A DNA stretch of 52,623 nucleotides, filler included, from Stramenopiles sp. TOSAG23-3 (Eukaryota), in NCBI GenBank assembly GCA_900128585.1. It is 4 parts of 4 records of this genome, joined end to end, with 100 filler letters (N's around TTAATTAATTAA, not from the genome) between each part and the next. Parts side by side here need not be neighbours in the genome. Positions count along the whole stretch, not along the records: positions 24,242 to 48,380 come from LT642311.1; 3 more parts are not named here. One strand, given 5' to 3'. The notes under the pieces were generated by a model. It did no database searches, was not told the origin of the DNA, and saw only the letters and a list, made by a program, of their open reading frames with translations. Below, piece by piece: positions 1 through 52,623 of the stretch (its first letter is position 1; each line of letters starts with the position of its first letter). The position numbers were made by a program, and so were the translations under genes.

Positions 1-356
1 CGTATTTCTTGATTTGAGGATCAATAGGATACAGTGTTTGCTCCGTTTTTCATTTCTCAGTCTAACGTCCCTGAACCCGTCTGCGTTGTCGTTACTTTGC
101 AAATATGCCGTGGCCAAACATTAAATGTGATCTGAATTACAAGGAAAGGTGCGCAGGCATAATTTACAGCAAAGACTTTGCAACATTTTGTAAAGCGAAT
201 AGGCGCCTTGCTCCAAAGAAAAGGAGAGAAGTCGGCACCACGGGCGTCTGTTGGACTTGTGCAAATGCCGAGCGAACTGAAGTTAGGGACGCTAGACTGA
301 GAAATGAAAAACGGAGCAAACACTGTATCCTATTGATCCTCAAATCAAGAAATACG
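1..356. repeat. Inverted repeat (64-bp perfect arms 1-64 / 293-356, imperfectly extending about 12 bp inward)
   Basis: 1-64 is the exact reverse complement of 293-356. The left arm runs off the window edge. Confidence 0.9.
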
Positions 357-517
357 ATCGACCGTTTGCTGTGAAGATCCGGCAGTTTCAAGCTGTTATT
401 AAGCAGTGCTGGAGCGATGAAAACCTGTACCAAGAGTTCTAAGCCTTACTACTTTTTTCTTGAAAGACCACGTAGTTTGAAGTTTGAAACAATAATTTTA
501 ATAAAAGTATAGTATAC

Positions 518-543
518 NNNNNNNNNNNNNNNNNNNNNNNNNN
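518..543. other. Scaffold gap (26 N)
   Basis: Run of N. Confidence 1.
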
Positions 544-1012
544 ATGGCAATTTATTCCTATGCAGAATAAAATTTATCTGTGAGATCGAAGATCGAACTC
601 GTACTTAAGACAAATGTATTTTTGGTATAAATTTACCTATTAAGAAGAATACCAAAATTCTGTTCGATGAAAAGTTACCTGTACCTCACTCAAAATTAGA
701 TCAGTTTTACAATTGGGATAATCTTGAGAGTCTTAAAACATACTATATCATTAGTTTTTTTTTATAATTTGTTTTTTCAAACTCATTACCAATCATTCTT
801 TCATAAAGCGTTGCAACAGAAAACGAGCACCTTTAAAGCATTATAGTCACTGTTTATTAGCCAATTGGAGTCTTGACCAGAAATTGGGAAGGATCTGCAA
901 CTGGAGGAGATTTGGTTCTTGAATTGACCCCCCCCCCCCCCTCGTCTCTTTTTATACATATTTAAAATACCTTAATAACAGACAATATTTTTTTCTAAAT
1001 TACCGCCATCTA

Positions 1013-1543
1013 ATGTTCATAATCAATTACGGCAAAAAAACAATATCACCCGGTTTATCCGGTAGTTCGTCTTCTGCAATCGATGGACAGGGACTCGTGA
1101 GCGCTGATAAGGATTGTTTAAGCAAACCTACGCAAAACGAAGCACAGCAGCACCCAACCGCCCACATCACCCCCACCAAGCAAAACAACAACAAACGAGT
1201 ATTTAGCCCACGGCCAAAAGAATCAATATACCCCGGTTTACCCGTTAATTCGTCTCCTTTGTATGCGGGAAATGCCTAGGCAAGAATGAGACGCACCGAA
1301 GCAAATGGTTTACTTCTGACACCGAAACAGACTAGACCAGAAGACAAAGACATATCTCCTTCAACCTATTTTCTGGATGAACTATGGGGTAACTTCAATC
1401 CGAGTTACAGTCCATTGGAAGATGTCCCCCCTTATGTCACAGCCCCTGGCGACTTTTCTAAGGAAATTAAAGATTTCTTTATGAACAGGGAAATATCACT
1501 TATAAGAAGGAGGTTTCATCTACAAGCAGAAAATTCGAATTGA
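1013..1543 (+). pseudogene. Possible interrupted ORF of unknown function (in-frame TAG at 1277-1279)
   Basis: ORFs 1013-1279 and 1286-1543 are in the same frame, separated by one TAG. The region is GC-richer than its flanks. No family recognised. Confidence 0.25.
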
Positions 1544-2613
1544 ATCACAGGCAAGCTTACTGTTAGTTTCATAAGTTACGAAAATTTTTAAGTTACAGAT
1601 AGGATATGTCGGGGTTTTAGGTTTCCCCCAACACGGTGGTTTAGTTTTATTGTTGGTTTAATGGGTGTTAGAAGACAAATATTGATTTTTGATGAACGTT
1701 CACAAAAGCAAAAAGATAAAGAAAAGTAACTTGAGTGGTTTTCAATCGAATGGAAACATTTTACTTGATAATCAAGAAAAAAATAATTAGGGTTGTCCTA
1801 AAACAAATAGTAGGATAATGGTGAGTCAAAGGAGTTTAGAACACAATTATTAATTGTAGTGAACATTCACAAAATTGACAATATAAAAGAAGATTGAGAG
1901 AGAAAAAGAAGATTAACCTGAGTGGTTTCCAATGGAAACTACTTGGTAACTTAGATAAACTGATTTTGCTTTTTTTCAATCAAATTAATGACAACCTGTT
2001 AGCAATGCAATTAGAACAAAAACTATATTTAAGGACATAATTAACAACAATAATAATACAATATTATACTCCTTAATTAGTGAATAAGTAACAGGGACAC
2101 ACTGTCAATGTTTAGTAAATTTTTTTAAGAAAAGAACAGAAAAATCGTAGTCGTTTTTTATTTAGGCCCCCTAGGATTTAATTAACGACACCCATTTCCC
2201 CTATCAATCAATCTCTTATTGGCACCTAAAATAATTTAAAATCAAACCAAATAATGCCAATACAAACTAAACCAGCTTAACCAAATCCGAAATTTCAGTT
2301 TTTCTCCCCCTTCTAGACGCGAGGCGAGGACTCTAAATAATCCCAGATCTTACGCCAGCTCTGAAGGGACTCCTCGATATAAATATTAAGGTTTAAATTA
2401 TAATATAATTATTTTTAAAAAAAAATTTGGAATCTAATTACAGTATCAAATTTGGAAACCTTAACTAAAAGAAACCCGGATACATGAAACATTGGGAACC
2501 AGCTGGTGTAGGGGGTAATTGCAACCATTAATAAAGTGCTTCATCGACACAGCATTGCAAACAAAACGAAAAAGAAAAAAAATAGCATGCTTATATGCTG
2601 TGTTCATTTTAAC

Positions 2614-2716
2614 AAATTGATATAGACACAGCAAAGTGTGTTGGTAATAAATTGCATATAGGCACAGCAAGGTGTTTTTGTAATAAATTGTATATAGACA
2701 CAGCAAGGCGTGTTTG
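2614..2716 (+). repeat. Tandem minisatellite, about 3 x 36 bp
   Basis: Units aaattg(y)atatagrcacagcaargygtkttkgt repeated head-to-tail with no spacers. Confidence 0.85.
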
Positions 2717-4309
2717 TCAAAAAAACAACAACTACAACTACAATATGAAATGAATAACTCAAAGGGGCGTCTCGTGGGTGACATACAAGTACTCATACTT
2801 TGTGTGGCTCACGCTCTTCAACAGCTTGTTGTTGCCACAAAAGCAGGTCTCTCTTCGTTCAAGATTTCTTTTTTTAGAACCTATTCTTATGTAAAACCCA
2901 CCACGTGTCTTCGACAATTCATTTTCATTTGTTTTCTTTTAAGGAACGTAAAGTTTCCAAACGAATGGTTGTCAGCATGCAAGAAATAGATCTGTTGTTC
3001 TGTGTTTCCTTCACTGGGCAATATTATTCATAATATTATAAACACAATCTTTGGCTTCATTTTCCTTTTAGCTTCCATTTTTCTTTCATCTCATGGTGTA
3101 GCATATTCTTTTTGTGATTAGTGCAGAGGACGAGTCTTGAATAAATTGGTGTGTACCTGTAGTCAGGCGTTTTCGTTCTCTTGATCCGTTCCGGCTGACA
3201 ATGGAACATCCATTAAACGACATGCGTCCGGCACAAAAAATAAACTCGGTTTGTGTCATTTTCGTTGCGGCTTCTTTAAGGACTATGCACACATTTGCTT
3301 TGATGGGAATCATGCACTTGTAAAATTGACTTTGGGTCAGTTTTGGTATAAACTTTGTTGGTACATACAAATTTCTGACAGTTTAACAATAAAATTTAGT
3401 ATAGAGACACCCAACAGACGCCAAATTGCAAAGTTAACGCTAAATAACAGGACAGCAAAAAAGTGAATGGAGCACTAACTTCGTTTTTCATTTTGTAGAA
3501 GTTGGTTCTACTTGAAATACTATTAATAATAAAACAAAACACTGCCTTTTTGCCCAAAACTGTTTGTATGTGTACTTTCGGGGAGTACCTGGGCTACTGT
3601 TACATATTCGGAGTGGGAATGGAAGGAGGAAGGAGAATGTATTTTTATGATAATTGATCCCCAATAATAATATTTTTGGGTCATCCACCCAACTATTTAA
3701 AAATGAAGTACACAATATAGATTTATCATATAGGTAAATAATATTTTTAGACTATCACGATATCTTGGTCGGGGGGGCTCCACCTTAATTTAGCACTTGG
3801 ACTCTGTTCCATCCATTTGTTTGAAAAAAAAAATATTTTATTTTTACACTGAAAAAGGAACAACTCCTCGAGCATTTTCGGCAGTGTTGTATCCTATCAA
3901 TACTATGCATTGAATGCTATTCCTATGTATTTCGTATCAGGAATAGCTGCGAAAAAAGTAACAGTGCCCAGAACCCAGAGTTCCTTAGTCGTCTGGTAGG
4001 ATGACAACAAATAATGAAGATCGATCTCTGTGAAAAAAAAGTTTCCTACTCCGTATTTTATTTTCACCGCAATACCCTGCTGTGTGAGATGTATTTATTT
4101 CGGCGATTCAGGATCATTCTCAATACACTGCGTACCTGTTTCTTCCTCATTATTACAATGTAACTGAACTCATTTTGCTTTTCCGTACGTGCATTTTCGT
4201 TCCCACCGTTCAAAATGATTTAATCTCTAACTCCCTTGCCTTTACAACACCAGGAAAATCATCACAACAAACCATCTATCCCGAGCCCAACACAAAACAA
4301 CTCATTAAT

Positions 4310-7273
4310 ATGTCTTTGCTTCAGCAAGTAAACGATCGTGGAGTAACAATCGCTTGGAGTCCTGGACGACAAGAACGACAGTTTTTGGCAGCAGGCACAA
4401 AAGAGGGAGCGGGTGGCGCTTTTGGTGATTATGGCGGCAAGCTGGAAATCTATTCCATGAATTCCATATTAGAGGGTCAAACAAAGGAACCGGTCGGGTG
4501 TGTGGAGACAAAAATGAAATTTGAAAGTCTGTCTTGGAGTTCCTTTAATGCAGGCAATACGTCAGGGTTTGGATCAGGAATATTGGCCTCTGGTATGACA
4601 GACGGTACAATTTCAATATGGGACCCCAGTAAAATTATTTCAAAACGTTCTAATGAGAGCCTAGTCGCAGACATTCCAACTCATAAAAGCAAAGTTTCTT
4701 CAGTGCAATTTAATCCACATCAACAGGGCTCACAGCTTCTTGCATCAGGGGGGGTGGACTCCGAAGTGTACATTGTCGACTTAGGCCGTCCAGACAAGCC
4801 GAATGTATATACACCGGGGGAAGGAACTCAAAAATCTCATGACTCGCCAATTTCTAATTTGTCTTGGAATAATCAAGTAATTCATATTTTAGCTTCTGCT
4901 GATGTCAGTGGTTCTTGTATCGTGTGGGATTTGCGGCAAAAACGCCCTTGGTGCGAACTGCAGGACCCGCGAGGCATGGCATTTTCTAGTATTGAATGGA
5001 ATCCAGCTGGTTCGTCGCATGTGCTGCTCATGACTGCAACTCTTAATGACCCCGTAATTAAAATATGGGATCTTCGAAAAAGCACAATAACACCTATGAT
5101 AGAATTGGGACACCAACACGGTCATACCAAAGGCATACTTGACACTGCATGGTGCTACCACGATGAAGGACTCGTGTTGTCATCGGGGAAGGATAACAGA
5201 ACATTAATGTGGGATTTATACGAGTGTTCAGTCATTCATGAAATTGAAAGTTCTTTAAACATATCAAAAGGGGACGGCGAACAAAACATTTTTAATCGCG
5301 GCGCGTCGTTGGGCTCGGGCACGAATGACTCTATTTTCCTACGTGGCAGCAATCAGAGCTCAATCGGCAATTTTGACATTGGTGCAGTAAGCTGTGAAGG
5401 TATCAGAGAGATCTGTTGGTCTCCGTCCACACCTGGGATCTTCGCTGCATGCACCTTCGGTCGCAACTTGCAGTCTTTCTGTGTGAGTGCACAAACATGC
5501 GGTTCGCGTAGCCCAAAATGGTTACAGCGCCCTTGTGGTATATCTTTCGGGCTCGGGGGTAAAGTCGCTGTTTTTGATTTGTCAAGCAATAAAGTTAACA
5601 TTCGCAGTTCTGCTACGAGTTATCCCAGCAATAACATAGCATTACTACAAGCATTGCGAAGCGGGCAATATGACGTTTTTTTTGCTCAAAAGATTAAAAA
5701 ATGTACGACTAATCATTCAATAAATACGTGGAACTTTATGAAGATATTGTTGGGAGCAAACCCAAAAGAAGACCTTTTGGCATATTTGAGCAACAACAAA
5801 AATATTTTTTCAGATTTTGTAAAAACAGGTGATTTAAATAAGACTGCATTTGAAAACAATAATGAGCATGAAAAACCACTTACAACTTCAATTCAAAATT
5901 CTGGTTTGAATACAGTAAATATTGATGATACTGAAATCAGGAAACAGTTTGCTGTTCGAAACTTCAAAACAGCCATAGACTTATGCCTGCAAAATTCTTT
6001 GTTTTCTGAAGCGTTTGTGATTGCGTCCTTTGCAGACCCTGAAAAGACTATTGGTCTGTGGGATGAGGTACAGAGAAAATTCTTTCGTAGCCGAACTGGT
6101 CCGTTGAATACAATTTTGTCTTCGGTCGTTTCTAAGGATTTTAATTACTTGGACATTTCATGTGACCTAAATCTGGGAGAAATATTAACAATATTCTGTT
6201 CGTTTTCCGAAGGAAACTCATTTCATTCTCAGTGCGATAAGCTGGGAAGTCGTCTGGAAGAGATAAGTACAGATCCAGCAAGTCTCTTCTTTTTGTGTGC
6301 AAAAAATGCAGCAAAAGTGTTGGAGATATGGTGTGGTGATGTGACAACTGGGGTATATGGTGTTGATGAATTTGCGCACCGTGTATTGTTTTTGCGAATG
6401 TTGACAGGCTATGATCAATTTGATGAATCTGCTTCATCGAATATAATCGCTTTCGTGACCAATTTAGTATCAAATTCACAATTAGAGCTAGCCTACAAAA
6501 TAGTTTGTTCATTGGGCAAGTTGGTTCCAACGTTTTCGCCTCTTCGTTTCCGGTTGTACTGGGCCCAAAGTAATCCGGGGACAGAGCAACCCCCAGACCC
6601 CTTTCGCCACCTTAGCGCTAGCCTAGCTAATCTGAATGCCACTGAAGATATTTTAGTGAAAGAGGGTAATATGGACTTGGGTAAGAATTCGTCTCTGGCG
6701 ACTCAAGTATACGAAGGGGTATTCGAAAAGGCATCGCGTCAAACTGTTAACGGACCACGTGCTTTTGTTGGTAACCAGCTTGAAAAGACGAAACTGGATA
6801 AGTATAGGAAAGATGGTTTTATTACGACGGTTGGAAATGCAGCCTTAAGTGCAAAATACGGGAACCATGGCGCAATACTAACAGAACCGGAGTCACCATT
6901 AATGCCCGAACTTAATTCGAGCAAAGTCCAAGTCGTCCCTGTTGAGCTGAACTGCATTATTGAAGCCCTGAAAGTGCTGCATGGGCTGTTATTGAAAGTA
7001 GGCCTTAAGGGTATCATGGCAAAAAAAGTTTCTGATGTAAAAAAGGCGGAAGATGTGCTACAAACTAAATTAGCACACAATAAGCTATCTCCTCGAATTT
7101 GTGAAACATTAGTAACAATATCTGATAGTATTTTTTCTCAAAAATATCAATCTGCTTTGCAAATGCTGCAGCCGCTGCTTTCAAACTCGTGGGCAGATCA
7201 CAAAGACTGGCTAAAGCCTTTGAAATCGTCCCTACAATTAAGCCAAAAAGTATTGCAGAACCTAAACTTATAA
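4310..7273 (+). CDS. SEC31: COPII outer-coat protein Sec31
   Basis: N-terminal WD40 propeller (TIAWSPG, LAAGT, LASGMTDGTISIWDP, VQFNPH, SWNNQVIHILASA, VWDLRQKR, IKIWDLR), Sec31 linker PKWLQRPCGISFGLGGK, alpha-solenoid and a helical C-terminus ending in W..HKDW. Start placed at the first ATG (4310, MSLLQQV) rather than the TTG at 4175. Confidence 0.92.
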   Translation: MSLLQQVNDRGVTIAWSPGRQERQFLAAGTKEGAGGAFGDYGGKLEIYSMNSILEGQTKEPVGCVETKMKFESLSWSSFNAGNTSGFGSGILASGMTDGTISIWDPSKIISKRSNESLVADIPTHKSKVSSVQFNPHQQGSQLLASGGVDSEVYIVDLGRPDKPNVYTPGEGTQKSHDSPISNLSWNNQVIHILASADVSGSCIVWDLRQKRPWCELQDPRGMAFSSIEWNPAGSSHVLLMTATLNDPVIKIWDLRKSTITPMIELGHQHGHTKGILDTAWCYHDEGLVLSSGKDNRTLMWDLYECSVIHEIESSLNISKGDGEQNIFNRGASLGSGTNDSIFLRGSNQSSIGNFDIGAVSCEGIREICWSPSTPGIFAACTFGRNLQSFCVSAQTCGSRSPKWLQRPCGISFGLGGKVAVFDLSSNKVNIRSSATSYPSNNIALLQALRSGQYDVFFAQKIKKCTTNHSINTWNFMKILLGANPKEDLLAYLSNNKNIFSDFVKTGDLNKTAFENNNEHEKPLTTSIQNSGLNTVNIDDTEIRKQFAVRNFKTAIDLCLQNSLFSEAFVIASFADPEKTIGLWDEVQRKFFRSRTGPLNTILSSVVSKDFNYLDISCDLNLGEILTIFCSFSEGNSFHSQCDKLGSRLEEISTDPASLFFLCAKNAAKVLEIWCGDVTTGVYGVDEFAHRVLFLRMLTGYDQFDESASSNIIAFVTNLVSNSQLELAYKIVCSLGKLVPTFSPLRFRLYWAQSNPGTEQPPDPFRHLSASLANLNATEDILVKEGNMDLGKNSSLATQVYEGVFEKASRQTVNGPRAFVGNQLEKTKLDKYRKDGFITTVGNAALSAKYGNHGAILTEPESPLMPELNSSKVQVVPVELNCIIEALKVLHGLLLKVGLKGIMAKKVSDVKKAEDVLQTKLAHNKLSPRICETLVTISDSIFSQKYQSALQMLQPLLSNSWADHKDWLKPLKSSLQLSQKVLQNLNL

Positions 7274-7691
7274 TTCCGCTTTGTAAAAGGACAGCATTAT
7301 TCTTCAAGAAGGAATTTGAAATTGACTCTAAGGCAATTTTATGAATAGTTCCACAGGATGTTCCAGGATTTTTGGTTTCCCCCAACACGGTGGTTTAGTC
7401 TTTTGTTTTTAGGAAAAAGTCTACACCTACACCGTTCTCATTTTCACTACGAACTTATATTTGAAAAAAACACAAACTTATATTTGAATATATAATTATA
7501 TTTTGAAGTAGTCTAGTATTTGATTTAAAATGAGAGTCTTAAAACATACTATATATTTTGTTTTTTTAATTATATTTTATATGATATCATAGTATAGAAA
7601 ACGTATTAATAAAAACAAATTATATACGCCATTAATATAGTATGCGTTCTTCTCCAGGCAACTCTGTTTGGACATTTTAAATCTCAACAGA

Positions 7692-7933
7692 AAAACAGGT
7701 AATAGGAGCCAAAAGAAAATCGAAAAAATACTAACTTGGGTTTTTTTTTCTTTCCAACTACGGTCGTCCGATTTAAATGACTACTACTACACTAAGGTAC
7801 AGTCAGTAGTCGTCTACTATAAATACCAAATAAAAAAAAATAATATATCGAGTAGAAGTCATTTAAATCTGGAAAGTCGGAAGAAAAAAACACCTAAGTT
7901 TTTTTTCGATTTTCTTATTTTGCCTCCTGTTTC
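7692..7933. repeat. Degenerate fold-back (MITE-like) element, arms about 7692-7788 / 7851-7933; third partial arm at about 8135-8192
   Basis: The right-arm reverse complement (aaacaggaggcaaaataagaaaatcgaaaaaaaacttaggtg...gatttaaatgacttctact) aligns with the left arm (aaacaggtaataggagccaaaagaaaatcgaaaaaatactaacttggg...gatttaaatgactactact). Confidence 0.7.
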
Positions 7934-8540
7934 TCACGTGTTGTTTATTGAATTAATTAAATATTTTTTAGAATAAAACGTGAGAAAAAAAATTACATGG
8001 ATGGGTACTTGTATTTATCTCTGAGGGATCTTGTTTTTCTTCTAATTGTAGTGTAGAGCATTTTACAAGTACTTAAATAAGCATTATTAGATAGTGAATG
8101 GAAAATCTGTTCGGACATCAATTCTCAAAAAACAAGACAGGTAATAGCAGGCAAAATAAGAAAATAGAAAAAATACTACTTTTTTTCCGACTGTTTTTTG
8201 TCGGATAATTTTAAAGAAATGTGAGGTGGCTTTTACTTGATATAAGTTAGGTGTAATGTACTGAAGTTACTCCACGAACCTTTCTACTCGTTTTCTACCT
8301 CTTGTCACTCTGAACGTATGTGAAGTGTGTTCCACAAGTGTGGTTCGTTCGATCGACTCTATTTGTTCTTCCATCATCATCGACATGATACTAATTCTTG
8401 CTCATTGCGTCACAATCAGTAGAGGTCATCACTTGATATCGATGGCTCACTTAAGGTAGTCGATCGACGTATCTTAGGTTTCATGTACAACTTGACAGTT
8501 GGGATTCTTTATTATATTTTTAATGAGCTATTTACAAATG

Positions 8541-9411
8541 CACCACTTTTTGTTGACACTTTAGGGTTATCAATAGGGTAGTAATAAAATTGAAATATGT
8601 TATAATATTCCTTAACATATTAAGGATATAATGTAAATGGCTAACTACAACAGAATGAGCAAGATCCTGGAAGTCTGGTGTCATCCAATTCATACAAATT
8701 TAGTTAAACTGAAAAGAAAACATTTTCAAGCATGCGCATCTCTAAAACTGTTTCTTGTATACAACCAAACTTTGTGTCTACTATAAAGAGCACGCACAGG
8801 GCTTTTCTTTTCTTTTTGTTTCGCGGTCAAAGTGTAATCAACGGCAAAGAAAGAGTGACTTGAAGATCGATCAAAGGTAAACTAACAATACCAATTTACC
8901 CCATCTTCAAGCGTGCGTATCTCTTAGACTGTTTCTCGTATACAACCAAACTTCGTGTCTACGATAAAGAGCACACGCAGGGCTTTTATTTTCTTTTTGT
9001 TTAGCGGCCAAAGTGTAATCAACGGCGAATATCGATCAAAGAACCTGGGTACTTGAGCGAATGTAAAACGTCCATAATTCTAAATTTATTAACACATTAT
9101 ATATATATTAAATATTATATCAACTTAAATCTGTACTACTCCTAATTCTTGTGTGCTGTGCTGAACCTGGCTGCTTGTGGATGTTTTTTTCCCGCACATT
9201 ATACACATACAAACTGTTTTTTCCTTTCCTGTTTTTTTGTTGACAACTGTCTCGTATGGACCATGTTTTGGTGGTTCATTATTATTGATATCAACATAGA
9301 GTGGAAGAAGAGTTTATTATATAGTATTGGCATTAAGATAATTAATATTAAGGACAAAAGTAAAAACATATTACCCTATTGATAACCCTAAAGTGTCAAC
9401 AAAAAGTGGTG
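8541..9411. mobile_element. Non-autonomous DNA transposon (MITE), 871 bp, CAC...GTG ends, 4-bp TSD; Chapaev/CMC-like signature
   Basis: Perfect 40-bp TIRs at 8541-8580 and 9372-9411 (CACCACTTTTTGTTGACACTTTAGGGTTATCAATAGGGTA), flanked by direct AATG at 8537-8540 and 9412-9415. No transposase ORF inside. Confidence 0.85.
8721..9029 (+). repeat. Internal direct duplication in the MITE (128 bp; 8721-8848 and 8902-9029)
   Basis: Ungapped alignment with 14 mismatches in 128 bp. Confidence 0.9.
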
Positions 9412-9748
9412 AATGTAGCTCATTTTTAATTGTCAGTCGGTCTACTTATACAGTGATAATATGTCAATACAATCAAATTATTTTTTATTTATTATTATTA
9501 TTTTAGTTAGTCGGTCTAGTCTTCTAGACGACTATTAAAAAAAAAAAAAAGCATTCTTTTTTTTCAGGTAAAAATCACTTGAACTGCGTATGTTATGTAA
9601 AATCAAAAGTAGCGTTTGAAGTCACACGATGCAGTTACAAACAGTCGCTGTAATACGCGCCATAAGTGTGCTGATGTTAATAGTCTCTTTAAAAAGTCAC
9701 TTGATCGGTGAAACTATCTGATAACGGACAAAAATCAACTCGTTATTA

Positions 9749-12028
9749 ATGCCGGGCGACAAAGAGTTTTCATTTGGAAAGCTTTCGTGCAATTTGTTTA
9801 GCGGTGGGAAAATTTTGAAGAATATTTGCTTGAAGGAAGTGAATTCGTTTTTCTTCGAAGAAGTTACAACTAGTTTGATATTAGAATATGAAGCTAAGTA
9901 TGTAATTTATTCTTTGGGCGTCAACACAGTTGAAGATAAAATAGTTCTCAAAATAGCAGAAGGTGATACCTCAGGTCCACGCCTGGGCCACTGCTATGAC
10001 GACTGCGTCGCGTTATGCCCTAGAAAGAGATTTTTGCTTCGTATGTCCAATTCTGGGCAAATTATAATACACGATTTATTGACAGCTCATATTTTTCATG
10101 ATGTACTTTTTGCCGGATTGACCAACAATTCATTTCGTTTGGGTGTAAAGTTTATAGATACATACACTTTCTTTGTTGTCACGCCGACGTCGTTAAAACT
10201 TTACAGCTATTCCCAGGAGAGCGTAAGTTGGAACCCATTTTTTTCTACAGTGCACGACATTATTCATTGGTGGCATGATCCAGAGCAGAATATTATCCTA
10301 TTGGCCGTTCGCATCAACCAAGATGTTAGTAATATCCTCGTATACGGAAATACGCCAAATGAGGGTGGGGGGATTAACCTGCTTTTGTCTTTCCAGATTC
10401 CAATAGACATGTTAACAAGTTTAGAATTTAGACACTGTGTTGAATTGTGCCATTTATATGGGCAGCTAGCATGCATATTTATTGACAAAAAATGCATGCA
10501 AATAATTGTATACATCTGCAATACTGCCACGAAGGTCGTAAATGAACTAAATTATCCTATTTGCCATGATAATGATTTTTGTTTGCTTGTTCAAGATAAT
10601 TTGATTATGACGTTCGATTTAGCAAAGCCATCGTGCAATTTGTACGACATTCGCGCAGAAAGTAAACAGCCATTATTCGTGCCGACTGATGCTGCAGCCA
10701 ATTTTGATTTTCTTGAAAAACATTCTTTGTTAAAAAAATATCAGTTATCCCCGGCGTATTTCAGTACAAAAAATTCTGTATTCGTTCATCAAAACAGTCT
10801 TGTAATTTCGATGAAAGCACAGTATGTGCTGGAAATTATTTTTATAGGTGGCCTCGTGAATACAAGACGCTGGCAATTACAGTGGAAGGAGTTAATAACT
10901 TGTGTTTATGGCAGCGAAATAAAATCAGCCTGGAAACTACTTCTCAACCGTAAAGGAGAAGTCCTAAATCGCCCAAGCGAAGAGTTAGAAAAGAAGGCAC
11001 ACGGTGATATAGAAACAAAGCAAATTCTGCTCAATCATTTGTGCACGATTGCTAATTCAGAAGAAATTTCTTTGTCGGCTATACGCGTCTTTTTCGATGC
11101 AATAAATGAAGTATACATTAGTGCATTAAAAAACTGCATTGCACAACCTAATTATTTTAGACAAATTTGGAATGCGCCTGATGTATCGGAACGGGATGAC
11201 CCCCCATATCATATCGCCCAATTCATGGAAAATGTTCATTTTCTGAGACAATCAGAATCGAGAATTTATTCTTTGTCTCGTACCCCAGACTGTGCTTTAA
11301 TGGTGTTGCAAAAGGATATTTTGTTATTTTTTTTGTTCCAACTGTACATAGTAAAGTGCAAACCAGAAAAGCTATTGACAATTTTGTGTGATTATTTAGC
11401 AAGTTTATACACAATAGGGGTTCCCATTCATTCAAATATACTGACATTTTGTACATATACACTCAGAGTACACTGGAGAGATATGCATGTTCAACAATTG
11501 TATCAGTATCATGTCCCCACTGAAAGATTAAACAGAGGACTCATTTTTCAAAATGATCAAAATTTGTCATTGGCCATGATGCAAATAGACTTTGATGTAT
11601 GTTTGCGACAACAACAAATATTGCGACTCGTAAAACTACACCTGGTTCAGGGTAGAATTCACTCAGCGATGCAATTAATTAAGCGCAATTTGGGCGTTTG
11701 TAATTTTTCGATTGCTGAACAACTTTTTGGAAGTGCAATTAATTACTTACGGCACAACTGTAGGTTGAGGCGAACTCTGACAGATGATTTTGCTCTAAAT
11801 GTTTTATTTTCTGTTTATAGTTTTTTTACCGTATTTTGTCCTTCCGCAATAGAACGTAAAGTCACTAGTCTGTTCACACAAGACAAACAAATATTGCAGC
11901 CGGGGTATGTTGGGAAGGGCTCTTATATTTCTCATCTGGCAGCTATATTCCCTTTTCCTATTGATATTTTGCACTCAGATAAATCGATAAATATGGTTCG
12001 TTCTATGTTTGGGTATATGCCTGCTTGA
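9749..12028 (+). CDS. RMC1: Regulator of MON1-CCZ1 complex (RMC1/Mic1/C18orf8-like)
   Basis: 759-aa ORF. Beta-rich N-terminal half with LYGQL and VQDNLIMTFD...LYDIR. C-terminal Mic1-like segment ILCDYLASL...QQLYQYHV resembles RMC1 VLMEYIRSL...HQFLQYHV. Confidence 0.75.
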   Translation: MPGDKEFSFGKLSCNLFSGGKILKNICLKEVNSFFFEEVTTSLILEYEAKYVIYSLGVNTVEDKIVLKIAEGDTSGPRLGHCYDDCVALCPRKRFLLRMSNSGQIIIHDLLTAHIFHDVLFAGLTNNSFRLGVKFIDTYTFFVVTPTSLKLYSYSQESVSWNPFFSTVHDIIHWWHDPEQNIILLAVRINQDVSNILVYGNTPNEGGGINLLLSFQIPIDMLTSLEFRHCVELCHLYGQLACIFIDKKCMQIIVYICNTATKVVNELNYPICHDNDFCLLVQDNLIMTFDLAKPSCNLYDIRAESKQPLFVPTDAAANFDFLEKHSLLKKYQLSPAYFSTKNSVFVHQNSLVISMKAQYVLEIIFIGGLVNTRRWQLQWKELITCVYGSEIKSAWKLLLNRKGEVLNRPSEELEKKAHGDIETKQILLNHLCTIANSEEISLSAIRVFFDAINEVYISALKNCIAQPNYFRQIWNAPDVSERDDPPYHIAQFMENVHFLRQSESRIYSLSRTPDCALMVLQKDILLFFLFQLYIVKCKPEKLLTILCDYLASLYTIGVPIHSNILTFCTYTLRVHWRDMHVQQLYQYHVPTERLNRGLIFQNDQNLSLAMMQIDFDVCLRQQQILRLVKLHLVQGRIHSAMQLIKRNLGVCNFSIAEQLFGSAINYLRHNCRLRRTLTDDFALNVLFSVYSFFTVFCPSAIERKVTSLFTQDKQILQPGYVGKGSYISHLAAIFPFPIDILHSDKSINMVRSMFGYMPA

Positions 12029-13214
12029 TTTTAACAATAAATGATATCCAACACAGCGCCAACTTAGAAGATGAACGCATCACGGGTGTTTTTAAGATCA
12101 TTAAAGACGCCGGCTATGGCGGAAAGACCATGGCCCTTGGCGACATATGGACGGATATTACTAGTGGGGAGAAGTTGGAAACCCTCACACTAGTTACAAG
12201 AAGCGTTTTTAACGTCTTGCAACACCTACAAAAGATACATTTTTTTCGTCATTGGATACCATTGGATCAAGAAAGCAAAAGCAGGGCATCAGGTATGCAA
12301 CAACCCTGAGACGGCGAAAATGGATGATGGATCATTTAGCACTCTGAATTGTAAATCAGCATGAAGGGATATTCCCGCACTACAATACCCATATGGGCAC
12401 GGCCAGTCATATCACGGGGTTAACAGGGACATCCAACAGACATGGAGGTTTAACGAAAGGTACTCACTCCTTCGAAACGCAATATCGCAGGAACTTGACC
12501 TCAGGGGAGACAACATGACATACCATCAAAAACCCACAGTATGGCAGGGGGGGTCGGAGTACGGACCTTTGGTTATTATACGATTTGCTAAGGAGTTTGT
12601 AATCTTGTTTCTGCAGCGGGTATTCTGAAAATACAGAAACTTTGATTTGTCGGAAAATGGATTGGAACTACCAAAGAAGCTTGCATAACCTGACTACTCG
12701 AAAAACAAGTAATATCAGGTGCTATTGTAAAGCAGATTTTGTCAATCTCGTTGAAATCATCAAAATCGGAGGTCTCTGTGACGGTCATTCCTTGTTTAGT
12801 GAACGAGGTGTCTACAAAGATTACTAGAGACTGTTCGCGCGAGGTGAGCTCTTTTCAGGCGGTCAAGTGCATACCGCACCGGTGCTTTCAATTTACTAGG
12901 TCTAATGCCTTCTCTAATTTTTAGATAATTCTTAATGATAACAGTTTAAAACATACTATATAATTTGTTTTTGATAACAGTTTCTTCTTTAAAAACGTAT
13001 TTACGCATTCTGATTTAAAAAAATAATTTCGGGTATGATATCTACCCTGGAGAGGAGTATCCTCTTCCTTCAGTCATCGTTGGTTGGGCTGAACTGAACG
13101 AACCAACACGCCTGGGGAAAAAAAACATCCCGTTCCCAATCAGCGGCACGCTCATGCACTACGCTATATCTCTGTCTTCTCAGATCCAGTACTCTTTTAA
13201 AAGCAGAAAATTTT

Positions 13215-14644
13215 TTACTGATTTTTACTAGCTGCAGCTCGTTGCAAAATTTCAAACTCCTCGCGGTTTTTAATTACACCTTTTGGCAAAAAACCGTGTA
13301 ACTTCGAAGCGTGCTCCTCGAGTAAACGCGAAAATCCTCGTTTTCCTCTTGCTGCCTCAAATCTTCCTTTTCTCTTGCAATTTCTTCGTAGTACATATTT
13401 TTTTTCGTAAGTCGCTGTTCTTCAATGTCTCTCACATAATTCCTCTTCGCTTCAAGACGCAATAGTACATTCTTTCTCTCACGAGCCTCATCGGCTTCAA
13501 ATTTTGCCAACATCTTTGTGCGCAGTGCCATTTCCTCTTCCATGTCCTTAGCTCGGACTTCAGCTTTAATTTTCTTTTGGTACTCATTAGCAGATATCAT
13601 TTCTGCAGTTAACCGCTTGCTTCTTAAAACCCTTTCCCTTGCTTTTCGATCATCTGCTAACGCTTTCTCTTCCTCCCACAGCATGTCGCGTAAATTATTC
13701 ATCTCTTCTTCTGCTAGGCGTTTCCTACGAGCTTCTGCTTCGATTATTTTATATTTTCGTTCTGCTTCATCAGCGGCTGCCTGTTTCTTTGCAGCCTCAG
13801 CTTGACCACGGTTAGCCATTCTTTCCGCATACTCCCTATTCTTTCGAGATTCTTGCTCTTGTCTCCTTGTCTCTGCCTCCAAGAACTTTTGTCGTTCTAC
13901 CATTGCGTCGCGAGCAAACTTTCGGGACAGTGCAGCGCGTTCTCTGCGCTCTACTTGTTCTTGTTCATCCTCTGCTGCAACTTTTCGCATAATTTCATCG
14001 ATTTGGGCTTTGTCTTTGACAAACTCTGCATAGCCTTCTTTTTCAGCCTGTTGTCGACGAAAATCCATTTGATCAAGCAGTGTACTTCGAGATTCTTGCG
14101 CAATATTCTTTCGGGCCAGGTCCTTATTATGCAACTCCAATAGAGCGAACTGACGATCTTGTTCCATTGCAGCGTCAAGGGCTGCTTCACGACGCCCCAA
14201 CTCGTTCTGAATAAGACGTTTTTCTTCCTGCTGGGCTGCCCTCTCTTGGTTTATGTAAGCTGCTTTTAATTGGTCTTGAAGCTGTCGTAATTCGGGGTCG
14301 GACTCACACAGTTGGGCAACTTTGTTTTTCCACGTCAATTGCTCGCGTTTTTTGTCTCCAATAACTTTTGCTAAAATACTTTGTTGTAGTTGATCTCGTT
14401 GTTTTCGCCTGTCGCACTCCACTCGGCTTTCGTATTCATTTTGAAAAACCATCTCTGCAGCTAGTGCCGCACTCATGTTTCTTCTCTTCAAGTTGTTCGC
14501 ACGATTCTCTCCATCAGCTTGTGCTTTTAAGTCCGAAGTCCCCTTTATATTAGAGAGTAAAGCATTTCGTTTTGCCTCCTCCAAACTTCGTTTTTGCATT
14601 TCTTCGTGATAAACACGGTGAGTTATTCGTTTTGGAACTTGCAT
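13215..14644 (-). CDS. MNS1: Meiosis-specific nuclear structural protein 1 (axonemal microtubule inner protein, trichohyalin-plectin-homology coiled coil); frameshifted at about 13328
   Basis: E/R/K-rich coiled coil with the MNS1 signature ELRQLQDQLKAAYINQERAAQ. The conserved C-terminus RLLEEHASKLHGFLPKGVIK...* is encoded in a different frame (13328 down to the stop at 13215-13217). Confidence 0.85.
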
Positions 14645-16594
14645 GGTTTTTTGAGAATTCGAGCGAGTTCTTTCACGGGAAGTATTACAAGATTTTTTGC
14701 TTTCTATCTGCTGCTAGTTGATTGCTTAATATTTGTTTTCCATGCGACTGCGGTATCCTTCAATACATTTCCGTTTTCAATTGCTGTGTGAGTATGATGA
14801 AGTAATAAAATGCAGCAAGTGCCATAGGAGCTGGACGTGAAACTGTCAGCAGTGTGAATTTTGTATAATAATATCATGAATAGAGGAGCGAAGTAAAAAC
14901 AACTCGCCCTGCGTATTCTCTTGTTTTACTTGATTACCGTTATTCTTTTTAATTAAATAATTACTTCGAATAATGAAGCATGAGAAGAGCATGAAGGCGA
15001 AAATTAAGTGCATGGTATGTGCTGCTTAAATCAAAATTACGTTCGTTTGGAAGCATGTTTCAAATAATTAATTGTCCTGAAAACTAGTGTTGTGGGCAGA
15101 GGAGTACAACCGGCGGTTCTACTGTCACTAGAATTGAAAGTGTATCTTTTCCTTAACCTTAAATAAGGTTACAGTAATAAAATCAAAGAAAACAAAGTGT
15201 GAGGTCGGTAGACGTGCGGTCAAGAACTGTACTGTAATAACTATAAATAATAATAATTTTTTAAATTTCAATAGCACAATAATTGAAATAATTAAAATTG
15301 CCTTTGTGCCATTATTAAGGTAAAACAAATTATTATCAATCATCAATTACCGGTGGTAGGTGAATCGCATTACAATTGTAGTAATACTGTAGTAATAATC
15401 TAAATCGAAGTATAGAGCTAAAATCATTCAGTATTATTTCGTCGTTTGATTTCGGTTATTAATGTTCGCTGTTTTAAGGTAAGGGGAGCAAGGGTCGTCT
15501 CCGATTTGTTTAGATTAATTTAGTATATTATGAATCTTCTTCTCAAACAACATCATTTAGCATTGAATGCAAGTCGTATTCATTTTGATCATTTATAAAA
15601 TAAAAATACAGGTAATAGCATAGTAGCAAAACATACCTTCATTCGTCGCGAAATCCAATCAATTTTTATCACTACAACTAATATTTGCGTGAGGAACAAT
15701 AATCAGAATAGAAAAATATACGTTTTTTCGCATTTTATCGAAAACGACACTTCTTGCTCCCTTCAGTTAACGTTCTATTATAATGTATTTCTATTTATAT
15801 GTCCTTACAATACCACCACTTATCTTACTATAGTGACACTCAATCACTCCCTACCTATAGATCATCTATGCAATTACCAATTACCCTTATATGATTACTC
15901 AGGAAACGAGATGAGTATATGAGATGAGTATACCAGTAACAAATCTACTGCCCCGTTACTGTGTATGATAAAAGAATTACGAGGAGTATGTACGTAGTAC
16001 GTAATTTATGAGCATACATCAAAACATCATCAGACGACTAAAAACTTACTAATGGAAATCCCATTCTAAAATTAGCAGGTGCACAGTCTGACTGTATGTT
16101 GATTTCTGGAGCCCATCACAAAAAAATAAGATTTCAGCTGCTCATTCTGCAGTGTACCATGAAGAGTTCCTCTGTTCATTTGGCACTTCTAAAAAGATTA
16201 GCAGGTTCTATTTCGTTCGACATTCCTGGAATGTAATTATTTATGTACTTTGCATAATTAATACTTTCAAGATCAGGTTGAAGAGAAACGGATCAATAAT
16301 TCCATCGCGGCGTTCGCACCAAAAATACAGTGTTTTCAACTGTAGCACCTCATTGAGCATTTGCTGTTAGGAGTACCGTAACACGATGCCGTATCAGTGT
16401 AATAGTAGTGGGAGTTAAATTCTCAGCTCGCGTGTATATTTTATTAAAGGGCTTGTGGACAAGTGATGAAAAGCAAATCAGTGTAGCAGTACCTGTAAAT
16501 GATCAATTGGGAAAGCCTTTACCAGTTTTGATAAATATACTAACCATTATTCGTAGTACATAAAACGTTATATATTTCGTAAGCTATCGTGCCC

Positions 16595-19500
16595 ATGGCA
16601 ACCAAAAGAACGTCGAAAGCTTCAAAGACGGGGACCCTGCGTAAAGAGCACAAAGTTTCACTGCCTAATACCATGAATACAGAGTATTTTCAGCCGGGGG
16701 TAAAAGTTTGGTTGGAGAATCCGTATGATGAAGGTACCAGTGCATATCGCATCAACCATCTGAGCAATTCTATATCTACGCGGCCTATGTATGTTCCAGC
16801 AATAATAACAGAAAAATTGAAACACGACAGTACAGTTGCTGTGTTAACTGAGTGGAATCCAAGGCTTAAAGTAGAGTTAGCAATAGAGTCAGTTTGGCCT
16901 ATGAATGACAAGGGTGTCAGTGTAGACGATATGGTGGATTATACGCATTTACACGAACCAGCAATCTTGAGCAACATCCAGGCACGGTACAACGATAAAC
17001 AAATATACACCAAAGCAGGTGAAATTTTAATTGCAATGAATCCCTATCAGTTGGTTCTAGATAAGCAGGGAATTGCGATATACGACCACTACTATATGGA
17101 TTTGTACAGGGAAGGAGGTAACGTTGCGATGTTAAATTCTATGGGCCATTTACAAAACAGAAATGATCGTCCGCCGCACATATTTGAGACAGCAAATGAC
17201 GCATACCGTAGGATTATATCTGACCACAAAAGCCAATCAATAATAATCAGCGGAGAAAGCGGCGCTGGGAAAACAGAAACTACGAAACAAATTATGCAAT
17301 ACGTTGCTAATTTGAGCTCTATAAACTCTACTGGACAATCTGCTCCAACGGACATAGCTTCGTCCAGAAGACGTTCCGCATCAAATCGTGATTCTGCAAA
17401 TGCAATGAATAACTCTTTAGAAGTCCCGTTAATAGAAAAGCAATTACTCCAATCTAACCCAATTTTGGAAAGTTTCGGAAATGCAAAAACTTTACGAAAC
17501 AATAATTCTAGTCGCTTCGGAAAATATATGAGGATATTCTTCGACAGAGCTGGCCGTATAATTGGGGGTTCTATTAAGCATTTTCTACTAGAAAAAAGTC
17601 GTGTTTCTGACCAACTCCAAGGTGAAAGATCATATCATTTCTTTTACCAGTTATGTCGCGGCGTAAAAGGTGATCTTAGAAAAAGTCTATTTTTAGATTC
17701 TCCAGAAAGTTTTGATTTTCTATCTAAAAGTGGAAGCCATGAAATTACGAATTCCTGCATGGGCGGAGCAAACTCTTCCGACGAGGCTGATTTTTATGCC
17801 GTGAATGAAGCTCTTAGTGTTATAGGCTTGGACGAGAACAGAATAATGCAAATATATAAAATTGTATCTATTGTTCTGCATTTGGGAAATCTAGAGTTTG
17901 TGGAAGCAGATGATTCGCACAGCTTATCAGGAATGTCCGTCAGTGGAGTTATCTCATCCAAGAAGAAAAATCTAGAAGCCGTAAGTGAACTGCTTGGAAT
18001 TGATGAGAAAATCATTATGGAATCTGTAACAACCAAACAGACAAAAGCTGGAGGGCAAGTCTTGATTTCTAAGATTGATAAGCGAGAAGCTTCGGGAGCT
18101 GTCTCCTCTTTAGCCAAGGCCCTTTATGCTCGTTTATTCTCGTACATCGTCAAAGCTATAAATGCAGGAATCAAGAAAACCGTCACTTCAGAATTACGCA
18201 CAGCGAATGATTTTGATACAAACCCTAAGTTTGTCTTTCTTGGGTTGTTGGATATTTTTGGTTTTGAAGTTTTTACAGAAGGAAATGGTTTTGAACAACT
18301 TTTGATTAATTATGCAAACGAAAGGTTGCACAACCTTTTTATCAAGCATGTGTTCCGATTAGAAGAAGTAAAATTCAAACAGGAAGGTATAGATTACAGC
18401 TCGGTGTCCTTTACGGACAATCAAACTGTAATAGATTTGATTGCAAAAAAGCCAAGTGGAATTTTTCACCAACTATGTGACGCATGCCTTTTTGGGAAAA
18501 TGTCTGATGAGACTATTTTGGAAAAAATGGCACAGAAATTTGCAAAATTGAAACCATCAAAATCCGGAATAAACCCTGCAAGTTTATTTTCGCTAGCACA
18601 CATTCGAAAAAGGGGCTGTTTTATTATAAACCACAGTGCGAACGATGTGACATACTCAATAGAAGGGTTCAGCACAAAAAACAAAGACTTTTTGAAACCA
18701 CAAATACAAATTATTTTGTCAGAAATGAGTAATCTTTCAGTTGTTAAAGAAATTTTTGAGAAAGATATCTCAAAGTCGACTGCAGCCACTAGATCAACTC
18801 TCTCTGGGGCAAACGTTATGTTGTCGTTACGTTTCGAAGAAAACATCACAAAGCTTATTGGCTTGATCGAGGAAACCATCCCTAGGTTTGTCCGATGTAT
18901 CAAAAGCAACGAATACAAACGCCCGTTTTTCTTCGATACAGCCAAAGTTTACAACCAATTGCAATATCTAGGCGTACTTGATAGTGTGCGCATTCGACAT
19001 GATGGGTATTCATATCAGAAAAGGTATCGTGATTTCTTTGAGCATTTTGTTATTGTTATCCCTGCACCCAAGGCGCAGAGAGAATTTCAACTGATACAAC
19101 CAGCTGGTGCAGACTATCGAGCTTTAAGCTTGAAAGTCATGGACATTTATTGGCGCTGGGGCAAAGAATATTCTGAAAACAAAAGTATTTTCGATATAAA
19201 AAGAAAACCATACTATATTCAATTTGGGAATACTAAATTGTTTATGAGGAAAGAATTGTCCCAAGCTTTGGAAACTTTGCGAGAGATTCGCTTGCGGAAA
19301 ATTGAAGACGCAGCTGTGAAAATACAGGCATCATATAGGATGCATTACATATCGTACAAATTGGAGAAAGTTTATTCATGCACAGGCAAGATCCAGGCAG
19401 CATTTAGAGGTATACATTACCGCAAGAAGTGGATGAAGCGAAAACACGCTATTTTGGAGATTCAAAAATGGATGAAAACAATTTTGTCTCGGAGATTGTG

Positions 19501-22500
19501 GGTAAAACAGAAAAAGTCTGTGTTAAAACTCCAGGCGTACATTCGGCGCTGTTTTGGCAGACTACGCTTTTTACGAATCCGGCGCGGTTTAAGAGTTCTG
19601 CATGGTCTATCAAGGGGGTTTATAGTGCGACGGCACGTTTTACGGATGCTTCAAGCTGTCAAAATCATTCAATTTTCAGTAAGGAAATATTTGAAAAGTA
19701 TGAGCCTCCATTGGAGAAAAGTAAGAGCTGCGTTATTTGTACAAGCGCTGTGGAGAGGTATGAGGCTAAGACAATCTCGTGAAGACATTGTAGAATATCT
19801 AGCTGTAAAACGAGATGATCGTGCGAAAATAATTGCTATCGTAAAACTACAGGGGGCATGGAAAACATGCTTAATAAAACGCAAATACCGCCAAATTGTC
19901 GAGTGCGTTTCATGCATAAACAGGTTTTTCCAGACTACCCGTCTTCGTCGAAGATTTATGAAGATTCTCTCCGCCTCCAGGCTAATTCAGCGTGTTGTAA
20001 GAGGCATGATTACTCGATTTAGAATTCGAAAAATGAAAACTATTTATGAAGTTGCAGATGAATTATGGAGGCTTCAGGTATTGCGCGAGCGTGAAGCCTT
20101 GGATCTTTTAAAATACCAGAACATCACTCTCAACGAGTATGAAAATCTTGAGTTAACGCAGCGTTCGCCATTACCATGCTATTGTGTAAATATCGACACG
20201 CACACAGATAGCTCAGAAGCTTATCCAAGTGGGTGGATAAAAAACTACCACTTATTTTTATCTAGTTTGCTTTCTGCCAACAGGCGCCCCATGCAAATAT
20301 GTGTTGGAAACAGTCATACATTATGTCTAGATACTGTTGGGGATATGTACTCCTGGGGATGGGGTGATAGAGGTCAGCTAGGTCATAATCAATACAAAAA
20401 CGAATATGCTGCTCGTAAAGTCGCATCATTTTTGAACACAACTGACCGGTCTGCTTGGCAAGGTCAAAAATTGTCACCTCTGAGAGTATTATCAACTCAG
20501 GTGGCAATTAAACAAATGGCTTGTGGGGATGATCACAGCGTCGTTTTGTCTCGAGAAGGGGTTGTATTTTCGTGGGGATCTAATCGTAGGGGGCAACTTG
20601 GGCTTGGTGTTGCTTCTAATAGCGTCGCTTCACCAACACGTGTACACTCATTAAGAACACGGATTGGAGAGGTATCATGCGGTGCGCAACATACTGTCAC
20701 TCTTACACTATCAGGTAATGTTTATGTGTGGGGTAAAGGGGAACAACTTGGCCTAGGTGTGTGTTGTCCAAATGCAGGTGACAAAAACTTACCTCAAAGC
20801 TTAAAGTCACTGAAACGCTTTAGGATACGGCATATTTCTTGTGGATTATTTAGTACATTGGTTCTGGCACACAAAGGTGATATTTATAGTTGGGGAATTG
20901 GAAAGTGGGGGCAATTGGGCCATGGGAATTTTAAAGATCGTTTTGTACCCTGCCTGATTCGTCACCTGAAAGAAGATAGCCCAGATTACGAAAAATTTGA
21001 GAGTTTGTCTTGCGGAGCCCGCCATTGCGTCGCGGCATCATCCAAAGGGCGCGTTTATACTTGGGGCTGGAACTGCAACGGGCAACTTGGTCATGGGCAT
21101 AAACATAATATTAATCTCCCCACTATGGTGATATCGCTCGAAAAAGAAAGCATCTCTCAAGTGGGTGCGGGATGGCGGCACACAGTAGTTTTGTCAAAGA
21201 GTTCAGAAAAACTGTACATTTGGGGGATCTGCAGTTTTAACAAAAATAACAAGAAAAAAGCTCATTGCAAAAACGACAAAATGTTAAATGAAAGCACAGT
21301 TCCGCTTGCAATCCCATGGAACCAGGGAAGCTATTGCACCATAAAATCAGTTACAGTTGCATGGAGCCGAATGTTAAGTGTGACATATGTCAACTGCACC
21401 CGTAACGAATCAAAATCTGGAACACATTTCACACTTTTACGGCAAATAGAAGATACCCCCGAAAAAAAGACAGGTGGTTGTAGCAAAGGTATTTTGTCTA
21501 CATCCGGAAACGCATTTATCTCGCAACAAGAGAAATACAAACAAAATAGAAGACGTCATTTTACTAGAACTGAAAAGTTTTTAAGAAAAGATTTAAAAAA
21601 TCTGTCTGTTGCACAACTATGGGATTTAGTTTTGGATATGCAAGATACCGTCCCCCATAAAATGAAATTAATTAAGACGGGCACTTCAAAAATGCATCAC
21701 ACAGACTACATTTTTAAACACAAGTCTAATGATGAGCGCACCAACACATTTAGAGTTGAGGGTATGGGCTGGAACAAAATCAGTTCTGGGGTAAATCTAG
21801 CAGGTCGCGCAAAAGAACGTGCTTGGAAACAAGTTTTTACCGCTAACGGCAATTCACGAACTCAAAATGCAAAAATCCAAACAAGAAATTATACAAATGT
21901 AACTGACTTAATAAAATTTGGCGACCATGGGAGTAACGAATCAAAAAGCACTGATCAAAAAATCAAACTTCAAAATGCTGGAGATGTAAATATGCCCACC
22001 CGGAAAGCAGGGAAAGGCTGGCGTCGTGGGCGGAATCAGCGTGAGGGATTTATAGCAGAGGGTAGAATGTTAGAATATTTTTCTCCAGAGGAACTTGTAG
22101 CAACTTCAAACGAAGATTTATCTCTTGGAGATGTTGTTGCTATGAGAATCGCAAGGGGTGTACCTCCATCTCTGCCAAAATATTATAGAAGACTTCAGAA
22201 AAACGATCTTAATGCAAAGGCTGTTGGTTCAACATCTTTAATGTCACAGAAACATCGGCAGCTTCAGTTGCTCAACTCCGCTGGCACGGTTAGAGGGCTT
22301 ATCGGTACTGGAAGGGACTATTTCCAGAAAGGAAAACACAGACGGGATCTTCACATAAAAACACTAGGCAAGTTTTCGCGGAAAACGCAAAACGCCATGA
22401 ACAAAAAGAGGGATATTGTCGATGTTTTCAGATCTCAATCCCAAGTAAAATCGTCAGCAGATTCTTCTTCAGAAATGATTGCTGGTACCTATCAGAAAAG

Positions 22501-22867
22501 TGCCTTTTCGGGAGTGCCTGACTGGTCAGGTCGTAGAAGTAGCGCAACCGTTAAAATCAGGCAACAAATAAGCGATGATATTTTAAAAAAAGACAATGGG
22601 AAGGACGATTACGCGTCACATTTTTTTTCAAGTGAACATGTTCCATATGGAAATGTTGTCGACACAAGTGATTCTCGTAACCCTACTACGGAAAAGAAGG
22701 GCAATAAGAGGGGTCCCTCATACTCTCAGTTAAGGAACGAAGTAGAATGCTTGCGGTTGAAGCTGAAAGAAAAAACTTCGTTGGATGCTTTTGGGGACGA
22801 TACAACGACAAACGTGCGAACAAGGGCTCGTTCTGATGCGCGGAAAATATTAGAGGGTGATGTATGA
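16595..22867 (+). CDS. Unconventional myosin: motor domain + multiple IQ motifs + RCC1-repeat tail + low-complexity basic C-terminus
   Basis: P-loop GESGAGKT, switch I NNNSSRFGKY, switch II LLDIFGFE, PRFVRCIKSN. About 8-10 IQ-like motifs (IQASYR, IQAAFRG, LQAYIR, VQALWRG, IQRVVRG). About 6 RCC1 repeats (YSWGWGDRGQLG, FSWGSNRRGQLG, YSWGIGKWGQLG, YTWGWNCNGQLG). First ATG at 16595. Confidence 0.95.
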   Translation: MATKRTSKASKTGTLRKEHKVSLPNTMNTEYFQPGVKVWLENPYDEGTSAYRINHLSNSISTRPMYVPAIITEKLKHDSTVAVLTEWNPRLKVELAIESVWPMNDKGVSVDDMVDYTHLHEPAILSNIQARYNDKQIYTKAGEILIAMNPYQLVLDKQGIAIYDHYYMDLYREGGNVAMLNSMGHLQNRNDRPPHIFETANDAYRRIISDHKSQSIIISGESGAGKTETTKQIMQYVANLSSINSTGQSAPTDIASSRRRSASNRDSANAMNNSLEVPLIEKQLLQSNPILESFGNAKTLRNNNSSRFGKYMRIFFDRAGRIIGGSIKHFLLEKSRVSDQLQGERSYHFFYQLCRGVKGDLRKSLFLDSPESFDFLSKSGSHEITNSCMGGANSSDEADFYAVNEALSVIGLDENRIMQIYKIVSIVLHLGNLEFVEADDSHSLSGMSVSGVISSKKKNLEAVSELLGIDEKIIMESVTTKQTKAGGQVLISKIDKREASGAVSSLAKALYARLFSYIVKAINAGIKKTVTSELRTANDFDTNPKFVFLGLLDIFGFEVFTEGNGFEQLLINYANERLHNLFIKHVFRLEEVKFKQEGIDYSSVSFTDNQTVIDLIAKKPSGIFHQLCDACLFGKMSDETILEKMAQKFAKLKPSKSGINPASLFSLAHIRKRGCFIINHSANDVTYSIEGFSTKNKDFLKPQIQIILSEMSNLSVVKEIFEKDISKSTAATRSTLSGANVMLSLRFEENITKLIGLIEETIPRFVRCIKSNEYKRPFFFDTAKVYNQLQYLGVLDSVRIRHDGYSYQKRYRDFFEHFVIVIPAPKAQREFQLIQPAGADYRALSLKVMDIYWRWGKEYSENKSIFDIKRKPYYIQFGNTKLFMRKELSQALETLREIRLRKIEDAAVKIQASYRMHYISYKLEKVYSCTGKIQAAFRGIHYRKKWMKRKHAILEIQKWMKTILSRRLWVKQKKSVLKLQAYIRRCFGRLRFLRIRRGLRVLHGLSRGFIVRRHVLRMLQAVKIIQFSVRKYLKSMSLHWRKVRAALFVQALWRGMRLRQSREDIVEYLAVKRDDRAKIIAIVKLQGAWKTCLIKRKYRQIVECVSCINRFFQTTRLRRRFMKILSASRLIQRVVRGMITRFRIRKMKTIYEVADELWRLQVLREREALDLLKYQNITLNEYENLELTQRSPLPCYCVNIDTHTDSSEAYPSGWIKNYHLFLSSLLSANRRPMQICVGNSHTLCLDTVGDMYSWGWGDRGQLGHNQYKNEYAARKVASFLNTTDRSAWQGQKLSPLRVLSTQVAIKQMACGDDHSVVLSREGVVFSWGSNRRGQLGLGVASNSVASPTRVHSLRTRIGEVSCGAQHTVTLTLSGNVYVWGKGEQLGLGVCCPNAGDKNLPQSLKSLKRFRIRHISCGLFSTLVLAHKGDIYSWGIGKWGQLGHGNFKDRFVPCLIRHLKEDSPDYEKFESLSCGARHCVAASSKGRVYTWGWNCNGQLGHGHKHNINLPTMVISLEKESISQVGAGWRHTVVLSKSSEKLYIWGICSFNKNNKKKAHCKNDKMLNESTVPLAIPWNQGSYCTIKSVTVAWSRMLSVTYVNCTRNESKSGTHFTLLRQIEDTPEKKTGGCSKGILSTSGNAFISQQEKYKQNRRRHFTRTEKFLRKDLKNLSVAQLWDLVLDMQDTVPHKMKLIKTGTSKMHHTDYIFKHKSNDERTNTFRVEGMGWNKISSGVNLAGRAKERAWKQVFTANGNSRTQNAKIQTRNYTNVTDLIKFGDHGSNESKSTDQKIKLQNAGDVNMPTRKAGKGWRRGRNQREGFIAEGRMLEYFSPEELVATSNEDLSLGDVVAMRIARGVPPSLPKYYRRLQKNDLNAKAVGSTSLMSQKHRQLQLLNSAGTVRGLIGTGRDYFQKGKHRRDLHIKTLGKFSRKTQNAMNKKRDIVDVFRSQSQVKSSADSSSEMIAGTYQKSAFSGVPDWSGRRSSATVKIRQQISDDILKKDNGKDDYASHFFSSEHVPYGNVVDTSDSRNPTTEKKGNKRGPSYSQLRNEVECLRLKLKEKTSLDAFGDDTTTNVRTRARSDARKILEGDV

Positions 22868-24141
22868 GCAGTGTCAGATGTTGGCAACTACTATAGCGAC
22901 CAAGCACACCCCGTTTCAACTCTCTTCGGATCTAAGTCTTACAAAAACAATGTATTAAAACAGAGTGTGAGTATGAATTATGTCTGAACGTTGAGAGAAG
23001 GAAGTAGTTCGCATATAGTCATACCCAGTAAATTATCTGAACTTGGTCTCTGATCTCGTGCGAATAATATACGAGTACCGAAGATGGCCCCACTAGGAAG
23101 GATTTTAAAGTTTTCACCTAATGTCCAGCCGATCCAATAAAACATTCAGAACGGCTGCATGTTCACACAGGTAAGAGTTGTTGGCAGACACCAACTGGGA
23201 AGAATGTTTGATATGCGAATCTACATGTGTAAAGTTAGGTTAACAATTGAAGTATTTTAGGTGTGTACTTTTGAACTATCTTGTCCCACCACGGCTGCGC
23301 TCGCTGTCCTCCTTCGCTTTTTTGAGTACCGTTAAATAATTATTTTTTCGTTTTAAAATGTTCATCTCAGTTCCCCTTGCTATCTTTTTATTGTTGTATT
23401 TTATCTAATGTTATGTCTCTGTTACATCAGACGCCCGGTTAGCTGTGAGATCGACCTCCTAGAGGGAAGGGCTTGAGTTCGTATACGTTGTGCACAGTCG
23501 ATTATAATACTAAAAAAACACGGTGGGAAGACGATGGTGCAGCGTTTTATTCAGTCAGGAAAAGAATTAAAATATGTTCAGGTATTGTATGTACACATTT
23601 TTAATTTAGAGAGGGGGAAGGTAATTATAGAGTATCAATAAGCTACATGGCGGACATCTAAAAAACAATAGTCACTGTCTCAAACAATTTTATGATAGTT
23701 TGAATGATGAATACCAGAAGTTTTATTCTCTTTTTTCTTTTCTTTTTTGACTTAGATACTATATAATTTGTTTTTTCAATAAGCTACATGAAATTCGATT
23801 GGAATTGCTGTTAATGGGTATAATTGAAACCATTAATAAAGGGGTGGGTCGTTTTAAGGTCTTCCGCAATTTGATACTATATTAACTCTATCTATTACAA
23901 ATTTATTTAACTTGTAAGTACTTAACTCTCAATTATGATTAACAATCTCTCCCCATCACAGTATCTATCTATACAAATTAGTACATAAAATAGTTTCTTC
24001 CTATGAAAATAAATTACACTATAAGGAGAAAAAAGAAGCAATAATTCATATGAGAAGATGGGAATCATATTTTCATACTATTATGTATACATATTGTATT
24101 AGTGCCAATTAGGATATAATTAATAAAAATCATGGCTCGTT

Positions 24142-24241
24142 NNNNNNNNNNNNNNNNNNNNNNNNNNNNNNNNNNNNNNNNNNNNTTAATTAATTAANNN
24201 NNNNNNNNNNNNNNNNNNNNNNNNNNNNNNNNNNNNNNNNN
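24142..24241. other. Artificial contig-concatenation linker N44-TTAATTAATTAA-N44
   Basis: Exactly 100 nt, with stop codons in all six frames at the centre. Confidence 0.98.
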
Positions 24242-24489
24242 AACGATCAAACTCAATACCGATCATTATTTCATTGAGCAGTACCACAGACAACGAGCCC
24301 CTTTAAAACATTTATGCCGCCAATTTTCTTGTTTTTAAATCATGTGTGTGTATCTATCGGTGCTCTCAAAACAAGACGACGACGTCGTCCCACGCTACTA
24401 AAACTATATATTTTTTTTTCTTTCTAAAAACGTAAGAATTCTTATCCTAATTCTACACACGGGATGAAGCCAGCTCTCGGCCGTCAATT

Positions 24490-27400
24490 TTACAGCTCGG
24501 GCGGTGGAGGAGGGGGCAACGCACCCATCGAAAGGCGCGGTGGTGGAGGTGGCGGTAGAAGCTCCGCGAACATTCCTTTATCGTGTACCTTTTCGTCCTG
24601 TAGCTCTTTCTTTTCGATCTCTAATTCTTTAACTTTTTGTTTCAATTTTTGCACCTCGCTGTTCAGGATTCCTATTTTTTGCGTTCTGACATCTGCCCAC
24701 GTGGTCGCTGTTTCAATAGCCTGGAACGAGCGATTGAAGCGGTACAAGTATGGCCAAATGCCCAGCTGAAACATGTGTGTTCGAGGCTCCAACGTACCTG
24801 GGCGCTTGACGTAATTTAAATTTTTAAACTTGTCCTGCCGGCGAAACGCATAGTCCCAGAAACTTGACGATTCCGCCACAGAATCGCACTTTCTACGCTG
24901 GCAATCGAAATCGAAAAGAAACGTGGAAAACCTGCATGAGTACACCGAGTCCATCATTGCCTCCAGAAAACCGTCGTTGAACTCGAAACTGCAAGGATAC
25001 TGCCTCGTAATTTGCCACACGCTGTCCACAAACTGGAGGAATACGGGAGATCGCTGGTCGTCCTTGTAGTTCCTGTCACCCTGCCCGCTCCTTCGCGCCA
25101 CCTGATGCCCAAACCCAAGAAAGTCTTTCTCGATCAACGTTGCAAATCCAGCGATGGTACGAAAGTATGGGTCCAGTATCAATTGGGCCAGAGCGCACAT
25201 TTGGGCCGTCCGATCCCACCCATCGCTGCAGTGAACCAGGCACGTCTCATTGTCTTCGTGCAAGCAATGCGCCACCTTCAAGGACGCGATCAGGATTTGG
25301 CGAATGTGGCGCAGCCACTTGCAATTCTCCAAGTTCGAGAAAAAGTTTGTATCCCCCTTGTCTCGATACATTATGTCCATCAGCTTTTCCAAACTGTTTC
25401 GCACCGCGTGGATGTTCTCTATGTCGTTGAAGATCAACTGAACTCCACTGTAATTGGACATTTTTTCAAACCCCTTCCCCATCATAGTGTTGCCCATGGC
25501 CGAAGCTTTCGGTCGAGCGTCGAATATGTAGCTAATGCCCGCTTCCTGGAAGTACAACTCGTCGTCACGGGAGCGCTTCTGGAAGACCCCAACCATTGGC
25601 TGGGCGCACCGCAACAGTGCGGCGCCGTTCTTGTGGCAATAGGTGAGCACGGGCAAGCGATGTTTGCTGCGGTACTCCGCAACGTTCACCAAACAGTCGT
25701 CTTCAATGGTGAAGGGGACTAGAAGCACTTGCGGGTACGTTTCACAGAGCGCGTAATCTTCGTTCAACTGCGTAGTTCGCCACCGTGATTGCAGCACCGC
25801 TCCCCGTGACGCCTTTATGTTGGGTTCCGATAAGGCCTGGTTTCGCCCTCCCAGATATTCAAGCTCTTTCGCCGGCATTTCCGACATAGACATAGAAGCT
25901 GCCCCATTTAAAGCCCCTTGGCGTCGAAACTCTTCGGTCGGATCGTACGAAAACCCACCGTCGGACGTTATGGTCATATCCTTGTGGCCAAAGGTAAAAT
26001 AATTTTCGGAGAAAAATTGCGCTGAATCCATCCCGAAGGGGAGCTCGAGCAGGCTGTCCATTTTAGGGAACGGCTGGAAGGCGTAGCGGTCACACAACAG
26101 GAAAAACGCATCAATGAACGAGGAGTCGCTTGAGAAACTATAAGAGCAAAAAGTAATGGTGCGAAAGTCTTTTGTCACTATAGACAGGGAACCCGTCTTA
26201 TCGTCGCGCTCAACGCGTTCTATTAGACGAACAGGAATTTCGAAAAATTTCTGTATAAACTGATCCTCCAGGACCCTGTCCTCCCATGCTTCAAAAAACA
26301 AACAAAAGTTCGACAGGAGGAGCGTGCCGGGGAGATTTTCCAGCGACAAGTCGGGCACAGTAGACTCTATCCGAATTTTTAATTTCCAAACGAGCCTTTC
26401 ATTGGATAATAAAAGACGCGACAGCTCCCGCTTTCGTGGTACAACAACACTACCCCGTTTCGACTTGACCCGTCCCGACTTCTGCGCCGGACGGCCTGCA
26501 CCCGTTTTTCCCGCCCTCTCATCGATGTTTTCACTGTCTAAATTCCCAATGCCTCCTCCCGCTTGCACAATGCCTTTCAAAAGTGCAGACCTCACGTTTT
26601 TATGGTTCCCAGTGCTGCTGTCCGCCGAAGGACCACTATTCTCTGCCCCCACAAGAAACTTACGCACACCCAGAGCAGACTTTCGCCGTTGGGATTTTAG
26701 TTCACGGGCGACTTGGTGGTCCTTCAATTTCTTCGACTCCGAATTTACGTGCTTCCAGTCTATACCAAAGGCATCTTCCGAGCCGTCGCCATCGCCGGTC
26801 GACAAAAGTTCGGAGAACTCCCCAACCTCTAAATTGTGAATCGCAAGAACGTGCTCCAGTACAGACGATTGCAGCTCTTCCTCCAAAAATACCCATGACA
26901 TGCAGGTCCTCAAAACACCCAGGGCCTGGACCATGACTTCGTCCGTGTCACCATTTATGATGTCACTGAAATCTATCAACAAGCCAAGGTCTCTAAGCAG
27001 CTCTTTTGGATTTTCGTACGCCACGGAGAATACGTGCTCCCAGAATGTCAGGGTTTTGAATAGAGAATGGCTCCTAATATTGTACAGCAGCGACTGCTTT
27101 ACTGTGTCGTCGCCACCCATGATATTCTTGGTGGCCATCGCGAAGGCCAACACAAGCCTTGCGGCATAAAAATCGTCCGCGTTCAAGGACGTGCGTAAAA
27201 TAGCGTTCGTAACGTCAACCAAGTACTCAAAAGTAGTCGGTAACACTAGCAGCGGCAGTTCTGGTGCGTTCTGGGCCCTTTCCAACAGCATGGTACAAAT
27301 TGAGGCGCGGAGGTGCTTCTTCTTCATCGACAGCACGACGAACATAAGCGACTCGTCCGTGGGCGGCGGCGACTCGAACAAACAGTCCAGAAACTGTAAT

Positions 27401-27567
27401 AGACTATCTGTGGGGCCGCTATCTTTTGGACCGGTTCTCTGTTTACTGCTTGCGAGAGGACTTGCTGAGGGCCTCGCAGCTTTGGAAGGTTGCTTAAAGG
27501 GCATGGAGTTGGATACCCTACGGGTAGTGGCCCTCATCGAGGCTGATATTGCACGTACTCGCCTCAT
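24490..27567 (-). CDS. Myotubularin-family phosphoinositide 3-phosphatase with SBF2-like, PH-GRAM, phosphatase, coiled-coil and poly-Pro regions
   Basis: Catalytic loop VHCSDGWDRTAQ, plus YRSKHRLPVL, IFDARP, IENIHAVRNS, LDPYFRTIAGF and SPVFLQFVDSVWQ. PH-GRAM (GTLLLSNFCLFF...IVTKDFRTITF). First in-frame ATG at 27567; the frame is open to 27615. Confidence 0.92.
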   Translation of the reverse strand: MRRVRAISASMRATTRRVSNSMPFKQPSKAARPSASPLASSKQRTGPKDSGPTDSLLQFLDCLFESPPPTDESLMFVVLSMKKKHLRASICTMLLERAQNAPELPLLVLPTTFEYLVDVTNAILRTSLNADDFYAARLVLAFAMATKNIMGGDDTVKQSLLYNIRSHSLFKTLTFWEHVFSVAYENPKELLRDLGLLIDFSDIINGDTDEVMVQALGVLRTCMSWVFLEEELQSSVLEHVLAIHNLEVGEFSELLSTGDGDGSEDAFGIDWKHVNSESKKLKDHQVARELKSQRRKSALGVRKFLVGAENSGPSADSSTGNHKNVRSALLKGIVQAGGGIGNLDSENIDERAGKTGAGRPAQKSGRVKSKRGSVVVPRKRELSRLLLSNERLVWKLKIRIESTVPDLSLENLPGTLLLSNFCLFFEAWEDRVLEDQFIQKFFEIPVRLIERVERDDKTGSLSIVTKDFRTITFCSYSFSSDSSFIDAFFLLCDRYAFQPFPKMDSLLELPFGMDSAQFFSENYFTFGHKDMTITSDGGFSYDPTEEFRRQGALNGAASMSMSEMPAKELEYLGGRNQALSEPNIKASRGAVLQSRWRTTQLNEDYALCETYPQVLLVPFTIEDDCLVNVAEYRSKHRLPVLTYCHKNGAALLRCAQPMVGVFQKRSRDDELYFQEAGISYIFDARPKASAMGNTMMGKGFEKMSNYSGVQLIFNDIENIHAVRNSLEKLMDIMYRDKGDTNFFSNLENCKWLRHIRQILIASLKVAHCLHEDNETCLVHCSDGWDRTAQMCALAQLILDPYFRTIAGFATLIEKDFLGFGHQVARRSGQGDRNYKDDQRSPVFLQFVDSVWQITRQYPCSFEFNDGFLEAMMDSVYSCRFSTFLFDFDCQRRKCDSVAESSSFWDYAFRRQDKFKNLNYVKRPGTLEPRTHMFQLGIWPYLYRFNRSFQAIETATTWADVRTQKIGILNSEVQKLKQKVKELEIEKKELQDEKVHDKGMFAELLPPPPPPRLSMGALPPPPPPEL

Positions 27568-28122
27568 TCTTACAAGAAACTCAGCCGTCCGTCGTGTGGA
27601 CTTATCTTGCACCACACTTCAACGTAGTACAAACAGGGGGGGTCTAAAATCAAAAGTTTCCTTCCTCTACGCTCTCTACACACTGTCTTTCCACCACCAA
27701 TACAAATGTTATACGTATGTATCTCAATTTTTGTTCTCTGCTAATTTACTTTCTTTTATTCAAGCATTTGCATGAATTGAAGTCGGTCAGTAGAGCAACC
27801 ATGTGTGATGCATTTCAGATTTTATTGATCGATAAAATGATAAAATTATTATTATTAAGCTCACGCACTCTTCTTCACTCTCTACGCGTACTATTATATT
27901 ATTATTTATATATAGATTACAATACTTAAGCACAATTATTCTTCTTCTTCTTTTTTTTTTACAATAATATTTTTTATTATATTCTTCGACGATTAATATT
28001 TTAATGGGATTATTTTTATTTATATCCTCGTATATCGTATAGTCGTCTTAATATTAATACAATAATACAGTACTAAAAGTAGACCAATGATGAAATGTTT
28101 TAACTATTAAACTATTAATATA

Positions 28123-28382
28123 TAGATTTATTATAATTATACAATTTATTCTCCTATATGTCTTTTCTTCAACTTGAACTCCTCTCAAAGCTCAGAGGCT
28201 CAGAGGCTCAGAGCTCAGAGCTCATACATTGCATTGGAATGGCAATACGAGGGCATTCCGTTGTTGTTGTGTTTCTATATTGTAATATACTAGATTTATT
28301 ATAAGTATTATTTATTCTCCTATATATATCTTTTCTTCAACTTGGACTCCTCAGCTCAATAGAGCTCAGAGCTCAGAGCTCA
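28123..28382 (+). repeat. Direct repeat (about 100 bp x2) ending in (GAGCTCA)n arrays
   Basis: 28123-28224 and 28291-28382 share tagatttattataa...tttattctcctatat...tcttttcttcaacttgractcctc...gctcagagctcagagctca. Confidence 0.85.
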
Positions 28383-29016
28383 CCTCGTACGACTCGTGAT
28401 CATAGTCTACGAACCATATGGCTTCCGCCTTCCGCCAGCAGTGGTGCGGTCAAAGGTGAAAAAAAGCTAGTCGTCTATTTAAGCTTACGAGGAGTATATT
28501 TGTTACAATACGCGTAGTCCACTTACTGATTTTTAGTTCAAGTATAATATTCGCAGGCGGTACATTTCGACCTGCCTCTCTCTCTCTCTCTCTCGTTGTT
28601 CTGCATCATTGGTGGTCCTCCTCCTCACTTTTTGCATTACATTAAAATCCTCCCAGAAGAGCCCGGTTGTTTGTGTTTGTGTTTTGCCTTTCTCCCTCTT
28701 TCGTATTTTATTATATTGTCCATTACGAGTATGAATACTCCTCGTAGTCTACGAGGTGCTTTTGGTGTCAATGTCATTGTTAATTATATAGTCTGCATTG
28801 CATTATAAAATCTAATAAAACGGTAGACGACTACCAAGAACCAATTTCAGTTAAATTATTTCATTGTTGCAAGAACAACAAACGACTTCTTTTGTTGCTT
28901 CCCCCATTTTTAGAAGACCTAATTAAATAGTACAAATGCCAATTGAGACTATAAGAGTCCTGTACTAATCCGTTATTAATTACGTTAGTTATTATTTCAG
29001 TAGCGGTGGTGCCGGT

Positions 29017-29075
29017 ACCTACCTACCTACCTACCTATTAATACCTTGCCTTCCTACCTTACCTACCTACCTACC
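29017..29075 (+). repeat. (TACC)n microsatellite
   Basis: Two runs of tacctacctacc. Confidence 0.8.
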
Positions 29076-29281
29076 ATAAGCAAGAAGAACAGCTGCATTA
29101 TTGCCCAACAGACTATTCTGTGTTCAATGAAACTGTTCTGTAGGGTAGTGGCAACCCGTGTCTTGGTCAGATGAAATGAGAGCTCAATAAATGATAAATC
29201 TGCGCGTGTTTCTCCCCACTTAAAATCTTGTTCCGTTCAGGCACATTAGTCTCACCACAAATACAACCACAGTGAAGCACC

Positions 29282-30961
29282 ATGAACGAGACGAAGTTGA
29301 TAGCAGAGAAGAACAAAGTCATGGACGACTTGGCGTCCCAACGGGCCATTATTGAGAGGCTTCGGAACGACAATAGATCATTGGAGCAGGAGCTTTCGCT
29401 GGAGAAACACATGACTGCGCTCGCTACGAGCGAGTCGGCGGTAAAAGAAATCGAAAAATTGCAGAGCATTGGGGACACATTCGCTAGAAGAATACAGATG
29501 GAGAAGAGACGGATAGAGGAACTTGACACCAAGATCGAGGACGCCCAGAAGAAAGTCCTCTCGCAACGCAGCAAGGTCGGCGGCGTGAACGCGTCGAAGG
29601 AAAACAACAACATTATTAGCAAGCAAATTCGAATATTGGAGAGAAGGCTGGACTTGGCGCTGACAAAGTACAATGATACCTTGGCAAACAACAAGGGTTT
29701 GCGATCCAAGGTGGACGAACTGCGAAAGGAGCGTGTCATCTTTGATGGTATATATAAAAAGCTGGAAAAAGAAATGCATGAAAAGAAAAAGAATATTGAC
29801 CAGCTTGTGGACGAGGCCAACCGCGCGTACCAGTCCAGGGACGAAGCCAAGGAGGACCTGCGTGTTTTAAATAAGAAGGCGCACGATGCCCGTACCCGCT
29901 TTGAGCGCGAATGGAAGGCTGCTGGCGCAATGATCGATTCGGACAGGAAGGGAATGGTGAACGAGAAGCAGAAGCTGGCCACTGCGGCCAATTTTATGGC
30001 GAACAAGAAAAACTTGTCCGCGGCCGAAGAAGAAAAAATGAAGAAGAAAATCGCTAGGGGGGCCTGGAACATTGGGAAAGACAAGGCCGCCCTGACGCTC
30101 TCGCAGGAGAAAGTTGAGTCCTACGAAGTGGCATTTTCTAAAATCCAGGCTGCGACAGGAATCCAAGATATTGACGAGCTAGTTGACAAGTTCATCAAAG
30201 CCGAGGACAAAAATTTTGCAATGTTTACCCACGTCAACAAGCTGGCCGCGGAGGCCGACAACATGGAGCAGTCGATCGGTGATATCAAGGCGGAGATAGA
30301 GAAGTACAAAGGCAAGTCCAACAACACAGAAAATCAAAGAAAGCGGATATTGAAGAGCTTGGAGGCCAAATTAGAAAAGGCAGAATCAAAGGCGGAGCAC
30401 TACGATTCCCGCTACAAGGAGGCGATGAGCGTGGTTACCCTGTTAAAGAAAGGGATCGAAGGCCTGTTCTCCCGCATCGGGTGTTACACGGAAGGGTTTG
30501 CCGAAATGCTGGGCAACCAAGGCGTTACGGACTCGAACATAATGCAGTATTTGGGGATCATCGAGCAGCGCACGAATGAAATTTTGCAGATGTTCCATGC
30601 CGCTAAGAAAACAGGAAGCGCAAAGCAAGTCCGGGCGATCGCGGGGTCCCCGACCAACGCTTTGACGGCCGTGGATGAATCGGCCGTGCGCAGCGTGAAC
30701 GCAAACGCGCAGGGCAGGAAGGTGGCGGACACGACAAAGATATTGGCCGACGGTCCGAAAATTTCAGTGTCCCCAAAGCCGATAGAAGTGCGACCGCCTG
30801 GGGTTGAGTTTTTCGGGGAAGAAAATGGCGGGGGGTTCGACGAGAGGCCTTTGCCGCTGGGCGAGTTGCAGCGGAAGACCAAATCCATTCTACGCGAAGG
30901 CAGCGGATCTCCCCACAGTGGGGCGAAAGCGCGAGGCGGGGCCCTGTCTCAAACTCGATAA
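29282..30961 (+). CDS. ODAD1: Outer dynein arm docking complex subunit (ODA-DC2/ODA1, CCDC114/CCDC63 family)
   Basis: Coiled coil with family motifs KQIRILERRLDLALTKYN...NKGLRSKVDELRKER, FIKAEDKNFAMFTHVN and GVTDSNIMQYLGIIEQRTNE. Confidence 0.88.
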   Translation: MNETKLIAEKNKVMDDLASQRAIIERLRNDNRSLEQELSLEKHMTALATSESAVKEIEKLQSIGDTFARRIQMEKRRIEELDTKIEDAQKKVLSQRSKVGGVNASKENNNIISKQIRILERRLDLALTKYNDTLANNKGLRSKVDELRKERVIFDGIYKKLEKEMHEKKKNIDQLVDEANRAYQSRDEAKEDLRVLNKKAHDARTRFEREWKAAGAMIDSDRKGMVNEKQKLATAANFMANKKNLSAAEEEKMKKKIARGAWNIGKDKAALTLSQEKVESYEVAFSKIQAATGIQDIDELVDKFIKAEDKNFAMFTHVNKLAAEADNMEQSIGDIKAEIEKYKGKSNNTENQRKRILKSLEAKLEKAESKAEHYDSRYKEAMSVVTLLKKGIEGLFSRIGCYTEGFAEMLGNQGVTDSNIMQYLGIIEQRTNEILQMFHAAKKTGSAKQVRAIAGSPTNALTAVDESAVRSVNANAQGRKVADTTKILADGPKISVSPKPIEVRPPGVEFFGEENGGGFDERPLPLGELQRKTKSILREGSGSPHSGAKARGGALSQTR

Positions 30962-31280
30962 ATAGCAGGATGGGCAGAAGATGTAATAAAACAAGAAAAT
31001 TGGCTAATAAAACATAAATAGAAAAGCAGTAAAAAGAGGGGATAAATGTGAAAATCCGTAAATGTTAAGAATTAAGAAATACGAAATTTTAAAAAGATTT
31101 TCTTATATTTTTACATGAGCCAATTTTCTTGTTAAAAAAAACTTAAAGCATCCCTCTTTAATAATCTTTACGATCTTACCGTATTTTATGTTTTTCAGAA
31201 AAAATTACCCCACCGTACGCGCACGCCTTTTTCACGTTCGCGCCGCGTACGCTGGCTGGTTCGAAATAGCTTTGCACCTC

Positions 31281-32561
31281 TTAGATTTGGTCCAATGATT
31301 CGGACAAGGCGCGGATGAGGTCTTCCGGGTCTTCGATGCCGGTGGATATGCGGATAAATCCATCGCTAACGCCTACACGGCGCCTGTCCTCTGGGATCAT
31401 GTTTGCGTGCGTCATGACGGCGCATGCAGTGATAATGGACTCGGTGGCGCCCAGGTTCTCGCACAAGGACCATGGACGTTGGATTGTATTCATCAATTTG
31501 ATTGCGGCCGTATCCCCCCCTGCGACATCGAACCACAACATGGCGCCATGAAGCCCATTGCGGTGGTACTTATCGGCCAACTCTTTCTGGGGGAAAGAGT
31601 CCAGGCCTGGATACACGACTTTCTCTACTTTGGGGTGAGACTCGAGCCATGTGGCCAGCTTCATCGCGGACGCCGATTGCTGCTTGATACGCAAGGGCAA
31701 CGTTTTCGAGGTCTGCAGGGTCAGAAATGCATTCTGGGGGCTCATGATGTTCCCGTGCATGTTTGATACCAAATGCATTCGCTCGTCCAGTTCCTGGGTT
31801 TTCGCGATGACCGCTCCACCTACTGTCATGTTGTGCCCGTCGTAAAATTTGGTGGTGCTTTGGATGACCAAGTCGGCGCCATGGTCGAGGGGGCGCACGA
31901 TCATTGGCGTGGCAAAGGTCGCATCGCATACATGGACGCAGTTGTTTTCCTTTGCAATGTCACTGATGGCCTCAATGTCGACCAATCTCAACGTTGGATT
32001 GGACGGGGTTTCACTGAAGAGCAGCTTTGTGTTTGGCTTGATAGCGTTCTTGATGGCGTCCATATCGCGCATGTCGACGAAGTCGAATTCCATGCCCAGC
32101 GGAACGAACTGCTCGCGGCACAGTCGGTTCGTTCCCCCATAGCTGGACTCGGTGATGATGCAATGGTCCCCCGCGTTCATGGTTCCAGAGATCACTGTCG
32201 TAGTTGCGGCCATGCCGGTAGAGACGCAGGTTGCACCGTAACCGTTTTCTAAGGTTGCGATCCGCGTCTCCAAGTCCTTGACGGTCGGGTTCGCCTGGCG
32301 GGAATACGAAAAGCCTTTGGCCAAGTATTCCTCCACGGAGTCCTGCACAAAGGTCGTAGATTGAAAAACTGGCGACAAGACGGCACCCGTTCTTGGGTCA
32401 GGGCTGACACCGGCATGCACAGCCTGGGTTTCGAATGAAATGTCCCCTTTCATCCACTCCCCTGCCTTCGTGGCCATCGCCGCCGTGCTCTTCGGCGTGC
32501 GGCGAAGGACCTTGTGAAGCCCAGTGGCAAGTTGCTTTACGTTCAAGCGCTGCAAAAGCAT
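31281..32561 (-). CDS. PLP-dependent Cys/Met metabolism enzyme (cystathionine gamma-lyase/gamma-synthase family) with mitochondrial-type presequence
   Basis: ETQAVHAG, PVFQSTTF, YSRQANPT, STGMAA, ETPSNP, DATFATP, PLP-lysine motif QSTTKF, ENLGATES, IRISTGIED. The N-terminus is rich in R/K/L/A and lacks acidic residues. Confidence 0.92.
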   Translation of the reverse strand: MLLQRLNVKQLATGLHKVLRRTPKSTAAMATKAGEWMKGDISFETQAVHAGVSPDPRTGAVLSPVFQSTTFVQDSVEEYLAKGFSYSRQANPTVKDLETRIATLENGYGATCVSTGMAATTTVISGTMNAGDHCIITESSYGGTNRLCREQFVPLGMEFDFVDMRDMDAIKNAIKPNTKLLFSETPSNPTLRLVDIEAISDIAKENNCVHVCDATFATPMIVRPLDHGADLVIQSTTKFYDGHNMTVGGAVIAKTQELDERMHLVSNMHGNIMSPQNAFLTLQTSKTLPLRIKQQSASAMKLATWLESHPKVEKVVYPGLDSFPQKELADKYHRNGLHGAMLWFDVAGGDTAAIKLMNTIQRPWSLCENLGATESIITACAVMTHANMIPEDRRRVGVSDGFIRISTGIEDPEDLIRALSESLDQI

Positions 32562-33897
32562 AGTTTCGAAGGTGAATGTACTTAAAAAAATAGAAAATAA
32601 TTTGCAAATTTAGTCTTTAAACAAATATCGTTGCAGGCACTTCCAAGCTAAGAATCTCCCCTCCGTTTAATTCCTGTTTCGTTCCTTCGTTATAGTTACC
32701 TGTTTCTGTTGATTGGATAACTCGATGCATTCAATCTGTCTAAATAATCAATCATCTACTACTACGTACGTAATCAATCCATACAGGGAATAATAATAAA
32801 TATAGAAGCTCTAAGAAGAAGAAGAAGAATAGTAGATTTTTTTAATTACTATACTACTTAGTCTATTATTATTATTGTGTACCATTCAGTAATAATACAT
32901 TATACACTCTTCCCTCTCCCTCCCTCCCTCCCCTAATAATACCTTGATACCACCAGAAGAAGAAGAAAAGAGAGAGAAAATGGTCGGTTCCTACGTATAT
33001 TTAGACTTTTATTGTTCGTTCGTTCGTTCTTATTCCTTTTTCTTTTTTTCTTTTATTTTTATTGCTTCTTCGGTGGTGTTCCGATAGTTGCGTCGGTCTT
33101 ATTACTCTTCTTCGCTTCTTTTCTTCTTCTCTCTTCTTCTCTCTTCTTCTACGAGGCTCCTCGTAGGAAAGAGCATTCATTCAATTTCCATTTCGATTCT
33201 TGTTTTTCACATGATTTGATTTCATTGAATAACATTGAGACGTTTCAGATTAAGATGCCTTCTTCCATAACTTAATAAGGATATATAAGCCTAAGAAGAC
33301 GACTACCAAAATGAAAATATATTGTTTTCATTATTACAAATAATATAAGTTTTATTTTTAAAATGGATATTATACCTTAATTAAGAAGAGTCTTTTTTGC
33401 TTTTCTTATTGCTTTGATATTTTTTTTATTTTGTTATTAAATTATTTTCCTATATAAAGACTACAATATACTATAAATTATGTAGTCATAATGGCATTTA
33501 TTGCTTTACCTTTTCGTGATGTTAAATATAATTTTATTGTCGTTTATAGATAGGTAAATATATTTTTATTATTACACAGTATTATTTTTAATTTGTATTA
33601 CTTACCGTAGTTATTAATACGTAGTTTAGAAGAAGAAAAAAGAAAAAAAAAAGAAAAAAAAAGAAGAAGGAGGAAGAAAAGATATTTTTTTAAGATACAT
33701 CTTCTCTCTTCTCCTCATTATTAAATTATAAAAAATCTATCTACCGACCATTGCATTTTATTTCAAAACTAGAATTCATTTTACTTCTGAATAGCGACGG
33801 AAAAATCGAGAATGAAATGATGCAAGTACGTATTGTTTATGCTCACTTTTGCTCAGTAGTTTAATCACACTTACTACCCACAAGGCAAGGCCGCAGA

Positions 33898-34992
33898 ATG
33901 GCGGCGTTCGGGGATAAACCGGGGCCACCGACAGAGGGCGACGACGATTCCAACGGGGACGCCAAGGTGGAGTTTGTATCTGATGAGACCGTAGAGTTTT
34001 TGAACAGTGTTGTGGGCCAAGTGCGCTTGGACGATGAATCTTTTCTTGGTTACATGAAGAACATGTCGTTGGGCGACCAGCAAGGAGCATTTTTGAGTGC
34101 GTTTGACAGGCGGTGTGAGGCGGAAAAAGTTGGGCAAGGGGATAGAATGGGAATACTGCTAAAGTTTTGCTGCTTCCCAGGCATGGACTCGCTGGACGAA
34201 AAGGTCCAACTCGTTAGCATTCAAATTCTTGAACATGTTGTAGATAAATCGATCCCAACGGAACTTCGTTGGTACGGAGCTCCTCTGTACGAGTTCATGA
34301 CTCGAATCTTGTCCTCGCGAAAGGAAACTGTCCTTGAGCCGTCGTTGCGGGTGGCGTTTCAAATGTCTGAAAAGTTAGAAAATAAGCTAACCCTGAGAAC
34401 AGACCTGTTTCGGTTTGTTGAGGGTGTGATTGAGTATGCCATCCACGCTACCGAGGACGTGTCCGAGGTTTACGCGGCCGGCCTCTTCCCGTTCATTGTG
34501 TCCATGGGGGTGCACACGTCAAAGTATGTATCCAAGCTGCTTCCCTGGCTCCTGGGCATGGTCAGTAGCGGGCCAATCATAGGATTGGCCATTGACAAAC
34601 CACTGGAACGGAAAGTCCAAGTGCTGAAAGCATGCAAAGCTATTGTCCAGAATTGTTGGCCGTGCCTTGGTACGTACAGAGAGAGCATCCTCTCGGCAAC
34701 ATGTCGCGGCGCACTGGTGACGTCTAACGTGGCAAAGACAAACTCTCGAAAGCGTGAATTGTGGGCACAGTACGTAGACACTGTAGATATTCTTAGAACC
34801 TTGGACGCGGCGTGGTACCGTGGAACATGTGAGCACCTCATTGAAACCCTGAAAGGAAAAGAGGTGAACGATAAAAAGCATAAATTCATCGGAACCCTGA
34901 CCTTGCTGTTGTACAAAGAAAAAAGACGGGAACCTGCCAGCGGCTCTGTCGGACGCCTTATTATTCCACATAATGAACACGCATTTGCTTAG
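33898..34992 (+). CDS. TTI2: TELO2-interacting protein 2 (TTI2)-like helical-repeat protein
   Basis: 364 aa, helical. IQILEHVVDKSIPTELRWY, SMGVHTSKYVSKL and CKAIVQNCWPCL resemble TTI2/DUF2454 segments. Confidence 0.6.
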   Translation: MAAFGDKPGPPTEGDDDSNGDAKVEFVSDETVEFLNSVVGQVRLDDESFLGYMKNMSLGDQQGAFLSAFDRRCEAEKVGQGDRMGILLKFCCFPGMDSLDEKVQLVSIQILEHVVDKSIPTELRWYGAPLYEFMTRILSSRKETVLEPSLRVAFQMSEKLENKLTLRTDLFRFVEGVIEYAIHATEDVSEVYAAGLFPFIVSMGVHTSKYVSKLLPWLLGMVSSGPIIGLAIDKPLERKVQVLKACKAIVQNCWPCLGTYRESILSATCRGALVTSNVAKTNSRKRELWAQYVDTVDILRTLDAAWYRGTCEHLIETLKGKEVNDKKHKFIGTLTLLLYKEKRREPASGSVGRLIIPHNEHAFA

Positions 34993-35175
34993 TGCATGTG
35001 TCATGCAATAGAAGCTACAGGAGGAAACTTTCCTTTTTTGCTGCCGACGCTACGGTACCAGGACATATTTCCATGATCACGAGACTTGAACGATTATTAT
35101 TATGCGGTACAGGTCCCTGTACCGTAGTACCAGGTACAATTTTGAAAATTTGGTTGGTCGCTGGTGGTGGATGGT

Positions 35176-35265
35176 GGAAAGAAGAAGAAGTGTTGTGGGA
35201 AGAAGAAGATAGAAGAGAGAAGAAGAAGAAGAAGAAAAAAAGAGAAGAAGGGAAGAAGAAGAGAC
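35176..35265 (+). repeat. (GAA)n-rich low-complexity tract
   Basis: Imperfect gaagaa repeats. Confidence 0.8.
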
Positions 35266-35567
35266 GAGAACAGGAGAGCAGCAGGCGGAGAGGAAGAAAA
35301 GTTGTTATAGTTATTATTATTTATATTTATTTTATTTTTTTTATTATTATTATTGCGAATAAATTAGAAGAAGGCCTTCTATACCTTTCTTTCTTAATGA
35401 AAAGTTTTTACATTCAAAAAAACAAATATTGAATCATGTTAGTTCGATTTGAATTACTTTATGAACACATTCGTAGGTTTCTCTGCCCTTGTTCTTAATA
35501 ATTTTTTTTCACCGTTTACTGTCCGTACAAAATTTTGTGAATCGTTTCCTTAAAGGACGAAGCGAAC

Positions 35568-37736
35568 ATGTTGCGTCTAGGCACCACCGCTGCGCGCAGG
35601 GCGGCCGGTGGGAAGATATTTTTTAGTGCTAGGCCTGCGCAATTGATAGCAACGTTTGCGAGTATGACGGACGTGGTCGACAAGGCGGGGCTCGCTTGTG
35701 AAAGCGTTCTCCCGTTCAAGATAGAATCCTCCGTGGTGAATGCCTACAAGGAGCGAACCCCCCCGTTTGGATTCAACGGTCTCGGGGAGTTGGTCTACCG
35801 CAGAACGTACGCCCGAGAGCTCCAGAACGGGGAGCAAGGGTCGGAACAGTGGTACCAGACGGTAGAAAGGGTCGTCAACGGCACGTACAACATGCAAAAG
35901 CGCTGGATACTGTCGAATGATTTGGATTGGGATGATGAGCGCGCCCAGAACTCTGCAAAAAACATGTACGGTCTCATTTTTGACATGAAATTTCTTCCCC
36001 CTGGCAGGGGGCTCTGGGCGATGGGCTCGCCCATAACAGAGGAGCGGCAGCTGTACGCCGCGTTGAACAATTGTGCCTTTGTAAGCACCCGCGTCCCAGA
36101 AGAATCCTCGGGGGAAGAGAAACCTGACCCAGCCCTTCCGTACATGTTCCTCATGGACGCCAGCATGCTTGGGGTTGGCGTGGGGTTCGATACTCACGCT
36201 GCGGGCAAGGTCGACGTCTACGCCCCGCGGGGCAGCGAGACCAACGTGTTCCCTGTGCCCGACTCACGGGAGGGGTGGGTTGAGTCCGTGAAAATGTTGC
36301 TGGACTCCTACTTCAAACCGAACGAGGAGGAAGTCCACTTTGACTACTCCCTGCTCCGTCCTGCGGGGTCGCCCATTCGAGGCTTTGGGGGGTACAGCTC
36401 GGGGTCACAAACGTTGAAGGAGCTGCACAAACGCATCCGAGGCACGCTGGACCCCCTCGGCTCGAAGACATTGACGATCACGGCGATCGTGGACCTGATG
36501 AACCACATTGGAAAGTGCGTCGTTTCGGGGAACGTTCGTCGGACGGCAGAGATTGCGTTCGGCGAGCCCGACTCGGAGGAGTACGTGGACCTTAAGAACT
36601 ACGAGGTCAACCCGCAGCGGGCAGAGTACGGGTGGACAAGCAACAACAGCGTCTTCGCGAAGCTGGGAATGTCGTACGACTCGGTCTGCGAGCGCGTGGC
36701 GGTGAACGGGGAGCCGGGTTTTGCGTGGCTCGAGAACATGAGAGCGTACGGGCGCATGGTTGACCCGCCGAACTACGCCGACTATCGCGTCATGGGCGGG
36801 AACCCCTGCCTGGAGCAATCCTTGGAGTCGTATGAAATGTGCTGCCTCGTGGAAACGTTCCCCGCCCGGCACAAAGACCTGGACGAGTACCTTCACACGC
36901 TGAAGTACGCGTACCTGTACGCCAAGTCGGTCACCTTGGGGGAGACGCACTGGGACCAGACGAACGAGGTCATGTCCAGAAACCGCAGGATAGGCTGCAG
37001 CATGAGCGGCATTGCCCAGCTCATCGCGAGGGACGGCCTGGACGCGCTGAGGGAGTGGAGCGAGGCGGGATACGAAACCGTCCAGGGCACCGACGACCGG
37101 CTCTCGTCGTGGTTCAACGTTCCACCGTCGGTAAAGACGACGTCGATCAAGCCGAGCGGCACCGTCTCCTTGCTGGCCGGGGCGACCCCAGGGATCCACT
37201 TTCCCGAGTCGCGGTTCTACATTCGAAGGGTGCGCATGGGCGCGGACTCAAACTTGCTCGCGCCCCTGGAGAGCGCTGGGTACCACATCGAGCCCGCGGT
37301 GGACAGCCCAGAGACCATGGTGGTCGTGGAAATCCCCGTCGACGCGGGCGAAAACGTGCGCACGGTCTCCGAGGTCAGCATGTGGGAGCAGCTTTCGCTG
37401 GCCGCGTTCATGCAGCGGTATTGGGCGGACAACCAAGTCAGTTGTACCGTCACGTTCGACCCAGAGACGGAACAGAAGGACTTGGCACGGGCCCTCGATG
37501 TCTTTCAGTACCAGCTGAAAGGCGTGAGCTTCTTGCCCAAACTTCCCATGGGCGCGTACGAGCAGATGCCGTACGAAGAGATATCTGAATCGGACTACAA
37601 GGAGAGAATGAAGGGGTTGGCGCCCGTAGATTTTACAGAGAGTGCGCTGAATTCAAGGGACGACACGGAGTTGAACGCAAACAATGGCGCAAACGGCCCT
37701 GACGCATTCTGTGATGGGGACAAGTGTACTATTTAA
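35568..37736 (+). CDS. nrdJ: Class II adenosylcobalamin-dependent ribonucleotide reductase, monomeric RTPR type, with mitochondrial-type presequence
   Basis: GELVYRRTYAR, FLPPGRGLW, LNNCAFV (redox Cys), GVGVGFD, VVSGNVRR, NGEPG, radical loop GGNPCLEQ, CCLVE, TSIKPSGTVSLLAG, WADNQVSCTVTF, C-terminal CDGDKC. The N-terminus MLRLGTTAARRAAGGKIFFSARPA lacks acidic residues. Confidence 0.95.
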   Translation: MLRLGTTAARRAAGGKIFFSARPAQLIATFASMTDVVDKAGLACESVLPFKIESSVVNAYKERTPPFGFNGLGELVYRRTYARELQNGEQGSEQWYQTVERVVNGTYNMQKRWILSNDLDWDDERAQNSAKNMYGLIFDMKFLPPGRGLWAMGSPITEERQLYAALNNCAFVSTRVPEESSGEEKPDPALPYMFLMDASMLGVGVGFDTHAAGKVDVYAPRGSETNVFPVPDSREGWVESVKMLLDSYFKPNEEEVHFDYSLLRPAGSPIRGFGGYSSGSQTLKELHKRIRGTLDPLGSKTLTITAIVDLMNHIGKCVVSGNVRRTAEIAFGEPDSEEYVDLKNYEVNPQRAEYGWTSNNSVFAKLGMSYDSVCERVAVNGEPGFAWLENMRAYGRMVDPPNYADYRVMGGNPCLEQSLESYEMCCLVETFPARHKDLDEYLHTLKYAYLYAKSVTLGETHWDQTNEVMSRNRRIGCSMSGIAQLIARDGLDALREWSEAGYETVQGTDDRLSSWFNVPPSVKTTSIKPSGTVSLLAGATPGIHFPESRFYIRRVRMGADSNLLAPLESAGYHIEPAVDSPETMVVVEIPVDAGENVRTVSEVSMWEQLSLAAFMQRYWADNQVSCTVTFDPETEQKDLARALDVFQYQLKGVSFLPKLPMGAYEQMPYEEISESDYKERMKGLAPVDFTESALNSRDDTELNANNGANGPDAFCDGDKCTI

Positions 37737-37841
37737 AATATACTTCGTAATATTTTAGAGTGAAGAGTCTATTTATAAAACAGGAAAATTGGCTGTTCAA
37801 GAGTCTATTAGATATTAAGCGTTTTATTTCTTCATTTTCCT

Positions 37842-40800
37842 TCAACTTTCATTTTGGAAATCTTCTTTCAGCGTTTTCTCCACCAACTCGTTTACATTGA
37901 TTTTGCTTATCATATCTTTCAGACCTGCAGACTTGCCCGCCAGCAGCGGCATTACTCCTCCAATCCCAGCACCGAAAGCAGTCCCTTCTGTGAACGCGGA
38001 AAATCCCATAAGCACAAAAATCAGTATGCACAAAAGCCATATCAAAATTCCAGCAATTGCGGGGTACATTGTAGCCTCTGTCAGGCCAATTTTTGCGAGG
38101 GACGCTTTTGTTATCTCTTTTTCGAGGAGTTTCATGCACTTTTCAAATTCTTTCATGTTTAACGTCCCAGAACCGTTGCTGTCGGATTTTGCAAACAACG
38201 CTTTGCATCTTTGGGTTGAAAGATTTAGTTTTAAATTTTCGTTGCATAAGGCAACAAACTCTCCAAAATCGACTTCCCCATCTCCACTGGTATCCACTTG
38301 CTTGAACATCGTCTTGTACTTTTCTTCCTTTGACACGGATTTGCTCTTCATTGTTTTGCTTGTGCGACTTTTTTCTACGACTGCCATAACCTTTTTTCCC
38401 CCATCAATGATCTGCATGGCTTTTCCCTTCATTTCAGGATTGTCATCAAAGATTATATCAACAAGCTGTTCGACCATGACCGTCAGTTTCTTTGGAAGTT
38501 TCTCCTTGCTCGCCGGCAGTTTTGACGCCAATTTTGCGAGCTCAATTGCTCGTGTCATTTTTGACTTTTTCCCATCCATTGCCTCTTTTTCCGGAGCACT
38601 CCCTGCGGATTTCGGTTGTCCCCTTGGGAGTTTTGCGGCAATTTGTGGGCAGTAGGCCTGTAACGCTTGCTTTAAAAAAGCAATTGCCCTTTGGGTATAT
38701 TCAGCTTTGATTATTTGAATTCCACCATTAGGTCCGTCCCATACAATCTCTGACGGCCGACCAGCGATCATTTTGTTTCGCGCGTCGTTTACAAACGCGT
38801 TGCTTTTATCGCTACTGAAAAGTATTTTTCTAATTGGCGGTATCCCAGATGTCCCCTTGGTTTGGTCTTCAAATATTAACAAACTATTGACAAAGTAATG
38901 CAGCAAACGTTTCATCTTTCGCATTCGACGCAAATCGGCATCTTCTTCGTCCCCTTCTTTCTCATCTTCTTCTTTCTCGTCTTTTTTAATCTGATTCAGT
39001 AACGCACGGGTCAACTTCCCAGTTTCCCCAGGCACAAGGCTGACAGCTCTTGTTGTGGGGTTGAATTGGTCTATCGGGGCAATCCGCATTACGCTTTTGA
39101 TCAAATCTGTTGCTTCATCGACCATGGTTGACACTCCCTTGTCATCTTTCGGTTTCTTTGAGGGGGTGTTTGAATTGAAAACACGATTCCACGACAATCC
39201 ACATATTTTCAAAAGCTTGGCTATTACAGGGCGGTACTTTTCCTTCGTTTCCTTTTCTTCTTTGGTACCAGCATTAACCCCGATAACGGCAAGCAATTGA
39301 TCAATGATTATATTTATAATCTTTTCCTGGCAAACAAGAATTTGCTTTGTTTGCTTCCCCTTTGATGCAACCAAAAGTTTGATTAATTTTGAAAACTGCT
39401 CGTCGCAGCTGTATAATATATCAATAGTAAAAAGATTTTTCACGGAATTCATTATAACAGCCGATCCACGCCGAAACTTTTTACTAACCTTGTTTTTAAG
39501 CTTGAACGCTTCCACCATCAACATATTCTTGATGGAATTAAAAGACACAAACATTAAACACGCCACCAACACGTCTTCTAGGCCAAAACTTACCCTTGAT
39601 GGCATTTTTAGACCAGTGGCGCCAGTTGAGGATTGCTCTTTCGTGCGCGAAGATTTCTTCACTTCAGGCGGTTTATTCAACGCAGTCATTGCCGTTTGCA
39701 AGAAACTTACCAATTTGTCCTTCGTTGCAGTAAATGTTTTCATATCGTCTGCGCATATTTTCATGAACCATGTTGTAAAGCGTACAAATGATGCCATGTG
39801 TGGGTTGTTCCCTGGTCTAACCAATGGCACTATTGCATGGCCTAGCTTCCCAATCGTGTCGCGTGCGTTTAAACTGTCGCTAGCGAAGCAAGCTCCCGCA
39901 AGGAGTACCACTACGTTCACCTTTTTTTTATCCGTCTCAGGGCCACAGCAATGGTTAACGACAACTTTAATAGCCAGAGCTCGAAATGCAACCAGCTGAT
40001 CATCACGTTCGCTTTGGGCTGCGCATGCAACAAAATCTTTCAGGTATGCAACACGGGGGTCCTTCAAACCTTCATTCCCAAGCTTCATAACGATGGCGTT
40101 GTCAATAGCTTTCATGCATAACACCAATTGACCCTTTTCCGTCTGAAGTGCTTTGAATATTTCTGTTGCCGTCATATCTACGCCAGCAAAGACAGGTGGC
40201 AATTTTGGCATGGCTTTTGCCAACTTTTCCTTTCCCGCTCCTGCAATTTGCTGACTTTGCTGCAGGAGTGTAGCAATAAAATCGCTCACACAGTGTTCCA
40301 GTTTTTTCATTAACTTATCGCGTTGCTTGTCAAAGTCAGAAAACATAGCTTTGATTGCACCGACCATAACCAACACTGTCGATGCAAATGCAAGCGTTCG
40401 TTCCGGTTGTATGATTGCACCTAAAACCCACCAACTTAAAACCATGCCTACGTAGGCAACAACAAGTGAGAGAATAAAGTTCAGTAGCACCAAAAATAAA
40501 AAATGGACTAAGGCATGGAACCAGTTCACCAGCTGCGGTGGTTGCACGGCTTGCAGTTTTTTGTACACATGGGTCTGTGTTTGGGAGTCTTCTTCGGAAG
40601 CGCTCACACAAGGGAAAAAGTCCGTACGATTTGCTTCGACAACGACGTAATTTTTAACTTTGCCGTCTCGGGTTATATTAACGTCCTGAATTTTAAATAT
40701 TTTGCTCTTAGATTTTTTGTCAGCAGAATCGTTGCTCACTTTTTTTCTGCACTGGCACAGAAGCTTCATAAACATCAAAAATGTGCCTAAAGCACCCTTA

Positions 40801-43800
40801 TTTGTTTTTCCCTTCTTTATAATCACCCATTCCCCCTTCTTAAAACACCCTGCGTTCTCTCCTCTTCCAAACAGTTGAATGTCACCGTGCAGATAATAGA
40901 GCAGCAAGTCGATGTTTCCTACCGCAAAAAAAATATAGTTGATCATCATGCAAAATTCAATATTATAAAAGTGGTCGGGTATCTCAAAAAACCTGTACGG
41001 GGTGTGTATCATCTCCTTAAACGTAAATATTCTCCCAGGTTCAGCAAACTGTGTGTATGGGTCAACTGTAGCAAACATTACCGCTGTTAGCAAAACAGAT
41101 GGGATAATAATGAAGATCTCTCTCAAAATTAACAGCACAAAGCTCACGCCATAACCTCGAAACTTTACGCAAACATAAAATATTGCAAGAGGGAGAAAGT
41201 TCAGCGTGGTTAATAGAAAGGCAATACAAGCACCAGCAAATCGTAAGTTAGGCCATGGGTCTGACGATTGTGTTTCTCTTCCTTCTGAAGGCTCAAATTT
41301 TACATTTTGAAACGATTTTGATTTGATGTCGTACGAAAATTCGTAATCCTCTCTCAAAGTGGATATCAGCTCGTCTGTTTCCACCTTTACTAGACCTTTT
41401 GAATCGCAGTAAGTATTATAGCGATCAACCAAAATGTTTAGTTTTATACTTCCAGCTTTTCTAATTTCAGCAACATGCTGCTGCAAGCGTTTTTGGTTTC
41501 CCAGGTTCCACGTCTTCATGGGCAAGCAAGGCAAAGAATGTATTAGCAGAAACGACTCTTTCTTTTTCTTCTTTTGAGAGTTTTCTTCCTCGTCTTCAAC
41601 GCTGGATTCGTCGGAATCACTGTCAGAGTCGCCGTAGCTGCTGCTGGCATCAGATTCCTCTTCGTCATCGCTGCCCTCTTCGCTGTCATCACCATCGTCA
41701 AGAATATCGTCTTCTCCAGCGCCAGTGTCAGCAACGACTGGTATATACTTGTATTGTAAAAACTTCCTGTTTGATCCATAACATTCGAGAAGGTAAAACA
41801 CTGCTAACCCGTACTGCACCAAAATATTTTGCTTTGAGTACCACTCGTTCTTGACTTTCCTTTCATCCAGAATTTCGTCTTCTAAAAAATTTCGTATGGA
41901 ATTTTTAAAATAGGGTGCCACAAATAAATGGTACCCAACGTCAGCAATTTCCCAAAAATTAAGGGGTTCGACGTAGTCGGCAGTTTCCCGCTCCCTCAAC
42001 AGCCACACTTTATCACAAAGCTCCAAGCACTTGTTTATTTTGACAATAACCTTGTCGTCAATCTTGCAATATGCCTTGTTAACTAAGTCGATAATTACCT
42101 TTGCAGATGCGTAGTCCTTGACGTACCCTTGCCGATTTTTTACAATTTCGTCCCCGAACTGCTCTTCGGCATCCACCCAAAACTTAAGGAACTGATTTTC
42201 ACCGACTGGGTCGGTTCGAGTTGGATCGATACTAGGAAATATCTGCAGTATGGTACGCGAATGATTTTCGTTTCGGTCTTTTTCGTCCTGCTTTTCCTTC
42301 TCTCTCTCTGGGTCGTTATTGAACATGCCAAACACGCCGCTCATAAGTCCACGTGACTTCGGCGAGTCCTTCCAATGATCGGGCGCGTTAGTGAAAAACG
42401 CAGTGTAAGTCTCAATAGAAGTCCTGTACTTGCTTCTTATTGCGTTTATGCGAGCAAATTGAGAGTGCAATTTCTCTAGTTTGGACATTTTTCTTCCCAT
42501 TTTTCTTATGGAACCACGAACGCAGCAACAATGGCAAAACGTGGACAAAATTCTGTCGCAGAGGTACCTACATTTTGTCGGGCAGTCTGACTCGATGACG
42601 TCGTCATCTTCGCCATCGTCGTCCTCAGCGTTAACTCCGATATGCCCCATTGATATTTTTCTATGGATTTTTGCCTTCTTCAATTCATTTCCGGACAATT
42701 TCTTAATCTGCTTCCTCAGGTCTTCTAAAGCTGGCTCAAAATATGAAATTGCACGCATTTCTTTCTCGCCTGCAGTTTTATCGACGACATTCCAAAACTG
42801 TTTTGAATCTTCTTCCATTGGGTCATCTCCGTCGTCTTCTCCGAGCTCCTTTGTTCTCCGTTTGATATTTTTTTCTAGCCTTACTTGTCCCTCCGTCAAA
42901 CTCAGCTTTCTTCGTTCGCGCAAAAACGCGTTGTATCGGTGAATCAGTACTCGCCGAAGGCTTGGAACAACCAGAAAGAACGACAGTGTTAAGTAAAACG
43001 CGATCAAAATGAATGTAAAGTACACAGTGGCGCCAGCTTCCCGGTTGCCTGGGAGTGATGATACAGGTTTGATCTGGTAAGTTCCGTCGCCTTGACGATT
43101 GTAGAGCGTAAGACCGATTGGGGTCCACGTTTTTGGGTCTAGGTAATTTGGGTCCCACTTGATCCCACTTGCTCGTTCAGCGACATCACCAGAATATTCT
43201 CCCAACCAAGATAGAACGCTCGTGGGGGCCCCGTCCGCTCTTTCTACTATGGCATCATGCACTGCCCCCATCTGTGCCCCTGAGAGCGTTGCATCTGGCA
43301 ACGATTCGACAGGGCAGTAACCCGGACTCAAACGCATAAATTTAACTGGCCCTTGTCTAGCACTGATCAACGAACCCGAAAACATAGACAACCGGTCGTT
43401 CCTAATAAGAATATATGGCGTTCGTGTAACGTAGACCCACAGTGACTCGCCCAATGCGGACGACTTACTCTTCATATTCAATCGTACGAGAACAGGGCTG
43501 TTTTTCTCTGCGTTTTCAAACCCCTTTATGTACTTTAAGTTCGTTGTGCCTACTCTATCAAAACGGAGTTGTTCCGATTTGTAGGCAAATCCCTGAAATG
43601 TTTGGTAGGGGGAGCAGAACCCCCAACCCTCTTCGTCTGCGAAAGTGCTGTTCGCCGTACAATTGCTGGGTCCATTCATGTACATATTTGATGAGCAAGA
43701 TCCATTGGATGGCTTGCTCAAATCACGTTCGTCGATCTGGCACCATGCTCGTTCCCCTTGGCCCTCTGTGGTACAATCCCAGTGTATTCGATTACTCGCA

Positions 43801-45635
43801 GCATCACGAAATGGAAATTTGCAACGTTTGCCAGAGATGGTTTTGCGAACGTTGTACATGTTGTCCCGCGTTGCGTTGTAATCAACAGCACTGAAGTAGA
43901 CGCCACCCTTTAGTGCATGAACAGAGAGCAATCTCACACTTTCGGTATCGCCATATTTGCAATTATCGTCCGCGGCGTTACACATCAATACTCTACCTTT
44001 GCAGGTACCCGACAACGGCTGGTCGCTTATCTTCGATGTATTGGAGGAGTTAGACTGTGTGACGTTTGGGGCCTCGCAATCATTTGCCTCAAGGGCAACA
44101 GCGTGGCTGGCGGCGCAGACTACACCTTCATTTTGAGAGTAAATGAACCTGGTAGAGGATAACATTGAGACCCGCACCGTCCCCCCGCATTCTTTTTCAC
44201 CCGTATCGCATTGCGATTTATTCGTTGGAATCAATATGCCTGGCTTGTCTCTGGCCCCTAAATCCACCCCAGTCTTTAGCCTGCTGGAAGCATTTGTTTC
44301 TTTCATCTCTTCCGGTATATCTTTCGGGAGCATATGCAAACCTTTTATATCAATGTGCCCCGATTCAAGCCTTACGTCGATATCTTTCACTTTTAAGTTG
44401 TTCATCTTTACTTCTGCCGTCGTTGCATTGATGGCCAACCTGTTTATTTCCAATTCCCAGCGCGGGCGGAGAGACTCCCCATCCATTACTCCCTCTGTTT
44501 TCTCCTCGTGTTTTTTTATTTTTATCGGGGGGTTAGACTTGGTGGCTACGATCGTAACGGATGAAAGGGGGTTATAAACCCAAACGGTTATCGAGCACGG
44601 GGATACCGACCCCACCGCTTCTTTTCCAGTGACCTGGACAGTGCTGTTGGGAAGTGGGTTTGGGCCTTTCCACCAGGATACCTCCTGTTTGAGAACTTTA
44701 CGGCCATTTGAAATGTCGTACGGGTTCACGTAGTCTGCACTCATACGCACGTAACTCCCGTCGTTATCCGGTATGTTTTGTACGAATGATATCATTGGCA
44801 AATGATACGAGTAATCGATGCAGTAATGATTAAGCCCAAAAATTTGGTTATTTGAATCAAACGTTTTTGTCAATTGATGGGTGCAATCGTTGCCTACCCC
44901 ATATCGAAAAAACAATCTCAACGTAGCCTCCAATATATTTGGAGGGGGTGCGCCCCACCAGTCTGAGCAAGAATACCCGGTGTTGTCGTCGCTGGGCTGA
45001 GTGGGTTTCAGATCCAGGCATCCCTGGGGGTAGTTGGGGACTGAGCCATTAAATGCTTCAGCATTGTTGATCGGTGGTATTCTCTTGAATTGTACGTCAC
45101 AGCCTTCTGATCGAATCACTAACGGGACAGTGTTGTGAACGAGGCCGACTGCGGTCACAGACCGGCCAGTTCCCAAATAAAACCATATTAGCATAAGCAC
45201 GAAGCCTACCATTCCAAAAAGGAGGGACGCCAAAACACAGTTAAAGGCCCGGTTTGAACGTGCGTCTTTGATCCATTTAATTTCGGGCAATGGGAACATT
45301 TGGAACGTGTCGGGACCCAGCTCAACATTGTGTCTTTTGTACACAAAGTGTGGCCCTGCCTTTTTGTCTTCGGTCTGTCCTTCTTCTTCTTGGAAGCTTT
45401 CTTCCTGGGCATTTGTTGACTTACTATTACCGTATTGCCCCATCTCTATGTCACCATCACTATGTGCCGCTATTTGTTTCGCAACCTTATTGCTTTTACG
45501 GCGTTTAGGGGGAGAGGTTTGTTTTCTGCCATAGAGCGGGTTGGTAAAAGGGAGTTTCTCTGGGGGGGGAGAAGTATAACCAGGCGGGGGTGGTGGTGGT
45601 GGTGACGCTTTGGGGGATGGGGGTGGACCCGACAT
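37842..45635 (-). CDS. Uncharacterised 2597-aa polytopic membrane protein with Cys-rich ectodomain (fibronectin type II-like module) and EF-hand pair
   Basis: Single 7.8-kb ORF with a Pro-rich N-terminus and at least 8 hydrophobic segments. Fn2-like TISGKRCKFPF...HWDCTTEG...AWCQ...WGFC (about 43614-43844). EF-hand loops DTSGDGEVDFGEF and DSNGSGTLNMKEF (about 38145-38300). Confidence 0.85.
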   Translation of the reverse strand: MSGPPPSPKASPPPPPPPGYTSPPPEKLPFTNPLYGRKQTSPPKRRKSNKVAKQIAAHSDGDIEMGQYGNSKSTNAQEESFQEEEGQTEDKKAGPHFVYKRHNVELGPDTFQMFPLPEIKWIKDARSNRAFNCVLASLLFGMVGFVLMLIWFYLGTGRSVTAVGLVHNTVPLVIRSEGCDVQFKRIPPINNAEAFNGSVPNYPQGCLDLKPTQPSDDNTGYSCSDWWGAPPPNILEATLRLFFRYGVGNDCTHQLTKTFDSNNQIFGLNHYCIDYSYHLPMISFVQNIPDNDGSYVRMSADYVNPYDISNGRKVLKQEVSWWKGPNPLPNSTVQVTGKEAVGSVSPCSITVWVYNPLSSVTIVATKSNPPIKIKKHEEKTEGVMDGESLRPRWELEINRLAINATTAEVKMNNLKVKDIDVRLESGHIDIKGLHMLPKDIPEEMKETNASSRLKTGVDLGARDKPGILIPTNKSQCDTGEKECGGTVRVSMLSSTRFIYSQNEGVVCAASHAVALEANDCEAPNVTQSNSSNTSKISDQPLSGTCKGRVLMCNAADDNCKYGDTESVRLLSVHALKGGVYFSAVDYNATRDNMYNVRKTISGKRCKFPFRDAASNRIHWDCTTEGQGERAWCQIDERDLSKPSNGSCSSNMYMNGPSNCTANSTFADEEGWGFCSPYQTFQGFAYKSEQLRFDRVGTTNLKYIKGFENAEKNSPVLVRLNMKSKSSALGESLWVYVTRTPYILIRNDRLSMFSGSLISARQGPVKFMRLSPGYCPVESLPDATLSGAQMGAVHDAIVERADGAPTSVLSWLGEYSGDVAERASGIKWDPNYLDPKTWTPIGLTLYNRQGDGTYQIKPVSSLPGNREAGATVYFTFILIAFYLTLSFFLVVPSLRRVLIHRYNAFLRERRKLSLTEGQVRLEKNIKRRTKELGEDDGDDPMEEDSKQFWNVVDKTAGEKEMRAISYFEPALEDLRKQIKKLSGNELKKAKIHRKISMGHIGVNAEDDDGEDDDVIESDCPTKCRYLCDRILSTFCHCCCVRGSIRKMGRKMSKLEKLHSQFARINAIRSKYRTSIETYTAFFTNAPDHWKDSPKSRGLMSGVFGMFNNDPEREKEKQDEKDRNENHSRTILQIFPSIDPTRTDPVGENQFLKFWVDAEEQFGDEIVKNRQGYVKDYASAKVIIDLVNKAYCKIDDKVIVKINKCLELCDKVWLLRERETADYVEPLNFWEIADVGYHLFVAPYFKNSIRNFLEDEILDERKVKNEWYSKQNILVQYGLAVFYLLECYGSNRKFLQYKYIPVVADTGAGEDDILDDGDDSEEGSDDEEESDASSSYGDSDSDSDESSVEDEEENSQKKKKKESFLLIHSLPCLPMKTWNLGNQKRLQQHVAEIRKAGSIKLNILVDRYNTYCDSKGLVKVETDELISTLREDYEFSYDIKSKSFQNVKFEPSEGRETQSSDPWPNLRFAGACIAFLLTTLNFLPLAIFYVCVKFRGYGVSFVLLILREIFIIIPSVLLTAVMFATVDPYTQFAEPGRIFTFKEMIHTPYRFFEIPDHFYNIEFCMMINYIFFAVGNIDLLLYYLHGDIQLFGRGENAGCFKKGEWVIIKKGKTNKGALGTFLMFMKLLCQCRKKVSNDSADKKSKSKIFKIQDVNITRDGKVKNYVVVEANRTDFFPCVSASEEDSQTQTHVYKKLQAVQPPQLVNWFHALVHFLFLVLLNFILSLVVAYVGMVLSWWVLGAIIQPERTLAFASTVLVMVGAIKAMFSDFDKQRDKLMKKLEHCVSDFIATLLQQSQQIAGAGKEKLAKAMPKLPPVFAGVDMTATEIFKALQTEKGQLVLCMKAIDNAIVMKLGNEGLKDPRVAYLKDFVACAAQSERDDQLVAFRALAIKVVVNHCCGPETDKKKVNVVVLLAGACFASDSLNARDTIGKLGHAIVPLVRPGNNPHMASFVRFTTWFMKICADDMKTFTATKDKLVSFLQTAMTALNKPPEVKKSSRTKEQSSTGATGLKMPSRVSFGLEDVLVACLMFVSFNSIKNMLMVEAFKLKNKVSKKFRRGSAVIMNSVKNLFTIDILYSCDEQFSKLIKLLVASKGKQTKQILVCQEKIINIIIDQLLAVIGVNAGTKEEKETKEKYRPVIAKLLKICGLSWNRVFNSNTPSKKPKDDKGVSTMVDEATDLIKSVMRIAPIDQFNPTTRAVSLVPGETGKLTRALLNQIKKDEKEEDEKEGDEEDADLRRMRKMKRLLHYFVNSLLIFEDQTKGTSGIPPIRKILFSSDKSNAFVNDARNKMIAGRPSEIVWDGPNGGIQIIKAEYTQRAIAFLKQALQAYCPQIAAKLPRGQPKSAGSAPEKEAMDGKKSKMTRAIELAKLASKLPASKEKLPKKLTVMVEQLVDIIFDDNPEMKGKAMQIIDGGKKVMAVVEKSRTSKTMKSKSVSKEEKYKTMFKQVDTSGDGEVDFGEFVALCNENLKLNLSTQRCKALFAKSDSNGSGTLNMKEFEKCMKLLEKEITKASLAKIGLTEATMYPAIAGILIWLLCILIFVLMGFSAFTEGTAFGAGIGGVMPLLAGKSAGLKDMISKINVNELVEKTLKEDFQNES

Positions 45636-46791
45636 GAGTGCAAGTGCAAATGTCAGGTAAATGCTTTTAAACGGGCACTGTTTAGCACAAGATACGATTG
45701 ATTATGGTAAGTATTTACGTTCTCGTCTCAGAACTGCACCCTGGAAAAATACAAAGGATTGTCACCGCACTCCATTTCTCTTTACTTTACTAATTCAATG
45801 CACGGTTTCTATCTAAAAAACAACCACAACAAATAATTATATCATACATAGCAGTAATAATAATATATTTTTTTATTATTAAAAGCCCAAACCACCCATA
45901 CATATAATAATTATTTGTTTTATGACGCTGCTGCTGCTCCTCTCTTGAACATAAACATAAAATTGATTATAAATTCTTTTTCTTCTTTTTGTGATATGTT
46001 TGGAGAATCACAAAAAAAGATATTGTCATTGTTGGAACAAATCCATACAGGAAGTCACAAGGACCATGTGGCCTAGAAAACATAGACACAACATTTCGTT
46101 GTTAATACTTTAAAATATAGTTAGTAATAATATGAAAGGAGGCTATAATACAATTCGACTGGTGCAGTTTGGAGAGGGGCAGGCGAGGCTGGATGGATGG
46201 CAAAAAGCAGTACTGAATACTGAATCTGGAGAAACGACTACGGGACTAGCTAAGTAGAAAAGCCGAGAAGTCAGAGCAGCAGACGGTCTGGTTCTTCATA
46301 ACATAAACATAGCATTACAACTTTGTTATACATAAGAGTAATATTATTTCATCATCTGGTTCAAGTTGTTTTGTACGCATTTAACGTTATCTGCTTGGAA
46401 CAATTGAAGATGGCAGACGGTTTTTGTCCCCTTTCTCCTTGTGGCCTGCTGCTACGTACGTAGTAATAAATAATAATAATAAGATTTTCTTTATTTTTAA
46501 TATTGATGAAGAATATAGACACAGCACCAGGATCAATATAAAAAATTGTATTAATAACAAAAAAAAAAATTATTATCGAATCTTTTCTCTATTATTAGTC
46601 TATTATATACCTTGGTACTACTCCCAAAATTAGCCACAACAATTAAGACTTGTCCCTTCGGGAAATAAATACTGTGTCGCTTCGCGAAATATTGATTGTA
46701 AGTAATTACATACTGCTTACTAGTACATCGGATCGACAATGTCTTCATTTCCAAAGGGACGAATCTTCAGTTTGCTTATTTGGGCATCGTC

Positions 46792-47535
46792 TCAAAACCG
46801 TTCGTGGTTTCGAAGAAATCGCCAATGGCCCAAGGGCAGTTTTCCCAAACTTACCCTTCCAATACGGACCCTTTGGAGTTGCAGCACGCTCAAGCCAACG
46901 AGCTCGCACATTTTTCTTATCTGCCGCTTCTTTCCTTCCTTCAGCACAAACCTCAACTGGTCTTCATTCTGCCATCTCACGTCCGCCTTCTTCAGCGGCT
47001 TCCCGTACAACACAATTCGCCCATTCCTCAACGCGTCCATTCCGTTTTCCGTCAATTGCCCTTTCACCTTTACCAAGTACTCTTTCTCGATGGAGTTGTC
47101 TGCTCCGATGAGCCGTTTCGCGACTGTCCCGTCCTGGGTCAAAACTAACATTCCCGTGGATTCGATGTCTAGCCGCCCGGCCGGTGCAAACCCCTTTCTG
47201 TCCAACATGAAGTTGTTCGTTTGGGTGTCCAATTTGGGCCAAAAATTCTCAGGGAGCAACAACGACGTTGCGTTCGAGTAAAACTTGTTGTCGTCCGAGT
47301 GCGATACAAACCCTACGGGCTTGTTCAAAAGAATGGTCCGTCTCTTGCTCTGAATTCGCTTCCCAGCCTCCACCAGCTCTACTCTTTGATGTCTATAAAC
47401 TTTCTCCCCAAGCGTATTTACAACTTTACCATCCACCAACACCAGGCCTTTGCTAATCAGGCGGTCGCCTTCCCGCCTTGAGCAAAGGTCAAGCTCCGAT
47501 AAACGTTTCGATAACCGAACTTTTTCCCCACCCAT
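46792..47535 (-). CDS. RsuA-family rRNA pseudouridine synthase (RluF/RluB-like) with S4 domain
   Basis: S4 domain RLSKRLSELDLCSRREGDRLI, LLNKPVGFVS, catalytic AGRLDIESTG, EKEYLV, EGKKRQIRKM, RVRIG. First ATG at 47535. Confidence 0.92.
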   Translation of the reverse strand: MGGEKVRLSKRLSELDLCSRREGDRLISKGLVLVDGKVVNTLGEKVYRHQRVELVEAGKRIQSKRRTILLNKPVGFVSHSDDNKFYSNATSLLLPENFWPKLDTQTNNFMLDRKGFAPAGRLDIESTGMLVLTQDGTVAKRLIGADNSIEKEYLVKVKGQLTENGMDALRNGRIVLYGKPLKKADVRWQNEDQLRFVLKEGKKRQIRKMCELVGLSVLQLQRVRIGRVSLGKLPLGHWRFLRNHERF

Positions 47536-48380
47536 TTTATTGTTTACGAGCGACGAATTCAAAAATAAGCTGCGAGGGAGTGGGGGGGGAGGTAGTGGAC
47601 GAGAGGTTTATATAGGTATGTATATATAACTGTGTTGTTTTGCATATATTTCTTTCTTTACAACATTTATATTATGTACTTAGATGACATATATACAAAA
47701 GAATACACATATTTTTTATACAAAATCTACGTGTGTATAGTCTCAAGTATACACATTCAATTTATTATTATTATTATTTTTTTTTTTGTGACGACTCGTC
47801 GTTCGTCCGACGCACATGGTACGGTAGACTACAAAATATTAATACATAATGGTATGGTACCCTTGGAGGCCCTAAATCGGTCCGAAACGCGTAAGTTTTG
47901 ATGCTACTCCCATGCTATTTTCTGGATATTTTCTACGTAAGTAAAAATAACGGTGCTCTGTACCTGTATTTTGGTACGTTTTCCCTTAAAACAGGAAATT
48001 ATCCATTTTCTTTTTATTATTTTTTATTATAACAGAAGATAATGGGTAACCCTTTTGGGGAGACCTTTGGGAATTCCCCACTGACAGTTCCCTGTAGATG
48101 TTCTTAGTTTACTATGGGAATTTGACGGATATGATTGCCTGCCGCAGGCAGTCCGTCAAATGCGAATATTTTGGCTATTTCTTGACGAAAGTTGTTGGTT
48201 TATGGCTCTATATGCAGCTTCAGCGCCCCTGCGGGGCGTTGGGGACGCCGCCGCCGCCGCCTTTCACACCCAAAAGCGTCTACGACAAGAGTAACAAAAC
48301 TTACGTGTCTAAAAGTGCTCAAAACGGGAAAATTGCTACTTTTGACGCTGAATTGTGAATGTTAAATGAAAACCAACAAT

Positions 48381-48480
48381 NNNNNNNNNNNNNNNNNNNN
48401 NNNNNNNNNNNNNNNNNNNNNNNNTTAATTAATTAANNNNNNNNNNNNNNNNNNNNNNNNNNNNNNNNNNNNNNNNNNNN
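48381..48480. other. Artificial contig-concatenation linker
   Basis: N44-TTAATTAATTAA-N44. Confidence 0.98.
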
Positions 48481-49221
48481 TTGGCTGAAGCCATCGAGGA
48501 TCCTTTCGGGCCCTAGCTTATTATACCAATAAACTCAAACGTCTTGTGATCATTATAAAAAATAAATAATAATAAAAAAATTTAAAAAAAAACAATTATT
48601 AATTATTAGGAGTCGTAGTTGTTACACCGTTTGTACTGTTACTGGTAGGATTTAATGGTCGTCAGCAACTTCCTTATATGCAGTTAATATCATCAAATAT
48701 AAATCACAAAATTACCTGTAAATCCGGTGAACTCTCAGAATAAAGAATATTACTATTACGTACCAAGTACTATATATGTACGGTAAAAATAGAATTTTTG
48801 GTGTATTGTTTATTGTAATGTTTTAATGCTGTGTGTTGTTTTATACTTTTACTACAGAGTTGTACTCCAGCAGTCAGTGTTTCTGTACGATACACCACTA
48901 AAAATAAGTACAAATATAATAAATATTATAATATATAGTAGAAAGGAAAGAAAAAAAGGGCAAAAAAAGTCAAAATAATAATAGTCGAACAAATAAAAAA
49001 TACACTGCCATCAGAAACCTTTTGGAGGTATTACTGAATTGTTCACTTTATAAAAACTCGCAGCAACTTAGGGATACTTGTGAGTGAGGTGAAAATTACC
49101 AACAGTGCTGAGATCACATCTACAGATATTGGTGTGAGCAAGGTGAAACGAGATATCCCGTCACTGCAACCGTCCTAATTTCTGTGGGCATATTTGAGGT
49201 TGAGGACCACACGTAGTTGCA

Positions 49222-49695
49222 ATGGTTGAAAGCAGTTACTATAAACAAGCCAACGGTGCAAAGCCGAGTCGTCAAGAAAAAATCAGTAGTAGATACGAAG
49301 AAAAAGCGAGGCATATTTCCTCTCAATTGCGTCTAATGAATCGAATATTGGACTGTTTGCTGCTTGGCCCGCAACAAAAAATTAAACGGACAAAGCCACA
49401 GAAAAGAAAACGGCTTTACAAGTCATTTTTGATGCGGTTGAATGAACTTCTCATGGACGGCGAGGTTATATGGGAGTCCGACACTGTGTTTTGTGTACGC
49501 AGAGAAACCGTTGAGCAACATTTTTCAGACTTGTCAAAACCAACGTATTCATTCAAGCGGACAATGAAAAACCACGGCTTTACGCTAGAAGAGAGGTCAA
49601 CGAGGAATTTGTTTGTTATCAGCAACAGTCATATGCATAGAAAATATAGCTCTGTGTTAACAAGCATTTCGTCTGTGCTGGGGAAGACACCGTGA
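49222..49695 (+). CDS. Small protein with a divergent HSF-type DNA-binding domain
   Basis: SFLMRLNELL..VIWESDTVFCV...YSFKRTMKNHGF...FVISN parallels the HSF pattern FLxKLxxLV..I.W...F.V...SFVRQLNMYGF. A basic NLS-like KRTKPQKRKR precedes it. Confidence 0.55.
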   Translation: MVESSYYKQANGAKPSRQEKISSRYEEKARHISSQLRLMNRILDCLLLGPQQKIKRTKPQKRKRLYKSFLMRLNELLMDGEVIWESDTVFCVRRETVEQHFSDLSKPTYSFKRTMKNHGFTLEERSTRNLFVISNSHMHRKYSSVLTSISSVLGKTP

Positions 49696-49924
49696 GTGGA
49701 TATCACTGTGCTGAACGCGAAAGAGTGTGTGTATACGTGTATCTAAAGTGTTTCTATGATTGATAATTTAATGTTTTCTTTTTAATATTAACATTCTACC
49801 TGCGCTCGTAAACTTGTACGTGACTGCAAAAAAAGAAAAAAACTTTTTGCAGCTAAGCGTTGAGCAAGAACAGCTCAGGGGTTTGCCTACTCGTTGGAAA
49901 AAATATTGTCAAGCGAACTACCGC

Positions 49925-50329
49925 TCAGGTGGAGGGAAGCAGCGAATTCTTCCTGTTGCCGCGAATCAGTTCCATTGCGGCGTATAAGTGCATTGTATCT
50001 GCAAGGATCTCTTTGGTGGTAAAAAGCGTCAAGGCTCGGTTGATTTTCTCTTTCTTTTGGACAGGAATCAGTACCTGCGAGGGAAACGTACGGAATCGAA
50101 CGTAACAATATTCCGCAATGGATATTAAATCCAGCGTAATACCCAGAAATATGAAAATCAGGACGTGAGAAAATTCACTGTTCCAGACGTCCAAACGGGA
50201 CGCTTGATACAGATTTAGCAACGATAAGCCCATTTCAACGAGCTCTAAAAAAATCATCAGTTTGTCCCAGTAGTATGGATGATTTCGATCGCTTGACTTT
50301 GCCTTGATGAATTTGATTTTTTCCTTCAT
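49925..50329 (-). CDS. Hypothetical membrane protein (two hydrophobic segments), possibly the last exon of a truncated gene
   Basis: About 134-aa ORF with LMIFLELVEMGLSLLNLY and VLIFIFLGITLDLISIA. It lies near the contig end and no family was recognised. Confidence 0.35.
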   Translation of the reverse strand: MKEKIKFIKAKSSDRNHPYYWDKLMIFLELVEMGLSLLNLYQASRLDVWNSEFSHVLIFIFLGITLDLISIAEYCYVRFRTFPSQVLIPVQKKEKINRALTLFTTKEILADTMHLYAAMELIRGNRKNSLLPST

Positions 50330-50502
50330 CAATCTCTAGTGCCCTCTGCTCTGGTGACATAGCATCTGATAGACAACGTGCGATGGAAGGATAACATAAA
50401 CACAGCATTATATTTTCAATTGATATACATCTATATTTAGTATACGATATATATAATATTGTTGATAGGAAAATATATTTGAATGAACATTTAACATAAT
50501 CA

Positions 50503-50602
50503 NNNNNNNNNNNNNNNNNNNNNNNNNNNNNNNNNNNNNNNNNNNNTTAATTAATTAANNNNNNNNNNNNNNNNNNNNNNNNNNNNNNNNNNNNNNNNNN
50601 NN
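50503..50602. other. Artificial contig-concatenation linker
   Basis: N44-TTAATTAATTAA-N44. Confidence 0.98.
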
Positions 50603-51086
50603 AAACGGTTGTTCTGTATTTCTTTCGAAACCAATAAATATAAAATATGTGAGTGAACTGTATAATTGTGAATGGCCGTTTGTAGTTGTTATAGTTATGT
50701 GTGGATATATTGAGATGGTGTGAGATGTGAGAGAGATTCAGTAGTTAATTATCTATGATATAAAAAAATATTATAATAAAAAAACTATTATTTTTTATTA
50801 TTATTAATTTATTATACTACTACACAAAAAAATATGGTGGTGGTGGTGAATTTTATATAAGTAAGTATATTGTATTTTTTTCCTACATATTGTTATAAGT
50901 TCGAATTATTATATTTTACTGTATCTTATTTAAATGGATGATCGCGTATAGTTGTTTCCGAAACAACCGGTTGCAAGGTTAATTTTCTGAGCATACTCTC
51001 CATATCCTTCTGGGGTGAACGAAGGATTTTGTTTGCCACTACAAATTTGCCTTAGGTGCTATATATATTAGAAGGGAACGGAAGCA

Positions 51087-51624
51087 ATGGAAAAGGAACT
51101 CCTTTCACCGGAGGCAAAGCCGACAACATTAAAACTGAAAGTAAGTAACTGTTTCTCATATACGTGTACTGTGGGGTTTACTAACTTCGAAATTACTTTT
51201 GCAGGTGGAGAACTTGGAAACTATATCAAAACGACAGGGGGAATCTCTAGGTAGGCTGCACGAAGATGTGGAGAGCACATTAAAACTCCTCACGGAAGCA
51301 GCAGAGCACATGCACTCTCGTGATGCATTGGATACAAATTTGAAAGCACGCGTGGATGTTTTGGAAGATGTTCTAAATGACCACCAGGTAATAATAACAT
51401 CGTTCAAAAGTGCATCAGAATCGTTTGATTCGCAGTTGGGTGGGGTCAGAAATTACATTGAAACCAGTGCAAATGTTCACGAGAAACGCTCCGAAGAATT
51501 GAGTGCTCAATGCGCGGAGCTGCGGACGGAAAACCGACATTTAAAAGATGAAATGAAGGAATTAAAATTGGTTTTATTTTCACTCAACCAAAAAGTAGAG
51601 GCGATTTCGGCGCAAGTTTTGTAA
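51087..51624 (+). CDS. Two-exon coiled-coil protein (exon 1 51087-51140, intron 51141-51204, exon 2 51205-51624)
   Basis: ATG at 51087 (MEKELLSPEAKPTTLKLK), GTAAGT donor, TACTAAC branch point at 51179-51185, TTTTGCAG acceptor. Splicing keeps frame into VENLETISK..., and the product shows heptad repeats. Confidence 0.8.
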
Positions 51625-51973
51625 AACGGCCCCTCAAACAGGTAAATGTCAATAACTTTAGTTTAATTATAAAGAACTTTTCCCTTTATAGTATACTTTC
51701 TTAAAAACAAAAAGTTGGCTGTTATTTAAAGTAGCATTACTATATAATTGTTTTAAGTAGTTAAAATTTATCTTCATGTACGGCGAAAATGAATCTGCTC
51801 CTTTCGTCTATTGAATACTTTTTTAAGTTATGAAATCCCTCTTTGGTGACCTTTTAAAATAAAAACCAAAAGGAAACATTTACTTACAATTTATAGTAAC
51901 AAGAAAATTGGCTGTTGTATAAACGGAAGAATTAATTTTTTTTTAAAACCTTGGTTTCACATTTTTACTCTTA

Positions 51974-52177
51974 TAAATGTAGAGTTCAGTTCGCAGTACA
52001 TTAATTTTAATTACTTAAATAATAACAGCCAATTTTCTTGCTTTTAATTCATCATCAAATTAACCTTGAGTGGTTTAACATCAAATTGAAACATATACTT
52101 CAAAGCAAGCAAGAAAATTGGCTGGCTGTTATTTAAGTAATTAAAATTAATGTACTGCGAACTGAACTCTAGATTTA
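51974..52177. repeat. Inverted repeat (about 70-bp arms 51974-52044 / 52102-52177) within a cluster of AAGAAAATTGGCTGTT repeats
   Basis: tagagttcagttcgcagtacattaattttaattacttaaataa...cagccaattttcttgc is reverse-complemented at 52102-52171. Further partial copies lie at 51898, 52242 and 52298. Confidence 0.88.
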
Positions 52178-52623
52178 GACATTCAAGGTTTACATTTCTA
52201 AATTTTTAGAGATTAAACTGAGAGATCTTTTTTTTTTTTAAAACAAGAAAATTGGCTGTTATTTAAGTAATTAAATTTAGCTTCCTCATACCCTAAAAAC
52301 AAAAAATTGGCTGTTAAAAATTAATGCACTGCGAACTGATCTTTTAAAATAATTAAATTCTCTTGCATTTTGGATTTTGGGTAATTTTTAATCTTATTAT
52401 TAATTCTTGACAATCACAAAGAGGGTGACTGCAACTCCACCGAGACTCACATCACAGTTTGAAACTATTGACACTACACCGTCCAGTTTTTCAATCAGGG
52501 ATTTAAAGGCTTTTTTAAAACGAATCAGCAAGACAGCCCGTCCTCCCTAGTCCTTTTTTTATCCTTTTCCAGCCCCTCTGGTTTCGCAGTCGGGTCACGC
52601 GCTGGTTTCGTTGATTCGGGCTG

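Follow-up and report, generated by a model that had tools for sequence, protein, structure and literature searches.

Several described systems each share a part with the protein reported here. The fibronectin type II (Fn2) modules of fibronectin, MMP-2/MMP-9, PDC-109 and factor XII have a C-x-F-P-F...D-C-T-T-E-G...W-C...W-G-F-C pattern, and most known modules of this type belong to proteins that are secreted or at the cell surface. Two canonical EF-hand loops are found in calmodulin lobes and in SCaMC-1 (PDB 4n5x, 4zcu), with SCaMC fusing its EF pair to a membrane protein. Channels such as CNG/HCN, with their cNMP domains, and RyR/IP3R, with their helical solenoids and EF pair, combine a membrane core with cytosolic modules. 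Finally, in the Toastrack proteins (DUF4097/DUF2154/DUF2807) and the fungal DUF7330 beta-helix proteins a transmembrane segment (TM) is followed by a beta-rich, repeat-like stretch, and PMC11237479 proposes that bacterial Toastrack domains serve as docking platforms for proteins close to the membrane.

The locus that we analyzed encodes one giant protein, P0001, that can be compared with all of these. It shares the Fn2 pattern given above, although relative to known Fn2 modules its module has ~35 extra residues and two extra invariant Cys and sits in the head of a multi-pass protist membrane protein. It has two canonical EF loops like calmodulin and SCaMC-1 and, like SCaMC, fuses them to a membrane protein; however, it lacks the mitochondrial-carrier domain of SCaMC and, relative to calmodulin-like pairs, has a single pair embedded in 2597 residues. 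The likeness to CNG/HCN and RyR/IP3R is one of possible working only, since P0001 has no sequence match to channel families (Pfam, E <= 1). In contrast to these second-messenger-gated channels it also has the order core, solenoid, EF pair and one last TM, with no P-loop or six-TM unit recognized, and the Foldseek rows for RyR have probabilities of 0.05-0.09, which is noise. Its beta-rich stretch follows a TM as in Toastrack proteins but lies in a predicted exoplasmic head, whereas bacterial Toastrack is argued, in PMC11237479, to be intracellular.

The open reading frame (ORF) occupies positions 37842..45635 on the minus strand of the window, by which we mean the whole 52,623-nucleotide stretch of DNA that was analyzed. 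It is a single unbroken frame of 2597 codons plus a stop that starts with ATG. No other long frame is present at these positions, where the DNA has a GC content of ~42-46%, and a chance origin is excluded because a frame of 7.8 kb is open at this GC content. A homologue of 2571 aa, P0003, is colinear with P0001 from end to end (41% identity, 99% coverage), a second full-length colinear homologue, P0004, is ~40% identical, and an independent metagenome contig, L013, carries a piece that is identical to part of the ORF. The ORF is thus a genuine gene, and the source organism is probably a marine heterotrophic flagellate close to the MAST-4 stramenopiles. An initial annotation of this DNA had described one giant ORF here; the unbroken frame and the full-length homologues agree with it, and each feature that it had listed, from the Pro-rich N-terminus to the C-terminal hydrophobic part, was located in P0001 as follows.

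45237..45635, minus strand: N-terminal tail, predicted cytosolic, aa 1-133, Pro-rich over aa 1-30 (sequence reading)
45177..45236, minus strand: TM1, aa ~134-153 (hydropathy 2.51; in all three homologues)
43026..45176, minus strand: predicted exoplasmic ectodomain, aa 154-870 (Cys, sequons, conservation)
44346..44447, minus strand: beta-solenoid-like stretch INRLAINATT...GHIDI, aa 397-430 (weak Toastrack/DUF4097 likeness)
43614..43823, minus strand: Fn2 module, aa 605-674, C605...WGFC674 (PF00040)
42957..43022, minus strand: TM2, aa 872-893 (hydropathy 2.33; five Arg in the next 15 residues)
41241..42956, minus strand: predicted cytosolic region 1, aa 894-1465 (one sequon in 572 aa)
42522-42536, minus strand: CHCCC, aa 1034-1038, in cytosolic region 1
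~41583-41729, minus strand: acidic tract, aa ~1303-1351, in cytosolic region 1
40887..41240, minus strand: membrane core part 1, with TM3 (aa 1466-1490), TM4 (aa 1498-1523), an acidic loop and TM5 (aa 1557-1583) (hydropathy, model)
40536..40886, minus strand: TM5-TM6 loop, aa 1584-1700, basic, with a small beta unit around VNITRDGKVKNY
40335..40535, minus strand: membrane core part 2, the TM6-TM7 helical hairpin, aa 1701-1767, with the family motif WWVLGAIIQPERTLAFAS (aa 1735-1752) inside it (model, conservation)
38331..40334, minus strand: predicted cytosolic all-helical region, aa 1768-2435, 668 aa (DSSP, low-confidence model)
38115..38330, minus strand: EF-hand pair, aa 2436-2507 (PF13499, PF00036)
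38259-38294 and 38148-38183, minus strand: the two canonical EF loops, aa 2448-2459 and aa 2485-2496
37920..38078, minus strand: C-terminal TM, aa 2527-2545 (hydropathy 2.94), and Gly-rich segment GTAFGAGIGGVMPLLAGKSAG, aa 2551-2571

Pieces of the ORF are present in 20 of the 23 sequencing runs listed, and 14 of these 20, from 13 studies, are recorded as RNA. We aligned the contigs of four runs from three studies to the ORF. Three of these runs are metatranscriptomic (X2, X3 and X4, the last two poly-A), and X1 is RNA by guess only. Contigs that are at least 99% identical to the ORF make up 7/8 in X2, 13/15 in X3, 14/17 in X4 and 13/23 in X1. The contigs are colinear with the ORF and cover it in patches from 37858 to ~45625, the longest piece being 1718 nt, with no single contig of the four runs spanning the whole. 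RNA libraries can contain DNA; the gene is apparently expressed, and one 8-kb transcript is not proven by these contigs. Colinearity in RNA libraries, with no believable splice joint, fits the earlier description of the gene as intronless. A joint from 42511 to 45591 was considered as an intron and set aside as unreliable, as it occurs in one X4 contig only and has just 21 letters on one side. The source label 'merc' on two fragments, P0016 and P0020, was likewise not taken as expression evidence, its derivation from RNA not being established. Upstream of the ATG, positions 45626-46327 have no cover by X2, X3 or X4 contigs, an observation that we do not count as evidence.

As judged by sequence comparison, the membrane core of P0001 is common to a larger family without a name, of which P0001 is one member. 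The conserved part of this core, TM4-TM7 with the motif W-W/C-I/V-L-G-A-x-x-N/Q-P, occurs in ~30 unnamed protist proteins. Specifically, the alignment rows keep P1512 in 17/17 cases, G1573 and G1584 each in 19/19, W1735 in 24/25, A1740 in 26/26 and P1744 in 25/26, and position 1576, which falls within TM5, is acidic in all 19 rows. Conservation is highest in the membrane elements and the EF pair (61-77% identity to P0003 and P0004), in contrast to the helical region at 31% and 23%; TM6-TM7 alone is 69% and 64% identical, respectively. The TM5-TM6 loop has only ~14 residues in distant members, and in the relative L006 an EF-hand pair (38.4 bits) is inserted within it. A search among 1.84 billion representatives gave 10 family matches, including P0022, P0023 and P0024, and a search with the core profile gave 17, none of which has a Pfam domain. 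Seven of the 21 loci found with the motif are true family members, weak colinear matches extend across five segments, and a search of metagenome contigs with an alignment-derived pattern gave 135 pattern matches with no relatives among them. There are differences in the modules that these proteins carry. For example, P0004 has a cNMP-binding domain (PF00027, 48.8 bits) in cytosolic region 1, a domain that is absent from P0001 in Pfam at E <= 1, and P0022 is without a head, although core, EF pair and last TM are all present in it. Around LVQYGLAVFYLLE, in aa 894-1465, we considered a further TM and rejected it, given that P0004 has its Pfam cNMP-binding domain on one side of this site. On the other side P0004 has a stretch that resembles a cNMP domain by eye and has no Pfam match.

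The core was compared with known families by several routes. No TM family matched it in Pfam (E <= 1) or NCBIfam, and the best hits of the core profile among PDB sequences (E 0.073) are unrelated soluble proteins. An AF2 model of aa 1440-2597, built from a 27-row alignment from which P0022 had been dropped because it was misaligned, is poor (mean pLDDT 58.4, pTM 0.35). With this low-confidence model Foldseek gave 0 matches at E <= 0.001, and VIA-align gave EF-hand lobes and generic helical bundles only. For the same residues ESM Atlas gave small EF-hand clusters only, at 0.75-0.76. Because the EF-hand and helical bundles took up its list, VIA-align barely probed the TM part. Neither a pore nor a selectivity filter or transporter fold emerged from these comparisons. 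TM6-TM7 was modelled as two long helices (block pLDDT 62-84), so that WWVLGAII is more likely to lie inside a single long helix. The hydrophobic segments of a proposed bundle of 5-6 TMs are indeed present, but they more likely make up one possibly re-entrant segment and four spans. For the rest of P0001 the Pfam, NCBIfam and PDB sequence and profile searches found no characterized family, Pfam and NCBIfam recognizing the EF-hand and Fn2 parts only, and the literature search gave nothing relevant on a characterized family with this architecture. The absence of such a family, which had been proposed from the sequence, is thus what the Pfam, NCBIfam, PDB, fold and literature searches all returned. 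P0001 does not stand alone, given the ~30 proteins with a shared core. On these comparisons the protein family and its architecture appear to be undescribed.

The distribution of sequons and charges suggests how the protein is placed in the membrane. The ~718-aa head (aa 154-870) contains 12 N-x-S/T sequons, 5 of them conserved, and 20 Cys, 18 of which are invariant in the three aligned homologues, as compared to 0 sequons in the 668-aa helical region. There are 4 K/R among the 15 residues that precede TM1, and the net charge of the TM4-TM5 loop is acidic in 17/22 rows and that of the TM5-TM6 loop basic in 23/24. From this pattern we infer that the head is outside the cell or lumenal, and we place on the cytosolic side aa 894-1465 and the TM5-TM6 loop as well as the EF-hands and the helical region before them. 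Hydropathy counts TM3-TM5 as three segments, and this predicted topology therefore breaks unless TM3 is re-entrant. TM3 may be so, an idea whose sole basis is its mid-helix Pro/Gly and its absence from distant members.

Within the head, which is 41-42% identical to P0003 and P0004, the Fn2 module is borderline in P0001 itself, where PF00040 scores 18.6 bits with the whole protein and 22.3 bits with the ectodomain alone against a cut-off of 22.2, and is clear in P0003 (34.5 bits) and P0004 (28.5 bits). The match covers positions 1-30 of the 42 in the profile only. Among PDB sequences, Fn2 proteins were the best 7 of the 12 matches (E 2.4e-4 to 0.02), and C605, C621, C632, C674, F607, P608, F609, W631 and W671-G-F are invariant in all three sequences. 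An insertion of ~35 residues between the third and fourth Fn2 Cys contains the two additional invariant Cys, C647 and C659, and because of it the module spans 70 aa relative to the ~40-60 residues expected of a compact module. The predicted Fn2-like module with a Cys-bearing loop insertion is therefore sustained by its conserved Cys and aromatic residues and by the homologue scores, although not by a clear score in P0001. The Fn2 module is an insertion specific to the P0001 subfamily and no defining part of the wider family; in distant members the ectodomains lack it. The literature search on fibronectin type II found nothing relevant, a passage of PMC4176579 dealing with type III domains. The AF2 model of the head (9-row alignment) is beta-rich, with a pLDDT of only 40.6, and is too poor to judge folds. 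A beta-solenoid-like stretch, for which a DUF4097 match had been suggested, is present at aa 397-430, but PF13349 (DUF4097) matches only 35 residues (aa 397-431) at E 0.12 and 12.2 bits against a cut-off of 22.9, and does so in just 1 of the 9 members scanned. The nearest ESM Atlas clusters for the head are DUF7330/DUF4097 at 0.77-0.79, below the level that counts, and the family profile found no solved Toastrack among PDB sequences. This weak resemblance is a lead and not a membership.

The C-terminal part contains the EF-hand pair. This pair scores 36.6 bits with PF13499 (EF-hand_7, cut-off 30) and 38 bits with PF00036, and its 12-residue loops, DTSGDGEVDFGE and DSNGSGTLNMKE, are canonical here and in P0003, P0004 and P0022. 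Its best PDB sequence match is SCaMC-1 (E 9.4e-8), and the EF lobe of the low-confidence model gives a fold match with Z 8.9 and an rmsd of 2.4 A over 72 aa. The two canonical EF-hands of the initial annotation thus stand, on a PF13499 score above cut-off and an EF-hand fold match in the model, as does its final hydrophobic hairpin, which consists of the last TM followed by the Gly-rich segment. The EF pair ends ~20 residues before this TM, and the TM with its Gly-rich segment is the best conserved part of the protein, at 77% and 68% identity to P0003 and P0004. P0022 shares the EF pair and the last TM/Gly-rich segment (BLASTP E 9e-13, aa 2443-2567). The helical region that precedes the pair (aa 1768-2435) matches no Pfam family.

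Taken as a whole, we tentatively favor, at somewhat less than an even chance, the reading that P0001 is a surface sensor with a conserved membrane core that is regulated by cytosolic Ca2+ and is possibly a channel or transporter. The core would be the working part and would conduct or bind ions in a channel- or transporter-like manner, with cytosolic Ca2+ on the EF-hand pair adjoining the last TM setting its state. Further control would come, in paralogues, from cNMP or a second EF pair, and the outside head, including Fn2, would supply a ligand or surface contact, such that the whole protein would couple outside contact to ion or Ca2+ signalling. That EF-hand and cNMP-binding modules are fused to the core again and again raises the plausibility of a membrane function under second-messenger control. 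Several points count against this reading. EF-hand and cNMP modules also regulate non-channels such as kinases, exchange factors and scaffolds, and a conserved buried acidic residue can be purely structural. Four to five spans are a small core whose pore would need oligomerization, and the 668-aa helical region would also suit a scaffold role.

A somewhat unlikely alternative is that P0001 is a non-conducting adhesion or recognition receptor and scaffold. Its head would bind prey, matrix or surface glycans and its helical region would be an EF-switched docking platform for the cytoskeleton or the endocytic/phagocytic machinery, with the membrane segments only anchoring and orienting it. A head rich in Cys and sequons and bearing an Fn2 module does resemble adhesion receptors, but in the headless P0022 the core is still found together with the EF pair and the C-terminal TM. 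No signature of an enzyme or channel was found in the 668-aa helical region, whereas the membrane segments are 64-77% identical as compared to 23-42% for the head and helical region, and an always-acidic intramembrane residue with invariant Gly/Pro exceeds what an anchor needs. PPGY (aa 17-20) and FTNPLY (aa 30-35) in the N-terminal tail resemble WW-binding and endocytic NPxY signals, respectively, but neither motif is conserved in P0003 or P0004. The docking role proposed for bacterial Toastrack near membranes, in PMC11237479, would also suit a scaffold, although the likeness of P0001 to Toastrack is under threshold.

We regard it as distinctly unlikely that P0001 resides in an internal membrane (ER, phagosome, food vacuole or contractile-vacuole system), with a lumenal head, and functions as an organellar Ca2+-responsive channel, transporter or tether. 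Sequons, disulfide-type Cys and charge bias separate only the exoplasmic from the cytosolic side, the lumen being topologically outside, and cytosolic EF-hands by a membrane core would be just as fitting for a system of Ca2+ release or uptake in an organelle. It is the known occurrence of Fn2 modules mainly in secreted and surface proteins that argues against this location. Equally improbable is a bolder form of the surface sensor that we favor, a new class of receptor-channel with an oligomeric 4-5-TM ion path that would be gated by Ca2+/cNMP from inside, would touch prey or particles with its Fn2 head outside and would depend on an essential intramembrane acidic residue.

Very unlikely is a role as structural anchor for an appendage (hair or scale) of the surface or flagellum, linking an extracellular structure to the axoneme or cytoskeleton with the EF-hands as a Ca2+-dependent latch. 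The giant size, outside head and long inside helical region suit a tether, and the window encodes flagellar proteins (ODAD1-type and TPH-domain), which indicates that the organism is flagellated; however, in eukaryotes the neighborhood of a gene says little about its function, Pfam and NCBIfam gave no axonemal or hair-protein domain, and conserved polar core residues and the cNMP module of P0004 are unexpected in a passive anchor. The idea that the ORF is no functional gene but an assembly artefact, fused gene model or decaying pseudogene is close to refuted already and has barely any probability left, for although the assembly is of the uncultured type and the ORF is not spanned by any one RNA contig, the 7.8-kb frame has no breaks, colinear full-length homologues (41% and ~40%) keep its Cys, EF loops and TM motifs, the independent contig L013 carries identical DNA, and contigs of three studies are at least 99% identical to it.

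Among the major grazers of marine bacteria are small uncultured flagellates, MAST-4 for example, and to our knowledge the molecular means by which these flagellates sense and respond to prey are largely unknown. The gene described here is a concrete candidate for such prey sensing, encoding a large surface-type protein that is apparently expressed and in which conservation is greatest in an unclassified membrane core and a predicted Ca2+-sensing switch. Among its relatives the same core repeatedly acquires other second-messenger sensors. If the core conducts ions then this would be a new channel family, and if it is non-conducting it would still be a new and widespread family of protist membrane proteins that is unnamed in current databases. 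Should the receptor-channel reading be true, P0001 would provide a direct molecular link from prey contact to Ca2+ signalling in the main bacterivores of the ocean.

The giant ORF is a single open frame of 2597 codons (window 37842..45635, minus strand) that starts at the first ATG past a stop, and all of the elements that the initial annotation had listed for its product were found, each where expected. Two full-length homologues align with it, P0003 (2571 aa) from end to end with 41% identity and P0004 (3627 aa) with ~40% identity, indicating on comparative grounds that the ORF is no chance product. The window is eukaryotic and has these other long ORFs:

13274-14644, minus strand: TPH-domain protein, axoneme-associated family
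16589-22867, plus strand: myosin with RCC1 repeats, 2092 aa (Myosin_head 634 bits, RCC1 213 bits)
29282-30961, plus strand: coiled-coil ODAD1-type outer-dynein-arm docking protein, axoneme-associated family
35568-37736, plus strand: RTPR-type B12-dependent class II ribonucleotide reductase (Pfam RNR_Alpha and RNR-II insertion domain; PDB 1l1l, E 1.4e-91)
Further long ORFs: a WD40 protein, a myotubularin-type phosphatase, a Cys/Met-metabolism PLP enzyme and a pseudouridine synthase

Because the TPH-domain and ODAD1-type proteins are axoneme-associated, the organism builds a motile flagellum. The host is probably a MAST-4-like marine flagellate, since the only relative bearing a name, a 200-aa fragment 66% identical to the giant protein, has the EukProt label 'Stramenopile-MAST_4', a single label in all. 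Note the unusual tail of the myosin, an RCC1-repeat propeller at the C-terminus that follows the motor head and an IQ motif. The ribonucleotide reductase gene lies among eukaryotic genes and is convergent with the giant ORF, their stop codons ~105 nt apart; its stretch has a GC content of 0.576 versus 0.42-0.46 in the adjoining DNA, and contigs from RNA-library run X2 lie over 36500-37654 within it.

Parts of the giant ORF are contained in 20 of the 23 sequencing runs listed, and 14 of these 20, from 13 studies, are recorded as RNA. We placed contigs from four runs of three studies, comprising the poly-A metatranscriptomes X3 and X4, the other metatranscriptome X2, and X1, whose library type is uncertain. 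Of the contigs placed, 7/8 in X2, 13/15 in X3, 14/17 in X4 and 13/23 in X1 were at least 99% identical to the ORF, and 16, 21, 18 and 25 of 30 bins were covered, respectively. The contigs are colinear with the ORF and cover it patchily from 37858 to ~45625, the longest piece being 1718 nt. This identity and colinearity fit an unspliced, expressed gene, in line with its earlier description as intronless, with the proviso that RNA libraries can contain DNA and that the contigs do not prove one transcript. At 45611, which lies in codon 9 beside a C-run, one X4 contig departs from the sequence of the window and continues with 255 unlike letters; a second X4 contig connects 42511 with 45591, one side of the joint being just 21 letters long. 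Possible explanations are strain variation, chimerism or an alternative 5' form.

Known families cover ~6% of the protein's length, namely the Fn2 module and the EF-hand pair. The proposed two canonical EF-hands (aa 2438-2501) pass the Pfam cut-offs (EF-hand_7 36.6 versus 30; EF-hand_1 38 versus 25.4), and both loops are canonical in the giant protein, P0003, P0004 and the relative P0022. Among solved structures, a PDB sequence search placed the Ca2+-regulatory domain of SCaMC-1, together with calmodulins, closest to the pair, and no other part of the model matched known folds strongly (for the pair, Foldseek probability 1.0, TM 0.75; by VIA, Z 8.9 and rmsd 2.4 Å over 72 residues). Fn2 is borderline in the giant protein (18.6 bits with the whole protein and 22.3 with the ectodomain alone, cut-off 22.2) and clear in P0003 (34.5 bits) and P0004 (28.5 bits); solved Fn2 modules are the best 7 of 12 PDB matches to aa 590-690 (E 2.4e-4 to 0.02), and the four cysteines and aromatic core are invariant between the giant protein and its homologues. 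The Cys-containing insertion described for its last loop is likewise present, with ~35 residues and two further invariant cysteines preceding the final cysteine. The beta-solenoid stretch exists as annotated, but its likeness to Toastrack/DUF4097 is a lead only, as the match is below threshold (E 0.12, 12.2 bits) in one of nine members; Atlas leads for it were weak.

Judged by its relatives, the giant protein is not a singleton. A HMMER scan with aa 1440-2430 against 1.84 billion representatives gave 10 matches, seven of them fragments of 85-200 aa and three long proteins matching the TM6-TM7 hairpin. Specifically, P0022 (2404 aa) is without the head (the ectodomain), its core motif is at residue 293 and its EF-hand pair at 2245-2305, and it ends in the same last TM and Gly-rich segment (BLASTP E 9e-13 over aa 2443-2567), while P0024 (1546 aa) and P0023 (1171 aa) share with the giant protein the order head end, TM2, cytosolic module, TM4-TM5 and TM6-TM7. 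Fn2 is missing from the heads of distant members. A hairpin profile search returned 17 proteins of 351-2000 aa, none with a Pfam domain or descriptive name. A degenerate DNA pattern for the core motif found 21 metagenome loci, seven of which are true members, including L013, with a piece identical to the giant ORF, and L006, a new subfamily member; the other 14, which have stops or unrelated frames, matched by chance.

We infer an exoplasmic head from its 12 sequons and 18 invariant Cys; sequons are absent from all 668 residues of the helical region. In 17 of 22 rows of the family alignment the TM4-TM5 loop has a net acidic charge. The TM5-TM6 loop would be cytosolic because its net charge is basic in 23 of 24 rows and it houses an EF-hand pair in L006; over the 24 rows counted, the median loop length is 14 residues, and the long form is specific to the giant protein's subfamily. 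In a low-confidence model aa 1701-1742 and 1744-1799 are two long helices joined at Q-P-E-R, which predicts a two-span hairpin, with the helical region and EF-hands in the cytosol. The bundle of about 5-6 TMs in the initial annotation is more likely four spans plus one possibly re-entrant segment. TM3, the one inconsistency in this topology, is tentatively read as re-entrant because of its mid-helix Pro/Gly (MPPNVFVFP in P0003) and its absence from distant members. The TM5-TM6 loop also contains a small beta hairpin, KIFKIQDVNITRDGKVKNYVVVE (window 40680-40740, minus strand, aa ~1646-1667), among the better-scoring parts of the model (block pLDDT 73-77). Its sequon N1653 is conserved in all three homologues although the loop is predicted to be cytosolic, the motif being VNITR in fragment P0017 and VNILK in P0019. 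The cytosolic N-tail (aa 17-35, window 45531-45587, minus strand) has PPGY and FTNPLY, which we take to be PPxY-like and FxNPxY-like; neither is conserved in P0003 or P0004.

Identity to P0003 and P0004, respectively, is 77% and 68% in the C-terminal TM unit, 76% and 61% in the EF pair, 69% and 64% in the TM6-TM7 hairpin, 42% and 41% in the head, and 31% and 23% in the helical region, indicating from these alignments that the strongest constraint is on the membrane elements and the Ca2+ switch. Within the core, P1512 is kept in 17/17 rows, G1573 and G1584 in 19/19, F1714 in 22/22, W1735 in 24/25, A1740 in 26/26 and P1744 in 25/26, and position 1576 is acidic in 19/19 (D in 3, E in 16). Relatives carry further second-messenger modules. 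P0004 has a cNMP-binding domain between TM2 and TM3 (Pfam, 48.8 bits) and, across residues ~1040-1100 and ~1620-1900, which include this domain, a second cNMP-like stretch and three ZZ-finger-like CxxC...CxxC patterns. These last two features were recognised only by eye, and a Pfam search at E <= 0.1 returned no ZZ domain. In L006 (ORF 2-4027, minus strand) the TM5-TM6 loop is enlarged by an insertion of ~365 aa (residues 214-580) with an extra EF-hand pair (38.4 bits) that is 33% identical to the giant protein's C-terminal pair and may be its duplicated, transposed copy. Thus, one core has been joined to Ca2+/cyclic-nucleotide sensors at three cytosolic positions.

Our tentative best reading is a sensor in which the Fn2-bearing head would make the outside contact and the conserved membrane core would be the working part, with cytosolic Ca2+ controlling it via the EF pair, which lies ~20 residues N-terminal to the nearly invariant last TM and Gly-rich segment. 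An ion path through the core, part of this reading, is favored by the always-acidic residue within the membrane, by invariant Gly and Pro residues and by recurrent fusion with second-messenger sensors; against it, neither a pore nor a transporter fold turned up, and the models are poor. A non-conducting adhesion receptor and scaffold is a possible, if doubtful, alternative. A machine of this kind in an internal membrane seems unlikely, a structural tether quite improbable, and an artefact scarcely credible.

The core, helical region and cytosolic region 1 had no match in Pfam (E <= 1), NCBIfam, PDB sequences or profiles, or fold searches, and the ~30 relatives all lack descriptive names and stem from sources other than NCBI and UniRef. 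The full-text literature, searched in main texts with few subscription journals, held no description of the family. Since these sources gave nothing beyond Fn2 and EF-hand, the earlier suggestion that no characterised family has such an architecture holds, and we rate family and architecture as new and the mechanism as a candidate only. Among the orphan giant proteins that are common in protists, the one described here is set apart by a deeply conserved core, a clear regulatory logic and an ecological setting that calls for a Ca2+ link to prey sensing.
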